Below the pieces are notes generated by a model. It saw only the letters and a program-made list of their open reading frames with translations, was not told the origin of the DNA and searched no databases. Below are positions 1 to 64,000 of a stretch of DNA of 64,000 nucleotides, one piece after another. Made by a program: the position numbers and the translations under genes. Within the stretch, counting starts at the first letter, position 1; every line of letters starts with the position of its first letter. The stretch is taken from positions 31,806 through 95,805 of the forward strand of contig DASZXA010000016.1 of assembly GCA_035546455.1 (NCBI GenBank), in the 5' to 3' direction. The DNA comes from Pseudolabrys sp. Its GTDB lineage: Bacteria > Pseudomonadota > Alphaproteobacteria > Rhizobiales > Xanthobacteraceae.

Positions 1-261
1 GAGTATGTAGCGCTGTCCTTGCGAAGGAAGGCGGGATTCGATCCCAATCAGCCGCGTGTGCCGGCCGGTGACGCTACTGGCGGTCGATGGACAAGCGAAG
101 GTGGGACACCGTCTTTCTCGGAGATTTTCACTCAGGCGGCGAGACTTGGAATAAATGGACCTGGTGATTACAACAGGTGTCTGGATTTCTGCAGTTCTCT
201 TTTAGAACGGTTTCAGCGGCCAGGTAGCGATCGCAATCAGTGGGATTTTTCCGATGCATGA
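1..261 (+). CDS. 3' end of a DPNQPRVPAG-motif protein (polymorphic-toxin-like); 5' truncated by the window edge, probably frameshifted near its end
   Basis: Frame 1 is open from base 1 (EYVALSLRRKAGFDPNQPRVPAGDATGGRWT). The motif is typical of alphaproteobacterial proteins with variable C-termini. One extra base in the T-run at 246-250 would give ...WDFFRCMNACMGR* ending at 281. Confidence 0.55.
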   Translation, partial: EYVALSLRRKAGFDPNQPRVPAGDATGGRWTSEGGTPSFSEIFTQAARLGINGPGDYNRCLDFCSSLLERFQRPGSDRNQWDFSDA

Positions 262-294
262 ACGCGTGCATGGGACGTTGAGAAAGACCGTCAG

Positions 295-537
295 ATGACC
301 GAGGACCACGAATGGCAAATTGTCCGATCGACGTTTCGTTGCGGAGGAGAGCTTCAATCCTTATTGAAGTATCTGAAAGAGAACTGTAACGAGCTAGAAT
401 ATCGACATTATTCCCTCGGCATTGCTGCGGCCATTGACGCGCTCCATACGCAGCTTACAACCAGGGTATTGAAGGCTCGTCCGGATTTTCGAGACCGGAT
501 TGACCGTGAACTCGCGAAGTACGGTCGTATTCAATAA
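295..537 (+). CDS. small hypothetical protein, candidate immunity protein
   Basis: 80-aa ATG ORF immediately downstream of the DPNQPR ORF, visibly more AT-rich than flanking genes, helical and charged. Confidence 0.55.
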   Translation: MTEDHEWQIVRSTFRCGGELQSLLKYLKENCNELEYRHYSLGIAAAIDALHTQLTTRVLKARPDFRDRIDRELAKYGRIQ

Positions 538-598
538 GCTTTGTGTTTGAAAGCTTCACACGCCACACTCTCCGGATTGTCGTCGGAGATCCCGCCTT

Positions 599-1279
599 AT
601 GCGTGTCACTGAGGCCGTCGCGTCCCGGTATTCCTGCCGGGCGTTCCTTCCCACACCTGTCCCCGAAAAAACCATTCGCGAGATCGTCGAACTGGCGGCC
701 CGCGCGCCGTCGGCCGGCAACGTGCAGCCGTGGCGCATCTATGCGCTCGCCGGCGAGCCGCTTGAAGCGCTCAAGGCATTGCTCGCACCGCGCATGGCAA
801 CCGAGCTGCCGAAAGGCGAGGGCGTCGACTACCCGATCTTTCCGCATCCGCTGAGTGAGCCCTACAACGCGCGCCGTTTCGGGGTAGGTGAACTCCTTTA
901 CAAATCGATCGGTATCCCGCGCGAGGACAAGGCGGCGCGCTACCGCCAATATGCGCGCAACTATCTTTTCTTCGGCGCGCCGGTCGCGCTGTTCTTTGCG
1001 CGCGAGAAAGCGCATGGCCCTGCCCAATGGGCCGACATCGGCGGCTACCTGCAAACGGTTTGCCTGCTGGCGCGCGACTACGGTCTTCACACTTGCCCGC
1101 AACAGGCCTGGGTGTCCTTCCACAAGACCGTCCGTTCCTTCCTCAATCTCCCCGACAACTTGATGGTTTATTCCGGAATGGCCCTTGGCCATGCCGATGA
1201 GGCCGCACCGATCAACCAGTGGCGCTCGCCGCGCGAACCGGTCGATGGTTTTGCGACCTTTTCCGGCTTCACGAATTAA
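599..1279 (+). CDS. nitroreductase family protein
   Basis: SRYSCRAF N-terminal motif, RAPSAGNVQPW, GLHTCPQ, MALGHAD. Confidence 0.92.
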   Translation: MRVTEAVASRYSCRAFLPTPVPEKTIREIVELAARAPSAGNVQPWRIYALAGEPLEALKALLAPRMATELPKGEGVDYPIFPHPLSEPYNARRFGVGELLYKSIGIPREDKAARYRQYARNYLFFGAPVALFFAREKAHGPAQWADIGGYLQTVCLLARDYGLHTCPQQAWVSFHKTVRSFLNLPDNLMVYSGMALGHADEAAPINQWRSPREPVDGFATFSGFTN

Positions 1280-1304
1280 TCAGCAAAAGTCGACGGTTAG
1301 GGCC

Positions 1305-1320
1305 ATTCAGGCGATATTCA
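1305..1320 (+). promoter_or_regulatory. ATTCA-N6-ATTCA direct repeat (11-bp period), candidate OmpR-family (FeuP) site
   Basis: attcag gcgat attcac upstream of the PepSY-feuP-feuQ operon. Confidence 0.35.
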
Positions 1321-1343
1321 CCGCGAGATCGATAAGAGGCCGC

Positions 1344-1715
1344 ATGCGCCGGGGTTGCATTTTTGCCATCGCGATTGCGCTCAGCCTGTTGGCTGGGCCG
1401 GCGGCGTTCGGCCAAGGCAACGAGAACATGCGCACCGACGCGCCCGAGCCGCAGGCCTCGGTCCCGCCCGATGCAAATGAGCCGGAGTGTCTCAACCGGC
1501 AAGAGCAGCGCATGGCGGTGCGCCAAGGCGCCGCCATCCGGCTCGGCGTCGCGTTGCGCTCGATCTCGGCGCAAGACGGTGACGAGTTGCTGCGCGCGCA
1601 ACTGTGCCGGCACGACCGCAAGCTCGTCTATGTTCTGACATTATTGACGCGCACTGGAAAAGTGAGTCGCGCGATCGTCGACGCTCGCTCCGGCGACGTC
1701 GTGAAAGATCGATGA
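1344..1715 (+). CDS. secreted PepSY-domain protein (FeuN-like position)
   Basis: Signal peptide, then LVYVLTLLTRTGKVSRAIVDARSG PepSY-like C-terminus; lies directly before the RR/HK pair. Confidence 0.75.
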   Translation: MRRGCIFAIAIALSLLAGPAAFGQGNENMRTDAPEPQASVPPDANEPECLNRQEQRMAVRQGAAIRLGVALRSISAQDGDELLRAQLCRHDRKLVYVLTLLTRTGKVSRAIVDARSGDVVKDR

Positions 1716-1725
1716 GGGGGCAATC

Positions 1726-2409
1726 TTGCGGCTGCTTGTCGTTGAAGACGATCCGGACCTGAACCGCCAGCTCACCAGCGCGCTGACGGACGCCGGCTAT
1801 GCCGTCGACCGGGCGTTCGACGGCGAGGAAGGCCATTACCTCGGCGAGAGCGAGCCGTACGACGCCATCATCCTCGATATCGGCCTGCCGAAGATGGACG
1901 GCATCTCGGTGCTGGAATCCTGGCGCCGCGGCGGACGCATGATGCCGGTGCTGATCCTGACCGCGCGCGATCGCTGGAGCGACAAGGTGCACGGCTTCGA
2001 CGCCGGCGCCGACGACTATGTCGCCAAGCCGTTCCATCTCGAGGAAGTGCTGGCGCGGGTGCGCGCGCTGCTGCGCCGTTCGGTCGGCCACGCCAAGAGC
2101 GAGTTTACCTGCGGCCCGGTAAGGCTGGATACCCGCAGCGGGCGCGTAGCGGTCGACGGCAATCCGGTCAAGCTGACCAGCCACGAATACCGGCTGCTGT
2201 CCTATCTGATGCATCATGCCGGCCGCGTGGTGTCGCGCAGCGAGCTGGTCGAGCATCTCTACGACCAGGATTTCGATCGCGACAGCAATACGATCGAGGT
2301 TTTCGTCGGCCGCATCCGCAAGAAGCTCGGCGTCGACATCATCCAGACCGTGCGGGGGCTCGGCTATCTGCTGAACGCGCCGAACGGGCCATCGAATACC
2401 CAAGCCTGA
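1726..2409 (+). CDS. feuP: OmpR-family response regulator, FeuP-like
   Basis: LLVVEDD, ILDIGLP, GADDYVAKPF, winged-helix C-terminus; the position upstream of ccmIEFH (cycHJKL) matches rhizobial feuPQ. Confidence 0.85.
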   Translation: MRLLVVEDDPDLNRQLTSALTDAGYAVDRAFDGEEGHYLGESEPYDAIILDIGLPKMDGISVLESWRRGGRMMPVLILTARDRWSDKVHGFDAGADDYVAKPFHLEEVLARVRALLRRSVGHAKSEFTCGPVRLDTRSGRVAVDGNPVKLTSHEYRLLSYLMHHAGRVVSRSELVEHLYDQDFDRDSNTIEVFVGRIRKKLGVDIIQTVRGLGYLLNAPNGPSNTQA

Positions 2410-3776
2410 TGCGCGCAAATTCCCTCGCGCTGCGTCTGTTCCTGACGGCGACCGCCACCACCGTCATTATTCTCGTCATCACCAGCATCATCCTGTCGTC
2501 GCTGTACCGTTCGGCGATCGAGCGCGCGTTCGACCGCCGCCTCGGCGTCTACCTGCGGGTGCTGGTGGCCGATCTGGCGACGCCGGAAGAAACGCCGGGC
2601 GAGGGTCTCGGCCAGAGCCTCGGCGAACCGCTGTTCGAGCTGCCGTTGTCGGGCTGGTACTGGCAGGTGACGCGGCTCGACAAGACGGACATCCGGTCGT
2701 CGCATTCGTTGTGGGACGGCGGCCTGCCGCACCTGGAGGACCTGGGGGTCAAAGCCGATGTAACGGGTGCGCGCCAGGGCTATGTCGAAGGGCCGGAACA
2801 GCAGCGGCTGCGCGTTGTCGAGCGTGTCATCGATGTCAGCCCGGCCGGACGGTATCTGGTTGCAGTGGCGGGTGACTTTACTGAAATCGCCGAAGAACAA
2901 TGGGCCTTCGACAAGGCGCTGATGCTGACCTTCTCGATCCTGGCTGTCGTGCTGCTGCTCACGACGATGTTTCAGGTGTTGTTCGGCCTGGCGCCGTTGA
3001 AAAGGATTTCCGAGAGCCTGCATGCAATCCGGTCCGGCCGGGCCGAGAAGCTCGCCGGCTCATTCCCGGACGAGATTGCGCCGCTGGCACGCGAGACAAA
3101 TGCGCTGATCGAAGCCAACAAGGAAATTGTCGAGCGTGCCCGCACGCATGTCGGCAATCTCGCGCACGCGCTGAAAACGCCGTTGTCGGTGATGGTCAAT
3201 GAAGCCAGCGCGCGCAAGGACGATGCGTTGGCCGGCAAGGTGCTCGAGCAGGCGGACATCATGCGCGATCAGGTCACGCGGCATCTCGAGCGCGCGCGGC
3301 TTGCGGCGCGCTCGACAGTGCTTGGAACGATCACCGATGTCGCGTCGGTCGCTCATGCATTGGCGCGCACGATGGAGAAAATTCATCACGATCGCGCCGT
3401 CAGCATCGATGTTCATGTGGAAGATGGATTGCAGTTCAACGGCGAGCGGCCGGACCTCGAGGAGATGCTGGGCAACCTGGTCGATAACGCCTGCAAATGG
3501 GCGCGCACGCGCGTGACGCTCGACGCGAAGGCAGGGCCGGATTCCGCCCCGACGCTGCGGATCGTCGTCGATGACGACGGGCCGGGCCTGTCAGTTGCGG
3601 ATCGCGAGGCGGCCGGCAAACGCGGGCAACGGCTCGACGAAACAAAGCCCGGCTCGGGTCTCGGCCTTTCGATCGTGACGGAGCTCGCCACTCTTTACGG
3701 CGGCACGCTGAAGCTTGGCGAAGCGCCGGCCGGCGGGTTGCGCGCCGAACTAATGCTGCCCGCCGCAGTTACATGA
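2409..3776 (+). CDS. feuQ: sensor histidine kinase, FeuQ-like
   Basis: Two TM segments, HAMP, H-box NLAHALKTPL, GNLVDNACKW, DDDGPG, GSGLGL. Confidence 0.85.
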   Translation: MRANSLALRLFLTATATTVIILVITSIILSSLYRSAIERAFDRRLGVYLRVLVADLATPEETPGEGLGQSLGEPLFELPLSGWYWQVTRLDKTDIRSSHSLWDGGLPHLEDLGVKADVTGARQGYVEGPEQQRLRVVERVIDVSPAGRYLVAVAGDFTEIAEEQWAFDKALMLTFSILAVVLLLTTMFQVLFGLAPLKRISESLHAIRSGRAEKLAGSFPDEIAPLARETNALIEANKEIVERARTHVGNLAHALKTPLSVMVNEASARKDDALAGKVLEQADIMRDQVTRHLERARLAARSTVLGTITDVASVAHALARTMEKIHHDRAVSIDVHVEDGLQFNGERPDLEEMLGNLVDNACKWARTRVTLDAKAGPDSAPTLRIVVDDDGPGLSVADREAAGKRGQRLDETKPGSGLGLSIVTELATLYGGTLKLGEAPAGGLRAELMLPAAVT

Positions 3777-3853
3777 GGAGCCAGAGTTTTGCCCGATTTC
3801 TCCGGTTTGGCTAACCTTTCAATTCGACCCGCCTTCAATCAAAGGGAGCATCC

Positions 3854-4357
3854 ATGACCATTCGCAGGGGCGCATTGTGCGCGATGTTCGGTGTTGTGCT
3901 GATCGGCTCGCTCGCAGGATGCGCGGGTGATCCGACCGGGGAATATGGACCGGGACCGAAGGAGAATACCGGTACGCTGCTCGGTGCATTGGGAGGAGCC
4001 GTGATCGGCTCTCAATTTGGCGGCGGCGCCGGCGGCCATGTCGCGGGCGCGGTGATTGGCGCCGCTGCGGGCGGCCTGATTGGTAACCGGATCGGCGCTT
4101 CGCTCGACGAGGAAGACCGCCGGCGGGCCTATGCGGCGGAAGTCCAGGCACTCGAAGGCGGCGCGGCTGGCGCGCCGGTCGGCTGGCGCAGCGAACGGAG
4201 CGGCCGTTACGGCTCGGTGGTGCCGGGACCGTATTACGTCGACAACGGCCGCCGCTGCCGCGCCTTTACCGAAACGATCTATATCGACGGGCGGCCGCAG
4301 ACGGCGCGCGGCACAGCCTGCCGTAACCCCGACGGGACCTGGACGCCGGTCGGCTAG
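3854..4357 (+). CDS. glycine-zipper lipoprotein (17-kDa surface antigen / RT0821-Lpp0805 family)
   Basis: Lipobox LAGC, GALGGAVIGSQFGGG zipper, C-terminal CRAF...GTACRNPDGTW. Confidence 0.88.
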   Translation: MTIRRGALCAMFGVVLIGSLAGCAGDPTGEYGPGPKENTGTLLGALGGAVIGSQFGGGAGGHVAGAVIGAAAGGLIGNRIGASLDEEDRRRAYAAEVQALEGGAAGAPVGWRSERSGRYGSVVPGPYYVDNGRRCRAFTETIYIDGRPQTARGTACRNPDGTWTPVG

Positions 4358-4371
4358 GGCGCGCTCTATCC

Positions 4372-4387
4372 TTAACGAATTCTTAGC
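4372..4387 (+). promoter_or_regulatory. CtrA-like box TTAA-N7-TTAGC
   Basis: ttaa cgaattc ttagc, one mismatch to TTAA-N7-TTAAC, about 45 bp before the 4432 start. Confidence 0.45.
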
Positions 4388-4431
4388 GCCCGCGGCGCTA
4401 CCACGGTCTTTGGGCTAACGGGATAAAGGCC

Positions 4432-5817
4432 ATGGCGACTCGCGCCGCGACCGTTGATCGGCTGCGCGATTTTTTGCGTGAGCTTCCGGCGAATTCGCGA
4501 TCGACCCTGATCGTCGAGCTCGAACGCAAGATATTGGCCGGCGAAGCCATCGACGGCGCCGAACTCATCCTGACCGAATTGCGCCGGCTGTTTCGCGAGT
4601 CGCGGCAGACGATGCCGCGTCACGGCAACGCGGCGCGGCTGTTCTACAAGCCGCTCGAACCGTTCATGGTCGACGACAATGCGGAGCGGCGGCATCCCGG
4701 CCGCATCTCGCGCACCGTGCTCGACGCATTGTGGAGCTGGATTCGCCGCGACCTGCTGCCCGATCAGGCGGAGAAGTTCACCAGCACGATCGGCGAATTG
4801 CTGCTCACCAACGATACAACACGCGCGGATTTTCTGACACGCGAATTCCAGGATCAGGTTGCCGCCGCGCTTGCGCCTGCGTTTGCCGGCAATGACGATC
4901 GCGAACGGCGGCGGCTGCTGTCGCAGATCGGCACGCAGCGCCCGCAGGACGATGCCCTCAATCTCATGCGCGTGCTCAAGCTGCGCGATCCGCTCGCGAT
5001 GTTTGCCGACCATCTGCCCGGATATATCGCCAATCTTTCCGATCAGCGTCTGACGGAAACGCAGAGCTTGATCGCGGCGGCGGCCGGTCGCGCTCCCGAA
5101 ATCGTGCCTTATGCGCTGGTGATGGTGATGCGGCGTCTCGCGGCGCCGTGGCAAATGATCCGCCTGGTGCCGAAGGGGGCCCGGTTGCCGCCCGGTGAGG
5201 CGGAGATGGCCGTCGACATGGTAGTCGCGGAACTGGCGCGGCTCACCGACGAGCTGCAGGTCGATCTGCGCGGCGGCGGCGTGGCGACCGTCGGTCTGCT
5301 CCAGCAAATCCACGACGCGGCGCGTGGCCTGCGCACCGAACTCGAGCCGACTCCTGAACGCGCCAAGGAACTTGCGGTGCTGCGGACGCAAATCTCGAAC
5401 ATGCTGAAGACGCAAATCGAGTCGATGCCGGGACGCGTGCGCCGCCTGTTGCGCCCGCGGCCGACTTCCGAAATTCGCGCCAACTCGACGCTCAGCGCGG
5501 ACGAGGTGGCCGAGTCGGAAGAGCTGATCGGCCTGGTCGCCGCCTGCCGCAATTTCGCCGGTGAGCTGGCGCTCAACGAGGTGACGCAGCGCAGCTTCAC
5601 CGAGTTGCAGCAATTCCTCGATCAGAGCACGGGATCGCTGATCGACGCGCTGCGCCACGCCGGCGACGTCGATCGCGGTTTCCGGCAGTCGCAGGCCGAC
5701 GCCGCCGTGCGCTTTTGCCGCAAGACATTCGGGTCCGATTACGCGGCGATGCTGACCAAAGCCGCCGAGCTGGCGGGCCAGGCCGAGCGCAAAGAAAGCC
5801 AGCCCGCCGGCGCCTGA
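4432..5817 (+). CDS. hypothetical all-alpha-helical protein (461 aa)
   Basis: Long ORF with genome-typical codon usage, co-oriented with neighbours; no motif recognised. Confidence 0.8.
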   Translation: MATRAATVDRLRDFLRELPANSRSTLIVELERKILAGEAIDGAELILTELRRLFRESRQTMPRHGNAARLFYKPLEPFMVDDNAERRHPGRISRTVLDALWSWIRRDLLPDQAEKFTSTIGELLLTNDTTRADFLTREFQDQVAAALAPAFAGNDDRERRRLLSQIGTQRPQDDALNLMRVLKLRDPLAMFADHLPGYIANLSDQRLTETQSLIAAAAGRAPEIVPYALVMVMRRLAAPWQMIRLVPKGARLPPGEAEMAVDMVVAELARLTDELQVDLRGGGVATVGLLQQIHDAARGLRTELEPTPERAKELAVLRTQISNMLKTQIESMPGRVRRLLRPRPTSEIRANSTLSADEVAESEELIGLVAACRNFAGELALNEVTQRSFTELQQFLDQSTGSLIDALRHAGDVDRGFRQSQADAAVRFCRKTFGSDYAAMLTKAAELAGQAERKESQPAGA

Positions 5818-5835
5818 CGTGATAGATAGCCCGCC

Positions 5836-6960
5836 ATGGCTCTATGGCTGGCTTTTGCTCTGATGACTGCGGCGGCGATCTTCGCCGTGCTGTGGCCGCT
5901 CTCGCGGTCGGGACGCATGCAGTCCGGCAGCGACGCCGAAGTTTATCGCGATCAACTCGACGAAATCGAACGAGATCGGTCGGCCGGCCTGATCGGCGAA
6001 GCGGAAGCCGACGCGGCGCGGATCGAAGTCTCGCGCCGGCTGATCGCGGCGGGCGACGTCCCGCCCGTTACAGCATCCGCCGACCCGACTGCCGGGTTGT
6101 GGCGCCGCCGTACGGCCGCATTGGCGGCGTTGATCCTGGTGCCGTTCGCGGCCGGCACGATCTATCTCATGCACGGCTCTCCTCAACTGCCGGGCGAGCC
6201 GCTCGCCGGCCGTCTCGACGCCAAAGCCGATCACTCCATCGTAGCGATGATTGCCCAGGTCGAACGCCACCTCGAAACCAATCCGAAAGACGCACGCGGC
6301 TGGGAAGTGTTGGCGCCCGTGTACCTGCGGCTCGGGCGGTTTGACGATGCGGTGAAGGCGCGCCGCAATGCCATCGAATATGGCGGTGACAGCGCACAGC
6401 GCGAGGCCGATCTTGGCGAGGCTTTGGTCGCGGCGGCAAATGGCGTCGTCACGGCAGACGCAAAGCAGGCGTTTGACCAGGCGACGGCTCAATCGCCGGA
6501 CGATCCGAAGGCACGCTTCTATCTTGGTCTTGCCGCACAGCAGGATGGCGACACCGATAAAGCCGCGGACATCTGGCAGAAGCTGCTCAAGGACGCGCCG
6601 CCGAACGCGCCTTGGGCCACCGCCGTGCAACAGGCGCTGGCAAGCGCCGGCCGGGCGCCGCCGCCGGGGCAAAAGGCAGCGCCGGGGCCAAACGCGGAGG
6701 ATGTTGCGGCCGCATCAAAAATGAGCGAGGCGGAGCGCGGCGAGATGGTGCGTGGAATGGTGACGCAGCTTGCCGAGCGATTGAAAAACGATGGATCCGA
6801 CGTCGAGGGTTGGCTGCGGCTGGTGCGTGCTTATGTCGTGCTGGGCGAGCGTGATAAAGCCAGCGAAGCGGTCAGCAATGCGCGCCGGGCGCTAGCGAAC
6901 GATGCCGACAAAGTGCGCCGGATCGAAGACTTTGCCAAAAGTGTTGGGCTGAACGGATGA
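5836..6960 (+). CDS. ccmI: cytochrome c maturation protein CcmI (CycH)
   Basis: N-terminal TM, VYRDQLDEIERD, second TM, TPR repeats (GWEVLAPVYLRLGR). Confidence 0.93.
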   Translation: MALWLAFALMTAAAIFAVLWPLSRSGRMQSGSDAEVYRDQLDEIERDRSAGLIGEAEADAARIEVSRRLIAAGDVPPVTASADPTAGLWRRRTAALAALILVPFAAGTIYLMHGSPQLPGEPLAGRLDAKADHSIVAMIAQVERHLETNPKDARGWEVLAPVYLRLGRFDDAVKARRNAIEYGGDSAQREADLGEALVAAANGVVTADAKQAFDQATAQSPDDPKARFYLGLAAQQDGDTDKAADIWQKLLKDAPPNAPWATAVQQALASAGRAPPPGQKAAPGPNAEDVAAASKMSEAERGEMVRGMVTQLAERLKNDGSDVEGWLRLVRAYVVLGERDKASEAVSNARRALANDADKVRRIEDFAKSVGLNG

Positions 6961-7007
6961 GCATGGTCCCGAAAAGTGGACACCGGCTTTCGGGTAAGAT
7001 CATGCTC
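6959..7007. repeat. short palindromic intergenic element (Bru-RS/RIME-like alphaproteobacterial repeat)
   Basis: gagcatggtcccgaaaagtggacaccggctttcgggtaagatcatgctc: outer GAGCATG/CATGCTC and inner CCGAAA/TTTCGG inverted repeats; overlaps the ccmI TGA. Confidence 0.7.
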
Positions 7008-7018
7008 AAAAGAATGAC

Positions 7019-7471
7019 ATGACACGCAAGCAGCGAAGATTGGTATTGATTGGCTCGAGCCTTGCGGTGCTCGCGATCGCGGTCGGCTTGATTCTGAGCG
7101 CGATGCGGCAGTCGATCGTGTTTTTCAATTCGCCGACGGAGGTTGCCGAGCATCAGGCCGCGCCGGGCGCGAGATTGCGCATGGGCGGTCTGGTGAAGGA
7201 TGGCAGCATCAAACGCGAGGCGGGGCTGCATATCAGCTTCGTGGTGACTGACGGAAAATCCGACGTGCCGGTCACCTACGACGGAATTGTTCCGGACCTG
7301 TTTCGCGAAGGGCAGGGCGTCGTCGTCGAAGGCAAGATGACGCAGAACATCTTTACGGCCGACACAGTGCTGGCGAAGCACGATGAGCGGTATATGCCGC
7401 GCGAAGTGGTCGACGCGCTGAAGAAGTCCGGCCGCTGGCAAGAAGGCGAAAATCAGAGTGCGGTGAAATGA
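7019..7471 (+). CDS. ccmE: heme chaperone CcmE (CycJ)
   Basis: [14 protein letters not shown] and LAKHDERY heme-binding motif. Confidence 0.96.
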
Positions 7472-9447
7472 TTCCCGAACTTGGCCACTACGCGCTGGTG
7501 CTGGCGCTCGCTTTGGCGCTGATCCAATCGGTCGCTCCGGTGATCGGCGCGCGGCGCGGCGATGGCGCGTTAATGCATCTCGCGGATTCGACCGCGGCGA
7601 TGCAGTTCATTTTTGTGGCAGCCGCATTCGGCGCACTGGTGACCTGCTACCTGACGTCGGATTTCTCGGTGGCGGATGTCTATGAGAATTCGCATTCGCG
7701 GATGCCGACGATCTACAAATTCACCAGCACATGGGGCAACCACGAAGGCTCGATGTTGCTGTGGGTGCTGATCCTGTCGCTGTTTGGCGCGCTGGTGGCT
7801 GCGTTCGGCCGTAACTTGCCCGCCACATTGAAAGCGAATGTGCTGGCGGTGCAGGCGTGGGTCGCGACCGCGTTCTATCTATTCATTCTCTTTACATCGA
7901 ACCCGTTTCTGCGGCTTTCGCCGGCGCCGTTCGAAGGCCGCGATCTTAATCCGGTACTTCAAGACATTGGCTTGGCGGTGCATCCGCCGCTGCTTTATCT
8001 CGGCTATGTCGGCTTCTCGATTGCATTTTCGTTCGCAGTTGCTGCGTTGATCGAGGGACGGATCGACGCCGCGTGGGCGCGCTATGTGCGGCCATGGACG
8101 CTCGGCGCGTGGATGGCGCTCACCGTCGGCATCGCGATGGGTTCTTACTGGGCCTATTACGAATTGGGCTGGGGCGGCTTCTGGTTCTGGGATCCGGTCG
8201 AGAATGCGTCGCTGATGCCGTGGCTCGCCGGTACGGCGCTGCTTCATTCCGCCGTGGTGATGGAGAAGCGCAACGCGCTGAAGGTGTGGACCATCCTGCT
8301 GGCGATCCTGACATTCTCCCTATCCCTGATCGGCACGTTCCTGGTGCGCTCGGGGGTTCTCACCTCCGTGCATGCCTTCGCCACCGATCCGACTCGCGGC
8401 ATTTTCATCCTTGCGATTCTGGTGCTGTTCATCGGCGGATCGCTGTCGCTGTTCGCCTGGCGCGCCTCGGTCCTCAAGCAGGGCGGGCTGTTCGCACCGG
8501 TGTCGCGCGAAGGCGCGCTGGTGCTCAACAACCTGTTTCTGACGACGGCGTGCGCGACGGTGTTCGTCGGCACGCTTTATCCATTGGCGCTCGAAGCTTT
8601 GACTGGCGAGAAGATTTCAGTCGGCGCGCCGTTCTTTAACCTCACGTTTGCGCCGCTGTTCGTGCCGCTGATGCTGGCGATGCCGTTCGGGCCCCTGCTG
8701 GCCTGGAAGCGCGGCGATGCGCTGGGCGCCGCGCAACGCCTGATGGCCGCTGCCGGCCTGGCTGTTGTGGGTATTGCCGCCGTCTATGTCGTCGAAACCG
8801 GCGAGTCGCCGCTGGCGCCTTTCGGCGTTGGCCTCGCGCTGTTCGTCATGGGCGGTGCTGTCACCGATCTGGTAGAGCGAACCGGCGCCTTGCGGATGCC
8901 GTTTGCGACCGTGCGTGCCCGGGCCGTCGGGCTGCCGCGCTCCGCGTGGGGGACGATGATCGCGCATTTCGGCATCGGTCTGACGCTGCTGGGTATCGTC
9001 AGCGCAACGCATTGGGCGGCGGAACGTGTTGTCGCGCTCAAGCCGGGCGATGTCACAACGATCCGCCGCTATGAGCTGACGTTCGATGGTTTGGTGCCGC
9101 GGCAGGGGCCGAATTATCACGAGCAAGTGGCGAAGTTCACGGTGCGGCGTAATCGCGAAACGATTGCGACCATGACTCCATCGAAGCGGACGTTCGACGC
9201 GCGCAGCATGACGACGACGGAATCGGCTTTGCTGACGCGCGGCCTGAGCCAGCTTTATATTTCAATCGGAGAGGCGAGCGCGGACGGCTCGGTGGCGGTG
9301 CGCATCTATCATAAGCCGCTGGTGCTGCTGATCTGGCTTGGCGCGGTGGTGATGGCGCTTGGCGGCGCGTTGTCGCTATCGGACCGGCGCCTGCGAGTTG
9401 GCGCGCCGAAGCCTGCCGCAAAAACCGCATTGGCGCCGGCTGAATAA
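7468..9447 (+). CDS. ccmF: heme lyase CcmF (CycK)
   Basis: [34 protein letters not shown]. Confidence 0.97.
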
Positions 9448-9911
9448 TGCGCGCGTTCGTTACCGTAATGCTGCTCATCCTGCTGCATGCAGCGCCGGCG
9501 TTTGCCGTGCAGCCCGATGAAGTACTCAAGGACCCCGCACTGGAAGGACGGGCAAGGGCGTTGTCGCAAGAGCTGCGTTGCATGGTTTGCCAGAACCAGT
9601 CGATCGACGATTCCGAAGCGCCGCTCGCGCACGATTTGCGCGTGCTGGTTCGCGACCGGCTGAAAGCCGGTGACAGCGATGCGCAGGTGCTGGATTTTGT
9701 CGTTGCGCGCTACGGGGAGTTCGTGCTGCTTAAGCCGCGCTTCGCCTGGCACAACGCGTTGCTGTGGGCCGTGCCGCCCGGCGTTCTTCTGATCGGTGCA
9801 ATCGTGTTGCTGTTTTCGGTGCGTCGCCGCCGATTGGCCGACGCGCCTGCGCAACTTGACGAAGACGAGCAGCGCAAACTTGCCGCAATGCTGCACGAGA
9901 CCGATCGGTGA
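9447..9911 (+). CDS. ccmH: cytochrome c biogenesis protein CcmH (CycL)
   Basis: LRCMVCQNQSIDDS motif, YGEFVLLKP. Confidence 0.96.
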   Translation: MRAFVTVMLLILLHAAPAFAVQPDEVLKDPALEGRARALSQELRCMVCQNQSIDDSEAPLAHDLRVLVRDRLKAGDSDAQVLDFVVARYGEFVLLKPRFAWHNALLWAVPPGVLLIGAIVLLFSVRRRRLADAPAQLDEDEQRKLAAMLHETDR

Positions 9912-10069
9912 CGATCTGCTAACTCATTGATTGAGCAGCGTGAAATGCTTTTCCACGTTACCGATTATTAATTTGGCGGTCAGGCGACCGTAAGGCGCGT
10001 CTTCCTAGCTTGTGCGTTGAAACGATGCGTAACCGCATCCCCACAACGTTCGAGCCAAGGAGACTTTCG

Positions 10070-11593
10070 ATGAACCCGCGCGATATGTCCGCGCCCCGGC
10101 CGCGCCGCTTCTCGGTGCGGCGCGCTGCCTTGCTGGGCACCGCGTTGGCCGGTATTGGCGCCGCCGCTTTCGTTCTGGCGCCGGATCTGCCGAGCATCCA
10201 TTACCCAACCGCAGCGGCACAAAATCTTTCCGAGCAGGCCAAAAAGCTGAGTGCGCCGGTTGGCTTCGCCGACATCGTCGAGAAGGTGAAGCCCGCCGTC
10301 ATTCAGGTCCGCGTCGAGGTCAATGGCGGGCAGACGTCCGGCATGGGCAACATCGACAGCGACAGCCTGCCGCCGGGCTTGCGCGAGTTCTTCAAGCGAT
10401 TTGGCAATGGCCAGATGCCGCAGCAGCGCGGGCACGGTCACATTACCGGGCAGGGCTCGGGCTTTTTCATCACCGCCGACGGCTACGCCGTCACCAACAA
10501 TCACGTGGTCGAAAAGGCCGACAGCGTCCAGGTGACGACCGACGACGGCAAGATTTACAAGGCGAAGGTAATCGGCACCGATCCCCGCACCGATCTTGCG
10601 TTGATCAAGGTCGACGGCAAAGACTTCCCCTACGTGAAGCTGTCCGACAGTGTTCCGCGCATCGGCGACTGGGTGCTGGCGGTTGGCAATCCGTTCGGTC
10701 TCGGCGGCACCGTGACGGCGGGCATCGTCTCGGCGCGTGGCCGCGATATCGGCGCCAGCGCGTACGACGACTTCATCCAGATCGATGCGCCGGTGAACAA
10801 AGGCAATTCCGGCGGACCCACGTTCGACACCGAAGGCAATGTGATCGGCGTCAACACGGCGATCTATTCGCCGTCGGGCGGGTCGGTCGGCATTGCCTTC
10901 GCGATTCCGGCAGATACCGTGAAGTCGGTGGTCACCCAGTTGCGCGACCACGGCTCGGTCACCCGCGGCTGGATCGGCGTTCAGATTCAACCTGTGACGT
11001 CGGAGATTGCCGACAGTCTCGGCCTCAAGGCTGCCAAGGGTGCGCTGGTTTCCCAGCCGCAGGATAACAGCCCGGCGTCGAAGGCCGGTATCGCGGCCGG
11101 TGACGTCATCACGTCAGTCAACGGCGAAGAGGTCAAGGACGCCCGCGATCTCGCCAAGAAAATCGGCTCGATGCCGCCGGACAGCAAAGTGAAGCTGTCG
11201 GTACTGCATGACGGCAAAGAGAAGATGGTCTCGCTGACGCTCGGCAAGATGCCGGCGATGCAGCAAGAGGCGAGAAACACCAGCAACGAGGACGACTCCG
11301 GATCGGCCGAGATCGGCAAGCTAGGGCTGACGCTCGCGCCGGCGGACCGCGTCGGCGGCGCCAGCAACAATGGCGTGGTCGTGACCGGCGTCGATCCGTC
11401 CGGCACCGCGGCCGAGCATGGGTTCTCGACCGGTGACGTCATTCTGGAAGTGTCGGGCAAGCAGGTTTCGACCCCGGCCGATGTGCGCAAGGAGTTGGCG
11501 AGCGCACGTAACGACAAAAAGCGCGCAGTGCTGATGCGGGTGAAGTCCGGCGACAACACCAAGTTTGTCGCTCTCCCGATCAGCCGCGGCTAA
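10070..11593 (+). CDS. degP: Do/DegP family serine protease with two PDZ domains
   Basis: TNNHVV, DLAL, NKGNSGGP catalytic triad, two PDZ domains; AAGGAG RBS at 10057-10062 supports ATG 10070. Confidence 0.95.
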   Translation: MNPRDMSAPRPRRFSVRRAALLGTALAGIGAAAFVLAPDLPSIHYPTAAAQNLSEQAKKLSAPVGFADIVEKVKPAVIQVRVEVNGGQTSGMGNIDSDSLPPGLREFFKRFGNGQMPQQRGHGHITGQGSGFFITADGYAVTNNHVVEKADSVQVTTDDGKIYKAKVIGTDPRTDLALIKVDGKDFPYVKLSDSVPRIGDWVLAVGNPFGLGGTVTAGIVSARGRDIGASAYDDFIQIDAPVNKGNSGGPTFDTEGNVIGVNTAIYSPSGGSVGIAFAIPADTVKSVVTQLRDHGSVTRGWIGVQIQPVTSEIADSLGLKAAKGALVSQPQDNSPASKAGIAAGDVITSVNGEEVKDARDLAKKIGSMPPDSKVKLSVLHDGKEKMVSLTLGKMPAMQQEARNTSNEDDSGSAEIGKLGLTLAPADRVGGASNNGVVVTGVDPSGTAAEHGFSTGDVILEVSGKQVSTPADVRKELASARNDKKRAVLMRVKSGDNTKFVALPISRG

Positions 11594-11608
11594 CGAATGG
11601 GCGCGTGT

Positions 11609-11802
11609 TGCTGGCAATCGTCGCCCCCGCCAGTGGCATGAACCCAGCGGGGCGGGTGCGGGAAGTTCGCTTCCTTGCCCCGTCCCGACAGTTTCCCGAA
11701 GCGGCCATTGGCCGTTTCGGACCGAGCTCCAGCCCGGCATCCGTCGCCCCCGCCGGGATGGGGTCGCTGAGGGGGTGGCGGGCCAAATCCGCCACCCCCT
11801 CA
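11609..11802 (+). ncRNA. candidate structured RNA with five hairpins, two carrying near-identical C-rich loops
   Basis: Hairpins at 11611-11633, 11648-11688 (UUCG loop), 11696-11720, 11733-11757 and 11768-11802 (perfect 14-bp stem). G-U pairs and the UUCG loop favour the + strand. Confidence 0.6.
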
Positions 11803-11930
11803 CGTATGTTTAAGGGGTGGATAGGCCAAACTGCGGACTAAAATTGGTGTGATCGATGCCCATCTATGCAGATACAAACGGGCAACGCGCCGCTAGCCGA
11901 GCGGCTGAGCCGCAACCGGACCGCAGCACC

Positions 11931-12611
11931 ATGCGCCTGCTCATTATCGAGGATGACCGCGACGCCGCGGACTATCTGGTGAAGGCGTTTCGCGAGGTCG
12001 GTCACGTTGCCGATCAGGCCAACAACGGCGAGGAAGGTCTCGCGCTCGCGCTCGACGGCCAGTACGACGTGCTCGTGGTCGATCGCATGCTGCCGAAGCG
12101 CGACGGGCTGTCGGTCATCGGCGAGCTGCGGGACAAAGGCAATCATACACCGGCGCTTATTCTGTCCGCGCTGGGGCAGGTCGACGATCGTGTCAAAGGT
12201 TTGCGCGCCGGCGGCGATGACTATCTGGCTAAACCGTATTCGTTCAGCGAGCTGCTCGCTCGCATCGAAGTGCTGGCGCGGCGGGGCGGTGGCCGCAGCG
12301 AAGAGACGGTCTACCGGGTCGGCGACTTGAGCCTCGACCGGCTTTCGCATCTTGTCACGCGCAGCGGCCAGGAAATCACGCTGCAGCCGCGCGAGTTCCG
12401 GCTGCTCGAATATCTCATGCAGCATGCCGGCCAGGTGGTGACCCGCACGATGCTGCTCGAGAACGTGTGGGACTATCATTTTGACCCGCAAACCAACGTG
12501 ATCGACGTCCATATCTCGCGTTTGCGCTCGAAAATCGATAAAGGTTTCTCCCAGCCGCTTCTGCATACGGTCCGCGGCGCGGGGTACATGATACGTGACG
12601 GCGCTCGGTAA
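11931..12611 (+). CDS. OmpR-family response regulator (CpxR/CusR-like)
   Basis: MRLLIIEDD, VVDRMLP, GGDDYLAKPY, YHFDPQTNVIDVHISRLR. Confidence 0.93.
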   Translation: MRLLIIEDDRDAADYLVKAFREVGHVADQANNGEEGLALALDGQYDVLVVDRMLPKRDGLSVIGELRDKGNHTPALILSALGQVDDRVKGLRAGGDDYLAKPYSFSELLARIEVLARRGGGRSEETVYRVGDLSLDRLSHLVTRSGQEITLQPREFRLLEYLMQHAGQVVTRTMLLENVWDYHFDPQTNVIDVHISRLRSKIDKGFSQPLLHTVRGAGYMIRDGAR

Positions 12612-14010
12612 GCTGTTTCGGACGACGACGTTCAAGCTGACGATCGTCTATCTCGTCGTTTTTGCTCTCTTCGCCGCTTTTCTCCTCGGTTATTTCGCCC
12701 TCAATACGCGCCGGCTGATCACCGAGCAGATCACCGACACCGTTACCGCGGAACTCACCGGACTCTCCGAGCAATACCGAAACGGCGGCGTGCGCCGTCT
12801 GGTCGAGGTGGTCGACGCGCGGGCGCGGCGGCCCGGCTCGAGCCTTTATCTGGTGACGACGTTTAACGGTGACGCGCTGGCCGGTAACGTCTCGCCGCTC
12901 GATCCGAAGGTGCTCGACAGCCCCGGCTGGAGCGAAATTCCATATCGCCGGCTGGAAGAAGCGGATCACAGCGAGCATTACGCGCTGGTGCGCGTCTTCC
13001 AGCTTTCCGGCGGCTTCCGGTTGCTGGTCGGCCGCGACCTCGAGGAGCGCCAGCGGCTCTATGACATCATCGTCGACGCCGGCCGCTGGTCGATCGCTAT
13101 CGTGGTGCTGCTCGGTCTGGCCGGCGGTTTGTTCGTCACGCGCCGCGTTCTGCGCCGCGTCGACGCCATGACCGAGACAACGCGCACAATCATGGCGGGC
13201 GACTTGAGCGGCCGGTTGCCGGTCGCCGGGACGAATGACGAGATCGACCGGCTGGCGATCAACCTCAACGAGATGCTGGAGCGGATCGAGGCGCTGATGG
13301 CCGGCCTCAAGGAGGTCTCCGACAATATCGCGCATGACCTGAAAACGCCGCTGACGCGGCTCCACAATCGCGCCGAGCAGGCTTTGCGCGCGGCCAAAGG
13401 GGAGGGTGAATACCGGGCTGCGCTGGAACAGACGATCGACGAATCCGAAGGGCTGATCCGCACCTTCGAGGCGCTGTTGATGATCGCGCGCGCGGAGTCG
13501 GGTCATGCGCGGGAAGGCATGGCCGAGTTCGACGCCGCCGAGATCGCCCGCGACATCGGCGAGCTCTACGAGCCGGTGGCCGAAGAGAAAGGCATCGGCC
13601 TGCGGATCGAGGCGCAGGCGGCCGCGCCGGTGAACGGCAACCGTGAGCTGGTCAGCCAGGCGCTGGCCAATCTGATCGACAACGCGATCAAATATGCAGG
13701 GCCGGAAAAAGCGGGGGCAGACGGCGAAACGGCGGAAGTCGTCGTGCGGGCGCTGAATGATGGCGACCGCATCCTGCTGACCGTCGCGGACAATGGCCCC
13801 GGGATATCCGAGCAGGATCGCGCGCGGGTGACCGAGCGCTTCGTGCGCTTGGAGCAAAGCCGCTCGCAGCCCGGCTCCGGGCTTGGGCTGAGCCTCGCGG
13901 CGGCGGTGGCGCGGCTGCATGGCGGCGAGCTTAAATTTGAAGACAATGCACCGGGCCTCAAAAGCATCATTGCGCTACCGCGTGGCGGCCCGATACAGAG
14001 TGCGGGATGA
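12595..14010 (+). CDS. HAMP sensor histidine kinase
   Basis: Two TMs, HAMP, IAHDLKTPL, NLIDNAIKY, DNGPG, GSGLGL; GTG start overlaps the RR stop. Confidence 0.92.
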   Translation: MTALGKLFRTTTFKLTIVYLVVFALFAAFLLGYFALNTRRLITEQITDTVTAELTGLSEQYRNGGVRRLVEVVDARARRPGSSLYLVTTFNGDALAGNVSPLDPKVLDSPGWSEIPYRRLEEADHSEHYALVRVFQLSGGFRLLVGRDLEERQRLYDIIVDAGRWSIAIVVLLGLAGGLFVTRRVLRRVDAMTETTRTIMAGDLSGRLPVAGTNDEIDRLAINLNEMLERIEALMAGLKEVSDNIAHDLKTPLTRLHNRAEQALRAAKGEGEYRAALEQTIDESEGLIRTFEALLMIARAESGHAREGMAEFDAAEIARDIGELYEPVAEEKGIGLRIEAQAAAPVNGNRELVSQALANLIDNAIKYAGPEKAGADGETAEVVVRALNDGDRILLTVADNGPGISEQDRARVTERFVRLEQSRSQPGSGLGLSLAAAVARLHGGELKFEDNAPGLKSIIALPRGGPIQSAG

Positions 14011-17000
14011 AGCCCGCCAAGACGTCCGCCAAAAAGCCGAAAAAGAAAGCAACCAAACGAGGCGTCAGCCGCGCCGCGAAGCGCACGCCGAAGGCCAAAA
14101 AAGCGGCCAGCAAGGCGGCCGCCGATACGTTGGCCGACCGCATCTCCACAGCGCCTGAGTTGAGCGACGCGGCATCGGCGCGGGCGCGGCTCGATGGCTG
14201 GCGTCGCGAGATCGCAGGCGATGCGACAGGCAAGGCGCTCGGCAAGCTGCTCGACCGGCATCCGCTTGTCGCGCGATTACTCGCCAGCTTTGCCGAGAGT
14301 TCGCCGTTTCTGTGGGAGCTGGCGACCACCGAGCCGCAGCGGTTGCTTCAATTGCTGCAGGCCGAGCCAGACCGGCATTTTTCTCAAATACTGACCAGCG
14401 CCGCCGCCGCCGTTCTGCGCGCCAAGGAAGACGCAGCCGCGATGCGTGCACTGCGGCGAATGAAGGCCGACGGCTCCCTGCTGATCGCGCTCTGCGACAT
14501 CGGCGGCGTCTGGCCGATCATGCGCGCTGCGCTTGCTTTGACCGAACTGGCGGACGGCGCGGTGTCGTCCGCCGTGCAGTTCCTGTTGGCCGATGCGGCA
14601 CGCGCTGGCCGCATTGCGCCGCCGAACCCGAAGCGCCCGGACGAGGGCAGCGGTTACATCGTGCTGGCGATGGGCAAAATGGGGGCGTTCGAGCTCAATT
14701 ATTCCAGCGATATCGATCTGATCGTCTTTTATGACCCCGACGCACCGGCGCTGAAAGCCGACATCGAGACGGGCACTTTTTTTGTCCGGCTGACGCAGCG
14801 GCTGGTCAAGTTTCTCCAGGAGCGCACCGGCGACGGTTATGTGTTCCGCACCGATCTGCGCCTGCGGCCCGATCCTGCATCGACGCCGATTGCAATCTCG
14901 ACGCCGGCGGCGGCGTCCTATTACGAAAGCAGCGGGCAGAATTGGGAGCGCGCGGCGATGATCAAGGCGCGGCCCTGTGCCGGTGACATTGCGGCAGGCG
15001 CGCGCATTCTCGATGAGATATCGCCGTTCGTCTGGCGGAAGTATCTCGACTTCGCCGCGATTGCCGACGTGCAGGCGATGAAACAGCAGGTTCACGCCTA
15101 TCGCGGTCATGCCGAGATCGCGGTGGAGGGCCACAACATCAAGCTCGGCCGTGGCGGCATCCGTGAGGTCGAGTTTTTTGCGCAGACGCAGCAACTGATC
15201 GCCGGCGGCCGCATTCCGGGGCTGCGTAATCGCGAAACATTGACCACGCTCGACAAGCTTTCCGGCGGTGGCTGGATCGAGCCGCAAACACGGGATGACA
15301 TGCGCGACGCGTATCTCTTTTTGCGGTCGGTCGAGCACCGGCTGCAGATGATGAACGACGAGCAGACGCAAACGCTGCCGGATAATCGCGCCGATCTTGA
15401 GAAATTTGCGCGGTTCTTTGGGTTCAAGGACCGTGACAGCTTCGCAAAGGTGCTGCTCGGCCACCTGCAGAAGGTGCAGCGGCATTACGCCAATCTGTTT
15501 GAGGCGATGCCTGGCCCGGATCGCCCGGCGCTCGAATTTCCCGCCGAGGGGGACGACCGCAAGACCCTCGATCGCCTTGTCGAAATGGGATTCCGCACGC
15601 CGCTTGAAACGTCGGCGCGGGTGCGGCGCTGGCTGCAAGGCGAATATCGTTCGCTCAAGAGTGAAGCGGCACGCACGCAGTTGCGCGAGCTGCTGCCGGT
15701 CCTGCTCGAGCAATTCGCGCGGATGGACAACCCCGACGCGGCGCTCGTCCCATTTGACGGTTTCCTCAGCAATCTCAGCAATGGGCCGCGGCTATTGTCG
15801 CTGCTGCGGCAAAATCCGTCGCTGATTTCGCTGATCGCGATGCTGATCGGGACAGCCCCGCGGCTCGCCGACATATTGGCCGGTACGCCGCAGGTGATGG
15901 ACGCGCTGGTCGAGCCGCATTTCTTCGGCATCTTGCCGGACGAGGCGACGTTGTCGCAGCGCCTGCGGCTCGCGCTCGCGGAAGCCCGCTACGACGAGGA
16001 CTTGCTCGAACGGATCCGCATGTTCGGCCTCGAGCATATGTTCCTGATCGGCGTGCGGATCATCACCGGAACGGTGACCGCCGCGCAGGCGGGTGGAGCC
16101 TTTGCGCTCCTCGCGGATATCGTGATTCGGGCGGTGCATCGCGCAGTGGCCGAGAACTTCGCGCAGGCCCATGGTCATTTGCGCAATGAGGCAAGTGCGG
16201 TGCTGGCGCTCGGCAAGCTCGGCGGCAACGAAATGACCGCGACGTCCGACCTCGATCTCATCATCGTCTATGACTTCGACGAAGAGAGCCCGGAGTCGGA
16301 CGGGGCGCGCTCGCTTTATGGCGCGCAATATTTTGCGCGGCTGACGCAGCGGCTGATCAACGCGCTGACGGCGCAGACCAATTTTGGCGCGCTCTATCAG
16401 GTCGACATGCGGCTGCGGCCATCCGGCCGCTCCGGGCCGGTCGCGACGCAAATCGGCGGCTTTGCCGATTATCAGGAGCGCGAGGCGTGGACCTGGGAGC
16501 ACATGGCGCTGACGCGCGCGCGCGTCATTTCGGCACCACCGGACTTTGCGCCGCGCGTTCAGGACGTGATCGCCAAGACCTTGCGCAAGCCGCGCGACGC
16601 AGAGCTGATTGCCGGCGATGTGGTCGAGATGCGCGGCGCGATCGCGATGGAGAAGGGTGACGGCAATCGCTGGGATCTCAAATATGCCGCCGGCGGCCTG
16701 ATCGATATCGAGTTCATCGTGCAATATCTGCAACTGGTGCACGCCCATGCCAAGCCGGCGATCCTCGATACGTCGACCGCGCGCGTGCTCGACAAGGCGG
16801 GCTCGCTCGGCGTGCTTTCCGTTGAGGATGCGGAAATCCTGCGGCCGGCCGTCCGGCTTTACCAAGCGCTTACGCAAATCCTGCGGCTCTGCCTGTCGGG
16901 ACCGTTCGATCCGAAGAAGGCGACGCCTGATTTGCTGCGGCTGCTGGCGCGCGCGGCGGACGTACCGGATTTTGCCTCGGTCGAAGCGACGCTGGCCGAA

Positions 17001-17074
17001 ACGCAAGCGAAGGTGAGGGAGGCGTTCGTCCGTATTTTGGGCGCGGCACCCGAAGCGAGGCGGATCGGCGAAGG

Positions 17075-17078
<4 letters not shown>
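14007..17078 (+). CDS. glnE: bifunctional glutamine synthetase adenylyltransferase/adenylyl-removing enzyme
   Basis: Two nucleotidyltransferase motifs (MGKMGAFELNYSSDIDL; LGKLGGNEMTATSDLDL), DLRLRP, NIKLGRGGIREVEF. Confidence 0.96.
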
Positions 17079-19363
<2,285 letters not shown>

Positions 19364-19477
19364 AGGCTGCCTCCGTTCGGATTTCCCAACCACCCCAGAC
19401 CGGAAGGATGTGCCGCATCGCTTTCCGAATCACTTGACCCATAAGAATCGATGCTCGACTCGTTGTCGAGAGTCGGC

Positions 19478-19493
19478 GTCAATAAATTTTTAA
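19478..19493 (-). promoter_or_regulatory. CtrA-like box TTAA-N7-TTGAC upstream of pleC
   Basis: Minus strand reads ttaa aaattta ttgac. Confidence 0.5.
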
Positions 19494-19565
19494 TTGTTGC
19501 GAACAGGAATCGATTTGGCCGCATGCGCCGCGATTTATCGAGTCATTTCGCAGCTTCGCCGCACC

Positions 19566-22211
19566 TCATTCGTCGCCCAAGGTACGGCCGACGATCTCCG
19601 ACACGTCGCGTGAGAGGCCGGGCTGGCCTTTGATCCTCGTCAGCGCTGCCTGCGCCTTGCCGCGGCGTGCGCTTTCGATGCTTCGCCAGGTCCGGAATGC
19701 AGTCGCGAGCCGCGCCGCCACCTGCGGATTTTTCGGATCGAGCGCGATGATGGTGTCGGCCACGAAGCCGTAGCCTTCGCCATCGGCGCGATTGAATTGC
19801 GATGGATTGCCTTGCGCGAACGAGCCGATCAAGGAGCGGATCCGGTTCGGATTGCCGAAGTCGAACGCCTTGTGCTTGGTGAGTTCGCGCACACGATCAA
19901 GTGTGTCGGTCTCCGGGATCATTGCCTGGAGGGCGAGCCATTTATCGACCACCAGCGCATTATCGGCATATCGCCGATAGAAATCGGCGAAGGCGCGCTC
20001 GCGACGCTCATTGTCATGCAGCGCAAGGGTGGCGAGGGCGGATATGCGGTCGGTCATGTTGTCGGCGGTCTGGTATTGCCGCTCGGCGAGGTCGAGCGCG
20101 CCGTCACTGCCGTTCGCCGCCAGAAGGTCGAGGCAGATATTGCGCAGCGAACGCTTGCCGGCGCTCGCGGCGTCTGGCGAATAAGCGCCAGGGACGGTCA
20201 TTCGGTGGTAGGTTTTTTCCAGCCGGTCCTTGACGGCTTCACCGATTGCAACACGCAAATGCTTGCGGGCGAGCGTGATCGCCTCGGGGTCGAGGTCTTC
20301 CCCGATTTCACGGGCGATATCGGTCTCGCCGGGCGGGACGAGGGCGAGCGCGATGAAGGCGGGCTCCAGCCGGGCATCGTCGACAAGTGCCGCCAGCGCA
20401 GCCGTCAGCCGGTCATCGGAACGAGCGGGTTTGCCGGCCCGCAGCATCGCAACATTTTCAGTCAGCAATGTCATGGCGATCACCTGGATCGCCTGCCAGC
20501 GGTTGAACGGATCGCTGTCGTGGGCGGCAAGGAAGGCCAGATCGTCGGGCGTCAGGTCGGTCGTCAGCTTGATCGGCGCCGAGAAGCCACGATTGATCGA
20601 GGGGCGAGGACGCTCCGCGAGCTCTTTGAAAACAAACGTCTCGGCGGGTTGCGACAACAGCAGGATGCCATCGTCCGGCGTGGACCCATCAATCAAACGC
20701 AACGGTCGGTCGCGGCCATCGTTGCCGACGAGGCCGAGCCGAAGCGGAATGACCATCGGCTGCTTGTGCGGCTGGCCCGGAGTCGGGTTCAGCGTCTGCG
20801 CGCAGTCCAGGGCAAGGGTCTTTGCTGCCTCATCGTACCGCGTTTTGACGGTGACTTGCGGCGTGCCCGCTTGCGAATACCAGCGCATGAACTGCGTCAT
20901 GTCGCGGCCGCTTGCGTCGGCGAAGCACTGGATGAATTGCTCCACGGTCGCCGCTTCGCCGTCGTGACGCTTCAAATAAAGGTCCATGCCGGCACGGAAC
21001 GCTTGCGCGCCCAGCATGGTCTTGATCATGCGGACAACCTCGGCGCCCTTTTCGTAAATCGTGGTCGTGTAGAAGTTGTTGATCTCCTTGTAGCTCTCCG
21101 GCCGAACCGGATGCGCCAAAGGTCCGGCATCCTCGACAAACTGGGTGTTGCGCAGGTTTCGCACGTCCCCGATGCGCTCGACCGCGCGTGAGCGCTGGTC
21201 GGCGGAGAACTCCTGGTCGCGAAACACGGTCAGGCCTTCCTTCAGGCAGAGCTGGAACCAGTCACGGCAAGTGATCCGGTCACCGGTCCAGTTGTGGAAG
21301 TACTCGTGCGCGATGACCGACTCGATGCCGGCAAAATCGGCGTCGGTTGCGGTTTCTGGGCTCGCCAGCACGTATTTGTCGTTGAAGATGTTGAGGCCCT
21401 TGTTCTCCATCGCGCCCATGTTGAAGTCGGACACGGCGACGATCATGAAGATATCGAGGTCGTATTCGCAGCCGAACGCCTCCTCGTCCCAGCGCATCGA
21501 ACGCTTGAGGGCATCCATCGCGTAGCCGCAGCGATCCTCCTTGCCGGGCTCGACATAGATGCGCAGCGTGACATTGCGCCCGCTCCTTGTCGTGAAGCGA
21601 TCCTCGATGTGGCCGAGCTTGCCGCCGACCAGCGCGAACAAATAAGAGGGCTTCGGGAAGGGATCCTTCCACACCGCAAAGTGCCGTCCACCGGGCAGTT
21701 CGCCGCTGTCGGTGAGATTGCCGTTGGCCAGCAGAACCGGAGCCTCCGCTTTGCCGGCTTCGATCCGGGTCGTGTAGACGGCCATCACATCGGGGCGATC
21801 CGGGAAGTATGTGATGCGGCGGAAGCCTTCGGCTTCGCACTGCGTGCAGTACGTGCCGCTCGATCGGTAGAGGCCCGACAGTTGGGTGTTCCCGGTCGGG
21901 TCGACTTCGGTTTCGATCTCGAGACGGAATGGCCGTTGCGGCGGCTGCGGAATGGTGAGCCGGTCGGGTGTGGCCAGATAACTTTCAGCTGGAGCGGCCG
22001 CGCCGTCTATCTTGATGGATTTGAGGGTCAGGCCGTCACCATCGAGAACCAATGGTGCCGCGGTGGTCGCTGGATTGGGCTTCAGCAGGAGTGTTGCGCG
22101 CACCTTGGTTGCGCTCGGATGCAGCGAAAATTCGAGATCGACCGTCTCAACGAGCCAATCGGGTGGCGTGTAATCCTTGAGGCGAATGGTCTGGCCGGTT
22201 TCTGTGCGCAT
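19566..22211 (-). CDS. pepN: aminopeptidase N
   Basis: GAMENKGLN, HEYFHNWTGDRITCRDWFQLCLKEG, TQCEAEGFRRIT. Confidence 0.97.
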   Translation of the reverse strand: MRTETGQTIRLKDYTPPDWLVETVDLEFSLHPSATKVRATLLLKPNPATTAAPLVLDGDGLTLKSIKIDGAAAPAESYLATPDRLTIPQPPQRPFRLEIETEVDPTGNTQLSGLYRSSGTYCTQCEAEGFRRITYFPDRPDVMAVYTTRIEAGKAEAPVLLANGNLTDSGELPGGRHFAVWKDPFPKPSYLFALVGGKLGHIEDRFTTRSGRNVTLRIYVEPGKEDRCGYAMDALKRSMRWDEEAFGCEYDLDIFMIVAVSDFNMGAMENKGLNIFNDKYVLASPETATDADFAGIESVIAHEYFHNWTGDRITCRDWFQLCLKEGLTVFRDQEFSADQRSRAVERIGDVRNLRNTQFVEDAGPLAHPVRPESYKEINNFYTTTIYEKGAEVVRMIKTMLGAQAFRAGMDLYLKRHDGEAATVEQFIQCFADASGRDMTQFMRWYSQAGTPQVTVKTRYDEAAKTLALDCAQTLNPTPGQPHKQPMVIPLRLGLVGNDGRDRPLRLIDGSTPDDGILLLSQPAETFVFKELAERPRPSINRGFSAPIKLTTDLTPDDLAFLAAHDSDPFNRWQAIQVIAMTLLTENVAMLRAGKPARSDDRLTAALAALVDDARLEPAFIALALVPPGETDIAREIGEDLDPEAITLARKHLRVAIGEAVKDRLEKTYHRMTVPGAYSPDAASAGKRSLRNICLDLLAANGSDGALDLAERQYQTADNMTDRISALATLALHDNERRERAFADFYRRYADNALVVDKWLALQAMIPETDTLDRVRELTKHKAFDFGNPNRIRSLIGSFAQGNPSQFNRADGEGYGFVADTIIALDPKNPQVAARLATAFRTWRSIESARRGKAQAALTRIKGQPGLSRDVSEIVGRTLGDE

Positions 22212-22265
22212 TCCGGTGGTTTAAGGGCTCACCGAAGCAATTGAAAGAGACGAAGACGTGGTTCC

Positions 22266-22300
22266 AAAAATGAAGCGGCCGCCCATAGGACGGCCGCTTT
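22266..22300 (-). terminator. intrinsic terminator after pheC
   Basis: Minus strand aagcggccgtcc-tat-gggcggccgctt followed by cattttt. Confidence 0.65.
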
Positions 22301-22323
22301 GATCGATCGTAGTGGGGTGACGA

Positions 22324-23112
22324 TCAGTTGAAATACTTTGCGAACATCGTCTTGTATTCGCCCGTCTCGTTGATGATGTGCAGCCACAGGTCGACGTAAT
22401 CCTTGAGCGCCGCGTCGCGCTGCATCCAGATGCCCTTTTCCGAGAAATCGAACGGATGATCGGGGTGCACCGAGCAAAGAACGCCGGCGTGCTGCTTCTG
22501 CTGGAACCGCGTTTCCGATGCATCGGTCATCATCAGGTCGGCGTCGCCCTTGGCGATCTGGTCGAAGATCGTGACATTGTCCTGATAGACGGTGATCTTC
22601 GCATTCTTGAGATGTGCGCGCGCGAACTTCTCGTTCGTGCCGCCCGGATTGACGATCACGCGCGTCTCCGGTTTGTCGATCTGGTCGAGCGTCTGATATT
22701 TGGAGACGTCGGTGCACCGGGCAATCGGCGTCTTGCCCTCGCGCATGATCGGCGTTGAAAACAGCCCCTTCTTCTGGCGATCCAATGTGATAGAGACGCC
22801 GCCGGTGGCGACATCGAACTTGTCAGCCTCGAAATCCTTCATCATCGTCGGCCAGCTCGTCTTCACGAACTCGACCTTGACGCCGATCGCCTTGCCGAGC
22901 GACTCGGCCATGTCGACATCAAAGCCCTCGAACTTCGAGGTCGATGGATTGAAAAAGGTGAAGGGGCGATAGTCGCCGGTCATGCCGACGCGCAACGTGC
23001 CCTTGCTGATGATCTGATCGAGCCGCGATCCAGCCGTTTCGGCGGACGCGGACCCCGCGATGACAAGGCTGGCAACGGCGGCGACTGTCGCAAACTTCAG
23101 ATAACGCAACAT
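22324..23112 (-). CDS. pheC: periplasmic cyclohexadienyl dehydratase-like protein (solute-binding protein fold)
   Basis: Signal peptide; GMTGDYRPF, GKTPIARC, VNPGGTNEKFAR, DNVTIF, DLMMTDASE, HPFDFSEK closely follow P. aeruginosa PheC as recalled. Confidence 0.8.
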   Translation of the reverse strand: MLRYLKFATVAAVASLVIAGSASAETAGSRLDQIISKGTLRVGMTGDYRPFTFFNPSTSKFEGFDVDMAESLGKAIGVKVEFVKTSWPTMMKDFEADKFDVATGGVSITLDRQKKGLFSTPIMREGKTPIARCTDVSKYQTLDQIDKPETRVIVNPGGTNEKFARAHLKNAKITVYQDNVTIFDQIAKGDADLMMTDASETRFQQKQHAGVLCSVHPDHPFDFSEKGIWMQRDAALKDYVDLWLHIINETGEYKTMFAKYFN

Positions 23113-23134
23113 TCGGAAATCCCCCAAAGACGTG

Positions 23135-23164
23135 GAGCGCGCACTCTAAACTCGGTGCGCGCTC
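23135..23164. other. 10-bp inverted repeat between the CDF gene and pheC
   Basis: gagcgcgcac-tctaaactcg-gtgcgcgctc. Confidence 0.55.
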
Positions 23165-23184
23165 GTGTCATCCAACCCGACGTT

Positions 23185-24555
23185 TCAGCGCAACGGTTCG
23201 GCGTGACCGATCACGCGCGCGACTTGGGGTGAGCGCGCCTTGAGTGTGCGTTCGACCTCGTCAACCTTCTCGTGCACTTCGAGCACGGTCATCGCCGGGT
23301 CGACGCGGCAATGGAAGTTGACGATTTCGCCTTGTCCGGTTTCACGCACGCGCACGTCATGGATATCGCGAATGATGCGGGTTTCAGCGGCAATTTCACC
23401 GAGCGCGATCTCGACCGCCCGAACGCGCTCGCGGGGCGCTTCACGGCCAAGAGTGCTCGCCGGCTCGAGCGGCTCTATGTGCGTCTCGACCTCAACGGAA
23501 GCGCCCAGTTCCGCAGTGATGTCGTCCTCCAACCGGTCGGCGATCTCGTGAGCGGCCGCAAGCGTGAGCTTGCCGTCGACTTCGAGGTCGAGAGATACCG
23601 AAAGCCGGTCCTGGATTTCCTGGACCGTGACATGGTGGACGGCGAGCGCTCGATTGCGAGCGATCACCATGACTCGGTCGAGTATGGTTTCGTTATTCAA
23701 CGCGACCGCTTGCGTTCCGACTTGCACCTCGGCGCCGGGAATGGCTTTACCAATATCCGTGACGATTGCCTGCTTGAGCGCATCGACGCGGTCGAGCGGC
23801 AGCGTCCGGCTGATGTCGACACTCAAATCGACGAAAACCTTATCGCCTACTTCTCGCGCGCGAACCTGATTGACCGCGACAACGCCGGCGATCCGCCGGG
23901 CCGCCGCAATGACCTTCCCGGTGACCCCCGGCGGCGCAGCATCAGTCAACGTGTCGATCGTGCGACGACCCAGACGCCAGCCCGCAATGCAAACCAGAGC
24001 CGCCACCACGATAGCGGCGGCGGAGTCTGCCCAGGGCAGACCGTAGCGGATGCCGGCCAATCCGATCAGCACGGCCAGCGATGACCACAGGTCAGACGAG
24101 AAATGCAGTGCATCCGCTTCAAGCGCCTGGCTTGAGGTCTTGTGCGCCGTCTTGCTCAGCGCGCGAGCCCGGAAAAAATCGACCACGATCGACAGGCCGA
24201 TCACGACGAAGGCGGCAAGTGTTGCCTCGACCTCCACGCCCTCATTGGCGATCAGTCGCTTGCCGGCTTCCCACACGACAACGACGGAGAGCAGAAACAG
24301 CAGGCCGGTTTCCGCCAACGCGGAAACGCTTTCGATCTTCCCGTGTCCGTAATGATGTTGCTCGTCGGCAGGCTTGCCGGAGAGGCGGACCGCCACGTAG
24401 GTCATCAGCGTGGCGGCAAAGTCGATCAGCGAGTGGGCGGCTTCGGAGAGCAGGGCCAGGGAGCCGGTCGCAAAGCCGACGATGCCCTTGGCTATCGTCA
24501 GTGCAGCCGACGCCAGGATCGAGGTCAGCGCCACTCGTTCTTTTTCGTGTTGCAT
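23185..24555 (-). CDS. cation diffusion facilitator transporter with three tandem C-terminal dimerisation domains
   Basis: LSEAAHSLID, HHYGHGKIE, EADALHFSSDL, then three ZT_dimer-like repeats. Confidence 0.92.
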   Translation of the reverse strand: MQHEKERVALTSILASAALTIAKGIVGFATGSLALLSEAAHSLIDFAATLMTYVAVRLSGKPADEQHHYGHGKIESVSALAETGLLFLLSVVVVWEAGKRLIANEGVEVEATLAAFVVIGLSIVVDFFRARALSKTAHKTSSQALEADALHFSSDLWSSLAVLIGLAGIRYGLPWADSAAAIVVAALVCIAGWRLGRRTIDTLTDAAPPGVTGKVIAAARRIAGVVAVNQVRAREVGDKVFVDLSVDISRTLPLDRVDALKQAIVTDIGKAIPGAEVQVGTQAVALNNETILDRVMVIARNRALAVHHVTVQEIQDRLSVSLDLEVDGKLTLAAAHEIADRLEDDITAELGASVEVETHIEPLEPASTLGREAPRERVRAVEIALGEIAAETRIIRDIHDVRVRETGQGEIVNFHCRVDPAMTVLEVHEKVDEVERTLKARSPQVARVIGHAEPLR

Positions 24556-24739
24556 GATTTATTGCGAGTGAGTTGCAAGTCCGGCGTGGGCGTAGGTGGG
24601 ATGGAGATAGGATCGATCCGCTCGGCGATCCAGTCCGTTTTTCGCCGCGGGCTAATTGCCGCCGGGGAAACGGACGTGCGCCAGGTTACTCCCGCGTCTT
24701 TATCCTGCTAAATCTTCAACCGGAGGTTCGCGCGCGATC

Positions 24740-25297
24740 ATGGACTTGCATGTTGTGCCGTTGGCGATTCCGGATGTGAAGCTGATTACGCCGGTCAAAC
24801 ATGGCGACGCGCGTGGCTTTTTTTCCGAGACCTACAACAAGAGACTGCTCGCCCAATCCGGAATTGCCCTTGATTTCGTTCAGGACAATCATTCGCTGTC
24901 GCAGGGCCGCGGCACAGTCCGCGGCTTGCACTATCAGGCTCCCCCATTCGAGCAACATAAGCTGATACGGGTGGTGCGCGGCCGGATCCTCGATATTGCG
25001 GTCGATATCCGGCGTGGGTCGCCGACCTTCGGGCGATGGGTTTCGGCGGAATTATCGACCGACAACTGGACGCAGATGCTGATCCCGGTTGGATTTGCCC
25101 ATGGCGTTTGCACGTTAGAGCCCGACACCGAGATCATGTACAAAGTCACGAATTTTTATTCGCCGGAGCATGACCTCGGCATTCGCTGGAGCGATCCCGA
25201 TCTGAATATCGCGTGGCCATTTCCTTCGGACCAATTGATCTTGTCGGACAAAGACAAACGGCAACCGCTTCTGAAAGAAGCCAAGATCGTCTTTTGA
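24740..25297 (+). CDS. rfbC: dTDP-4-dehydrorhamnose 3,5-epimerase
   Basis: DARGFFSE, VQDNHSLS, TVRGLHYQ, GFAHG; GGAGG RBS. Confidence 0.96.
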   Translation: MDLHVVPLAIPDVKLITPVKHGDARGFFSETYNKRLLAQSGIALDFVQDNHSLSQGRGTVRGLHYQAPPFEQHKLIRVVRGRILDIAVDIRRGSPTFGRWVSAELSTDNWTQMLIPVGFAHGVCTLEPDTEIMYKVTNFYSPEHDLGIRWSDPDLNIAWPFPSDQLILSDKDKRQPLLKEAKIVF

Positions 25298-25334
25298 TAT
25301 TTTGTGGCGGGCTATTGGATAACCGGACCAAATC

Positions 25335-26204
25335 ATGAAGGGCATTTTGTTGGCGGGCGGTTCCGGTACGCGGCTCTATCCGGTTACGCTCGCCGTCAGC
25401 AAGCAACTGCTGCCGATCTTCGACAAGCCGATGATCTACTATCCGCTATCGGTGCTGATGCTCGCCGGCATCCGCGAGATTTTGCTGATTTCGACCCCTC
25501 GCGACATCGATGGCTTCAAGGCCCTGCTGGGCGACGGCCGGCGATGGGGCATCAGCATTGAATATGCGATTCAGGATTCGCCGCGGGGCATCGCCGATGC
25601 CTTTATCATCGGCGAAAGCTTTATCGGACAGTCGTCCGTTGCCTTGGTGTTGGGCGACAACATTTTCTACGGTCATTCGTTGTCGCCGCTGCTGCGCCAG
25701 GCGGCGCAACTTGAAGCCGGTGCCAGAATATTTGCCTGCCGCGTCAGCGATCCCGAGCGCTATGGCGTGGCCGAATTCGATCGCAGCGGTCGCGTCCTGT
25801 CGATCGAGGAGAAGCCTGCAAAGCCAAAATCTCCGTGGGCTGTGACCGGCCTCTATTTCTACGACAACAAGGTGGTGGGCATTGCCAAAGGACTTGAGCC
25901 GTCGCCGCGCGGTGAGCTCGAAATCACCGACGTCAACAAGGCGTATCTCGACGCTGGAGCCCTGACAGTCGAGCACTTCGGGCGGGGCCTGACCTGGCTC
26001 GACACCGGAACGCACGAGTCTTTGCTGGAAGCGGGCGAATTTATCCGCACCATCGAGCATCGCCAGGGATTGAAGGTGGCCTGCCTGGAGGAGATTGCGT
26101 ACGGGAATGGCTGGATCAGCGACGCCGACGTCGCCGACATCGCCCACTCGCTGCGAAGCACCGGATACGGCCAGTATCTCGCCGACATGATCGCGAAATC
26201 GTAA
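25335..26204 (+). CDS. rfbA: glucose-1-phosphate thymidylyltransferase
   Basis: [51 protein letters not shown]. Confidence 0.97.
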
Positions 26205-26470
26205 GACGTTCTCAACATTGCCGCTTGACCCTTTGCGCTCCTCCTGCTGCTCTTGCAGAAGGGAACGCACTGACGACCGGCCGAAGTTTTCTCGTTGGCT
26301 TGTCCTGGACGCGTTCGCTCCGTTGACCCTTGAGGCGAGCATCGGCTTCCCCTGGTATAAGGTCATCGCCAACCAGCCAGATCATGAATTTTATCCCCGC
26401 GTAACGTTCCGGCCGTTATTGCTTTTGTAGGTTGCCGCATCGTGCAAGCTGGCCGAACAGGAGAGCGAAA

Positions 26471-27157
26471 ATGACGTCAATCACCCGCCGTATCGTCGTT
26501 CCGGCGATGGCCGCAGTTGCGCTTGTATTGGCGGCGCACGGACCGGCCCTGAGCCAAAAGAAAGAGCCGCCCGTTCCTGCCGGCGCGTCGAATGTGATCG
26601 CAGCGCCAAAGGCGGAGGTTGAGGGCTTCCGCTCGGTCAAGTTCGGGATGTCCGAGGTCGAGGTCAAAACGGCGATCGGCAAGGACTTCAACATCAAGGG
26701 CGATAAGATTCGCGAGCAATCCAATCCGGGCGAGCGCACCAAAGTGCTGAGCATCAAGGTGCCGGATTTACTACCGGGCGGCGGCGCGGCCGAGGTTTCG
26801 TATGTGATCGGCTATCAGACCAAAAAGCTGATTCAGGTTTCGATCTCCTGGTCGAAGGCGACCGATGAGAAAATGACGCCCGAGCAGCTTTTCTCGAACT
26901 CCAGCGTGTTGCGCGCTCATTTCATGGCCGAGGGATTCAAGCCAGACACGATCGCGAGCAACATGCCGATCAACGGCGGCATCCTGATGTTTCGCGGCAG
27001 CGATGCCAAGGATCGAACCACGATGCTGATCCTTCAGGGAACGCTGGCGCAGGGGAAGGACGATCAGCGCATTCTCACGCCGACGGCGCTGCTGTTGTTC
27101 TATATCGCCGACGCCAAGACACCGGACATTTACAAACTGCCGCCGGGCTCGTTCTGA
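26471..27157 (+). CDS. secreted hypothetical protein
   Basis: AGGAG RBS, signal peptide, FRSVKFGMSEVEV motif. Confidence 0.8.
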   Translation: MTSITRRIVVPAMAAVALVLAAHGPALSQKKEPPVPAGASNVIAAPKAEVEGFRSVKFGMSEVEVKTAIGKDFNIKGDKIREQSNPGERTKVLSIKVPDLLPGGGAAEVSYVIGYQTKKLIQVSISWSKATDEKMTPEQLFSNSSVLRAHFMAEGFKPDTIASNMPINGGILMFRGSDAKDRTTMLILQGTLAQGKDDQRILTPTALLLFYIADAKTPDIYKLPPGSF

Positions 27158-27251
27158 CGCGCCTGAGCGACGGGCACTAAAATATTTCCGGTGCGATCAG
27201 GAGCTGCCCTCTAACCTGATGAAAACGCTCATGATCTATCGAATAAAATTC

Positions 27252-27270
27252 ACGTAAATACCATTTACGT
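27252..27270. promoter_or_regulatory. perfect palindrome ACGTAAAT-N3-ATTTACGT upstream of the autotransporter
   Basis: Seen directly in an AT-rich intergenic region about 90 bp before the GTG start. Confidence 0.5.
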
Positions 27271-27361
27271 TGTCTGGGAATATGGCCCAAAGCCGTATGA
27301 AACGACTGCCCCGCGTGTAACTATATCTTTTTTAATAGCCTTTTCGGCTTGGGGAAGTCGC

Positions 27362-30300
27362 GTGCAGGGTGCGGGGGTTGGGCGGCGGGCCGGTGGCCCG
27401 GCGGTAGGACGGTTTTTTACGTCCCTGCGGAGCGTTGTCGTCTCTCTTGTTCTGGCCGTTCAAGCCGCGTGGGTTTTTGCGCCAGGCGTGGCGTCGGCAA
27501 CGACCTACGACGCCAACGATACGGCGTCGCTGCAAGCTGCGATCGCGTCGGTCAACGCTGGCGCCGGTGGCGACACCATCAACATCACCGCCAACATCAC
27601 GCTGAGTACGGAACTCAATGCCATCACCAAGGGTGTGACGATCACCGGCAATGGCAACACGATCAGCGGCAACAATCAGTACCGTATCTTTTTCGTCGCC
27701 GCGGGCAGCGGCAATGCAGTCAACATCTCCAGCCTGACGCTCGCCAACGGTTATGCAAAGGGCGGCAATGGCGGCACCGAGGGCGGCGGCGGCATGGGTG
27801 CCGGCGGCGCTATCTTCGGCATGTCGGGCAACATCACGCTCACCAACGTGTCGTTCGCCGGCAATGCCGCGCAAGGAGGCACCGGCGGCGGCAATGGCAT
27901 TGTCGGTGGCGGTGGCGGCCTCGGTGGAGACGGCGGCACCTATAACGGTTCGAACTATTCCGGTGGCGGCGGTGGCATTGGCGTTAATGCCGACGGCGGC
28001 ACATCAACTACCGCGGGTAGCGCCGGCATTCTGGTTGGCAGTGCGGGCGGTGGATCGGGCAGCGGTGGCACCGCGGGCGGCATCAATGGCGGCGGCGGTG
28101 GCGGCAGCGGCAGCAATGGTGCTGGCGGCGGCGGCGTCGGCGGCGGCAACGGTGGCTCCAACGGCGGCAACGGTGGCTTCGGCGGTGGCGGCGGTGGTGC
28201 GGGCGGCGGCGTTGCCGGTCACGGTGGTTTTGGCGGCGGCGGCGGCGGCGGCTATTTCGGTGCGATCGCGGGCGGTAGCGGTGGCTTCGGCGGTGGTGGC
28301 GGCGGCGGCCAAATTGCAGCCGGCGGCGGCTTTGGCGGTGGCAACGGCAGTAGCTCTGGCCTTAGCGGCGGCGGCGGCGGCATGGGTGCTGGCGGCTCCG
28401 TGTTCGTGTGCAGCGCGACAGTCGATGCAGCGTGCAGCGCGACCTTGACGATTTCAAATACCGCCAACAGCACGATGGACGGTACCGTAAATGGTGGTGG
28501 CAGTGCGGGTACGGGAGGCACCGGCGCCGCGCTTGGCGGCTCGATGTTCATCACCGGCAGCACAGCGGCGGGTCTCAGCGCCGCAACCGGCACCACGACG
28601 ACGATCTCGAATCAGATTTACGGCGTGAACGACCAAGGCCTCGCGTTATCAGGTGGCGGTACCTTCGTGCTCGGCAGTTCGTCGAACACGTTCAATGGCC
28701 TCACGGTCAGCGGTACCGGCACTACGGTGAGCGTGAGCGGCAACGGCCAGATGGGCACCGGCACCATCACCTTCGGCGACGGCACGGGGATCAAGTTTAC
28801 TGCCGGTGGCACCTATACGAACAACGTCAAGGTCGAAGGCGATCCGACCTTCGATACCACCGGCAACACCGTCACCTACACGGGCCAGATTACAGACGGC
28901 TCTATACCCGGCGATGTTGAGGTGATCGGCGGCGGCACTCTGGTGCTGACGAATACGACAAACAGCTATTCCGGCGGCACGGTCGTCAAAGACAACAGCA
29001 CGCTCAGCCTCAGCGCCGCGGGCCAGATCGGCTCCGGCTCGTTGACGCTCGGCGATGCCTCGACGTCCGGCACGCTGGCAGCCACTAACACGTTTACGCT
29101 GTCGAACGATGTTTCGCTTGGCGCAGGCAACGGCGCTATCGACACGGCGAGCGGCAAGACGCTGACCGTCTCGGGACAGATCACCGGCACCGGTCACCTG
29201 ACCGTCACCGACACCGGTACCCTGGTCCTCAGCAATACTGGCAACAACTATTCCGGCGGCACCACGGTCAACAGTGGTGCGACGCTGCAGGGCACGACAT
29301 CGACCCTCCAAGGCGACATTCTCGACAATGGCGCCGTGGTGTTCAGCCAGGCAACGACTGGCACCTATTCCGGGCAATTGTCAGGCATCGGTGCGGTGAC
29401 GATCACCGGCGGCGGCAACGTCACGCTCGGTAACACCGGCAACAATTATAGCGGCACCACGTCGGTCAACGGCGGCAGCACGCTCACTATTACGGCGGCC
29501 GGACAGATCGGGGGCAGCACGCTGGCGCTGGGTGACGCGTCGACAAGCGGCACACTGGCGGCGACCAATACGCTCACGCTGTCGAATAACGTCACTCTGA
29601 ATGCCGGCGGCGGAACGGTCGACACGGCGAACGGCCAGACCCTGACGTTGTCCGGGCAGATCACCGGCACCGGCGGCCTCACTGTGGCCGACACGGGCAC
29701 GCTGGTGCTCACGAATAGCAGCAACAATTATTCGGGCGGCACCACCGTCAACAACGGTGCGACGTTGCAAGGCACCACGTCGAGCTTGCAGGGGGCGATC
29801 ACCGATAACGGTACAGTGGTGTTCAGCCAGGCAACCACCGGCACATATTCCGGCGCGTTGTCCGGCAGCGGTGCGGTGACAGTGACTGGCGGCGGCAATG
29901 TCGCGTTCACAAACACCGGCAACAATTATAGCGGCGGCACGACCGTCAAAGGCGGCAGCACACTTACGCTGGATGCCGCGGGCGAAATTGGTTCCAATAC
30001 CCTGACGCTCGGCGATGCCAGCACTCGCGGTACGCTGGCGGCTGCCAATACATTCACCCTGGCCAATGTCATCTCGCTCGGTTTGGGTAATGGCACCATC
30101 GATACAGCCAATGGCAAGACGCTGACGGTGTCCGGGCAGATTACTGGCTCCGGTGGGCTCACCGTCGCCGATACCGGCACATTGCTTCTGACCAACAACG
30201 CCAACAATTACTCCGGCGGCACGACCATCAATAGCGGAGCGACGTTGCAGGGCACTGGGTCAGCCCTGAAAGGCAACATTCTCGACAACGGCACGCTTGT

Positions 30301-33300
30301 TTTCGACCTCTCGGCGGGAGGAAACACATTCACCAGTGCGATCACCGGCACCGGTGAAGTGGTGGTGCAAGGCAACAACGTCCTTAGTCTTCAGAGCAAC
30401 GGAAATACCTACCAGGGCGGCACCACGATCATAAATGGCGGCGTCGTCGTTGTCCGTGACGACCGCAATCTTGGTGATGCGAATGGAAGCGTGACGCTCG
30501 GTGATGCAACGACCGCCGGCGCGCTCGCGAACGCAATCACGATGACAGTCGGTGCCTCGCGCACCATCACCCTTAATGATGGCGGTGGCAACGGCGGCAT
30601 TCTGCAAGCCGGCGGCGGCACCGTGATGACGGTGGACAGCAAGATCACCGGCGCCGGTATGCTGAACGCGAACGGGTTCGGCACGCTGGTGCTGACGAAT
30701 ACCGCCAATGACTACAGCGGCGGGACCTTTATCAGCAACGGCACGTTGAGCATCGCCTCCGACGCGGTGCTGGGCAATGTCAGTGGCGACGTTTCCATGT
30801 ACAACGCCACATTGGCTGCCACCGACACGTTCACGTTGAACTCCGGTCGCACGGTTACGTTGAGTGGCCCGGGCGGCGACACGATCGATGTCGCGTCCGG
30901 CAAGACGCTCACAATTGATGGGCAAGTCACGGGCACGGCCCACCTTACCGTCGCCGACACCGGCACATTGGTGCTGACCAACACCGGCAACAACTATTCA
31001 GGCGGCACCACCGTCAACGCCGGCGCGACACTGCAAGGCAACGCTTCGAGCCTGCAAGGCAACATCACCGACAACGGCACGGTGGTCTTCGATCTTCTCC
31101 CGGTCAATGGAGTCTATACCGGCGCGCTGTCCGGCAACGGCTCGGTGGTCGTGCAGGGGAACGGCAGCGTTTCCTTCGCAAACACAAGCAACAGCTATTC
31201 CGGCGGCACGACGATCAAGCAGGGCGCTGTTCTCGTTATTAGTTCGGACAGCCAGCTCGGCAACGTCAATGGCGGCGTCACATTGGGCGATGCCTCGACG
31301 CATGGCTCGCTGGCGTCTTCAGGCTCGTTGACGCTGGCGGGAACACGGACAATCACGCTCGCCGGCGGCGGCGGGTATTTCCTGCCGGCGGGCGGGACCG
31401 TGATGACGGTTGACAGCAAAGTCACCGGCACCGGCACGCTGACCGTCAACGACTCTGGCACTCTGGTGCTGACGAATGTCACGAACGACTACAGCGGCGG
31501 TACATTCGTCAATAACGGCGGCACGTTGAGCATCGCCTCCGACGCCGTCCTTGGCAACATCGCCGGCGGTGTCACGCTCTTTGGCTCGAAGCTCGCGGCG
31601 ACGGACACTTTCACACTGGGTTCCACCCGCACGGTCACGTTGAGCGGTGGTAACGACACGATCGACGTCGCGTCAGGCAAGGTTCTGACAATCGCAGGGC
31701 AGGTGACGGGCACGGGCGCGCTGGTTGTTACGGACTCCGGTACGCTGGTATTGGGGAACGCGACCAACAACTATTTGGGCGGCACCACCGTAAACGGGGG
31801 TGCGACGGTCAGCATCGGCGACGATGGCGCGCTCGGCTCAGGCAATCTCAGCCTTGGCGATGCATCCACGAGCGGTACGCTGAAGGCGACGGGCACGTTC
31901 ACTTTGTCGTCCGGCAGGACTGTAACCTTGAATGACGGCGGCAGTGTCATCGATACCGCCGCGGGCCAGACTTTCACCGTCGCGTCCAAAATCACCGGCA
32001 CCGGTGGCCTCACTGTCACCGACACCGGAACGTTGGTTCTCATCAACACCAACAACGACTATTCCGGCGGCACGACAATATCCGGCGGCGGCAGGTTGAG
32101 CATCGACTCCGATGCTTTGCTCGGCAATGCCGGCGGCGGCGTCACGTTCAATGGCGGCACCCTTATCGCTTCGGACGATTTCACATTGTCGTCAGGCCGG
32201 ACGGTAACGCTCGGCGTCGGCGGCGGAACGTTCGATGCGCTCACAGGCAAGACGCTGGCGGTTGCCGGACAGGTCACTGGCGGCGGTGCGCTTGCCATCG
32301 GCGGCGCGGGCACCGTTGTCCTGACCAACGCGGGCAACAATTACAGCGGCAGCACGACCGTTTCGGGTGGTGCCACCTTGAGTGTCGGCGCTGCGGGCGT
32401 CCTCGGCAGCACGAGCGGTCTTGTTCTCGACAACGGCACTTTTGCGGCGACCAACAGCTTCACAGTGTCGAGCGGTGTGTCGCTTGGCGCGGGCGGCGGC
32501 ACCGTCGATACCGCAAGCGGCAAGACGCTGACTTTCTCTGGGCAAATTACCGGCGCTGGCGCCCTTACCGTGGCTGATAGCGGTACTTTGGTGCTGTCGA
32601 ACGCCGGCAACAACTATTCCGGCGGCACGACGGTCAATAGCGGTGCGACGCTTCAAGGCACGACATCGAGCCTGCAAGGCGCCATCACGGATAATGGTGC
32701 GGTCGTGTTCAATCAGGCCACGACCGGAACCTACGCTGGCTTGCTGTCCGGTAGCGGGGCCGTTGCCGTTGACGGTGGCGGCAATGTTACCTTCAGCAAC
32801 ACGGGCAACAGTTACGCCGGTACGACCGTGAAGGGCGGCAGCACGCTGACCGTCGATGCAGCCGGCGAAATCGGCTCCGGCGCACTGAATCTCGGCGACG
32901 CATCGACCGCCGGCACGCTTGCCGCTGCGAATACGTTCACCTTGTCAAATGCGGTCTCGCTCGGTGCAGGTGGCAGCACTGTCGATACCGCCAGCGGCAA
33001 GACACTGACACTCTCCGGCCAGATTACCGGCAACGGCGCACTTGTGGTGGCAAACAGCGGCACGCTGGTTTTGGCGAATGCTGGCAATAACTATTCCGGC
33101 GGCACGACCGTTAATAGCGGCGCAAATCTTCAGGGCACGACCGCCAGCCTGCAAGGCGCAATCGTCGACAACGGAACCGTCATTTTCAACCAAGGGACAA
33201 CCGGCACCTATGCTGGCGCTCTGTCGGGTAGCGGCGCAGTGACGGTCGATGGCGGCGGCAACGTCACCTTGAGCAATGCGGCCAACAACTACGCGGGCGG

Positions 33301-35446
33301 GACGCTTGTCAAAGGCGGCAGCACATTGAATTCCAATGCGGCAGGCCAGCTCGGCTCCGGCGCATTGAGCCTCGGCGATGCATCGACCGCCGGCACTCTT
33401 GCCGCGACCGACACCTTTACGATGGCGAACGCACTGTCGCTTGGTGATGGCGGCAGCACGGTCGATACCGCCAGCAGTAAAACATTGACGATTTCGGGTC
33501 AGGTCACGGGCACTGGTGGGCTTACGGTTGCCAATGCCGGCACGCTGGTTTTGAGCAACGCCGGCAACAATTATTCGGGCGGCACGACGATTAACAGCGG
33601 AGCGACCTTGCAAGGCGGCACGTCCAGCCTGCAAGGCAGCATCCTCAACAACGGCACGCTGGCGTTCAATCAATCCACCGACGGCACGTTCGTGAGCGCC
33701 ATCTCAGGCTCCGGCGCGGTCACTAAGAGTGGTACCGGCAATGTGACGTTCAGCGCCACGAGCAACTACACCGGCGCTACGACCGTCAACGGGGGCATTC
33801 TCTCCGTCAACGGCGATATCACCACCTCCAGCGGCATCCTCGTTAACAGCGGCGGCATCCTCGGCGGCGGTGGCTTCGTGCCGACCACGGTCATCGCCAG
33901 CGGCGGCACGCTGGCGCCGGGCAATTCAATCGGCACGATCACGGTCAACGGCAACCTGACCTTGAACTCCGGCGGCACCTACCGCGTCGAAGTCGACGCG
34001 TCGACGTCGGACAAGACCATTGTCATAGGCAGCGCGACGCTCGCCGGCGCATTGCTCGTGGTGCCGAGCGCGCGCATCACGACGTCGACCGTCTATACGA
34101 TCATGGATGCGGCCAGCTACGCCGGTGCCTTCGATACGACGTCGGTGAGCAATCCCTCGTTCGGCCGGGTGACCAGTGTGACGGTGTCCGGCAGCGACCT
34201 GCTGCTGACGCTCGGGCCGGGAACTGTTTCGCTTCCGGGTACCGCCAATGGCAATCAGACCAATGTTGCCAACGGCATCAACAACGCGCTCAACGCTGGC
34301 TCCGTCCCCAGCGCGCCGTTCACGACGTTGCTCGGCTACACGGGCACACAGCTTACGAATGCGCTGAGTCAGATATCCGGTCAGTCTTCGACCGGCAGTT
34401 CGACCGGCGGCATCCAGATGATGAACTCGTTCATGTCGATGATGCTCAATCCGTTCGGTGGAGCTCCGGAAGGCAATCAGGGCGCGATCGGTTACGCGCG
34501 CGCGTTCGGCGCTGGCGCTGGGGAGAAAACCGTTTCGCCGGAAGTTGCAGCCGCTTATGCAGCGGTGACGCCGAAAGACCGTCAGGCGGGTACCTTCGAA
34601 TCCCGCTGGTTCAGCTGGGCTCAGGTTTATGGCGGTTACAATACGACAAATGGCAGCGCCGCTTCGGGGACGAACGACGCCATCACGCGCATCGGTGGAA
34701 TCGTGGCTGGCCTCGATTATCGCGCTGGGCCCGACCTCGTGTTCGGTTTCGCCATGGGCGGCGCTGGACTGAACTGGAGCCTCTCTCAGGGTCTTGGCGG
34801 CGGCAACAGTGACTCGATGCAGATTGGCGCCTATGTGTCGCGGTCGTTTGGCCCGGCCTATCTCTCCGGCGCCGTGTCTTATGCGTGGCACGACATGACC
34901 ACGGATCGGACCGTCACCGCAGTGGGGATCGAGCGCGAGCACGCGACCTTCAATGCCACGGGCTTTGGCGGGCGTTTGGAAGGCGGCTACCGCTTCAATC
35001 TTCCTGCATTCAACATGACGCCTTATACCGCGTTGCAGGTGCAGCAATTCCACACGCCGGCTTACAGCGAGCGGGATCTGTCAGGCGTTGGCGCATTTGC
35101 CTTGAGCTATGACTCCCGCACCGTCACCGCCACGCGGTTCGAGCTTGGCTCGTGGTTCGAGAAGCTTGTCACGCTCGACAACAGGGATGTGCTCGCGCTC
35201 AGAACACGGTTCGCGTGGGCACACGATCATGCAAGCGGCGGTTCGCTGGGCGCCGCCTTCCAGGGGATGCCCGGTTCGAATTTCGTTGTAAATGGTGCGG
35301 CGGCGCCGAGCGACTCGCTTTTGCTGACCGCAGGCGCGGAATATCGGTTCACCAACCACGTCACCCTGGGCGCCAAGTTTGACAGCGAACTCGCCAGTCG
35401 CTCTCAGACCTACACGGGTCTTGGGACGGTCAAGTTCGACTGGTAG
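27362..35446 (+). CDS. large autotransporter (type Va) adhesin with glycine-rich domain and autotransporter-associated beta-strand repeats
   Basis: Extended signal peptide, GGAI/FxxN motifs, many NYSGGTTVN repeats, C-terminal beta-barrel ending VKFDW. Confidence 0.93.
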   Translation: MQGAGVGRRAGGPAVGRFFTSLRSVVVSLVLAVQAAWVFAPGVASATTYDANDTASLQAAIASVNAGAGGDTINITANITLSTELNAITKGVTITGNGNTISGNNQYRIFFVAAGSGNAVNISSLTLANGYAKGGNGGTEGGGGMGAGGAIFGMSGNITLTNVSFAGNAAQGGTGGGNGIVGGGGGLGGDGGTYNGSNYSGGGGGIGVNADGGTSTTAGSAGILVGSAGGGSGSGGTAGGINGGGGGGSGSNGAGGGGVGGGNGGSNGGNGGFGGGGGGAGGGVAGHGGFGGGGGGGYFGAIAGGSGGFGGGGGGGQIAAGGGFGGGNGSSSGLSGGGGGMGAGGSVFVCSATVDAACSATLTISNTANSTMDGTVNGGGSAGTGGTGAALGGSMFITGSTAAGLSAATGTTTTISNQIYGVNDQGLALSGGGTFVLGSSSNTFNGLTVSGTGTTVSVSGNGQMGTGTITFGDGTGIKFTAGGTYTNNVKVEGDPTFDTTGNTVTYTGQITDGSIPGDVEVIGGGTLVLTNTTNSYSGGTVVKDNSTLSLSAAGQIGSGSLTLGDASTSGTLAATNTFTLSNDVSLGAGNGAIDTASGKTLTVSGQITGTGHLTVTDTGTLVLSNTGNNYSGGTTVNSGATLQGTTSTLQGDILDNGAVVFSQATTGTYSGQLSGIGAVTITGGGNVTLGNTGNNYSGTTSVNGGSTLTITAAGQIGGSTLALGDASTSGTLAATNTLTLSNNVTLNAGGGTVDTANGQTLTLSGQITGTGGLTVADTGTLVLTNSSNNYSGGTTVNNGATLQGTTSSLQGAITDNGTVVFSQATTGTYSGALSGSGAVTVTGGGNVAFTNTGNNYSGGTTVKGGSTLTLDAAGEIGSNTLTLGDASTRGTLAAANTFTLANVISLGLGNGTIDTANGKTLTVSGQITGSGGLTVADTGTLLLTNNANNYSGGTTINSGATLQGTGSALKGNILDNGTLVFDLSAGGNTFTSAITGTGEVVVQGNNVLSLQSNGNTYQGGTTIINGGVVVVRDDRNLGDANGSVTLGDATTAGALANAITMTVGASRTITLNDGGGNGGILQAGGGTVMTVDSKITGAGMLNANGFGTLVLTNTANDYSGGTFISNGTLSIASDAVLGNVSGDVSMYNATLAATDTFTLNSGRTVTLSGPGGDTIDVASGKTLTIDGQVTGTAHLTVADTGTLVLTNTGNNYSGGTTVNAGATLQGNASSLQGNITDNGTVVFDLLPVNGVYTGALSGNGSVVVQGNGSVSFANTSNSYSGGTTIKQGAVLVISSDSQLGNVNGGVTLGDASTHGSLASSGSLTLAGTRTITLAGGGGYFLPAGGTVMTVDSKVTGTGTLTVNDSGTLVLTNVTNDYSGGTFVNNGGTLSIASDAVLGNIAGGVTLFGSKLAATDTFTLGSTRTVTLSGGNDTIDVASGKVLTIAGQVTGTGALVVTDSGTLVLGNATNNYLGGTTVNGGATVSIGDDGALGSGNLSLGDASTSGTLKATGTFTLSSGRTVTLNDGGSVIDTAAGQTFTVASKITGTGGLTVTDTGTLVLINTNNDYSGGTTISGGGRLSIDSDALLGNAGGGVTFNGGTLIASDDFTLSSGRTVTLGVGGGTFDALTGKTLAVAGQVTGGGALAIGGAGTVVLTNAGNNYSGSTTVSGGATLSVGAAGVLGSTSGLVLDNGTFAATNSFTVSSGVSLGAGGGTVDTASGKTLTFSGQITGAGALTVADSGTLVLSNAGNNYSGGTTVNSGATLQGTTSSLQGAITDNGAVVFNQATTGTYAGLLSGSGAVAVDGGGNVTFSNTGNSYAGTTVKGGSTLTVDAAGEIGSGALNLGDASTAGTLAAANTFTLSNAVSLGAGGSTVDTASGKTLTLSGQITGNGALVVANSGTLVLANAGNNYSGGTTVNSGANLQGTTASLQGAIVDNGTVIFNQGTTGTYAGALSGSGAVTVDGGGNVTLSNAANNYAGGTLVKGGSTLNSNAAGQLGSGALSLGDASTAGTLAATDTFTMANALSLGDGGSTVDTASSKTLTISGQVTGTGGLTVANAGTLVLSNAGNNYSGGTTINSGATLQGGTSSLQGSILNNGTLAFNQSTDGTFVSAISGSGAVTKSGTGNVTFSATSNYTGATTVNGGILSVNGDITTSSGILVNSGGILGGGGFVPTTVIASGGTLAPGNSIGTITVNGNLTLNSGGTYRVEVDASTSDKTIVIGSATLAGALLVVPSARITTSTVYTIMDAASYAGAFDTTSVSNPSFGRVTSVTVSGSDLLLTLGPGTVSLPGTANGNQTNVANGINNALNAGSVPSAPFTTLLGYTGTQLTNALSQISGQSSTGSSTGGIQMMNSFMSMMLNPFGGAPEGNQGAIGYARAFGAGAGEKTVSPEVAAAYAAVTPKDRQAGTFESRWFSWAQVYGGYNTTNGSAASGTNDAITRIGGIVAGLDYRAGPDLVFGFAMGGAGLNWSLSQGLGGGNSDSMQIGAYVSRSFGPAYLSGAVSYAWHDMTTDRTVTAVGIEREHATFNATGFGGRLEGGYRFNLPAFNMTPYTALQVQQFHTPAYSERDLSGVGAFALSYDSRTVTATRFELGSWFEKLVTLDNRDVLALRTRFAWAHDHASGGSLGAAFQGMPGSNFVVNGAAAPSDSLLLTAGAEYRFTNHVTLGAKFDSELASRSQTYTGLGTVKFDW
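29246..33770 (+). repeat. modular intragenic repeats in the autotransporter passenger
   Basis: Homologous NYSGG anchors at 29246, 29726, 30206, 30992, 31769, 32057, 32339, 32612, 33089, 33569 (spacings 480, 480, 786, 777, 288, 282, 273, 477, 480 bp). Confidence 0.88.
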
Positions 35447-35591
35447 GCATTCAAGCGAGTTCCTCATCATTCAGGGTAAAGCGCGCAACATCCAGGGCGC
35501 GTTGTACGGCGATATCGTCGCGAGAATGGCCAAAACTTCGCAGTTTGATGGTGTCCGTAGATGCGATATCACGCCAAGATGTCAGCCAAAA

Positions 35592-36410
35592 TTATTTGCC
35601 TTTTGCGCGCCTTTTTTTCGAAGCCGCTGGTTCTTTTGTAGACATCCTCGGGCGTTTTGCTGGCCGGATAGTTGGCAAAATCGTAATCATTGTGTCAGCG
35701 CTGTCGTCATCGAACGACCGGCGCAAGCGCCCGATGTCGAGATGCGCTTCGAACATCTGCTGGAATTTCTGTTTGTCGCCATCGCGCAAGAATTGATACA
35801 GCGCGATGTGCTCCTGATGAAAAAGGCTTGCGTCGCCCGGCGCTTTGCCGATCTTGACCCACGCTTGCACCCAGATCTGGTGAACAAGGCTCTGCATACG
35901 CCGGAGCAATTCGTTCTGGCAGATAACTCCCAAAGCTCGCTCGAAGCTGACGATCAGATCGCCGCGTTCGTCGTCTTCGCCTATCAATTCGCTGCGCGCC
36001 TGAATTGTGTCCCAGACAAGCGCAAGGTTCTTGCTAGTCCGGTGCGGCCAGGCCGCCTCACCGATCGCGAGATCGATCGCATTGCGCAGAGGCGCAAGCT
36101 GCAGAATAAACTCGCGGTTATAAGGCAGTCCGCGTGTGAGGCTGGCGATCGTCGTGTCTTGTGCCGGGTTTGACACAAACGTGCCCGAGCCCTGCTGCGC
36201 TGTGACGCGCCCGTAACTTTCCAGCACTTTGAGTGCCATGCGCACAGACGCGCGGCTGACGCCGAGCTGCTCAGACAATTGGCGGTCACTCGGTAATTGA
36301 TCACCAGGCTGCAAGCCATTCGCGGCGATCACTTTCTCTAGGCGCTCGATCACCTCTTGATAGATCGCGATGCGCTGGATCGGCTCGAGATGAAAGCTGC
36401 GTTTGCCCAT
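35592..36410 (-). CDS. FadR/GntR family transcriptional regulator
   Basis: LQPGDQLPSDRQLSEQLGVSRASVRMALKVLESYG...QGSGTFV HTH, FCD domain; ATG 36410 preferred over the longer ORF call, which overlaps the divergent gene. Confidence 0.93.
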   Translation of the reverse strand: MGKRSFHLEPIQRIAIYQEVIERLEKVIAANGLQPGDQLPSDRQLSEQLGVSRASVRMALKVLESYGRVTAQQGSGTFVSNPAQDTTIASLTRGLPYNREFILQLAPLRNAIDLAIGEAAWPHRTSKNLALVWDTIQARSELIGEDDERGDLIVSFERALGVICQNELLRRMQSLVHQIWVQAWVKIGKAPGDASLFHQEHIALYQFLRDGDKQKFQQMFEAHLDIGRLRRSFDDDSADTMITILPTIRPAKRPRMSTKEPAASKKRRAKGK

Positions 36411-36444
36411 GCGTCTCTCTACAACCGGATCGGCAAAAAGGCAA

Positions 36445-36471
36445 AGTGGACTGTCCACTATCCATTTGACA
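36445..36471. promoter_or_regulatory. operator palindrome AGTGGAC-T-GTCCACT next to a TTGACA -35 box
   Basis: Perfect 7-1-7 palindrome at 36445-36459 and TTGACA at 36466-36471 in the divergent regulator/operon spacer. Confidence 0.6.
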
Positions 36472-36559
36472 TCTAGCCATTTGTTCTTTCTAGTTGTCCG
36501 AAGGACCGACCAGCCCACGCTATTGCTGCGTTCGAACGGGTCTGTGTGTAGGACGATCG

Positions 36560-37402
36560 ATGCGTTATTCGCGCGAAGAAGTGCTGCGCCAACTGCGTGG
36601 TGAGGTAGCTGCCGGCAAGCCGATCGTGGTCGCGGGAGCTGGCACCGGGATTTCCGCAAAGTTCGCCGAAGCCGGCGGCGCCGATCTCATCGTCATCTAT
36701 AACTCTGGCCGCTATCGAATGGCAGGCCACAGTTCGGTCGCCGGCTTGATGGCCTACGGCGACGCCAATCAAATTGTTTACGAGATGGGCAACCGCGAGG
36801 TGCTGCCCGTCGTGAAGAAAACGCCAGTGATCGCCGGCGTCAATGGGACTGACCCGACCCGGCAGATGGACCATTTCCTCGGCCGCCTGGACGATCTTGG
36901 GTTCTCTGGCGTCATCAATTTTCCGACCGTCGGCTTGATCGACGGGCGCATACGCGCGGAACTCGAAGCGACCGGCTTGGGTTTCGAGCGCGAGATCGAA
37001 ATGATCCGTCTCGCGCGCAAGCGGTCCTTTTTCACGATGGTCTACGTCTTTACGCCCGAGGAAGCGCGGCTGATGGCCGACGCGGGCGCGGACGTGATTG
37101 TCGCGCATCTTGGCACCACTGTCGGCGGCACTACCGGCATGGGGAAGGAAGCGTCTGTCGCGCTCGAACGCGCCCCGGGCCAGGTCGACGCTATTGGTGC
37201 CGCTGCGAAAGAGATTAATCGCGAAGTATTGGTGCTCTCGCATGGAGGACCGATCGCGACACCTGAGGACGCTCGTTACGTGCTTGAGCGCTGTGACGCT
37301 GTCGGTTTCGTGGGCGCCTCAAGCATGGAGCGTTTGCCGGTCGAAACAGCGATTTCCGGCACGACGCGTCGTTTCAAAGACATTCAAATCCGCCGGCGCT
37401 AA
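36560..37402 (+). CDS. phosphoenolpyruvate hydrolase-like / TIM-barrel signal transduction family protein
   Basis: GAGTGISAKFAEAGGADLIVIYNSGRYRMAG, LMAYGDAN, NFPTVGLIDG, HGGPI, GFVGASSMERLP. Confidence 0.92.
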   Translation: MRYSREEVLRQLRGEVAAGKPIVVAGAGTGISAKFAEAGGADLIVIYNSGRYRMAGHSSVAGLMAYGDANQIVYEMGNREVLPVVKKTPVIAGVNGTDPTRQMDHFLGRLDDLGFSGVINFPTVGLIDGRIRAELEATGLGFEREIEMIRLARKRSFFTMVYVFTPEEARLMADAGADVIVAHLGTTVGGTTGMGKEASVALERAPGQVDAIGAAAKEINREVLVLSHGGPIATPEDARYVLERCDAVGFVGASSMERLPVETAISGTTRRFKDIQIRRR

Positions 37403-37430
37403 TTCGTCGGCAGAGGCAACGGAGGACGTA

Positions 37431-38237
37431 GTGAAGCAGGGATTGGTTTGGGATTGGGACAAGCTCAAGCAGGGACTCGCCGATAGCGTGACGATCATCG
37501 TCGGCGGCGCGCGGGGAACAGGTAAGCAGGCGGCGCTGTCGTTACTGCAGCTTGGCGGATCGGTCGCGATCGGCGACATCAACCGCGAGCGTCTCGATAA
37601 AACGATGGTCGAGTTTAAGGCCGCGGGCCACACCAAAGCTCTGGCGGTGCCCACTGACATCACCAAGCCCGATCAGGTGCGCAATCTCGTCGACCAGACC
37701 GTCAAGCATTTTGGCAAGCTCGACAACGTCGTTTTCGCGGCTGGTGCCTATCGCGCCCAAAAGTCGAGCCTTGAGACCGATCTCGAAGAATGGCGTCTGA
37801 TCGTCGATTCCAATCTGACCGGCGCATTCTTGATCGATCAAGCCGCGATCCCGCACATGATCAAGGCGGGTGGCGGTAACATCGTCCACATCTCGTCGAA
37901 TGCGGGTCGCACTGTCAGCACATTTCTCGGCTGCCATTACACGGCCGCTAAGTCGGGCATTCTGGGTCTCACCCGCCATTTCGCAAAGGAATTCGGCGAC
38001 AAGGGTATCCGCGTAAATTCGATTGCTCCGGGTGGGGTCGTCGGCGAACGCATGACCGATCTCATCACAGAGCTGCATCGCGAGCAGATGCTCGTCGATA
38101 TTGCGAAGAACACGCCGCTCGGCCGCAACGTTGAAGAGCGCGACGTGGTCGGAGCGATCCTTTTCCTGCTGTCCGATCTGTCGGGCTTCATCACCGGTGC
38201 ATCGCTCGATGTCACCGGCGGCATCTACATGCTCTGA
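37431..38237 (+). CDS. short-chain dehydrogenase/reductase
   Basis: GGARGTG, HYTAAK, RVNSIAPG; GGAGG RBS then GTG 37431. Confidence 0.9.
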   Translation: MKQGLVWDWDKLKQGLADSVTIIVGGARGTGKQAALSLLQLGGSVAIGDINRERLDKTMVEFKAAGHTKALAVPTDITKPDQVRNLVDQTVKHFGKLDNVVFAAGAYRAQKSSLETDLEEWRLIVDSNLTGAFLIDQAAIPHMIKAGGGNIVHISSNAGRTVSTFLGCHYTAAKSGILGLTRHFAKEFGDKGIRVNSIAPGGVVGERMTDLITELHREQMLVDIAKNTPLGRNVEERDVVGAILFLLSDLSGFITGASLDVTGGIYML

Positions 38238-38252
38238 GGTCGGGGACGCGCT

Positions 38253-39515
38253 GTGGCCAAGACGATCGCTCTCTTGGGTGCTCTGGACACGAAGGAAGAT
38301 GATTTTGCCTTCGTTCGATCGGAGATCGAGCGTCGCGGCCATCGCGCACTGCTGATCGACGTCGGCGTTCTAGGCGGGCCACAGCAGCTCCGCCCCGACG
38401 TCACGCGGAACGATGTCGCGGCTGCCGGCGGAAGCCAACTCCGCGATCTCGTCGCGCGTCAGGATCGCGGTGAAGCTGTGACCGCAATGGCACGCGGGTC
38501 CGCCATACAGCTTCGGCGGTTGTTCGATGCCGGAAAAATCGATGCCGTGATGGCGATGGGCGGCGGAGCGGGTACGACGATCGGCGCTGAAGCGATGCGC
38601 GGATTGTCCATTGGCGTGCCGAAGCTCCTCGTTTCAACCGTGGCCTCGGGCAATACCGAGCCGTACATCGGCCTTTCCGATATCGTCATGATGCCGGCCG
38701 TTGCCGATATCGCGGGGCTGAATCGGATCAGCCGGGGAGTCTATGCACGCGCTGCTGGCGCGATCTGCGGCATGGCTGATGCAGCCACCGCTGCGAGGGC
38801 GTCGGATCGCCCGCTTGTCGCAGCGACCATGTTCGGCGTCACCACGCCCTGCGTTCTTCGCGCCCGCGAGCGCCTCGAAGCGGCGGGGTGCGAGGTCGTT
38901 GTATTCCACGCGACCGGAGCCGGCGGCCGAACGATGGAGCAGCTCATCACGGATGGGCTTGTCGACGCGGTACTTGATATCACCACCACGGAATGGGCCG
39001 ACGAGCTGGTCGGCGGAATTCTGTCGGCTGGGTCGCATCGGTTGGAAGCCGCCGCGAATAAAAGAATACCCCAGGTCGTCTCGGTGGGCGCGCTCGACAT
39101 GGCGAACTTTGGCGCACCGGAGACTATTCCGGCCAAATTCAAGGACCGTCGACTCTATCGCCACAACGCCTTGAACACGCTGTTACGGACAAATGCAGCG
39201 GAGTCGGCGGAGCTCGGACGGATCATTGCAGAGAAGCTCAATCGCGTGACATCTCCGGCCGTTCTGCTCCTGCCGCTGCGCGGGATGTCCGCGCTCGACG
39301 CACCGGGAAAAGATTTTGACGATCCGCGGGCCCGCGCGGCGCTCTATGACGCCCTGCGTACGAATGTCGACCGCAAAAAGGTCGAGGTTCGTGATGTCGA
39401 CTGCCACATCAACGATCCGGACTTTGCTGACATAGCAGCCTCAACTTTGCTGGATCTTCTGGCGCAATCCCGTGGAGCCCATACGGATCGCGTTCAAAAA
39501 AGGAGTGTGAATTAA
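38253..39515 (+). CDS. Tm-1-like ATP-binding domain protein (UPF0261)
   Basis: LGALDTK, MGGGAGT, GVPKLLVSTVASG, ATMFGVTTPCV, VFHATGAGG, DITTTEWADELVGG, GALDMANFG. Confidence 0.93.
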   Translation: MAKTIALLGALDTKEDDFAFVRSEIERRGHRALLIDVGVLGGPQQLRPDVTRNDVAAAGGSQLRDLVARQDRGEAVTAMARGSAIQLRRLFDAGKIDAVMAMGGGAGTTIGAEAMRGLSIGVPKLLVSTVASGNTEPYIGLSDIVMMPAVADIAGLNRISRGVYARAAGAICGMADAATAARASDRPLVAATMFGVTTPCVLRARERLEAAGCEVVVFHATGAGGRTMEQLITDGLVDAVLDITTTEWADELVGGILSAGSHRLEAAANKRIPQVVSVGALDMANFGAPETIPAKFKDRRLYRHNALNTLLRTNAAESAELGRIIAEKLNRVTSPAVLLLPLRGMSALDAPGKDFDDPRARAALYDALRTNVDRKKVEVRDVDCHINDPDFADIAASTLLDLLAQSRGAHTDRVQKRSVN

Positions 39516-40523
39516 ATGTCGGCTTCTTTAAGCAATCGCGTTGGCGTCGCTCTCATCGGGCCGGGCCGTATCGCGACTGCTCATCTCGCTGCTGTCGGCG
39601 CCGGCAAGGATATTGCCGATCTCGTCGCCATTGCCGGTCTGCCCGAAGAGTTGAAGCGGACGCAGGAACTCGCGGCGCGGTTTGGCGCGGCGAAGTCGCT
39701 GACCTCGACTGCTGATGTGTTCAAGGATCCGGCGATTGCGGCGGTCATCATCACGACCGGAAATCACTTGCATGCGCCGTTGGCCATCGAGGCGCTTAAC
39801 GCTGGCAAGCATGTCCTCGTCGAGAAGCCGCTCACCACGTCGACGGCCGACTGTGACGCGATGATCGCGGCGGCAAAAAGCAACAACCGGATTCTGATGT
39901 CCGCCCAATGCCGTCGGTATTTCAAGGGCGCGATGACGGTTCGCGAACGTATCGCGGAGCTCGGCCGGCCGCTCAACGTCATCAGCATTCTTGGAGTCTT
40001 TTCCGATCAGCCAAAGACCAATTGGTGGAGTTCGGCGAAATCTACCGGCGGTCTCGCCCTCGGACTCAATGGTCCGCACGTGGTCGACACCATGACGTGG
40101 TGGATCGGTTCGCGGCCGACCCGCGTGTATGCGCAGACGCAGCGCTACCGGCAGGTGTGGGAAGGCGAGGATGAAGCTTCGCTGATGATTTCGTTCGAAG
40201 ACGGCAGCATGGCGACAGGCCACGTGTCGCTCAACATGAAGCACGATATCAACGAGCGCGTCATCGTCGGCCCCAAGGGGATGATGAAGCTCATCAACGA
40301 TCGCGAGCTTTGGCTTAATGGCGAGAAAATCGTCGAAGAGCCTGTGACGCCCTACATCGATGGCGACATCAGCTTCGAACGTCAATTCCGCGAATTTGCG
40401 TCCGCTATCCGTGACGGACGCCAGCCATTGGCGTCCGCCGAGGACGTGCGGCCGTCCGTGATGGTGCTGGAAGCCGCCCTTGAATCCGCCGCACGCAATC
40501 AAGCGGTCGATCTGCCGCAATAG
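39516..40523 (+). CDS. Gfo/Idh/MocA family oxidoreductase
   Basis: IGPGRIA, HVLVEKPL, GPHVVD. Confidence 0.92.
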   Translation: MSASLSNRVGVALIGPGRIATAHLAAVGAGKDIADLVAIAGLPEELKRTQELAARFGAAKSLTSTADVFKDPAIAAVIITTGNHLHAPLAIEALNAGKHVLVEKPLTTSTADCDAMIAAAKSNNRILMSAQCRRYFKGAMTVRERIAELGRPLNVISILGVFSDQPKTNWWSSAKSTGGLALGLNGPHVVDTMTWWIGSRPTRVYAQTQRYRQVWEGEDEASLMISFEDGSMATGHVSLNMKHDINERVIVGPKGMMKLINDRELWLNGEKIVEEPVTPYIDGDISFERQFREFASAIRDGRQPLASAEDVRPSVMVLEAALESAARNQAVDLPQ

Positions 40524-40537
40524 GAAGAGTCGCGTAA

Positions 40538-41983
40538 ATGAATAAGCCAGTTCAGCCGAATGCTGTTGCCGAAGTCCGGGGTGGGCCGATCGTCGGGCGG
40601 CGGATCACCGAGGAGCTCGCGGCATTCTGTGTCGGCCTTAAGGCCGATGCCATTCCTGCGCCGGCTTATGATGCGGCGAAGCGCTTCCTGCTCGATTTCT
40701 GCGCCGTTGCCTTGCGCGGCTCGCTCGAGCAGTCGAGCCAGATCGTCGCCAGGATGGTCGAACGTTTGAGCCCTGCGCGCTCCGACGGTTCTCAGGTGAT
40801 CGGGCACGCCGTCCGCCATAGCCCTGAGTATGCCGCTCTCATCAACGGCACATCGCTGCACGGACTTGAGCTCGACGACATTCATCCCGTCGCCGCAATT
40901 CACCCGGGCGCTGCGATTTTTCCTGCCGTCCTCGCTATCGGCGAGGCGGTGAACGCATCCGGCAAAGATCTGCTCGCTGCGGTGATCGTGGGCTATGAGG
41001 TTTCGTGCCGCCTCTCGCGCGCATTGGTCCCCTCGGAACACGGGCCGCACGGCTTTCACTCGACCGCGACCTGCGGTGTGTTCGGCGCGACTGCCGCGAT
41101 CGCCCGTCTAATGGGCCTCACGGCGGACCAGTTGGTCAACGCGTTTGGGATCAATGGCAGCCAGGCGGCCGGCTCGGTTGAATTCCTGACCGATGGCGCA
41201 TGGACGAAGCGTATGCATCCCGGCTGGGCTGCGCACGGTGCGATCATCGCCGCGGAACTGGCCCGTGGCGGCTTCACCGGTCCGCGCCGAATCCTGGAAG
41301 GGAAGGCCGGCTTTCTACGGTCCTATTCGGATCGCCCTCAAGTCGATCGCGTACTGGCTGACCTGGGCGAAGGCTTCGAAATCCTTGGCGTTGCTGTGAA
41401 GCCACATGCGGCCTGCCGCTATAGCCAGGCCGCGATCGACGCCATCCTCGCACTGGTCGCCGAGCACGACGTGAAGCCCGATCAAGTCGATCGAGTGACC
41501 GTCGGCACCTTCCAAGGTGGAATCCCGATCGTTGCGGAGCCGCTTGCCGTCAAGCGGCGGCCTCGTTCGGTGGTCGATGCGCAATTCAGCATTCATTTCG
41601 CCAGCGCCGCCGCCATCATGCGGCGCGCCGTCACCCTCGCCGATTACAAACCCGACCGGATGTTTTCGCCCGAAATGCACGCGATGATGGACAAGGTCGA
41701 TTGCGTGCATGCGCCCGAACTCGACTCCCTGTTTCCCAAGCTTTGGCCCGCGAACGTGGAAATCGCCTTGCGCGGCGGCGCCAAGCTGCAGAAGCGGGTC
41801 GACGTTCTGCACGGCGATCCCGAAGACCCGCTCAGCTGGGACGAATTGATCGGCAAGGTGGATACAGTCGCGGCCGACGTCCTGCCGAAGGAGCGCCGCG
41901 CTTTGCTCGTCGCCGGCGTGCGCGATCTCGAAAATCGCTCCGTGCGCGCCTTCGCCGAGTTGCTGCGGAGACCGGCTGCATGA
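40538..41983 (+). CDS. MmgE/PrpD family protein
   Basis: LHGLELDDIH...HPG, GFHSTATCG, KRMHPGWAA, KPHAACRY. Confidence 0.93.
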   Translation: MNKPVQPNAVAEVRGGPIVGRRITEELAAFCVGLKADAIPAPAYDAAKRFLLDFCAVALRGSLEQSSQIVARMVERLSPARSDGSQVIGHAVRHSPEYAALINGTSLHGLELDDIHPVAAIHPGAAIFPAVLAIGEAVNASGKDLLAAVIVGYEVSCRLSRALVPSEHGPHGFHSTATCGVFGATAAIARLMGLTADQLVNAFGINGSQAAGSVEFLTDGAWTKRMHPGWAAHGAIIAAELARGGFTGPRRILEGKAGFLRSYSDRPQVDRVLADLGEGFEILGVAVKPHAACRYSQAAIDAILALVAEHDVKPDQVDRVTVGTFQGGIPIVAEPLAVKRRPRSVVDAQFSIHFASAAAIMRRAVTLADYKPDRMFSPEMHAMMDKVDCVHAPELDSLFPKLWPANVEIALRGGAKLQKRVDVLHGDPEDPLSWDELIGKVDTVAADVLPKERRALLVAGVRDLENRSVRAFAELLRRPAA

Positions 41984-42017
41984 AGCGGATCTTCAGCAAC
42001 ATTCTTGGGATTGCGGC

Positions 42018-42533
42018 ATGAAGAAGCTCTCGGACGCTGTCGCTTTTGTTGCCGGGGCCGTCGTTTGCGTGCTGCTCGTTGCGGCGTGCGTCATCGTCTT
42101 TACCGAGGTGCTGCTGCGCTATCTGTCGCTCGGTTCGCTGGCGTGGGCCGACGAAGCAGCGCGTTTCCTTTTCATCTGGATGTCGCTGCTCGGCGCTGCC
42201 TTGGGCGTCAGGGAAGGCATCCATTTCACCATCAATTTCATTTCCGATGCCGTTCCGAACCAGGTTCGCCGTGGCCTTGTCTTGATTGCCGCGGTCGGAA
42301 GCAGCCTCGTTTATCTCGTGATGATCGTGGAAGGCTGGCGCTTCGTCATTTTCAACCAGACTCAGCTGTCGCCCGCACTCGATATGTCTATGAGCGTTCC
42401 TTATCTCGTCGTGCCCGTTAGCGGCGCTCTGATGCTGTTCTTCACGTGGACCAATGTCGTGATGAACTGGAAGCATCCAGGAATGCGGCCCCCGCTGCTT
42501 GACGAATCGTCACTGCCGAACGCGGTGGAATAG
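42018..42533 (+). CDS. TRAP transporter small permease (DctQ)
   Basis: Four TMs, WADEAARFLFIWMSLLGA, EGIHFTI. Confidence 0.92.
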   Translation: MKKLSDAVAFVAGAVVCVLLVAACVIVFTEVLLRYLSLGSLAWADEAARFLFIWMSLLGAALGVREGIHFTINFISDAVPNQVRRGLVLIAAVGSSLVYLVMIVEGWRFVIFNQTQLSPALDMSMSVPYLVVPVSGALMLFFTWTNVVMNWKHPGMRPPLLDESSLPNAVE

Positions 42534-42542
42534 GGGCGTCGC

Positions 42543-43823
42543 ATGGCCATATTACTGTTCGGCTGCTTCCTGGGATTGCTTGTTCTTGCGGTACCGATCG
42601 CGCTGAGCCTCGGCCTATCGAGTCTCATCGTGCTCTTTTTCGGCGGTTTCCCGTCGGCCGTCTTGGCTCAGAAGATGTTTACGGGCCTCGACTCATTCCC
42701 GTTCCTTGCGGTACCTTTCTTCATTCTTGCCGGATCGCTGATGGAAACGGGCGGCATTTCCGCCCGTTTAGTGCGTCTCGCGACCGTTATGGTCGGCCAT
42801 ATCCGCGGCGGTCTGGGCATGGTCGTGGTCGTCGCCACGATATTCTTTTCCGATATTTCCGGCTCGTCGGTCGCCGACACCGCGGCGATCGGCTCGATCA
42901 TGATCCCGACGATGCTTAAGCGGCGCTATCCGCCGACGATTGCCGTTGCAATCGTCGCGGCTGCCGGCGCCGCGGGCATTCTCATCCCGCCGTGCATCAC
43001 GATGATCATTTACGCGCTCGTGACCAACGTATCGGTCGGCTATCTGTTCGCGGCTGGCTTTGTCCCCGGCGCGTTGATGGCGCTCTCGCTCATGGCGCTG
43101 ATCTATTACATCGCGCGCCGTGATGGCCTCCCGGCGGAGCCGCGCGCAACCTTCGCCGAATTTCGGATCGCGTTGTGGGACGCGATCCCGACCATGTTCA
43201 TGCCGGTGATCATCCTCGGCGGCATCTTGTCCGGTGTTTTCACCGCAACTGAATCGGCCGTAGTCGCCGTTGTATATGGCGCATTTCTCTCGCTCATCGT
43301 TTATCGCGAGTTGCGCCCACGCGATCTCCCGGCAATTTTGCTGAACACCGCCAAGCTGACCGGCATGGTCATGCTGGTCGTTGGGATGTCGACGACCTTT
43401 GCTTGGGTGCTGACGACGCAGCAAGTGCCGCAGAATCTGACGGCATGGATGCTCAGCATTTCAGACAGGCCTTGGGTTTTCCTGCTGATGGTCAACGTGC
43501 TGTTGCTGATCGTCGGGACATTCATGGACGCGACTGCCGCGGTCGTAGTGCTGATGCCGCTGCTCTATCCGATCGCGCAGCATATGCACATTGATCTTGT
43601 TCATTTCGGCATCGTCATCACGGCCAATCTCGGCCTCGGTCTCATTCATCCGCCGCTCGGTATCGCGCTCTTTATCGCATCGGGCATTGCCAAGGTGCCG
43701 GTCGAGAAAGTGATCAAACCGATGCTGCCGTTTCTCGCGGTGCTGATCGCTGCCTTGCTCATCATCACCTACGTCCCCGTGATTACTTTGTTCGTTCCAA
43801 GACTACTCGGTTATCCGGGCTGA
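42543..43823 (+). CDS. TRAP transporter large permease (DctM)
   Basis: FPFLAVPFFILAG, ISGSSVADTAAIG, GILIPPC, FTATESA, HFGIV, PPLG. Confidence 0.95.
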   Translation: MAILLFGCFLGLLVLAVPIALSLGLSSLIVLFFGGFPSAVLAQKMFTGLDSFPFLAVPFFILAGSLMETGGISARLVRLATVMVGHIRGGLGMVVVVATIFFSDISGSSVADTAAIGSIMIPTMLKRRYPPTIAVAIVAAAGAAGILIPPCITMIIYALVTNVSVGYLFAAGFVPGALMALSLMALIYYIARRDGLPAEPRATFAEFRIALWDAIPTMFMPVIILGGILSGVFTATESAVVAVVYGAFLSLIVYRELRPRDLPAILLNTAKLTGMVMLVVGMSTTFAWVLTTQQVPQNLTAWMLSISDRPWVFLLMVNVLLLIVGTFMDATAAVVVLMPLLYPIAQHMHIDLVHFGIVITANLGLGLIHPPLGIALFIASGIAKVPVEKVIKPMLPFLAVLIAALLIITYVPVITLFVPRLLGYPG

Positions 43824-43853
43824 AAAATCACTTACAAAAATGGGAGAGGAAAT

Positions 43854-44885
43854 ATGAAGGATCACAAGAGAAATAGTGCCGTGAGTCGGCGTTCCATTCT
43901 GAAGGCTTCTGTCGCCGCGGCGGCTGTCGGCGGTTTCGCTAGCTTCCGCACTCGTCCGGCGCGGAGCGCGACCGTCACGCTGCGTATCGGCAACGTCCAG
44001 GCCCCGACGCACGCCAACAGCCGCGCTCAGGATGTGTTCAAGAGCGAGCTCGAAAAACTGTCGGGTGGCCAGTTCAAGGTTGAGAGCTATCCGAACGGAC
44101 AGCTCGGCGGTATCCGGCCGCAAGTCGAAGCGACCAAGGCCGGCATTCAAGAGATGGTCGTCAGCAACCCCGCGATGATGTCCACCTTCGCGAAGGACAT
44201 GGACGTGATGAATTTGCTGTTCATGGCCAGCTCGCAGCAAAAGGTATGGGATGCCGTTGAGAAGGGTGAGCTTGGCAAGCGGCTGGCGGTCGATGCCGAG
44301 AAGTCAGGCTTTGTCCTGCTCGGCTGGTGGGCGCTCGGCGCGCGTCACATGCTCAACAACAAGCGGCCGATCAACGTGCCGGATGACCTCAAAGGCTCGA
44401 AGATGCGGGTCCAGGTCAGCCCGGTCTGGGTCAAGTCGATGCAGGCGATGGGTGCGAATCCCGTCAGCATGGATTTCGTCGAGGTCTACGGAGCGCTGCA
44501 GACCGGCGTGATCGATGGCTACGAGAACCTGTTTGCCGACGTCTATAAGGGCAAGTTCTACGAGGTCGTCAAATACATGTCGCTCACGGCGCATCAATAC
44601 GATCTGTTCAACGTTTTCATCAACAAGCGGATCTTCGACGGCTACACGCCCGAGCAGCAGCAAATGATCCGCACTGCGATGAACACGGCAACGGCCTGGC
44701 AGCGCAAGCAGCAGGAAGCCGATCAGCAGGAAGCTCAGGAAGCCCTGAAGAAGCTGCTGACCATGAACGAAGTGTCGGATGCAAACCGCAAGCTCTTCGC
44801 CGAGCGGTGCAAGCCGATCTGGACCGAGTCAGAGCAGCGTCTCGGCAAGGATCTCGTTCAGTTGGCGATCAAGGAACTGACCTGA
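43854..44885 (+). CDS. TRAP substrate-binding protein (DctP) with Tat signal
   Basis: SRRSIL twin-Arg signal, KMRVQ, PVSMDFVEVYGALQTGVIDGYEN, KYMSLTAHQY. Confidence 0.93.
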   Translation: MKDHKRNSAVSRRSILKASVAAAAVGGFASFRTRPARSATVTLRIGNVQAPTHANSRAQDVFKSELEKLSGGQFKVESYPNGQLGGIRPQVEATKAGIQEMVVSNPAMMSTFAKDMDVMNLLFMASSQQKVWDAVEKGELGKRLAVDAEKSGFVLLGWWALGARHMLNNKRPINVPDDLKGSKMRVQVSPVWVKSMQAMGANPVSMDFVEVYGALQTGVIDGYENLFADVYKGKFYEVVKYMSLTAHQYDLFNVFINKRIFDGYTPEQQQMIRTAMNTATAWQRKQQEADQQEAQEALKKLLTMNEVSDANRKLFAERCKPIWTESEQRLGKDLVQLAIKELT

Positions 44886-44899
44886 GCTTGATCGCGAAG

Positions 44900-44931
44900 A
44901 AGCCGATCCGGGTTTTATCCCGGGTCGGTTT
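44900..44931 (+). other. 13-bp stem-loop after dctP (stabiliser or partial terminator)
   Basis: aagccgatccggg-ttttat-cccgggtcggttt with G-U pairs. Confidence 0.55.
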
Positions 44932-44961
44932 CGCTCTTCTGTTGCGCCAAGGAGAACAAGA

Positions 44962-45714
44962 ATGTTTCGGAATTGCAGCCTTGCCGGCAAGGTGGCCGTC
45001 GTCACCGGCGCCGGTGGCGGTATTGGCCGCGCCGTGGCGAACGCCCTGGCAGCCGAGGAGTGCCGCCTGGTGCTGTCGGATTATGAGAAAGGATTGCTCG
45101 AGCAAACCGCGGCCGCAATCAAGACGCCTGTCGTTTACATCAAGGCTGACGTGGCGAAGAAGTCGGATGCAGAGGCGGTCTTCGCATTGGCGGATCGCGA
45201 GTACGGACAGGTCGATATTCTGGTGACGTGCGCGGGCACCATGAGCACGCAACGCATCCTTGAGATGACCGAGGTGGAATGGGACCGCACCTTTTCGATC
45301 AACACCAAAGGGACTTTCTTCTTTGTTCAGCAGGCGCTGATGCGGATGTTGCCGCGCAAGTCAGGCCGCATTGTTGCTATTGCGTCGGACACGGCGAAGC
45401 GCGGCGGCGGCCGCACCGCCACGTCCGCCTATGCAGCATCGAAGGCTGCGGTCGTCACGCTGGTTAAATCCGTCGCGCGCGAAATCGGCGGCTCCGGCGT
45501 TGCGATCAACAGCATCTGTCCGGGGCCGACAGATACGCCGATGCACTCTGCGCTGAGCGCCGATGCCAAGGCCAAGGCGGCCGCGACTTTGCCGCTCGCG
45601 CGTTTCGCCCAACCGCATGAAATCGCCAACGCGGTGGTGTTTCTCGCCTCGGACGCAGCGAGCTTTGTCTACGGCGAGAGCTTCAACGTCGACGGCGGCG
45701 TGCTGATGGAATGA
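44962..45714 (+). CDS. short-chain dehydrogenase/reductase
   Basis: TGAGGGIG, AYAASK, INSICPGPTDT, GESFNVDGG. Confidence 0.93.
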   Translation: MFRNCSLAGKVAVVTGAGGGIGRAVANALAAEECRLVLSDYEKGLLEQTAAAIKTPVVYIKADVAKKSDAEAVFALADREYGQVDILVTCAGTMSTQRILEMTEVEWDRTFSINTKGTFFFVQQALMRMLPRKSGRIVAIASDTAKRGGGRTATSAYAASKAAVVTLVKSVAREIGGSGVAINSICPGPTDTPMHSALSADAKAKAAATLPLARFAQPHEIANAVVFLASDAASFVYGESFNVDGGVLME

Positions 45715-45754
45715 GCGGTAACGGCAAAGAAACGATTGACCGAGGAGAAGACTA

Positions 45755-46765
45755 GTGAAAATGCGCAAGTTGGGCCGTAACGGTCCGCAAGTGTCGGCGA
45801 TCGGATTCGGTTGTTACGAGCTGACCGGGTCGTTCGGAAAAATCGACGATAAGGACGCAGCTGCCGTTCTGATGCATGCGCTCGATATTGGCATCACGCT
45901 GCTCGACACGGCGGATATTTATGGGCCGCACACCAACGAGGAACTTGTGGGCCGCACCATCAAGAGCAGGCGCGACCGCGTCTTCCTGTCGACCAAATTC
46001 GGCCAAGAGATTCTGGGCGCATCGGCAGAGAACAAGACCGCGAACGCTGTCGCGACCCGTATCAATGGCAGTCCCGAATATGTCCGGTGGGCGTGCGATC
46101 AATCGCTCAAGCGCCTGGGTGTCGATCATGTCGATATGTATATCCAGCACCGCGTCGATCCGACTGTCCCGATTGAAGAGACGGTCGGTGCCATGGCCGA
46201 TCTCGTCAAGCAGGGCAAGGTTCGCTACATCGGGCTCTCGGAGCCGGCGCCGGCCACCGTGCGCCGCGCGCACAAGGTGCATCCGATCGCGGCCATCGAA
46301 TCCGAATATTCGTTATGGACGCGCGATCCGGAAGGCGAAATGTTCAGCACCCTCAAGGAACTGGGTGTCGGTTTCATCGCATTCAGCCCGTTGGGTCGCG
46401 GATTTCTGACCAACACGTTGAAGAAGCTTTCCGATCTACCGGCCGGGGATTTGCGCCGGTTTTATCCGCGCTTTGAGGAGGAGCACTTCAACAAAAATCA
46501 GGCCCTGCTGATCCCGCTGGAGGAAATTGCCAAGGAGCTGGAAATCACCACGGCGCAATTATCGCTCGCGTGGGTGTTGCACCAAGGCGACTTCATCGTG
46601 CCCATTCCCGGCACGAAGCGACAAAAATATCTGGACCAGAATGTTGCTGCGACCGAAATCGTTTTATCCAAGCAGGTTCTTGAACGAATGGATCAGGCCA
46701 TGCCGAAGGGTATTGCGTCGGGCCTGCGCTACAGCGAAGCGGACATGCAGCGGATAAACCGGTAA
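45755..46765 (+). CDS. aldo/keto reductase
   Basis: LDTADIYG, LSTKFG, HRVDP, YIGLSE, SEYSLWTRDPE, PIPGTKR. Confidence 0.95.
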   Translation: MKMRKLGRNGPQVSAIGFGCYELTGSFGKIDDKDAAAVLMHALDIGITLLDTADIYGPHTNEELVGRTIKSRRDRVFLSTKFGQEILGASAENKTANAVATRINGSPEYVRWACDQSLKRLGVDHVDMYIQHRVDPTVPIEETVGAMADLVKQGKVRYIGLSEPAPATVRRAHKVHPIAAIESEYSLWTRDPEGEMFSTLKELGVGFIAFSPLGRGFLTNTLKKLSDLPAGDLRRFYPRFEEEHFNKNQALLIPLEEIAKELEITTAQLSLAWVLHQGDFIVPIPGTKRQKYLDQNVAATEIVLSKQVLERMDQAMPKGIASGLRYSEADMQRINR

Positions 46766-46875
46766 TCTTAGTTGTCTCAAAGTGGACAAGGCCAATTCGA
46801 TGAACCGGCTTCGCGTCGTACTATTAGGCGTTGGTAAAACGTGCTGCCATTGATGACAGCGGCTGAAAACAGAAA

Positions 46876-47898
46876 ATGGCTGGTAAATCACAGGAAGTGA
46901 CGAAATTCAGTCGGTCGCGCTTCTGTGTCGCGCCGATGATGGAATGGACCGATCGGCATTGCCGGTATTTCCACCGGCTGCTGACGCGTCAGGCGCTGCT
47001 TTACACCGAGATGCTGACGACCGGCGCGATCCTGCACGGCGACCGCACCCGCCTCTTGGGGTTCGATGCGTTCGAGCAACCGGTGGCGCTTCAGCTCGGC
47101 GGCTGCGATCCGGCGGCGCTGGCGGAAAGTGCGTGCATCGGCGAAGGCTTCGGCTACAGCGAGATCAACCTCAACGTCGGCTGCCCGTCCGATCGCGTGC
47201 AGGAGGGCCGCTTCGGCGCCTGCCTGATGGCCGAGCCCTCGCTCGTTGCCGATTGCGTCGTGGCGATGAAGCGCACGGTTCGCGTGCCGGTGACGGTGAA
47301 GTGCCGTATCGGCATCGACGACCAGGATCCGGAGCAGTCGTTGTTTGCCTTCGCCGCCGCGATGAAATCCGCCGGCGCAGACGCGCTGATCGTCCATGCC
47401 CGCAAGGCCTGGCTCAAGGGCTTGTCGCCACGCGAGAACCGCGAGGTGCCGCCGCTCGATTATCCGCTGGTGCATCGCCTCAAGGCGGTACATCCGCATT
47501 TTGAGATCGTCATCAATGGCGGGATTGCCAGCGTCGATGCTGCGCAAGACGAGCTTGCGCGTGTGGATGGCGTGATGATGGGCCGCGCGGCCTATCAGGA
47601 GCCGTGGCGTCTGCTGGCCGTCGATCCGCAGCTTTACGGTCAGCCTGCGCCGTTCGTGTCGGTCAAAGAAGCCGCCGTCGCGATGATCCCATATATCGAG
47701 CGCGAGCTTGCGCATGGCGGGCGCCTCCATTCGATCACGCGGCACATGCTGGGCGCATTCCGCGCGGTGCCCGGCGCGCGGGCGTTCCGCCGTCATCTTT
47801 CCACCGAAGCTGTGAAGCCGGGCGCTGGCGTCCGGGTTCTTGTCGAAGCGCTGGACATGGTTCGCGATGTGAGCGAGCCGGCGCACATCGCCGCATGA
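46876..47898 (+). CDS. dusA: tRNA-dihydrouridine(20/20a) synthase DusA
   Basis: VAPMMEWTDRHCRYF, INLNVGCPSDRVQEGRFGACLM, VKCRIG, VHARKAWLKGLSP. Confidence 0.96.
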   Translation: MAGKSQEVTKFSRSRFCVAPMMEWTDRHCRYFHRLLTRQALLYTEMLTTGAILHGDRTRLLGFDAFEQPVALQLGGCDPAALAESACIGEGFGYSEINLNVGCPSDRVQEGRFGACLMAEPSLVADCVVAMKRTVRVPVTVKCRIGIDDQDPEQSLFAFAAAMKSAGADALIVHARKAWLKGLSPRENREVPPLDYPLVHRLKAVHPHFEIVINGGIASVDAAQDELARVDGVMMGRAAYQEPWRLLAVDPQLYGQPAPFVSVKEAAVAMIPYIERELAHGGRLHSITRHMLGAFRAVPGARAFRRHLSTEAVKPGAGVRVLVEALDMVRDVSEPAHIAA

Positions 47899-48725
47899 TC
47901 CTCGGCGTCCCTGCGGGCGAAGTTGCGTTGCTGGTCGCCCTGATCGTGTGCGGTGGCGCGCTGGTCGGCGTTCTGGCCGGACTGTTCGGCATCGGCGGGG
48001 GCGCCGTCATCATCCCGGTGCTGTACGAAGTGTTCGGCGTGCTTGGCGTGCCGGAAAATCTGCGCATGCAATTGTGCATCGGCACTTCGCTCGCGATCAT
48101 CATTCCGACCACCATCCGTTCTTATCTGTCGCACAAGGCGAAGGGGGCCGGCGATCCGCAGGTGATCCGCGTTTGGACGCTGCCGGCGATCTGCGGCGTT
48201 GCCATCGGCTCGGCAATCGCTTCGTTCGCACCGGCGCCTGTGTTCAAGATTACCTTCATGATCTTTGCCGCGCTCATCAGCATCCGCATGTTGACGGGCA
48301 CGGATCGCTGGTCGCTCGGTGACGATCTCCCGGGCCGGCCGCTACTGGCGTTTTTTGGCCTGCTGACCGGACTGGTGTCGTCTCTTGTCGGCGTTAGCGG
48401 CGGCTCGGTGTCGAACGCCGTGCTCACGTTTTACGGCCGCTCGATGCAGCAGGCGGTCGCGACGTCGGCGGGCATCGGCGTGCCGATCACCATTGCCGGC
48501 ACCATCGGCTACATTTTGGCCGGTTGGCGGCATACGCCGGAAATGCCGATGCTCACACTGGGCTTCGTCTCATTGATCGGCTTTGTGCTGATTGCGCCGG
48601 TCTCGATCTACACCGCGAGTTACGGTGTCCGATTGGCGCACTGGCTGCCGCGCCGCAAGCTGGAAATCGCCTTCGCGATTTTTCTCGCTGTTGTTTCGCT
48701 GCGCTTCCTGCTCAGTCTGCTCTGA
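47895..48725 (+). CDS. sulfite exporter TauE/SafE family protein
   Basis: GLFGIGGG and GVSGG repeats, eight hydrophobic segments; ATGA overlap with dusA. Confidence 0.9.
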   Translation: MILGVPAGEVALLVALIVCGGALVGVLAGLFGIGGGAVIIPVLYEVFGVLGVPENLRMQLCIGTSLAIIIPTTIRSYLSHKAKGAGDPQVIRVWTLPAICGVAIGSAIASFAPAPVFKITFMIFAALISIRMLTGTDRWSLGDDLPGRPLLAFFGLLTGLVSSLVGVSGGSVSNAVLTFYGRSMQQAVATSAGIGVPITIAGTIGYILAGWRHTPEMPMLTLGFVSLIGFVLIAPVSIYTASYGVRLAHWLPRRKLEIAFAIFLAVVSLRFLLSLL

Positions 48726-48726
48726 T

Positions 48727-49440
48727 TTAGCGTGCGCTGCGCAAGCGCAGCTTGTCACCACGGACTTCCCAGCTGTCCAGCCGGTTCAGGAACGTCATGC
48801 CCAGCAGATTGCTCTTGAGGCCGCCGGCCTGAACCACCAGCGCGGGAACCTCGCGCTCGGTCAGGCCGCCGACGACGATGCGGTCGAGTGTGACCGGTGC
48901 GGCTTGCATTCGACCGTTCGCGGTATCGACGTTCACCGTGTAGGCGAGCAGGTCGATCGGCAGGCCGGCCGCTTTGGCCGCGTCCTGCGTCAGGATGACC
49001 GAGGTTGCGCCGGTATCGAGCAGCATCGCTACCTTGGCGCCGTTGACCTGCGTGTGAACCGAGAAGTCGCCGCTCTTGCCACGCACGATCTCGACGATCT
49101 GGCCATGCGTCGCGGCGCGGCCCGGAATGAGCTCGGCCAGCACGCGGTCGCCTGCTTCGTGCAGCTCGGCGCGATAGGCGTAGCCCACCGCGATCAACAG
49201 GCCGATTACCACCCAGAACAGTGCCGCTTCGAGCGCCTTGGTGATGTGCTTACGAAATATCATCAGCACCAGGCCGCCGACAAAGACGGCCATCGCAACC
49301 TTGAGAACGATGTCGGAGACATTGTGCTGAATCAGCCGGGTGATCGCGTCCTCGTCGTGGCTGGCGATCAGGATCGCCAGCGACAGCGCGACACCGAGCA
49401 GCAAGGACCAAAGCAGGCGGCGGCTCACGCGGTCACCCAT
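48727..49440 (-). CDS. clan AA aspartic protease (TIGR02281 type)
   Basis: Three TMs then MLLDTGAT, TANG, LLGMTFL. Confidence 0.92.
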   Translation of the reverse strand: MGDRVSRRLLWSLLLGVALSLAILIASHDEDAITRLIQHNVSDIVLKVAMAVFVGGLVLMIFRKHITKALEAALFWVVIGLLIAVGYAYRAELHEAGDRVLAELIPGRAATHGQIVEIVRGKSGDFSVHTQVNGAKVAMLLDTGATSVILTQDAAKAAGLPIDLLAYTVNVDTANGRMQAAPVTLDRIVVGGLTEREVPALVVQAGGLKSNLLGMTFLNRLDSWEVRGDKLRLRSAR

Positions 49441-49642
49441 TCGCCGGTTGGGCTGCGCGGGCGGCTAGCCGCGCGGGCAGCTCGGCCATGATCCGCTTGC
49501 GCTCGGCGCCGGTCATCCGCACCCAGCCCGCGATTTCCGCAAGCGTGCGGCCGCAACCGCGGCACAAGCCGGCGTGGGTATCCAGCGTACAGATCTTCAC
49601 GCAAGGACTTTCAATCGGGTTTTCAGCGGCGGGTTCAGGCAT
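49433..49642 (-). CDS. DUF1289 family protein
   Basis: SPCVKIC...CRGCGRTLAEIAGW. Confidence 0.9.
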   Translation of the reverse strand: MPEPAAENPIESPCVKICTLDTHAGLCRGCGRTLAEIAGWVRMTGAERKRIMAELPARLAARAAQPANG

Positions 49643-49713
49643 CTGGCGGACTCGAAATTGCGCCGCACCTTAAATCGGATCGGGGAGAAGACAATCGGCG
49701 TGAAAGTCGCAGC

Positions 49714-51297
<1,584 letters not shown>

Positions 51298-51489
51298 TTA
51301 ACGCACTTCACACACTCGGCCGCGGGCGAAACTGGCGGAAATTCGTTAAGGCCAAGCTTAAGAGGGGGCTAAAGATGCTGGTTAACGAAAAGGCATAGCT
51401 CCCAAAACGCTCGTTTCCCGGCCTTGACCAGTGTATTCGCGCCGTGATTCCGTGATTTCGGCCGTTTTCGAGCGATTTAGGGGGATGCG

Positions 51490-52098
51490 ATGAAGCTTTA
51501 CGATTCCGGGCGGGCGCCCAATCCGCGGCGGGTCAGGATCTTTCTGGCCGAGAAGGGCATCACGGTCCCGACCGAGCAGGTCGACATGATAGCCGGCGCG
51601 CAGCGCACGCCGGAATACACCGCCATCAATCCGCTTCAGCGCATGCCGGCTCTCGTTCTTGACGATGGCACGGTCATTACCGAGTCGGTCGCGATCTGCC
51701 GCTACTTCGAAGCTCAGCAACCGGAGCCGCCACTATTCGGCACCGGCCCGCTTGAGACCGCGATGGTGGAGATGTGGAACAGGCGTTGCGAGATCAATTT
51801 TCTACTGACGGTCGCATTCGTGTTTCGGCATCTGCACCCGGCAGCCAAGACGCTGGAAGTGCCGCAGGTCGCGGACTGGGGGGAGGCGAACCGCCCGCGT
51901 GTCATCGAATTTCTCCATATCTTCGACGCCCAGCTCGCCAAGCATCGATACGCCGCCGGGGATCGCTTCTCGATTGCGGATATCACGGCGCTTTGCGCGG
52001 CTGACTTCATGAAGCCGGCGAAGATCGAGATGCCCGATCTCAAGAATGTTAAACGCTGGCACGCCGAAGTGTCGGCGCGCCCGAGCGCGAAAGCCTAG
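51490..52098 (+). CDS. glutathione S-transferase
   Basis: APNPRRVRIFLAEKG, INPLQRMP, ESVAICRY, FSIADI. Confidence 0.93.
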   Translation: MKLYDSGRAPNPRRVRIFLAEKGITVPTEQVDMIAGAQRTPEYTAINPLQRMPALVLDDGTVITESVAICRYFEAQQPEPPLFGTGPLETAMVEMWNRRCEINFLLTVAFVFRHLHPAAKTLEVPQVADWGEANRPRVIEFLHIFDAQLAKHRYAAGDRFSIADITALCAADFMKPAKIEMPDLKNVKRWHAEVSARPSAKA

Positions 52099-52100
52099 CG

Positions 52101-52844
52101 ATGCGGTTGACGATTGTTGGATGCGGCGACGCCTTCGGCTCCGGCGGCCGGTCCAACACATGCTTCTGGCTCGAAACCAATAAAGGTGTCGTTGTTGTCG
52201 ATTTCGGCGCATCGGCGTTGCCGGCGCTCAAGAAGCTCAAGCTCGATCCCAATGCGATCGATGCGATTGTGCTGTCGCATCTGCACGGCGATCACTTCGG
52301 CGGCCTGCCGTTTTTATTGCTCGACGCGCAGTTCTTGTCCCGCCGCAACCGCCCTCTGCTGATTGCCGGACCGCCGGGGACAAAAGCGCGCCTCGACGCG
52401 GCGATGGAGGTCTTCTTTCCGAAATCGACCGGCTCGAAATGGAAGTATGACTGGCGGGTTCAGGAAATCCCGGTCGGCGTCGAGACGGATGTGCTCGGCC
52501 ATTCGCTCATCACCGCCGAGGTGATCCATCAGTCCGGCGCGCCGTCGACCGCGCTGCGGTTGTCGGATGGCTGCACGATCTTCGCCTATTCGGGCGATAC
52601 CGAATGGACCGATGCCTTGCTGCCGATCGCGCGCGGCGCCGACCTGTTCATTTTGGAATGTTACAACGACGCCGGCAAGCTGACCGGTCACATCGGCTGG
52701 GAGACGCTCAAGGCGCGTCTCCCCGATCTCGGCGCCCGCCAGGTTATGGTCACCCACATGAACCCGACGATGCTCGCCCGCGCAGATGACGTCAGACAAG
52801 CGGGTCTGCTCGTCGCAGAAGATGGGCTGCTTCGTGAGTTTTAG
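52101..52844 (+). CDS. MBL-fold metallo-hydrolase (RNase Z-like)
   Basis: SHLHGDHFGG, YSGDTEW, ILEC, THM. Confidence 0.9.
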   Translation: MRLTIVGCGDAFGSGGRSNTCFWLETNKGVVVVDFGASALPALKKLKLDPNAIDAIVLSHLHGDHFGGLPFLLLDAQFLSRRNRPLLIAGPPGTKARLDAAMEVFFPKSTGSKWKYDWRVQEIPVGVETDVLGHSLITAEVIHQSGAPSTALRLSDGCTIFAYSGDTEWTDALLPIARGADLFILECYNDAGKLTGHIGWETLKARLPDLGARQVMVTHMNPTMLARADDVRQAGLLVAEDGLLREF

Positions 52845-53713
52845 CGATCCAGCCGCGCTAACAGCGCCGATGTATCCCAGCGTTTGCCGCCCATTTTCTG
52901 CACTTCCGCATAGAATTGATCGACCAATGCGGTAACCGGCAGATTTGCCCCGTTTTTTCGCGCTTCGCCGAGGCAGATGCTCAGGTCCTTGCGCATCCAG
53001 TCCACCGCAAAGCCGAAATCGTATTTGTTCGCGGCCATCGTCTTGTACCGGTTCTCCATCTGCCAGCTTTGTGCCGCTCCCTTCGAGATCGTTGCGATCA
53101 GCTTCTCGATATCGAGGCCGGCCTTCTTGGCGAAATGGATTCCTTCCGACAGGCCCTGCACAAGTCCGGCGATGCAAATCTGGTTGACCATCTTGGCGAG
53201 TTGGCCGGAGCCGGGTGAGCCCATCAGGTTGCAGGCTCGCGCATAGGCATCGATGACAGGCTTGGCCTTGTCGAACACGCCTTGCTCGCCACCGCACATC
53301 ACAGTGAGGACGCCATTCTCGGCGCCGGCCTGGCCGCCCGATACCGGCGCATCGATAAAATCGAAACCGCCTTTCTTCGCCGCGTCGAACAGCTCACGGG
53401 CAATTTCAGCGGACGCCGTCGTGTGGTCGACGAAGGTCGTGCCTTTTCCCATCGCCTGGAAGGCGCCGTCCTTGCCGAGCGTCACTTCGCGCAGGTCGTT
53501 GTCGTTGCCGACGCAGCACATGACGAAGTCCTGGCCCTGCGCGGCGGCCTTGGGCGTCGGGGCCGTCTTGCCGCCGAACTGCTTGGCCCACTGCTCGGAC
53601 TTGGCGGCGGTGCGGTTATAGACCGTCACCTCGTGTCCGCCTTTGTTTTTGAGGTGGGCGGCCATGGGGTAACCCATGACGCCCAAGCCGAGAAAAGCCA
53701 CTTTCGCCATCAT
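52841..53713 (-). CDS. NAD(P)-dependent beta-hydroxyacid dehydrogenase (3-hydroxyisobutyrate dehydrogenase family)
   Basis: FLGLGVMG, DAPVSGGQAGA, KMVNQI, FAVDWMRKDL. Confidence 0.93.
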   Translation of the reverse strand: MMAKVAFLGLGVMGYPMAAHLKNKGGHEVTVYNRTAAKSEQWAKQFGGKTAPTPKAAAQGQDFVMCCVGNDNDLREVTLGKDGAFQAMGKGTTFVDHTTASAEIARELFDAAKKGGFDFIDAPVSGGQAGAENGVLTVMCGGEQGVFDKAKPVIDAYARACNLMGSPGSGQLAKMVNQICIAGLVQGLSEGIHFAKKAGLDIEKLIATISKGAAQSWQMENRYKTMAANKYDFGFAVDWMRKDLSICLGEARKNGANLPVTALVDQFYAEVQKMGGKRWDTSALLARLDR

Positions 53714-53808
53714 TTCCTCCTGCTATATCGGTCGTATGTTCGGCGTTGTTACGCCATAGACCCCGTTGCACGCGGTTTCGTCAACCGTACAGGTAAGGAT
53801 GAACGGCA

Positions 53809-54972
53809 ATGTCGGTAACGAAAGAGCAGGTCCTGGCGGCGCTGGCCGAGGTGGCGGCCCCCGACGGCGCGGCGCTGCCGCAGGCGCGGGTGCTCTCCGA
53901 CATCGTCGTCACCGACGGCAAGGTGTTCTTTTCGATGACCGTCGATGCCGCGGCGGTCAAGCAATGGGAAGCCGTGCGCAAGCAGGCCGAGGAGGCGGTG
54001 CGCGCAATCCCCGGCGTCCAGTCGGCGATGGTGGCCCTGACCGCCGAGCGCGCCGGCGGCGCGCCGCGTCCGGCGCCGACACGTCCCCCCCAAGGGCAAG
54101 GACAAGGACAAGGGCAGGCACATAGCCATGGACACGGTCCCGGCCACCAGCATGGCGCGCCACGCAGCCAACCCGGCATCCCGGGCGTCAACGCGGTCAT
54201 CGCGGTCGCGTCGGGGAAAGGCGGCGTCGGTAAATCGACCACCGCGGTCAACCTGGCGCTCGGCCTGCGCGACCTCGGCCTCAAGGTCGGGCTGCTCGAT
54301 GCCGATATCTACGGCCCTTCGATTCCGAAACTGCTCGCCATCAAGGAAAAGCCGAAAACGATCGGCGGCACGCGGCTTCAGCCCATCAGCAGCTACGGCA
54401 TGAACGTCATGTCGATCGGCTTCCTGATCGACGAAGAGACGCCAATGATCTGGCGCGGGCCGATGGTGATGTCGGCCATCACGCAGATGCTCCGCGAAGT
54501 CGAATGGGGCGAACTCGACGTCATGGTGGTGGACATGCCGCCAGGTACTGGTGACGCGCAGCTCACAATGGCGCAGCAGGTGCCGCTCAAAGGCGCCGTC
54601 ATTGTTTCAACCCCGCAGGATCTCGCGTTGATCGACGCGCGCCGCGGCATCGCAATGTTCAAGCGTGTCGATGTGCCGGTGCTCGGCGTGGTCGAGAACA
54701 TGAGCTACTTCGTCTGCCCGCAATGCGGCACGCGGTCCGACATCTTCAGCCATGGCGGCGCACGGCACGAGGCGGAGCGCCTCGGCGTTCCGTTCCTGGG
54801 CGAGGTGCCGCTACACATGGCGATCCGGGAAAAGTCGGACAGCGGCCTGCCGGTTGTCGCCACCGATCCGGAAGGGGAGCACGCCCGGATTTACCGCGAC
54901 ATTGCGGCGCGGGTCCGCGACAGCCTGATGGCCGGCGGCAGGGCAGCCCCGAAGATCGTGGTCGAAGCCTAA
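53809..54972 (+). CDS. apbC: Mrp/NBP35 iron-sulfur cluster carrier ApbC
   Basis: N-terminal FeS-assembly domain, ASGKGGVGKSTT, DADIYGPS, DMPPGTGD, ENMSYFVCPQC. Confidence 0.94.
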   Translation: MSVTKEQVLAALAEVAAPDGAALPQARVLSDIVVTDGKVFFSMTVDAAAVKQWEAVRKQAEEAVRAIPGVQSAMVALTAERAGGAPRPAPTRPPQGQGQGQGQAHSHGHGPGHQHGAPRSQPGIPGVNAVIAVASGKGGVGKSTTAVNLALGLRDLGLKVGLLDADIYGPSIPKLLAIKEKPKTIGGTRLQPISSYGMNVMSIGFLIDEETPMIWRGPMVMSAITQMLREVEWGELDVMVVDMPPGTGDAQLTMAQQVPLKGAVIVSTPQDLALIDARRGIAMFKRVDVPVLGVVENMSYFVCPQCGTRSDIFSHGGARHEAERLGVPFLGEVPLHMAIREKSDSGLPVVATDPEGEHARIYRDIAARVRDSLMAGGRAAPKIVVEA

Positions 54973-55110
54973 GCCGCAGCCTCTTGGAACTTTGTTGCAT
55001 GGCTCGCATGAGTTGATGCGGCTTTCCAAGCTGGCGTGAAGGTGCTTTTAAGCGCCCATCGGGCTGCGCTTTTCGAGCAGCCCCTCCACACAGCAAGAGG
55101 ATATTCCGTG

Positions 55111-56199
55111 ATGAAACGCCGGCAGTTTCTTGGCGTGGCAGGCGCGGGGCTCGCGGCGAGCGCAATCGCAGCGCCCGCGATTGCCCAGTCGAGCCCGCAA
55201 CTGAAATGGCGCCTGACATCGAGCTTCCCGAAGTCGCTCGATACGATCTATGGCGCATGCGAGATTTTCGCCAAGATCGTGGCCGAAGCCACCGATAACA
55301 ACTTCCAGATTGCGACCTTCCCGGCCGGAGAAATCGTGCCGGGTCTGGCGGCTGCGGACGCCGTCGGCAACGGCACCGTCGAGATGTGCCAGACCGCGTC
55401 TTATTACTATGTCGGCAAGGACCCGACGTTCGCCTTGTTCACGGCGCAGCCATTCGGCCTCAACGCGCGGATGCAGAATGCGTGGATGGCATTCGGCGGT
55501 GCGGGCGATCTCGCCAACACGTTCTACAAAAAATATGGCTTCATCGCGTTCCCGGCCGGCAATACCGGCACGCAGATGGGCGGCTGGTTCCGCAAGGAAA
55601 TCCATACCCCGGACGATCTCAAGGGTCTGAAATTCCGCACGGCCGGGTTCAACGGCCAGATCTTCAGCAAGATGGGCGCGGTGCCGCAGCAGATCGCCGG
55701 CGGCGACATCTACCCGGCACTGGAGAAGGGCACCATCGACGCTGTCGAGTGGGTCGGCCCGTACGACGACGAGAAGCTCGGCTTCGTGAAGGTCGCGAAA
55801 TACTACTACTATCCGGGCTGGTGGGAAGGTGGCGCGATGCTCCACCACTTCATCAATCTCGAAAAGTGGAACGCACTCCCGAAAAATTATCAGGCCATCG
55901 TGCAGGCCGCCTCCGCCGAGGCCAACACCTGGATGAACGCAAAGTACGATGCAGTAAATCCGGGTGCGCTCAAACGGCTGGTCGCCAATGGCGCGCAACT
56001 GCGCCCGTTCCCGCAACCTGTGATGGAAGCAAGCTACAAGGCGGCCTTGGCCACCTACGATGAAGTCTCGGCCAAGAACGCCGACTTCAAGAAGGTGTAC
56101 GACAGCATGATCGCCTTCCGTAACGACGAGTACCTCTGGTGGCAGGTCGCGGAGCTCGGCTTCGACGCCTTCATGGTGCGGATGCGCTCGCGCGGCTGA
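55111..56199 (+). CDS. TRAP substrate-binding protein, TakP/keto-acid type, Tat signal
   Basis: MKRRQFL, GNTGTQMGGWFRKEI, PQQIAGGDIYPALEKGT, WVGPYDDEKLGF. Confidence 0.93.
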   Translation: MKRRQFLGVAGAGLAASAIAAPAIAQSSPQLKWRLTSSFPKSLDTIYGACEIFAKIVAEATDNNFQIATFPAGEIVPGLAAADAVGNGTVEMCQTASYYYVGKDPTFALFTAQPFGLNARMQNAWMAFGGAGDLANTFYKKYGFIAFPAGNTGTQMGGWFRKEIHTPDDLKGLKFRTAGFNGQIFSKMGAVPQQIAGGDIYPALEKGTIDAVEWVGPYDDEKLGFVKVAKYYYYPGWWEGGAMLHHFINLEKWNALPKNYQAIVQAASAEANTWMNAKYDAVNPGALKRLVANGAQLRPFPQPVMEASYKAALATYDEVSAKNADFKKVYDSMIAFRNDEYLWWQVAELGFDAFMVRMRSRG

Positions 56200-56224
56200 G
56201 GTTCGTCTACTCTGGCCGATAATT

Positions 56225-56256
56225 GCCCGCCCGGGCTATCCCGGGCGGGCTTTTTC
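56225..56256 (+). terminator. intrinsic terminator
   Basis: gcccgcccggg-ctat-cccgggcgggc followed by ttttt. Confidence 0.85.
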
Positions 56257-56410
56257 GTGAATGGGCCATAAAACTAAGCTTTTCAGCCTTTCAAAAGCCG
56301 TGCAGACTGGCCCCAGCCGGCATGTCCGTCATATGGCGTGCCAACGGCAACGCCCATTATGGGGGTGGCGGGGCATAGCACCGCTTAAAATTGAAGAGGG
56401 AGGATACCGA

Positions 56411-57496
56411 ATGAAGCGTCGTCAATTTTTGAAGGCTGCGGGCGTGGGCCTGGCTGCGACCGCGGTCGCGAGCCCGGCAATCGCGCAGTCCATGCCGGAG
56501 CTGAAGTGGCGCATGCCGACCAGCTGGCCGAAGTCGCTCGACACGATTTATGGCGCGGCCGAGGTGATGTGCAAAGCGGTCTCGGACGCCACCGACGGCA
56601 AGTTCCAGATTCAGCCGTTCGCCGCCGGCGAAATCGTCCCCGGTCTCGCGATCGTCGATGCGGTGCAGAACGGCACCGTCGAAATCGGCCACACGGCTTC
56701 GTACTACTACTTCGGCAAGGACCCGACCTTCGGCTTCGGCACGTCGGTGCCGTTCGGCCCGAACGCCCGCATCAACCAGGCGTGGTGGACGCAAGGCGGC
56801 GGCGACGAGGTGATGAACGCGTTCTACAAGAAGTACAACCAGCGCGGCCTGCTTGCCGGCAATACCGGCTGCCAGATGGGCGGTTGGTACCGCAAGGAGA
56901 TCAACTCGGTCGACGATCTCAAGGGCCTGAAGATGCGCATCGGCGGCTGGGCCGGCAAGGTTCTCCAAAAGCTCGGCGGCGTGCCGCAGCAGATCGCGGG
57001 CGGCGACATCTACCCGGCGCTCGAAAAGGGCACGCTGGACGCCTGCGAGTGGGTCGGTCCGTACGATGACGAGAAGCTCGGCTTCTACAAGGTCGCGCCG
57101 CACTACTACGCGCCCGGCTGGTGGGAAGGCGGCTCGATGCTGTTCGCGATGGTGAACCTCGACAAGTGGAACGCCCTCCCGAAGAACTACCAGCACATCC
57201 TCGAGCAGGCTGCGCACTACTCCAATACGGTGACCATGGCGAAATACGACAAGGTCAACCCGTTGGCTCTGCGCAAGCTGCTGGCCGGCGGCACCAAGCT
57301 GCACGTGTTCAACCAGAAGATCATGGATGCCTCTTACAAGGCGACCATGGAGTTGCACGGGGAAGTCGCGAAGGAAAACGCGGACTTCAAGAAGGCCAAC
57401 GATTCGCTGATGGAGTTCACCAAGAACACCTATCAGTGGTTCCAGGTCGCCGAGAACACCTACGACCAGTTCATGATCCGCGCGATGCGCGCCTGA
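56411..57496 (+). CDS. second TakP-type TRAP substrate-binding protein
   Basis: Same signature motifs as the upstream paralogue; GGAGG RBS supports ATG 56411. Confidence 0.93.
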   Translation: MKRRQFLKAAGVGLAATAVASPAIAQSMPELKWRMPTSWPKSLDTIYGAAEVMCKAVSDATDGKFQIQPFAAGEIVPGLAIVDAVQNGTVEIGHTASYYYFGKDPTFGFGTSVPFGPNARINQAWWTQGGGDEVMNAFYKKYNQRGLLAGNTGCQMGGWYRKEINSVDDLKGLKMRIGGWAGKVLQKLGGVPQQIAGGDIYPALEKGTLDACEWVGPYDDEKLGFYKVAPHYYAPGWWEGGSMLFAMVNLDKWNALPKNYQHILEQAAHYSNTVTMAKYDKVNPLALRKLLAGGTKLHVFNQKIMDASYKATMELHGEVAKENADFKKANDSLMEFTKNTYQWFQVAENTYDQFMIRAMRA

Positions 57497-57517
57497 TCGA
57501 ACCGTCAATACAAAGCG

Positions 57518-57551
57518 AAACCCCGGAGCGAAAGCTCCGGGGTTTTTTATT
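57518..57551. terminator. intrinsic terminator between convergent genes
   Basis: aaaccccggagc-gaaa-gctccggggttt then tttatt. Confidence 0.85.
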
Positions 57552-57573
57552 GAGCGACATTCAGGCGCGTGGC

Positions 57574-59232
57574 CTATTTGAAATTGAATTGCACGTCCGG
57601 CGGCGGGAGATTGTCGAGTGCGGGAACGTCGATCTTCACCTTGTTGGGATCGACGTTCGAAAGCCCGCGTTTGTAGTGCATCACCATCGCCGGGAAGGTG
57701 ATGACCAGCACCACCATGACGACCTGGATGACCACGAAAGGTACGGCGCCCCAGTAAATCTGACCGGTGGTTATACCGTCTGTTTTCTTGCCGGTGACCC
57801 GATCGATATAGGGCTCCTTTGGCGCAACCGAACGCAGATAGAACAGCGCAAATCCAAACGGCGGGTGCATGAACGAGGTTTGCATGTTGACGCCGAGGAT
57901 GACGCCGAACCAGATCAGGTCGATGCCGAGCTTCTCCGCCGCGGGCCCGAGCAGCGGGATGATGATGAACGCGAGTTCGAAGAAGTCGAGGAAGAAGGCC
58001 AGCACGAAGACAAAGGCGTTGACGAACAGCAGGAAGCCGACCTGGCCGCCCGGCAGCGACGTCAACAAATGCTCGACCCAGATATGGCCGCTGACGCCAT
58101 AGAACGTGAGCGAAAAGACGCGCGCGCCGACCAAAATAAAGACGACGAATGCCGACAGTTTGGCCGTCGACTGGACGGCCTGGCGGATCAGGTCGAAGCT
58201 GAGCCGGCGTTTAAGCAAACCCAGGATCAGTGCGCCAACCGCGCCCATCGCGCCGCCTTCGGTCGGCGTCGCGACGCCAAGGAAGATGGTGCCAAGCACG
58301 AGGAAGATCAGGAACAGCGGCGGCACCATCACAAAAGTGGTCTGCCGTGCGATGTACGAAAGCACGCGGACTTTGAACGATTTCTCGATGAGCCAGTCGA
58401 GCACTGCCACGGCGAACGCGAACATAATTCCGTAGAACATCGTCAGCACGACGAAATCGGCGCCATGCGTGTTCGAATCCCGCATGCGGTACCAACCGAA
58501 CAACGCGCTGACCACCGTCAGAATGGCCAGCGAGGTCAGGCCGCGGCCACCGTTGGCTTCGCGAAATCCGACCGCCTCCGGGGGAAGCCCGGGTGTCGCC
58601 TTGGGGAAGACCAGTGTCACAAGGAACACGTAGAAGGCATAAAGGCAGGACAGAACGAGGCCCGGAATGAAAGCGCCTTCATACATGTCGCCGACCGAGC
58701 GGCCGAGCTGGTCGGCCATCACGATGAGAACGAGGGACGGCGGGATGATTTGCGCCAGCGTGCCGGAGGCTGCGATCACGCCGGAAGCAACGCGCCGGTC
58801 ATAGCCGTAGCGCATCATGATCGGCAGCGAGATCAGGCCCATCGAAATCACCGAGGCCGCGACGACGCCGGTGGTGGCGGCGAGCAGGGCGCCGACGAAG
58901 ATCACCGCGTAGGCGAGACCGCCGCGCACGGTGCCGAACAGTTGCCCGATCGTGTCGAGCAGGTCTTCAGCCATGCCGGATCGTTCGAGCACGAGGCCCA
59001 TGAACGTGAAAAATGGAATCGCGAGCAGCGTGTCATTGTTCATCACGCCGTAGACGCGTTCGGGCAGCGCCTGAAGGAAGTCGGGGACGAACAGACCGAG
59101 CTCGATGCCGATCAGGCCGAACAACAGTCCGACGGCGCCGAGCGAAAATGCCGCCGGGTATCCCAGCAGCAGGAACAAGACCAGCGCCAGAAACATAATC
59201 GGCGCCATGTTGTCGATGAAAAAGGCAAGCAT
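57574..59232 (-). CDS. TRAP transporter large permease (DctM)
   Basis: LLAIPFFTFMG, AATTGVVAASV, GTLAQIIPPS, ATPTEGG, NMQTSFMHPPFGF. Confidence 0.94.
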   Translation of the reverse strand: MLAFFIDNMAPIMFLALVLFLLLGYPAAFSLGAVGLLFGLIGIELGLFVPDFLQALPERVYGVMNNDTLLAIPFFTFMGLVLERSGMAEDLLDTIGQLFGTVRGGLAYAVIFVGALLAATTGVVAASVISMGLISLPIMMRYGYDRRVASGVIAASGTLAQIIPPSLVLIVMADQLGRSVGDMYEGAFIPGLVLSCLYAFYVFLVTLVFPKATPGLPPEAVGFREANGGRGLTSLAILTVVSALFGWYRMRDSNTHGADFVVLTMFYGIMFAFAVAVLDWLIEKSFKVRVLSYIARQTTFVMVPPLFLIFLVLGTIFLGVATPTEGGAMGAVGALILGLLKRRLSFDLIRQAVQSTAKLSAFVVFILVGARVFSLTFYGVSGHIWVEHLLTSLPGGQVGFLLFVNAFVFVLAFFLDFFELAFIIIPLLGPAAEKLGIDLIWFGVILGVNMQTSFMHPPFGFALFYLRSVAPKEPYIDRVTGKKTDGITTGQIYWGAVPFVVIQVVMVVLVITFPAMVMHYKRGLSNVDPNKVKIDVPALDNLPPPDVQFNFK

Positions 59233-59259
59233 CGAAATCCCCCGCTCCCAGCCGGCTGA

Positions 59260-59856
59260 TTATCGTTTTTCGATTGCGTCGACGAGGTGGTCGACTTCGG
59301 CTTCGAGTGTCGATTGCTGGTTCTCATGCGGATCCGGGATCAGGCCACGCATGATAGAGGCCCGCTTGATCAACTCCGAGATCGCCTGAACAAACAGAAG
59401 CGTGAAAGCGAGCGGGATAAGCCCCTTGCTCGGCCATTGTGGCAGGCCGCCGGCATTGCCCGACTGTTCATTGATCTCGAAGGAGCGCAGGAAGAACGGA
59501 AGCCCCGTCACGATCATCACGATCGCGAGCGGCAGCAGGAAAAACGCATGCCCGACCATGTCGATGGTGCCGCGCAGCCAACGTGGCATGAGGTTGTTCA
59601 CGATATCGATCCGGATGTGCTCGTTGCTCATCAAGGTCCACGGCGAGCACAGCAGGAACACGGCGCCGAACAACACCCATTGCAGCTCGAGCCAGGAGTT
59701 CGACGATGTGTCGAATATCTTGCGAATGGTGGCATTGCCGGCCGACACGATCACGGCGACCAGGATCAGCCACGAAAGATAGCGGCCAAGCCAGGCATTG
59801 ATGGAATCGATGATGCGCGAAAGCGGAAGTAACGACTTCAGGAGTCCGTCAAGCAT
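59260..59856 (-). CDS. TRAP transporter small permease (DctQ)
   Basis: WLELQWVLFG, NEHIRID, four TMs. Confidence 0.9.
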   Translation of the reverse strand: MLDGLLKSLLPLSRIIDSINAWLGRYLSWLILVAVIVSAGNATIRKIFDTSSNSWLELQWVLFGAVFLLCSPWTLMSNEHIRIDIVNNLMPRWLRGTIDMVGHAFFLLPLAIVMIVTGLPFFLRSFEINEQSGNAGGLPQWPSKGLIPLAFTLLFVQAISELIKRASIMRGLIPDPHENQQSTLEAEVDHLVDAIEKR

Positions 59857-60032
59857 GCCCACGTTCCACCCTGGCGGGCCGCACAATGGCGGCGGCCGCG
59901 CTTATTCTTTTTGAGTTATGCCCCCGTCAGGCTCCCCTCGAGCCGGACACACCCACTTAACCCGTCACGGCGGCCCGCCGTCAATGGTCAAATTGCCATT
60001 GTCTATCGATGTATTTGGTGATTACGGAGGAT

Positions 60033-61076
<1,044 letters not shown>

Positions 61077-61159
61077 GCCGCCTGTCCGCGCATGCGATGG
61101 AACCGCCCTAGATATAAGAAATGTGACGGATAAGCGCCACAGCGCCCGTCGCCGGAAAC

Positions 61160-61190
61160 GAAAAGACCCGGCGCCAGGGCCGGGTCTTTC
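61160..61190 (-). terminator. intrinsic terminator after the lipoprotein gene
   Basis: aaagacccggc / gccgggtcttt inverted repeat, followed by T residues on the minus strand. Confidence 0.7.
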
Positions 61191-61209
61191 ATTGGAATTG
61201 AGCTTACTT

Positions 61210-61716
61210 TTACTGCTGCGCCGGGGCGGCAGACGGCCACGGCGAGGAGGCGGCCGGCGCAGGGGCCGGCGCCGATGCGGCCGGCGGCGGCGGCGCGGCC
61301 GCTGCCTTCGGCTTGGGAGCGGCAGCCGGCTTCGCGGCGCTGGTCTTCTTGCGCGCGGGCTTCTTCGCCGGCTTCGGCGGCGGCGGCGCGGGCGTCAACT
61401 CGGCGCTGACCGGATTGGGGCGCAGCTTGGTGCTGCCGTCGACCAGGACGGATTCGACTTCCTCGCTGGCGGGCTGATAGCCGGTCAGCGTGAACGTTAC
61501 AGAGAAAGGCTTGTCCGCCGGGACGGTGACCGCGCAGGGCGTCTTGCAGTTCTGCCCGGTCGAAAGCGTTGCGGTCGCACCGGCCGGCTCGGTTTCGAAC
61601 TGGACCGACTCGGTGATCGGCGCCGGCTTCAGCGCGTCGAGGCTCATCCAATCCGGAGTCGACGAACACGCCGCAAGCAGAAGGCCGCCACTCAGTACAA
61701 ACAATACGCGATACAT
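61210..61716 (-). CDS. lipoprotein with PEGA-like domain and Pro/Ala/Lys-rich tail
   Basis: Lipobox [13 protein letters not shown]...CKTPC, low-complexity C-terminus. Confidence 0.78.
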
Positions 61717-61835
61717 CCCATCCCCTCCGGGGCAGTAACCACAGTCGGATTCCATTAAGATTAGAATTGCGGCAAAAGTCGCGCAACCCGCCGCGGGCAT
61801 TAACCTTACCGCGTTAACCACGTCTTGCGCCGACC

Positions 61836-62510
61836 TCAGGCGTTGCGCCGGATCGCTGCGATTGCGGTGGGCAACTCACTAAAACGGCTGATCACGCGGT
61901 CCGGCCGGAACTCGGCGATGGGCCGCGGCGTGTAACCGAAATCGACGGCGACGATCGGCACGCCTGCCGCCCGTGCCGTGAGAACGTCCGTCTCCGAATC
62001 TCCGATCATGAATGCGTCGCTCATGCTGCCCGAGGCGGCCGCGATGGTCTTGCGAAGCGTGTCCGGGTTTGGCTTCGGCGCGGCGAACGTGTCTTGACCG
62101 CAGATAAACGCGAATCGTGGCGTCAGCTTGAGCGCATCGAGCAATTTTCGTGACAGCCCCTCAAGCTTGTTGGTGCAGACCGCTAACTTGAATCCGTCGC
62201 CGGACAGTTGATCGAGTGTCTGCTCCAGTCCGGGAAAGGGCCGGGAATGGTCTGCGATGTGCGCCGAGTAATGGTTGACGAAGTCGACGAACAGCTTGTC
62301 GAGTTGCGCGGGGGACGCATCGCGCCCCTCCGCTGCCAGCCCGCGGGCCAACATGACCTTGGCGCCGCCGCCGATTAACGTCCTCGCCTGCTCATAGGGG
62401 ACCGGCGGCATTCCTTCTTTTGTCAGGATGACATTGAGGGTCGCGATCAGGTCCGGCGCGGTGTCGATCAGAGTGCCGTCCAGGTCGAACACAATGACGG
62501 GATGAGTCAT
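61836..62510 (-). CDS. gph: HAD hydrolase, phosphoglycolate phosphatase-like
   Basis: [28 protein letters not shown]. Confidence 0.88.
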
Positions 62511-62608
62511 GCTTGAATTGGCCTTCAAATTTACCGTTGCCTGATTTCGGCTATTCTCGGCCCGCGATCAAGGCTACAGAACGGTGCGGCACGGGGGTAA
62601 ACGGGGCA

Positions 62609-63307
62609 ATGAGCGCCGATCTACAAAAGCGGGCGGCCGCTGCGCGGGCGATTGAATATGTTTGCCCCGGCATGAAGCTCGGGCTCGGCACCGGCTCGAC
62701 GGCAAAGCATTTCGTCGAATTACTGGGCGAGCGGGTGAAGGCTGGCCTCGATGTGATCGGCGTGCCGACTTCGGAAGCGACCCGCGCCGACGCGGAGCGG
62801 GTCGGGGTGCCGCTGACGACCCTCGACAAGACGCCGGCGCTCGACCTGACGGTCGATGGCGCGGACGAGATCGGACCCGATCTCACCTTGATCAAGGGCG
62901 GTGGCGGCGCGCTGCTGCGCGAAAAGATTGTCGCCGCGGCTTCGGCTAAAATGCTGGTGATCGCCGACGAAACCAAATGGGTGGCTTCCCTCGGCCGCTT
63001 TCCGCTTCCGATCGAGGTGCTTCCATTCGGCCTGGCGGCGACCCAGCGCGCCATCGAGAGCGCGCTTGCTGCCGCAGGCGCCGGCGGGACGCTGACATTG
63101 CGGCGCGGCAAGGACGGCCTTGCTTTCGTCACGGATGGCGGTCACTGGATCATCGACGCCGCGCTTGGGCGAATCGCAGATCCCAAGGGGCTGGCGGCGA
63201 GGCTGGTGGCGATACCTGGCGTGATGGAACATGGGCTATTCATCGGCCTGGCGTATGCCGCGATCCTGGCCGGGCCTGAAGGTATACGTGTGGTCGAACG
63301 ACCCTGA
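62609..63307 (+). CDS. rpiA: ribose-5-phosphate isomerase A
   Basis: [38 protein letters not shown]. Confidence 0.97.
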
Positions 63308-63329
63308 TTTTCGCTAAGGAGTGAGAACA

Positions 63330-64000
<671 letters not shown>

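What the first reader, a model, noticed from the sequence alone, without database searches (positions are those of the whole stretch)
11609..11802. Candidate undescribed structured RNA between degP and the RR-HK-glnE operon with twin 13-nt C-rich loops
Seen: five consecutive hairpins. H1 (ctggc 11611-15 / gccag 11629-33) has loop AAUCGUCGCCCCC and H4 (cccggc 11733-38 / gccggg 11752-57) has loop AUCCGUCGCCCCC: same length and the same CGUCGCCCCC decamer on different stems. H2 carries a UUCG tetraloop, H3 is an 11-bp stem, H5 a perfect 14-bp stem. Knowledge: rhizobial cuckoo/alpha-r14 sRNAs display repeated C-rich loops (CCUCCUCCC), but this loop sequence differs. Inference: a modular sRNA or 3'-UTR-derived RNA of the envelope-stress gene degP whose loops pair with G-rich targets or bind a protein.
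Basis: partly seen in the sequence, partly recalled or inferred. Interest (0 to 1): 0.75.

Follow-up and report, generated by a model that had tools for sequence, protein, structure and literature searches.

The report
Divergent BjrC80-type sRNA after degP
The five hairpins are a real, conserved structured RNA, but it is a diverged local version of the small RNA BjrC80 that sits after degP in Bradyrhizobium, and the function of its invariant C-rich loops is still unknown.

Summary
Window 11596-11806 (+) folds into five hairpins, and two of them carry 13-nt loops that share CGUCGCCCCC. The interpretation "undescribed" does not hold.

- **Identity.** Rfam's BjrC80 model (RF02354) aligns end to end at 32 bits (E about 2e-4, gathering score 80). 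In Bradyrhizobium genomes the same model scores 110-138 bits at the same place, directly after the degP stop and before the same response-regulator gene. Intermediate Xanthobacteraceae score 46-65 bits.
- **Conservation.** In 79 of 80 related loci the stems covary: 22/26 and 18/25 pairs carry compensatory changes, and 0/500 shuffles reach those values. The loop core GUCGCCCCC is nearly invariant. Many G-U pairs place the RNA on the + strand.
- **Architecture.** The RNA is two tandem copies of one module, a C-loop hairpin followed by a GC hairpin. The window's clade adds a variable hairpin, H3. One relative has six modules. Another has three free-standing modules away from degP.
- **Expression.** Metatranscriptome contigs cover the element.
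- **Mechanism (inferred).** The RNA is most likely made with the degP transcript and acts in trans, with its exposed C-rich loops pairing to G-rich targets. A protein-binding role or a cis role between degP and the regulator operon is not excluded.

This is a new variant of a known family, of moderate interest.

The parts
10010..11593 (+). degP (Do-family periplasmic serine endopeptidase); its stop codon ends 2-4 nt before the element
   Evidence: Pfam Trypsin_2 plus two PDZ domains. NCBIfam TIGR02037 scores 457 bits against a cutoff of 416.
11594..11701 (+). Module 1 (H1 + H2)
   Evidence: The covariance model R1, built from 80 orthologous H1+H2 segments, scores 63.4 bits, E 8e-11, over the full model.
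11598..11646 (+). H1: 12-bp stem (11604-15 / 11629-40) plus a 4-bp outer stem
   Evidence: Folding. In alignment A2, 16 of the 17 H1 pairs show a change on both sides.
11616..11628 (+). Loop 1, AAUCGUCGCCCCC (13 nt)
   Evidence: TCGCCCCC is invariant and the preceding G nearly so across 80 sequences. Predicted unpaired with probability >= 0.92. It matches the first-loop consensus aauuGUcGCCCCC of Rfam BjrC80.
11648..11687 (+). H2: GC-rich hairpin. In this window only, it is extended by GGAAG-UUCG-CUUCC (UUCG at 11666-69).
   Evidence: Folding. The core 9-bp helix GGGRCGGGY/RCCCGUCCC is 98% paired in 80 sequences, and 6 of 9 pairs show compensatory change.
11688..11695 (+). A/U-containing single-stranded linker (GACAGUUU)
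   Evidence: Unpaired probability is 0.92-0.96 at 11690-11695. Relatives have A/U-rich sequence at the same place (A1). That it is a possible RNase E or Hfq site is inference only.
11696..11720 (+). H3: clade-specific variable hairpin (11 bp, 3-nt loop)
   Evidence: All 28 Pseudolabrys-type relatives have a hairpin here, with unrelated sequence and segment lengths of 33-56 nt. It is absent from the short-type and Bradyrhizobium versions.
11717..11814 (+). Module 2 (H4 + H5), a diverged tandem duplicate of module 1
   Evidence: The H1+H2 model R1 matches it over the full model at 41.1 bits, E 2.5e-6. The same is seen in about 30 relatives.
11723..11766 (+). H4: inner 6-bp stem (11733-38 / 11752-57) plus an outer stem
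   Evidence: Folding. In A3 the inner and outer helices are 95% and 91% paired, and 4 of 6 pairs in each show compensatory change.
11739..11751 (+). Loop 4, AUCCGUCGCCCCC (13 nt)
   Evidence: Four C's of the run are invariant and CGTCG nearly invariant (at least 90%) in 62 sequences. Predicted unpaired with probability >= 0.92.
11768..11802 (+). H5: 15-pair terminal hairpin followed by CACGUAUGUUUA (terminator-like, weak U-tract)
   Evidence: Terminator scan. dG is -31.9 kcal/mol. It is 98% paired in 62 sequences, and 10 of 13 pairs show compensatory change. Orthologues in Bradyrhizobium and in the short type have a clear U-tract. Pseudolabrys-type relatives mostly do not.
11856..12611 (+). 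Response-regulator gene, most likely starting at the upstream in-frame ATG at 11856. Only about 53 nt then separate it from H5.
   Evidence: A conserved 23-29-aa N-terminal extension is present in 31 of 31 loci of the clade, and all length differences are in frame. Pfam Response_reg plus Trans_reg_C.

Best explanation
The element is this organism's version of the BjrC80 small RNA. The organism is an uncultured soil Xanthobacteraceae near Pseudolabrys.

Shown:
- It is a roughly 210-nt RNA read from the + strand. It starts within a few bases of the degP stop codon and ends at hairpin H5.
- It consists of two tandem copies of one module: a long hairpin presenting an invariant 13-nt C-rich loop (A-U/A-C/U-CGUCGCCCCC), followed by a GC-rich hairpin.
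- A clade-specific variable hairpin, H3, lies between the two modules.
- The stems are kept by compensatory changes and the loops are kept in sequence.

Inferred:
- The RNA is transcribed together with degP, because no conserved promoter of its own is visible. It then persists as a stable species, either ended at H5 or cut out of the longer transcript.
- It acts in trans. The two exposed C-rich loops serve as redundant seed regions that pair with G-rich stretches in mRNA leaders. This is how C-rich loops work in GsrN of Caulobacter and in the cuckoo/CcsR RNAs.
- This would tie a post-transcriptional output to expression of the envelope protease gene.

No targets have been identified.
For: Identity:
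- Rfam RF02354 aligns over 1-162/162 at 11596-11806 (+), 32.2 bits, E 1.7-2.6e-4. Its first-loop consensus is aauuGUcGCCCCC.
- The same model scores 110-138 bits immediately after degP in Bradyrhizobium loci L051, L068, L072, L074 and L075, and 46-65 bits at that spot in eight other Xanthobacteraceae.
- The degP-spacer-RR arrangement was found in all 78 loci where both genes could be read.
- L074 (bona fide BjrC80) and L033 fold into the same four-hairpin plan.

Structure:
- H1+H2: 22 of 26 pairs show two-sided change, 87% paired against 39-52% when the partner is slid, 0/500 shuffles reach this.
- H4+H5: 18 of 25 pairs, 96% paired against 47-58% slid, 0/500.
- H3 forms in all 28 relatives although its sequence is unrelated.
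- Strand: frequent G-U pairs, for example GC:42/GU:33 and UG:33/UA:24, would be A-C mismatches on the other strand.

Specificity: model R1 hits only the degP-RR spacer, + strand, in 79 of 80 loci across 570 kb. In the 64-kb window it hits only the two modules.

Sequence-specific loops: the loop core is invariant while the stems vary, and the loops are predicted to be unpaired.

Trans action:
- Three free-standing single modules, with terminator-like second hairpins, lie at a locus without degP or RR (L114).
- Five extra tandem modules occur in L022.
- Precedent: the C-rich loop of GsrN pairs with a G-tract in the katG leader (PMC5869019).

Transcription:
- RNA-library contigs cover 11459-11857, while the degP body upstream of about 11440 is scarcely covered in those runs.
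- In Bradyrhizobium L054, contigs run from degP through the spacer into BjrC80.
Against: - The Rfam score is far below the curated gathering score (32 against 80).
- No target was found. Apart from H5 itself, the only fully complementary site in the window is at 56361, in the leader of a TRAP binding-protein gene, and it is no more than chance would give.
- The RNA evidence consists of low-depth, strandless assembled contigs from metatranscriptomes. These may contain DNA, and they show no discrete 5' or 3' ends.
- One contig runs about 55 nt past H5.
- In the window's clade H5 mostly lacks a U-tract, and the regulator gene probably starts only about 53 nt downstream. An intercistronic cis role is therefore a live alternative.
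- The function of BjrC80 itself has never been established, as far as the held literature shows.
Confidence: 0.55

Rival explanations
1. Protein-binding or sponge RNA. The invariant 13-nt loops would be recognition sites for an RNA-binding protein rather than pairing seeds. The RNA would titrate or scaffold that protein, as RsmY/Z/CsrB do for CsrA with repeated GGA loops. The number of modules would set its capacity.
For: Both the sequence and the exact length (13 nt) of the loops are fixed, and the closing G-C/C-G pairs are kept, across lineages whose DegP is only 60-75% identical. Module number varies from one per gene (L114) to six (L022), as is typical of sponge RNAs. No convincing RNA target was seen.
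Against: No bacterial protein known to me recognises such C-rich loops. No candidate protein gene is linked to the locus. Seed regions of pairing sRNAs with many targets are conserved just as strictly. The known C-rich-loop RNAs of alphaproteobacteria act by base pairing.
Confidence: 0.15
2. Cis-acting intercistronic element. The structure would work only on its own transcript. It could act as a 3' stabiliser or terminator for degP. It could also act as a switch that sets how much transcription or translation continues into RR-HK-glnE, for example by the H4 or H1 loop pairing with the G-rich 5' arm of H5 before H5 closes.
For: - The element fills almost the whole gap. It starts 2-4 nt after the degP stop and ends about 53 nt before the probable RR start.
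- No promoter-like site was found between H5 and RR.
- Contigs cross from BjrC80 into RR in L054.
- The loop is complementary to the H5 5' arm over 10-13 contiguous pairs (dG -20 to -27 kcal/mol), with p about 0-0.03 against shuffled arms, in the window and most non-Bradyrhizobium relatives. In the window, this arm and one unrelated site at 56361 are the only fully complementary + strand sites.
Against: - The loop/H5-arm complementarity is not kept in Bradyrhizobium proper (7 pairs, p 0.2-0.4), nor in L014, L026, L029, L034, L040 and L042, yet the loops there are just as conserved.
- H5 (-32 kcal/mol) would outcompete the pairing at equilibrium.
- Free-standing modules exist away from degP/RR (L114).
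- A purely structural stabiliser would not need invariant loop sequences.
- The loop shows no more than background complementarity to the RR translation-initiation region.
Confidence: 0.15
3. There is no dedicated function: a chance run of GC-rich hairpins, a generic intergenic repeat (REP/RIME-like), or a small protein-coding gene.
For: The genome is GC-rich and hairpins are common. Mechanical ORFs overlap the region.
Against: - The element has a single syntenic location per genome and no further copy in the window.
- Covariation is far above the controls.
- Length differences in H2 and H3 are not multiples of three, and changes are compensatory in stems rather than at third codon positions.
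- There is a significant match to a curated sRNA family.
Confidence: 0.02

Closest known systems
BjrC80 (Rfam RF02354, 'Bradyrhizobiaceae sRNA BjrC80'; Madhugiri et al. 2012, RNA Biol 9:47, cited from memory and from reference lists; the paper itself was not readable here)
   Same: - Same genomic place and strand, directly 3' of degP and 5' of the same regulator gene.
- Same order of parts: C-loop hairpin, GC hairpin, second C-loop hairpin, terminal hairpin.
- The first loop is the same 13-nt sequence type with GUCGCCCCC.
- The Rfam model aligns end to end.

   Different: - It scores 32 bits against a gathering score of 80.
- An extra, variable hairpin H3 (a 72-nt stretch in place of 29 model positions) lies between the modules.
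- The second loop is a copy of the first (AUCCGUCGCCCCC) rather than the Bradyrhizobium form A-U-A-(U/C)-GCCCCCCU.
- H2 carries a UUCG-capped extension.
- The U-tract after H5 is weak.
- The host is outside Bradyrhizobium.

Cuckoo / alpha-r14 RNAs and Rhodobacter CcsR1-4 (own knowledge)
   Same: Alphaproteobacterial RNAs built from repeated hairpin modules that display a conserved C-rich loop. Module number changes by tandem duplication, and the RNAs can be co-transcribed with an upstream gene.
   Different: Their loop motif is CCUCCUCCC (anti-Shine-Dalgarno-like), which is absent here. No Rfam match to those families was found. The genomic context is different.
GsrN of Caulobacter (PMC5869019)
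   Same: An exposed run of cytosines in an apical loop is the most conserved part of the RNA. In GsrN it pairs with a G-tract in an mRNA leader (katG). This is a working model for the loops here.
   Different: No sequence or Rfam relation. GsrN is driven by a sigma-EcfG promoter near the general-stress locus, and no GGAAC-N15-18-CGTT site exists anywhere in the window. GsrN has a single loop rather than twin loops.
CpxQ and other 3'-UTR-derived envelope-stress sRNAs of enterobacteria (own knowledge)
   Same: An sRNA encoded at the 3' end of an envelope-quality-control gene and next to a two-component system. It would be made from the parent mRNA rather than from a promoter of its own.
   Different: No homology. 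Processing from the degP mRNA is not shown here. CpxQ is short, binds Hfq and has a linear seed rather than hairpin loops.

Membership tests
Rfam RF02354 BjrC80 | Covariance-model score at or above the curated gathering score (80 bits) | tested here: not met
   32.2 bits, E 1.7-2.6e-4, model positions 1-162 of 162. Relatives form a gradient: 110-138 bits in Bradyrhizobium and 46-65 bits in other Xanthobacteraceae.
Rfam RF02354 BjrC80 | Position: immediately downstream of the degP orthologue, same strand, upstream of the OmpR-type regulator | tested here: met
   Above-threshold BjrC80 hits in L051, L068, L072, L074 and L075 start 3-60 nt after the degP stop. The window element starts 2-4 nt after it.
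Rfam RF02354 BjrC80 | 5' hairpin with a 13-nt loop containing GUCGCCCCC | tested here: met
   The model consensus is aauuGUcGCCCCC and the window loop is AAUCGUCGCCCCC. The core is conserved in 80 sequences.
Rfam RF02354 BjrC80 | Four-hairpin plan: C-loop hairpin, GC hairpin, second C-rich-loop hairpin, terminal hairpin | tested here: met
   Folds of L074 and L033 compared with the window. The window has one extra hairpin, H3, inserted.
Rfam RF02354 BjrC80 | Intrinsic terminator (hairpin plus U-tract) at the 3' end | tested here: inconclusive
   The H5 hairpin is present and the scan accepts CGTATGTTTA as a tail. The run of U is weak, however, and most close relatives have GCGUACGA instead.
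Rfam RF02354 BjrC80 | Expressed as a discrete small RNA (Northern blot in B. japonicum, per the 2012 paper) | not testable with these tools
   Only strandless, low-depth metatranscriptome contigs are available. They cover 11459-11857.
Cuckoo / alpha-r14 / CcsR | CCUCCUCCC motif in the hairpin loops | tested here: not met
   No match in the element, even allowing one mismatch.
Cuckoo / alpha-r14 / CcsR | Match to the Rfam models of these families | tested here: not met
   None appears among the matches up to E = 10.
GsrN-type sigma-EcfG sRNA | sigma-EcfG promoter (GGAAC-N15-18-CGTT) upstream | tested here: not met
   No such site occurs in the whole window.
ROSE thermometer (weak Rfam match) | Score at the gathering threshold, with a Shine-Dalgarno sequence and AUG sequestered in the last hairpin of a heat-shock gene leader | tested here: not met
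   20.1 bits against 45, E 1.4. No start codon follows H5 closely.

The most novel reading that the evidence does not exclude
The module (a long hairpin presenting A-U-C-CGUCGCCCCC, followed by a GC hairpin) would be the unit of a so far uncharacterised regulatory system of soil Bradyrhizobiaceae/Xanthobacteraceae. Its loops would be read by one conserved partner, either a G-rich RNA or a protein that binds C-rich loops. Module number would evolve freely, from 1 to 6. In the window's clade the element would also act in cis. The loops mimic the 3' arm of H5 and can pair with its 5' arm. Occupancy of the loops by the partner would then decide whether H5 forms, and so how much expression passes from degP into the RR-HK-glnE genes. 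This would link envelope stress to a two-component system and to control of nitrogen assimilation.
Probability: 0.1. Interest if true: 0.65.

Novelty: new variant of a known kind. Interest (0 to 1): 0.35.

Why it matters
BjrC80 has been in Rfam since 2012, but no function or mechanism is recorded in the literature available here.

- **Wider distribution.** The family extends well beyond Bradyrhizobium. It is present in 79 of the 80 degP loci examined, including Pseudolabrys, Rhodoplanes, Pseudorhodoplanes and many uncultured soil lineages. The current Rfam model misses most of these copies.
- **Functional core.** The comparison across lineages points to two nearly invariant C-rich loops carried on a duplicated module. 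The module can also be amplified or stand alone as its own gene.
- **Experimental handle.** This gives a concrete experiment: mutate the loops and capture their partners. These organisms are abundant in soil and rhizosphere. The locus sits between an envelope protease gene and a two-component/glnE operon.

For genome annotation, the practical result is that this intergenic region should be labelled as a BjrC80-like sRNA and not as a new RNA class.

Tried and rejected
1. **Other Rfam families.** The matches to tpke11, ROSE, P2, RsmW, BjrC68 and miRNA models are all weak (12-21 bits, E 0.03-8) and cover single hairpins. They were rejected.
2. **A generic genomic repeat.** Both the decamer and the model R1 find only the two modules in 64 kb.
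3. **The loop hairpin in other bacteria.** An exact 18-mer scan of 185,579 genomes gave hits in Actinobacteria, Myxococcota and other groups. Those hits do not form the hairpin and lie away from degP, so they are chance matches. Every hairpin-forming hit lies beside degP/RR, except in L114.
4. **A conserved promoter for the sRNA.** None was found. In about 20 loci variable insertions, often GCATGATC...GATCATGC palindromes, separate degP from H1. Neither a sigma-70-like nor an EcfG-like site was found.
5. **Loop pairing with the RR start region.** It is no better than background; the median rank is 0.5.
6. **Loop pairing with the H5 5' arm as a family-wide feature.** I first dismissed this on a miscount and then re-examined it. 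It is significant in the window's clade and in the short type, but absent from Bradyrhizobium and several other lineages. I keep it only as a minor rival.
7. **Target search within the window.** Only one non-self site was found, which is within chance.
8. **Literature.** The original BjrC80 paper could not be opened. The TSS supplement of the USDA 110 dRNA-seq study lists BjrC68 and BjrC174 but not BjrC80.
9. **Coding potential of the element.** Rejected on the pattern of indels and substitutions.

Full report
**Observation.**
- H1 is ctggc 11611-15 / gccag 11629-33 around the loop AAUCGUCGCCCCC.
- H4 is cccggc 11733-38 / gccggg 11752-57 around AUCCGUCGCCCCC.
- H2 carries a UUCG tetraloop at 11666-69.
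- H3 is an 11-bp stem.
- H5 has 15 pairs (14 Watson-Crick plus one G-U).

Folding extends H1 to 11598-11646 and H4 to 11723-11766. The + strand folds with z = -5.3 against dinucleotide shuffles and the - strand with z = -3.5. Both 13-nt loops are predicted unpaired with probability 0.92-1.0. The decamer CGTCGCCCCC occurs exactly twice in the 64 kb, and both copies are in these loops.

**Surroundings.**
- Upstream lie ccmF and ccmH, followed by a Do/DegP-family serine endopeptidase gene at 10010-11593 (TIGR02037, above its cutoff).
- Downstream lie an OmpR-type response regulator, a HAMP/HisKA histidine kinase and GlnE, with overlapping stop/start codons.
- The regulator gene in this clade most likely starts at an upstream in-frame ATG, at window 11856. 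All 31 loci examined encode a conserved extension of 23-29 residues (MPTYADI.GQRA.GR.ADAQPDRVT), and every length difference is a multiple of three.
- The non-coding gap is therefore 11594-11855, and the structured element fills 11596-11806 of it.

The organism is known only from soil and rhizosphere metagenomes. Its DegP is at most 76% identical to those of Pseudolabrys and other Xanthobacteraceae MAGs.

**What it is.**
- No Rfam family reaches its gathering score anywhere in the window.
- With permissive thresholds, RF02354 (BjrC80, 'Bradyrhizobiaceae sRNA') aligns over its whole length (1-162) to 11596-11806 on the + strand at 32.2 bits, E about 2e-4.
- The model's first-loop consensus, aauuGUcGCCCCC, is the H1 loop. 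H2 and H5 align to the model's second and last hairpins. A 72-nt stretch (H3 plus H4) stands where the model has 29 positions.
- I fetched 80 loci that encode relatives of the window's DegP. All 78 loci in which both genes could be read have the same degP-spacer-regulator arrangement.
- In Bradyrhizobium loci the Rfam model passes its threshold (110-138 bits) directly after the degP stop. In eight other Xanthobacteraceae it scores 46-65 bits at the same spot, always full length and on the + strand.
- A bona fide Bradyrhizobium copy (L074) folds into four hairpins: one with a 13-nt loop AUUCGUCGCCCCC, a GC hairpin, one with a second C-rich loop (AAUAUGCCCCC), and a terminator.
- A 'short-type' relative (L033) has the same four hairpins with twin AUCCGUCGCCCCC loops and a U-tract.

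The window element is therefore the syntenic, diverged counterpart of BjrC80. The curated model does not recognise it at its threshold.

**Comparative structure.**
- For H1+H2 in 80 sequences, 86.8% of cells are paired, against 39-52% when the partners are slid. Twenty-two of 26 pairs have compensatory changes, and none of 500 column shuffles reaches the observed values.
- For H4 (inner and outer helices) plus H5 in 62 sequences, 95.7% are paired against 47-58% slid. Eighteen of 25 pairs are compensatory, again with 0/500.
- H3 is present only in the Pseudolabrys-type clade. All 28 sequences form one hairpin there although the sequences cannot be aligned and the segment varies from 33 to 56 nt.
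- Frequent G-U pairs (for example GC:42/GU:33 and UG:33/UA:24) show that the + strand is the one under selection.
- The loop cores are almost invariant, in contrast to the stems.

**Modularity.** A covariance model built only from H1+H2 (R1) gives these results.
- It finds two hits in the window: H1+H2 (63 bits) and H4+H5 (41 bits, E 2.5e-6, full length). The RNA is therefore an internal tandem duplication of one module.
- Across 570 kb of related loci it hits only the degP-RR spacer, + strand, in 79 of 80 loci.
- Locus L022 has five nearly identical extra modules with a 94-nt period, six loops in all.
- Locus L114 has three single modules, each with a terminator-like second hairpin, at a place with no degP or regulator gene within 8 kb. 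Two of them are preceded by a TGTGA-N4-TCACA palindrome.
- An exact scan of 185,579 genomes for the loop plus its closing pairs found no other hairpin-forming copies.

**Transcription.** Only assembled, strandless contigs of public runs are available.
- In RNA libraries (four labelled metatranscriptomes and one, X24, whose RNA label is a guess), contigs cover 11459-11696, 11534-11684, 11551-11704, 11617-11793 and 11718-11857. In those runs the degP body upstream of about 11440 is scarcely covered.
- For a Bradyrhizobium locus, contigs run from degP through a repeat insertion into BjrC80 and on into the regulator gene.
- This shows that the region is transcribed and is contiguous with the degP 3' end. 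It does not define transcript ends.
- No conserved promoter precedes H1. In about 20 loci unrelated insertions separate degP from H1. This favours co-transcription with degP but does not prove it.

**How it probably works.** The pattern of covarying stems, invariant exposed loops, duplicated and amplifiable modules and free-standing copies points to a function carried out by the loops through sequence-specific recognition, most simply in trans. C-rich apical loops of alphaproteobacterial sRNAs are known to pair with G-rich mRNA leaders, as in GsrN/katG (PMC5869019) and in the cuckoo/CcsR RNAs (own knowledge). I therefore commit to a base-pairing sRNA made with the degP transcript. I am about 0.9 confident that it is a BjrC80-type RNA and about 0.45-0.5 confident in the trans-pairing mechanism.

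I could not find targets.
- The only non-self site in the window that is fully complementary to the loop (56361-70) lies 41-50 nt upstream of a TAT-signal DctP-family binding-protein gene. It is within chance expectation.
- The regulator's start region is no more complementary to the loop than background.

**Rivals.**
- A protein-sponge role fits the fixed loop length and the variable module number, but it has no candidate protein.
- A cis role is supported by how tightly the element fills the gap between degP and the regulator gene, and by the weak U-tract after H5.
- It is also supported by 10-13 contiguous pairs between the loops and the 5' arm of H5 (dG -20 to -27 kcal/mol, p about 0-0.03 against shuffled arms).
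- That complementarity is missing in Bradyrhizobium and several other lineages whose loops are equally conserved. H5 itself is far more stable (-32 kcal/mol).
- Chance, a generic repeat and coding are excluded by the comparative data.

**Comparison and novelty.** The closest known entity is BjrC80. Position, strand, hairpin plan and first loop are shared. The Rfam gathering score is not met, H3 is extra, the second loop is a copy of the first, and the terminator tail is weak. The element works like the cuckoo/CcsR and GsrN RNAs in presenting C-rich loops, but it fails their defining features: there is no CCUCCUCCC motif and no EcfG promoter. I rate it a new variant of a known kind. Interest is moderate (0.35). 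The family's function remains open. The modular reading and the much wider distribution than Rfam records are useful, but a specialist would not be greatly surprised.

Noticed in passing
window 11856-11930 (and L001-L029, L069 upstream of the regulator gene): The response-regulator ORF has a conserved in-frame N-terminal extension of 23-29 residues (MPTYADI.GQRA.GR.ADAQPDRVT, followed by MRLL...). It is present in all 31 loci of the clade, with only in-frame length changes and synonymous-looking third-position variation. The true start is therefore probably ATG 11856 and not 11931. The extension is preceded by the conserved sequence GGAATTGGTGTGACCG, which has no clear Shine-Dalgarno sequence. 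Bradyrhizobium lacks the extension.
   Followed up: partly
L022 4587-5181 (CAWGGL010000044.1): The H1+H2 module is amplified in tandem: five nearly identical copies with a 94-nt period, then the usual H3-H4-H5. This gives six C-rich loops and a 789-nt degP-RR spacer.
   Followed up: partly
L114 1092-1820, minus strand (CAVYCI010000005.1): Three free-standing single modules (37-44 bits with R1) lie about 300 nt apart, away from any degP or RR gene and beside FkbM-type methyltransferase genes. Two of them are preceded by the palindrome CTGTGACA(A/T)ATCACAGTTG (TGTGA-N4-TCACA), a possible operator.
   Followed up: partly
window 11739-11751 / 11616-11628 versus 11770-11782: The loops resemble the 3' arm of H5 (CGUCGCCCCC against CGCCACCCCC). 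They can therefore pair with its 5' arm GGGGGUGGCG over 10-11 contiguous pairs. In L004 the H5 3' arm is exactly CCGUCGCCCCC. The complementarity is significant against shuffled arms in this clade but is not kept in Bradyrhizobium.
   Followed up: yes
window 56361-56370: GGGGGTGGCG is the only other site in the window fully complementary to the loop. It lies 41-50 nt upstream of the ATG (56411) of a TAT-signal DctP-family TRAP solute-binding protein gene. A paralogous DctP gene lies just upstream (55036-56199). The site is within chance expectation and is a lead only.
   Followed up: partly
L020, L041, L054, L060, L063, L032, L033 and others, between the degP stop and H1: Insertions of 50-120 nt contain palindromic GCATGATCC...GGATCATGC-type units. 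In L054 one such unit (4658-4704) has very high k-mer depth in soil metatranscriptomes, as expected of a dispersed repeat family of Bradyrhizobiaceae.
   Followed up: no
L001, L002, L005, L007, L010, L011, L013, L019, L022, L024: 30-150 nt downstream of H5: Short G-runs such as GGGGGC and GGGGCGAC(G), which are complementary to the loops, recur in the variable stretch between H5 and a conserved TTGAC...GAATTGACTGGAATTGG box upstream of the regulator gene. The window itself lacks this stretch. This was seen by eye only and was not tested against chance.
   Followed up: no
Bradyrhizobium loci L051-L079, 60-90 nt upstream of the regulator start: The conserved motif CTTGCATG-N13-16-CGCGCCATGGTGA lies downstream of the BjrC80 terminator. 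It may be the regulator operon's own promoter or operator in that genus. The window's clade has nothing equivalent.
   Followed up: no

Follow-up and report, generated by a model that had tools for sequence, protein, structure and literature searches.

Separate UPF0261 and PF09370 barrel genes, related to the two halves of tomato Tm-1, in a conserved and putatively catabolic bacterial gene cassette

Described relatives of the two protein families

The UPF0261 and PF09370 families are widespread in bacteria, archaea, fungi, and plants (at least 8,000 matches per search, E ≤1e-50 and ≤1e-20). Both are present in Tm-1 of tomato, a virus-resistance protein that inhibits viral replication (N-terminal region, PDB 3WRV-3WRY) and has, to our knowledge, no established enzymatic function. 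Tm-1 binds viral replicase (PMC5028733), and the two families are fused in Tm-1-like proteins of plants and fungi (PMC5028733) and co-occur in phylogenetic profiles (PMC5028733, PMC8963296). Since 2025, UPF0261 has had a demonstrated reaction through MarK, alone among its members. This multiple aromatic kinase of Novosphingobium aromaticivorans (Saro_1862, PDB 9MPY) phosphorylates the phenolic hydroxyl of acetovanillone, converting ATP to ADP, works alone as a homodimer, and has substrate and ATP sites that are ~25 Å apart (PMC12624787). Residues G195, H219, and H304 form a conserved phenol-binding site according to the MarK authors (PMC12624787). PF09370 remains an orphan family. Its structural prototype is Mll9387 of Mesorhizobium loti (PDB 2P10, ‘putative phosphonopyruvate hydrolase’). 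This structure stems from structural genomics, has no demonstrated activity, and bears a name guessed by its depositors, and is thus uninformative about function. The literature searched for PF09370, Mll9387/2P10, and COG5441/COG5564 yielded co-occurrence and evolution papers only, and no functional study of the barrel. The view in the preliminary description that neither family has an established biochemical reaction thus holds for the barrel and has been overtaken for UPF0261.

Several sugar-acid and cyclitol pathways follow a common logic, in which dehydrogenases generate a keto-acid or keto-sugar that is phosphorylated by a kinase and then cleaved by an aldolase or decarboxylase, with the aldehyde product oxidized or reduced. 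Examples are the E. coli yiaK-S/ula systems (LyxK kinase, the TIM barrel 3-keto-L-gulonate-6-P decarboxylase, and the TRAP transporter YiaMNO), the myo-inositol iol pathway (IolG, IolC kinase, IolJ aldolase, and IolA aldehyde dehydrogenase), and the tetronate pathway (DUF1537 OtnK/OtnC). The locus described here resembles them in its apparent kinase-plus-barrel ending, TRAP uptake, and a Gfo/Idh/MocA dehydrogenase. However, their kinases and barrels are not homologous to UPF0261 and PF09370, and all similarity of the oxidoreductases and DctM to the named enzymes is below family cutoffs; the comparison is an organizational analogy and not membership.

Gene order and protein content of the operon

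The window (i.e., the whole stretch of 64,000 nucleotides of Pseudolabrys sp. DNA that was analyzed) derives from an uncultured organism that occurs in soil and rhizosphere metagenomes. Every gene from 36560 to 46765 lies on the + strand (Table 1), with intergenic gaps of mostly 0–40 bp (76 bp after dctP), and gene boundaries agreed with those called independently for the public contig. The UPF0261 stop codon directly abuts the start codon of the Gfo/Idh/MocA gene (TAAATG, 39513-39518), with a Shine-Dalgarno sequence at 39500-39505 (AAGGAG), and SDR1 starts with GTG, a few bases downstream of GGAGGA. The order TIM barrel, SDR, UPF0261 and the TAAATG junction, both reported in the preliminary description, were reproduced by Pfam, the sequence, and the independent gene calls, and its characterization of the two proteins as stand-alone relatives of the Tm-1 halves in a transport-linked operon agrees with the separate PF09370 and UPF0261 genes and the TRAP genes of the same run. 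Compared to Tm-1, which is a eukaryotic fusion with UPF0261 first, the window has two genes, barrel first, separated by the 807-bp SDR1 gene in a putatively catabolic bacterial setting.

Table 1 Features of the operon and its upstream region in the window
Feature	Coordinates	Strand	Evidence and remarks
GntR/FCD (FadR-type) transcription regulator, 272 aa	35592..36410	-	PF00392 GntR and PF07729 FCD in gene call; divergent from operon
Candidate operator and -35 box (putative function)	36445..36473	.	Regulator/TIM intergenic region; hairpin and inverted-repeat hits
PF09370 ‘PEP hydrolase-like’ TIM barrel, 280 aa, stand-alone	36560..37402	+	Pfam E 6.7e-116, full-length
SDR1, classical SDR between barrel and UPF0261, 268 aa	37431..38237	+	Pfam adh_short_C2, 4e-54
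UPF0261/Tm-1-like ATP-binding protein, 420 aa, putative kinase	38253..39515	+	PF06792 7.8e-58 and PF23189 UPF0261_C 5.6e-92
Gfo/Idh/MocA NAD(P) oxidoreductase, 335 aa	39516..40523	+	Pfam
MmgE/PrpD-family protein, 481 aa	40538..41983	+	Pfam
TRAP transporter (dctQ 42018-42533, dctM 42543-43823, dctP 43854-44885)	42018..44885	+	Pfam; NCBIfam TRAP subfamily models above cutoff
GC-rich hairpin, 14-bp stem, just 3' of dctP, within operon	44899..44932	+	Terminator-like scan; weak T tail
SDR2, second SDR, 250 aa	44962..45714	+	Pfam
Aldo-keto reductase, 336 aa, final gene of run	45755..46765	+	Pfam PF00248

The regulator/TIM spacer contains a candidate operator palindrome (AGTGGAC-T-GTCCACT, 36445-36459) and a TTGACA box (36468-36473). 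A related locus (L082) encodes an 83% identical regulator orthologue at the equivalent position, and the block GCAAAGTGGACTGxCCACTATCCATTTGACA is near-invariant between the two loci, whereas the remaining spacer has diverged. No promoter passed the thresholds of a sigma-70 scan, and Rfam gave no riboswitch or other RNA within the window. The hairpin downstream of dctP may act as a partial terminator or mRNA stabilizer.

The UPF0261 protein contains both domains at full length (PF06792, residues 3-178; PF23189, 186-402) and scores 549 bits against the NCBIfam model NF002674 (‘hypothetical protein’; cutoff 335). Its best solved-structure match is Tm-1 (3WRY, E 1.3e-86, 294 bits), and it aligns with MarK (9MPY) over residues 7-404 (E 3.2e-66, 227 bits, ~36% identity). 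D12-T13-K14 corresponds to the MarK nucleotide-binding motif D14-T15-K16 (Tm-1 K20), so that in the window protein a native Lys occupies the position of K16 in the evolved, active MarK; all 120 homologues compared have the D and the K, and 118 have the T. MarK G195, H219, and H304 are all kept, although 14 of the 120 homologues have Ala in place of His219. In contrast, the MarK aromatic/ketone contacts T196, F283, I285, and H348 are all replaced (V196, M283, N285, and L348), with M283, N285, and L348 also present in the Tm-1 alignment. The two-domain architecture, D-T-K, and the hydroxyl-binding residues are thus common to MarK and the window protein, which is a putative ATP-to-ADP kinase on this comparison. 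The catalytic model borrowed from MarK is itself incomplete, given the distance between the two MarK sites and the Ala substitution among homologues. The genomic settings also differ: MarK adjoins acvCDEF carboxylase/phosphatase genes and has no PF09370 partner, whereas the window gene is surrounded by SDR, Gfo/Idh/MocA, MmgE/PrpD, and TRAP genes, and neither an acvCDEF/hpeCBAD-type biotin carboxylase nor a phosphatase was found in the operon by Pfam or the gene calls.

The barrel covers the entire PF09370 model (1-267 of 267 positions) and matches 2P10 over residues 2-276 (E 2.3e-89); no NCBIfam model matched it. Its AF2 model (pLDDT 81.5, pTM 0.85) retrieved 2P10 as the top Foldseek match in the PDB (TM 0.82-0.85), followed by generic TIM barrels (TrpA, 2-methylisocitrate lyase, CutC, Pdx1, and IGPS; TM 0.5-0.59). 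The isocitrate lyase/PEP mutase superfamily, implied by the name ‘PEP hydrolase’, is represented among the latter by 2-methylisocitrate lyase and KPHMT (TM 0.5-0.56), but scores are equally high for TrpA, CutC, Pdx1, IGPS, and triosephosphate isomerase, so these matches do not discriminate, leave lyase or aldolase chemistry without structural support, and allow no mechanistic assignment.

The remaining proteins are more generic. SDR1 belongs to a small, tight family (77 clusters at E≤1e-40 in a 5.8-billion-sequence database), and the SDRs show generic, below-cutoff NCBIfam similarity to hydroxycyclohexanecarboxylate and dihydrodihydroxybenzoate dehydrogenases. The Gfo/Idh/MocA protein is closest to inositol 2-dehydrogenase IolG in NCBIfam (134 bits, below cutoff), with weak PDB matches to scyllo-inositol dehydrogenase, aldose-aldose oxidoreductase, and PmdC. 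The nearest, distant, structures for the MmgE/PrpD protein, whose relatives act on polycarboxylates, are IDS epimerase (1e-50) and cis-aconitate decarboxylase/IRG1. Below-cutoff similarity links the aldo-keto reductase (AKR) to YdjG-type methylglyoxal reductase and L-glyceraldehyde-3-phosphate reductase. The TRAP system DctPQM is complete (PF04290, PF06808, and PF03480; TIGR00786 and TIGR00787 above cutoff), but the nearest solved solute-binding proteins (about 125-158 bits) are too distant to assign a ligand to DctP. Solved structures were likewise rejected as a guide to the substrate, given distant matches for DctP, Gfo/Idh/MocA, and MmgE/PrpD, and none for SDR1 at E≤1e-40. Apart from the generic TRAP models and NF002674, no NCBIfam equivalog reached its cutoff with any operon protein, nor with the carriers, binding proteins, and aldehyde dehydrogenases encoded at related loci.

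A cassette clade within a widespread gene pair

Protein database and contig look-ups yielded 11 loci, in Proteobacteria-like contigs and Actinobacteria, with a UPF0261 or SDR1 protein roughly 57-78% identical to that of the window. All 11 have SDR1 immediately upstream of UPF0261 (≤20 bp), a Gfo/Idh/MocA gene, and a PF09370 barrel. The general UPF0261/barrel pair is arranged differently. Among 80 GTDB loci, in which no match listed exceeded 58% identity to the window UPF0261, the barrel was directly adjacent in 43 (36 with UPF0261 then TIM) and within ~6 kb in another four, absent despite sufficient flanks in 20, and not scorable in 13 that end too near, leaving 67 informative loci. These counts bear out the earlier remark that the two genes usually neighbor each other in bacteria. 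An SDR between them, the survey of which had been proposed in the preliminary description, occurred in none of these 80 more distant genomes. On sequence comparison, the SDR between barrel and UPF0261 genes is the mark of a discrete clade.

Within the clade, the tightest linkage is that of the SDR, and not the TIM barrel, with UPF0261. In three of the 11 loci, a divergent paralogue with 42-45% identity takes the place of the barrel, on the opposite strand, whereas UPF0261 there retains ~60% identity. The cassette survives rearrangements and regulator swaps, with a dedicated regulator (GntR/FCD, elsewhere LysR or ROK) in the loci that have a visible flank. Its carriers are TRAP in five loci, TTT in one, MHS-family MFS in three, and SBP_bac_1-type ABC in two. 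The MFS carriers, found in actinobacterial cassettes, are closest to the shikimate transporter ShiA (346 bits, below cutoff; a lead only), and a sugar-type (Peripla_BP_4) ABC system also lies beside the actinobacterial loci; together with the two SBP_bac_1-type loci, this means that a neutral substrate may apply. MmgE/PrpD is present in seven of the 11 loci; the four that lack it are the three with ShiA-like MFS carriers and L087, which is one of the two ABC loci. SDR2 orthologues are 72-84% identical in L082-L085, and more distant SDRs adjoin the Gfo/Idh/MocA gene in L086, L087, and L091. The AKR, linked to window-type cassettes, is kept in L083 and L084/L085; aldehyde dehydrogenase is linked to actinobacterial ones, and neither was seen in four of the 11 loci.

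Outside the clade, a Pfam survey of 117 immediate neighbors of the pair revealed no recurrent partner (xylose-isomerase-like TIM, 6/117; MR_MLE and ThuA, 4 each), so for most genomes context says little about function. Annotated plasmid copies (Haloferax, Qingshengfaniella, Sinorhizobium, and Rhizobium) were uninformative as a guide to the cassette because their contexts differ (e.g., TetR with UPF0261-TIM-cupin, sugar or branched-chain-type ABC). Both proteins are unusually conserved: across phyla, among the matches listed, identity is 50-58% for UPF0261 and 53-61% for the barrel, with ~110 invariant barrel residues among close homologues.

Proposed pathway and competing explanations

We tentatively read the region, at a probability of roughly 0.45, as encoding the core enzymes of a conserved cassette that catabolizes an imported hydroxylated carboxylic acid: dehydrogenases would prepare the acid, a kinase would then phosphorylate it, and the barrel would process what the kinase makes. 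A plant origin of the acid is probable, and in the window it would enter through the TRAP transporter. SDR1, Gfo/Idh/MocA, and SDR2 (with MmgE/PrpD where present) would convert it to an intermediate with an activated hydroxyl, either enol or phenol-like or of a sugar type next to a carbonyl, with the SDR1 step directly preceding the kinase step. UPF0261, as a MarK-like ATP-to-ADP kinase, would phosphorylate this hydroxyl, and the barrel would perform a lyase, aldolase or decarboxylase-type reaction on the product. An aldehyde-type fragment may then pass to the AKR, or to aldehyde dehydrogenase in actinobacterial versions. The GntR/FCD protein would repress the operon at the conserved palindrome until substrate is present.

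The basis for this catabolic reading is the domain identities, the tight + strand packing, and the TAAATG junction. MarK as a precedent and the kept D-T-K, G195, H219, and H304 favor a kinase step, and the mostly organic-acid-type carriers (TRAP, TTT, and MFS) suggest an organic-acid substrate. We also count in its favor the recurrence of the cassette in 11 loci despite rearrangements and regulator swaps, the retention of a PF09370 barrel even where a paralogue has replaced it, the distribution of MmgE/PrpD, the linkage of AKR or aldehyde dehydrogenase, the Tm-1 fusion and co-occurrence, and the soil and rhizosphere source. Against it are the generic fold matches of the barrel, the distant DctP matches, the ABC loci, the four loci without AKR or aldehyde dehydrogenase, the incompleteness of the MarK catalytic model, and the four different MarK pocket residues. 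ATP-dependent activation followed by a TIM-barrel step, as proposed in the preliminary description, stands as the most economical reading; cleavage, isomerization, and the identity of the substrate are points that we only infer. A narrower version, in which an SDR-made acidic enol/phenol-type hydroxyl is phosphorylated and the resulting PEP-like enol phosphate is cleaved or rearranged by the barrel, making UPF0261 and PF09370 an undescribed ATP-dependent pair, is less likely than the reading as a whole. If it is true, plant-derived hydroaromatic or keto-sugar acids would have a new route of catabolism, and the enzymatic activity ancestral to plant Tm-1-like proteins would come to light.

The two proteins may instead be subunits of one ATP-dependent enzyme with no free phospho-intermediate. 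It might, for instance, resemble PEP synthase or a carboxylase, or use ATP to drive an isomerization or ring opening; phosphoryl transfer from the UPF0261 N-domain would activate a barrel-held substrate. Fusion in plant and fungal Tm-1-like proteins (PMC5028733), direct adjacency in 43 of the 67 informative loci, the unusual conservation of both proteins, and neighbors that are not conserved, as expected of a self-contained unit, agree with such an enzyme, and the distance between the MarK ATP and substrate sites may call for a partner or large domain motions. However, MarK is active alone, the flanks lack a barrel in 20 of the 67 informative loci, and the cassette genes are split by an SDR. 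The SDR-UPF0261 linkage and the opposite-strand paralogue barrels argue against an obligate co-translated TIM/UPF0261 complex in this clade, and we regard a single enzyme as unlikely.

Less probable still is a MarK-type stand-alone phenolic or aromatic kinase, with the barrel performing an unrelated dehydratase, isomerase or aldolase job on a non-phosphorylated intermediate of the same pathway. The retained G195, H219, and H304 and the ShiA-like carriers are consistent with this, and the SDR resemblance to hydroaromatic dehydrogenases would fit a hydroaromatic acid that is aromatized and then phosphorylated. Yet the window protein is nearer to Tm-1 than to MarK by bit score and has Tm-1-type residues at the four pocket positions, the operon lacks the acvCDEF/hpeCBAD-type carboxylase and phosphatase, and the presence of a PF09370 barrel in every cassette argues for functional coupling. 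A regulatory, sensory or antiviral role, suggested by the historic PF09370 label ‘TIM-barrel signal transduction protein’ and by replicase binding of Tm-1 (PMC5028733), is highly improbable given genes packed with short gaps and stop-start abutment among enzymes and a transporter, the dedicated regulator already present, five core proteins without a PADLOC defense model match, and the enzymatic precedent of MarK.

With its fixed partner enzymes, dedicated organic-acid carriers, and regulators, the clade is the exception to the uninformative context of the pair, and renders an orphan family tractable; the earlier proposal that the locus is a handle on function is strengthened by the arrangement conserved in 11/11 cassette loci. 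Two cultured actinobacteria, Microbacterium murale and Amycolatopsis jejuensis, carry cassettes that are usable for experiments. Solving the system would give a function to bacterial relatives of Tm-1 and probably a new pathway for a rhizosphere-available compound. A comparison of cassette with non-cassette UPF0261 sequences yielded only five candidate specificity positions (approximately D16, D238, A306, D373, and H385), to which we give no weight.

Layout of the operon and its control region

Ten tightly packed genes, all on the + strand, make up the operon (36560-46765 of the window). Domain matches far beyond chance, and a gene order and junction as described, confirm the observation in the preliminary description that an SDR (SDR1) stands between a PF09370 'PEP hydrolase-like' TIM barrel and the UPF0261 protein, whose stop abuts the next ATG; the same TAAATG bases were read in the window, with a ribosome-binding site ahead of them. 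In the spacer between the divergent GntR/FCD regulator and the barrel gene, TTGACA lies downstream of a perfect 7+7 palindrome (AGTGGAC-T-GTCCACT). The block of ~30 nt that holds both recurs nearly base-for-base in a metagenomic relative (L082; proteins 69-91% identical), with the remaining spacer diverged, and is a likely candidate operator of the regulator overlapping the promoter. Directly after dctP, within the operon, lies a strong GC-rich hairpin of 14 bp, which may raise the binding-protein mRNA relative to downstream genes.

Features of the operon and its surroundings (window coordinates)
Feature	Position	Strand	Remarks
2694-aa ORF	27362-35446	+	directly upstream of regulator gene
GntR/FCD regulator	35592-36410	-	divergent to operon
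Palindrome and TTGACA	36445-36473		regulator/barrel spacer
PF09370 TIM barrel	36560-37402	+	E 6.7e-116
Classical SDR (SDR1)	37431-38237	+	GTG start preceded by GGAGGA
UPF0261 protein	38253-39515	+	PF06792 7.8e-58; PF23189 5.6e-92
Ribosome-binding site	39500-39505		AAGGAG
UPF0261/Gfo junction	39513-39518		TAAATG
Gfo/Idh/MocA oxidoreductase	39516-40523	+	
MmgE/PrpD protein	40538-41983	+	
TRAP dctQ, dctM, dctP	42018-44885	+	
Hairpin	44899-44932	+	before SDR2
Second SDR (SDR2)	44962-45714	+	
Aldo-keto reductase (AKR)	45755-46765	+	closes window-type operon
DusA-like ORF	46876-47898	+	110 bp past operon

The large upstream ORF combines a Gly-rich N-terminal stretch, many similar modules of ~100 aa ('TGTLVLTNxxNxYSGGTT') and a beta-barrel-like C-terminal end. 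It looks like a giant autotransporter adhesin by its sequence, and the contig annotation records no Pfam match for it. The ORF on the other side, a DusA-like tRNA-dihydrouridine synthase predicted from its translation, is an unrelated housekeeping gene that marks the end of the cassette.

The UPF0261/barrel pair and a clade with a fixed SDR

Plant Tm-1-like proteins are fusions of both families with UPF0261 first (PMC5028733), and COG5441 and COG5564 co-occur in phylogenetic profiles with a STRING score of 0.988 (PMC8963296). For comparison, we used 80 loci of GTDB representative genomes among the matches listed, which span many phyla and encode UPF0261 proteins 49-58% identical to that of the window. 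The barrel gene directly adjoins UPF0261 in 43 of them (36 UPF0261→barrel, 6 barrel→UPF0261, 1 convergent) and lies within ~6 kb in a further four; a further 20 have no barrel gene although their flanks are long enough, and the other 13 loci end too early to judge. No other neighbor was conserved among 117 flanking genes, the top recurrences being xylose-isomerase-like TIM proteins (6), MR_MLE (4), and ThuA (4).

Other arrangements of the pair were also observed. In eight Firmicutes loci (L010, L019, L026, L050, L060, L062, L066, L079), UPF0261 sits between two different PF09370 barrels, of which the upstream one, ~0.5-1.2 kb from UPF0261, is divergent (35-43% identical to the window barrel) and the downstream one is the common partner type (53-57%). 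A UPF0261-barrel-cupin triad, found in the rhizobial plasmids S. meliloti pSymA (L094) and R. leguminosarum pRle248e (L095) and, judging from feature names, apparently on haloarchaeal plasmids (H10-H12, H16, H17), forms another recurrent context, separate from that of the SDR cassette. The rhizobial triad lies opposite a sugar ABC transporter and behind a divergent regulator, which is annotated TetR/AcrR in R. leguminosarum; in that species, a Xaa-Pro peptidase-family gene follows. On a Qingshengfaniella plasmid (L090, 10490-12238), a protein of 582 aa annotated as phosphoenolpyruvate hydrolase family, about twice the normal length, adjoins Gfo/Idh/MocA and cupin genes with an ordinary UPF0261-barrel pair close by, and may be a barrel fused to another domain.

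In contrast to the 80 distant loci, every closer relative with a readable contig carries the same core. SDR1 lies directly upstream of UPF0261 (gap ≤20 bp) in all 11 cassette loci, window included, and each of these loci also has a Gfo/Idh/MocA gene (11/11) and a PF09370 barrel (11/11). On the frequency of an interposed SDR, which the preliminary description had left to a survey, 0/80 of the distant GTDB loci in the matches listed have an SDR between the two genes. A second SDR is found within or beside the cassette in 10/11 loci, and MmgE/PrpD in 7/11, being missing from all three loci with MFS carriers and from one ABC locus. One relative at 59% (L092) lacks the cassette, which places the clade boundary near 60%. 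The SDR1 family is small: a search of 5.8 billion sequences gave 77 clusters at E≤1e-40.

Loci that carry the SDR1-UPF0261 cassette
Locus	Found via	Identity to window protein	Source
L081	UPF0261	100% (window itself)	soil metagenome
L082	UPF0261	78%	metagenome
L083	UPF0261	74%	metagenome
L084/L085	UPF0261	66%	metagenome
L086	UPF0261	62%	metagenome
L087	UPF0261	61%	metagenome
L091	UPF0261	60%	metagenome
L088	UPF0261	60%	Pseudonocardia MAG
L093	UPF0261	59%	Arthrobacter MAG
L096	SDR1	59% (SDR1)	Microbacterium murale (GCA_014635185.1), cultured
L097	SDR1	59% (SDR1)	Amycolatopsis jejuensis (GCA_000717335.1), cultured

Eight cassette loci share the gene order barrel-SDR1-UPF0261-Gfo. In the other three (L086, L087, L091), barrel and Gfo genes are on the opposite strand and the barrel is a different paralogue (73-80% identical among the three, 42-45% to the window barrel), with UPF0261, SDR1, and Gfo still 57-64% identical to those of the window. 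This result indicates that the cassette needs a PF09370 barrel, but neither its co-translation with UPF0261 nor one particular orthologue.

Comparison with MarK, Tm-1 and known barrels

That neither member of the pair has an established reaction, as previously proposed, holds for the barrel, for which no functional paper was found in the literature, but not for UPF0261. MarK (PDB 9MPY), a stand-alone homodimeric UPF0261 protein of Novosphingobium aromaticivorans, uses ATP to phosphorylate acetovanillone and related phenols at the phenolic hydroxyl and releases ADP, an activity that its authors present as the family's first catalytic function (PMC12624787). The window UPF0261 is closer to Tm-1, the tomato virus-resistance protein (3WRY, E 1.3e-86), than to MarK (E 3.2e-66, ~36% identity). 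It shares with MarK the D-T-K nucleotide motif and the hydroxyl-binding G195, H219, and H304, and has a native Lys where an E→K change activated MarK, whereas T196, F283, I285, and H348, which pack against the acetovanillone ring and ketone in MarK, are V, M, N, and L. The last three (M283, N285, L348) are also present in Tm-1 in the printed alignment. With motif and hydroxyl-binding residues kept and four pocket residues changed, the residue comparison indicates that the catalytic scaffold is retained and that the substrate pocket is not that of MarK.

Among 120 UPF0261 homologues, D12, K14, G195, and N285 never vary, and T13 and M283 come close to this at 118/120. At position 196, the cassette-clade relatives checked have V/I/M, but most other homologues have N. 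H219 is replaced by Ala in 14/120 (FAATG for FHATG; P0023, P0033, P0035, P0046, P0050, and nine others), so not every member of the family requires the His that forms a hydrogen bond with the substrate hydroxyl in MarK.

The only solved PF09370 structure is the structural-genomics entry 2P10, which the window barrel matches at 2.3e-89. A search with an AF2 model of the window barrel (pLDDT 81.5, pTM 0.85) returned 2P10 first and then generic TIM barrels alone at TM 0.5-0.59 (tryptophan synthase α, 2-methylisocitrate lyase, CutC, Pdx1, IGPS); thus, the fold does not reveal the chemistry. Low-confidence segments of the model (50-58, 123-126, 188-196, 254-259) fall in the same places as invariant sequence motifs and are probably mobile active-site loops. 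The window barrel is ~70-73% identical to many Chloroflexota barrels, including one in a Chloroflexia MAG (L063, 11245-12078) whose adjoining UPF0261 is 55% identical to that of the window; either the barrel evolves slower than UPF0261 or it moved between lineages.

Proposed route and substrate

The pair, its co-occurrence, and UPF0261 as a kinase family were already known. The new finding is a discrete clade in which an SDR has a fixed place upstream of UPF0261, together with a conserved enzyme set and interchangeable organic-acid carriers; no prior description of this clade was found in the literature. The cassette, in particular in the two cultured strains, opens the function of the orphan barrel and the Tm-1-like branch to direct tests.

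In the best-supported reading, the oxidoreductases would prepare the substrate, UPF0261 would phosphorylate it as MarK does, the barrel would process the resulting phosphorylated compound, and the AKR or an aldehyde dehydrogenase would receive an aldehyde-type fragment. Behind the putative kinase step stand two things, the MarK precedent and residue conservation. What suggests the barrel step is that kinase and barrel are conserved together, that Tm-1 fuses the two domains, and that the yiaK-S/ula, iol, and tetronate pathways, which are not homologous to the cassette, have analogous kinase-plus-barrel endings. The main rival is that UPF0261 and barrel form one two-subunit ATP-dependent enzyme; the Tm-1-type fusion favors it, as do the strong conservation seen in each partner and the puzzling ~25 Å that separate the two sites of MarK, but the genes are separated in the cassette, the barrel is swapped for a paralogue in three loci, and MarK works autonomously. 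Less likely is a plain MarK-like phenol kinase to which the barrel is unrelated. A regulatory or defence role of the pair is unlikely because every cassette locus with a visible flank has a dedicated regulator and the five core cassette proteins match no PADLOC defence model.

Several features bear on the substrate of this proposed oxidoreductase-kinase-barrel route. The carriers of the 11 loci are TRAP (5), TctABC (1), SBP_bac_1-type ABC (2), and MFS (3) systems, the last belonging to the metabolite/H+ symporter (MHS) family with the shikimate transporter ShiA as nearest match (346 bits, below its cutoff). TRAP, TTT (here TctABC), and MHS carriers are mostly organic-acid systems. The nearest solved relatives of MmgE/PrpD, IDS epimerase and cis-aconitate decarboxylase, both act on polycarboxylates; the genes next to actinobacterial cassettes include an aldehyde dehydrogenase and a sugar-type ABC system; the Gfo/Idh/MocA protein of the window has its closest, weak matches among inositol dehydrogenases; and the window sequence is present in soil and many rhizosphere metagenomes. 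The substrate may be neutral rather than an acid, but together these features point to a hydroxylated carboxylic acid, probably of plant origin, of either the sugar-acid or the hydroaromatic kind.
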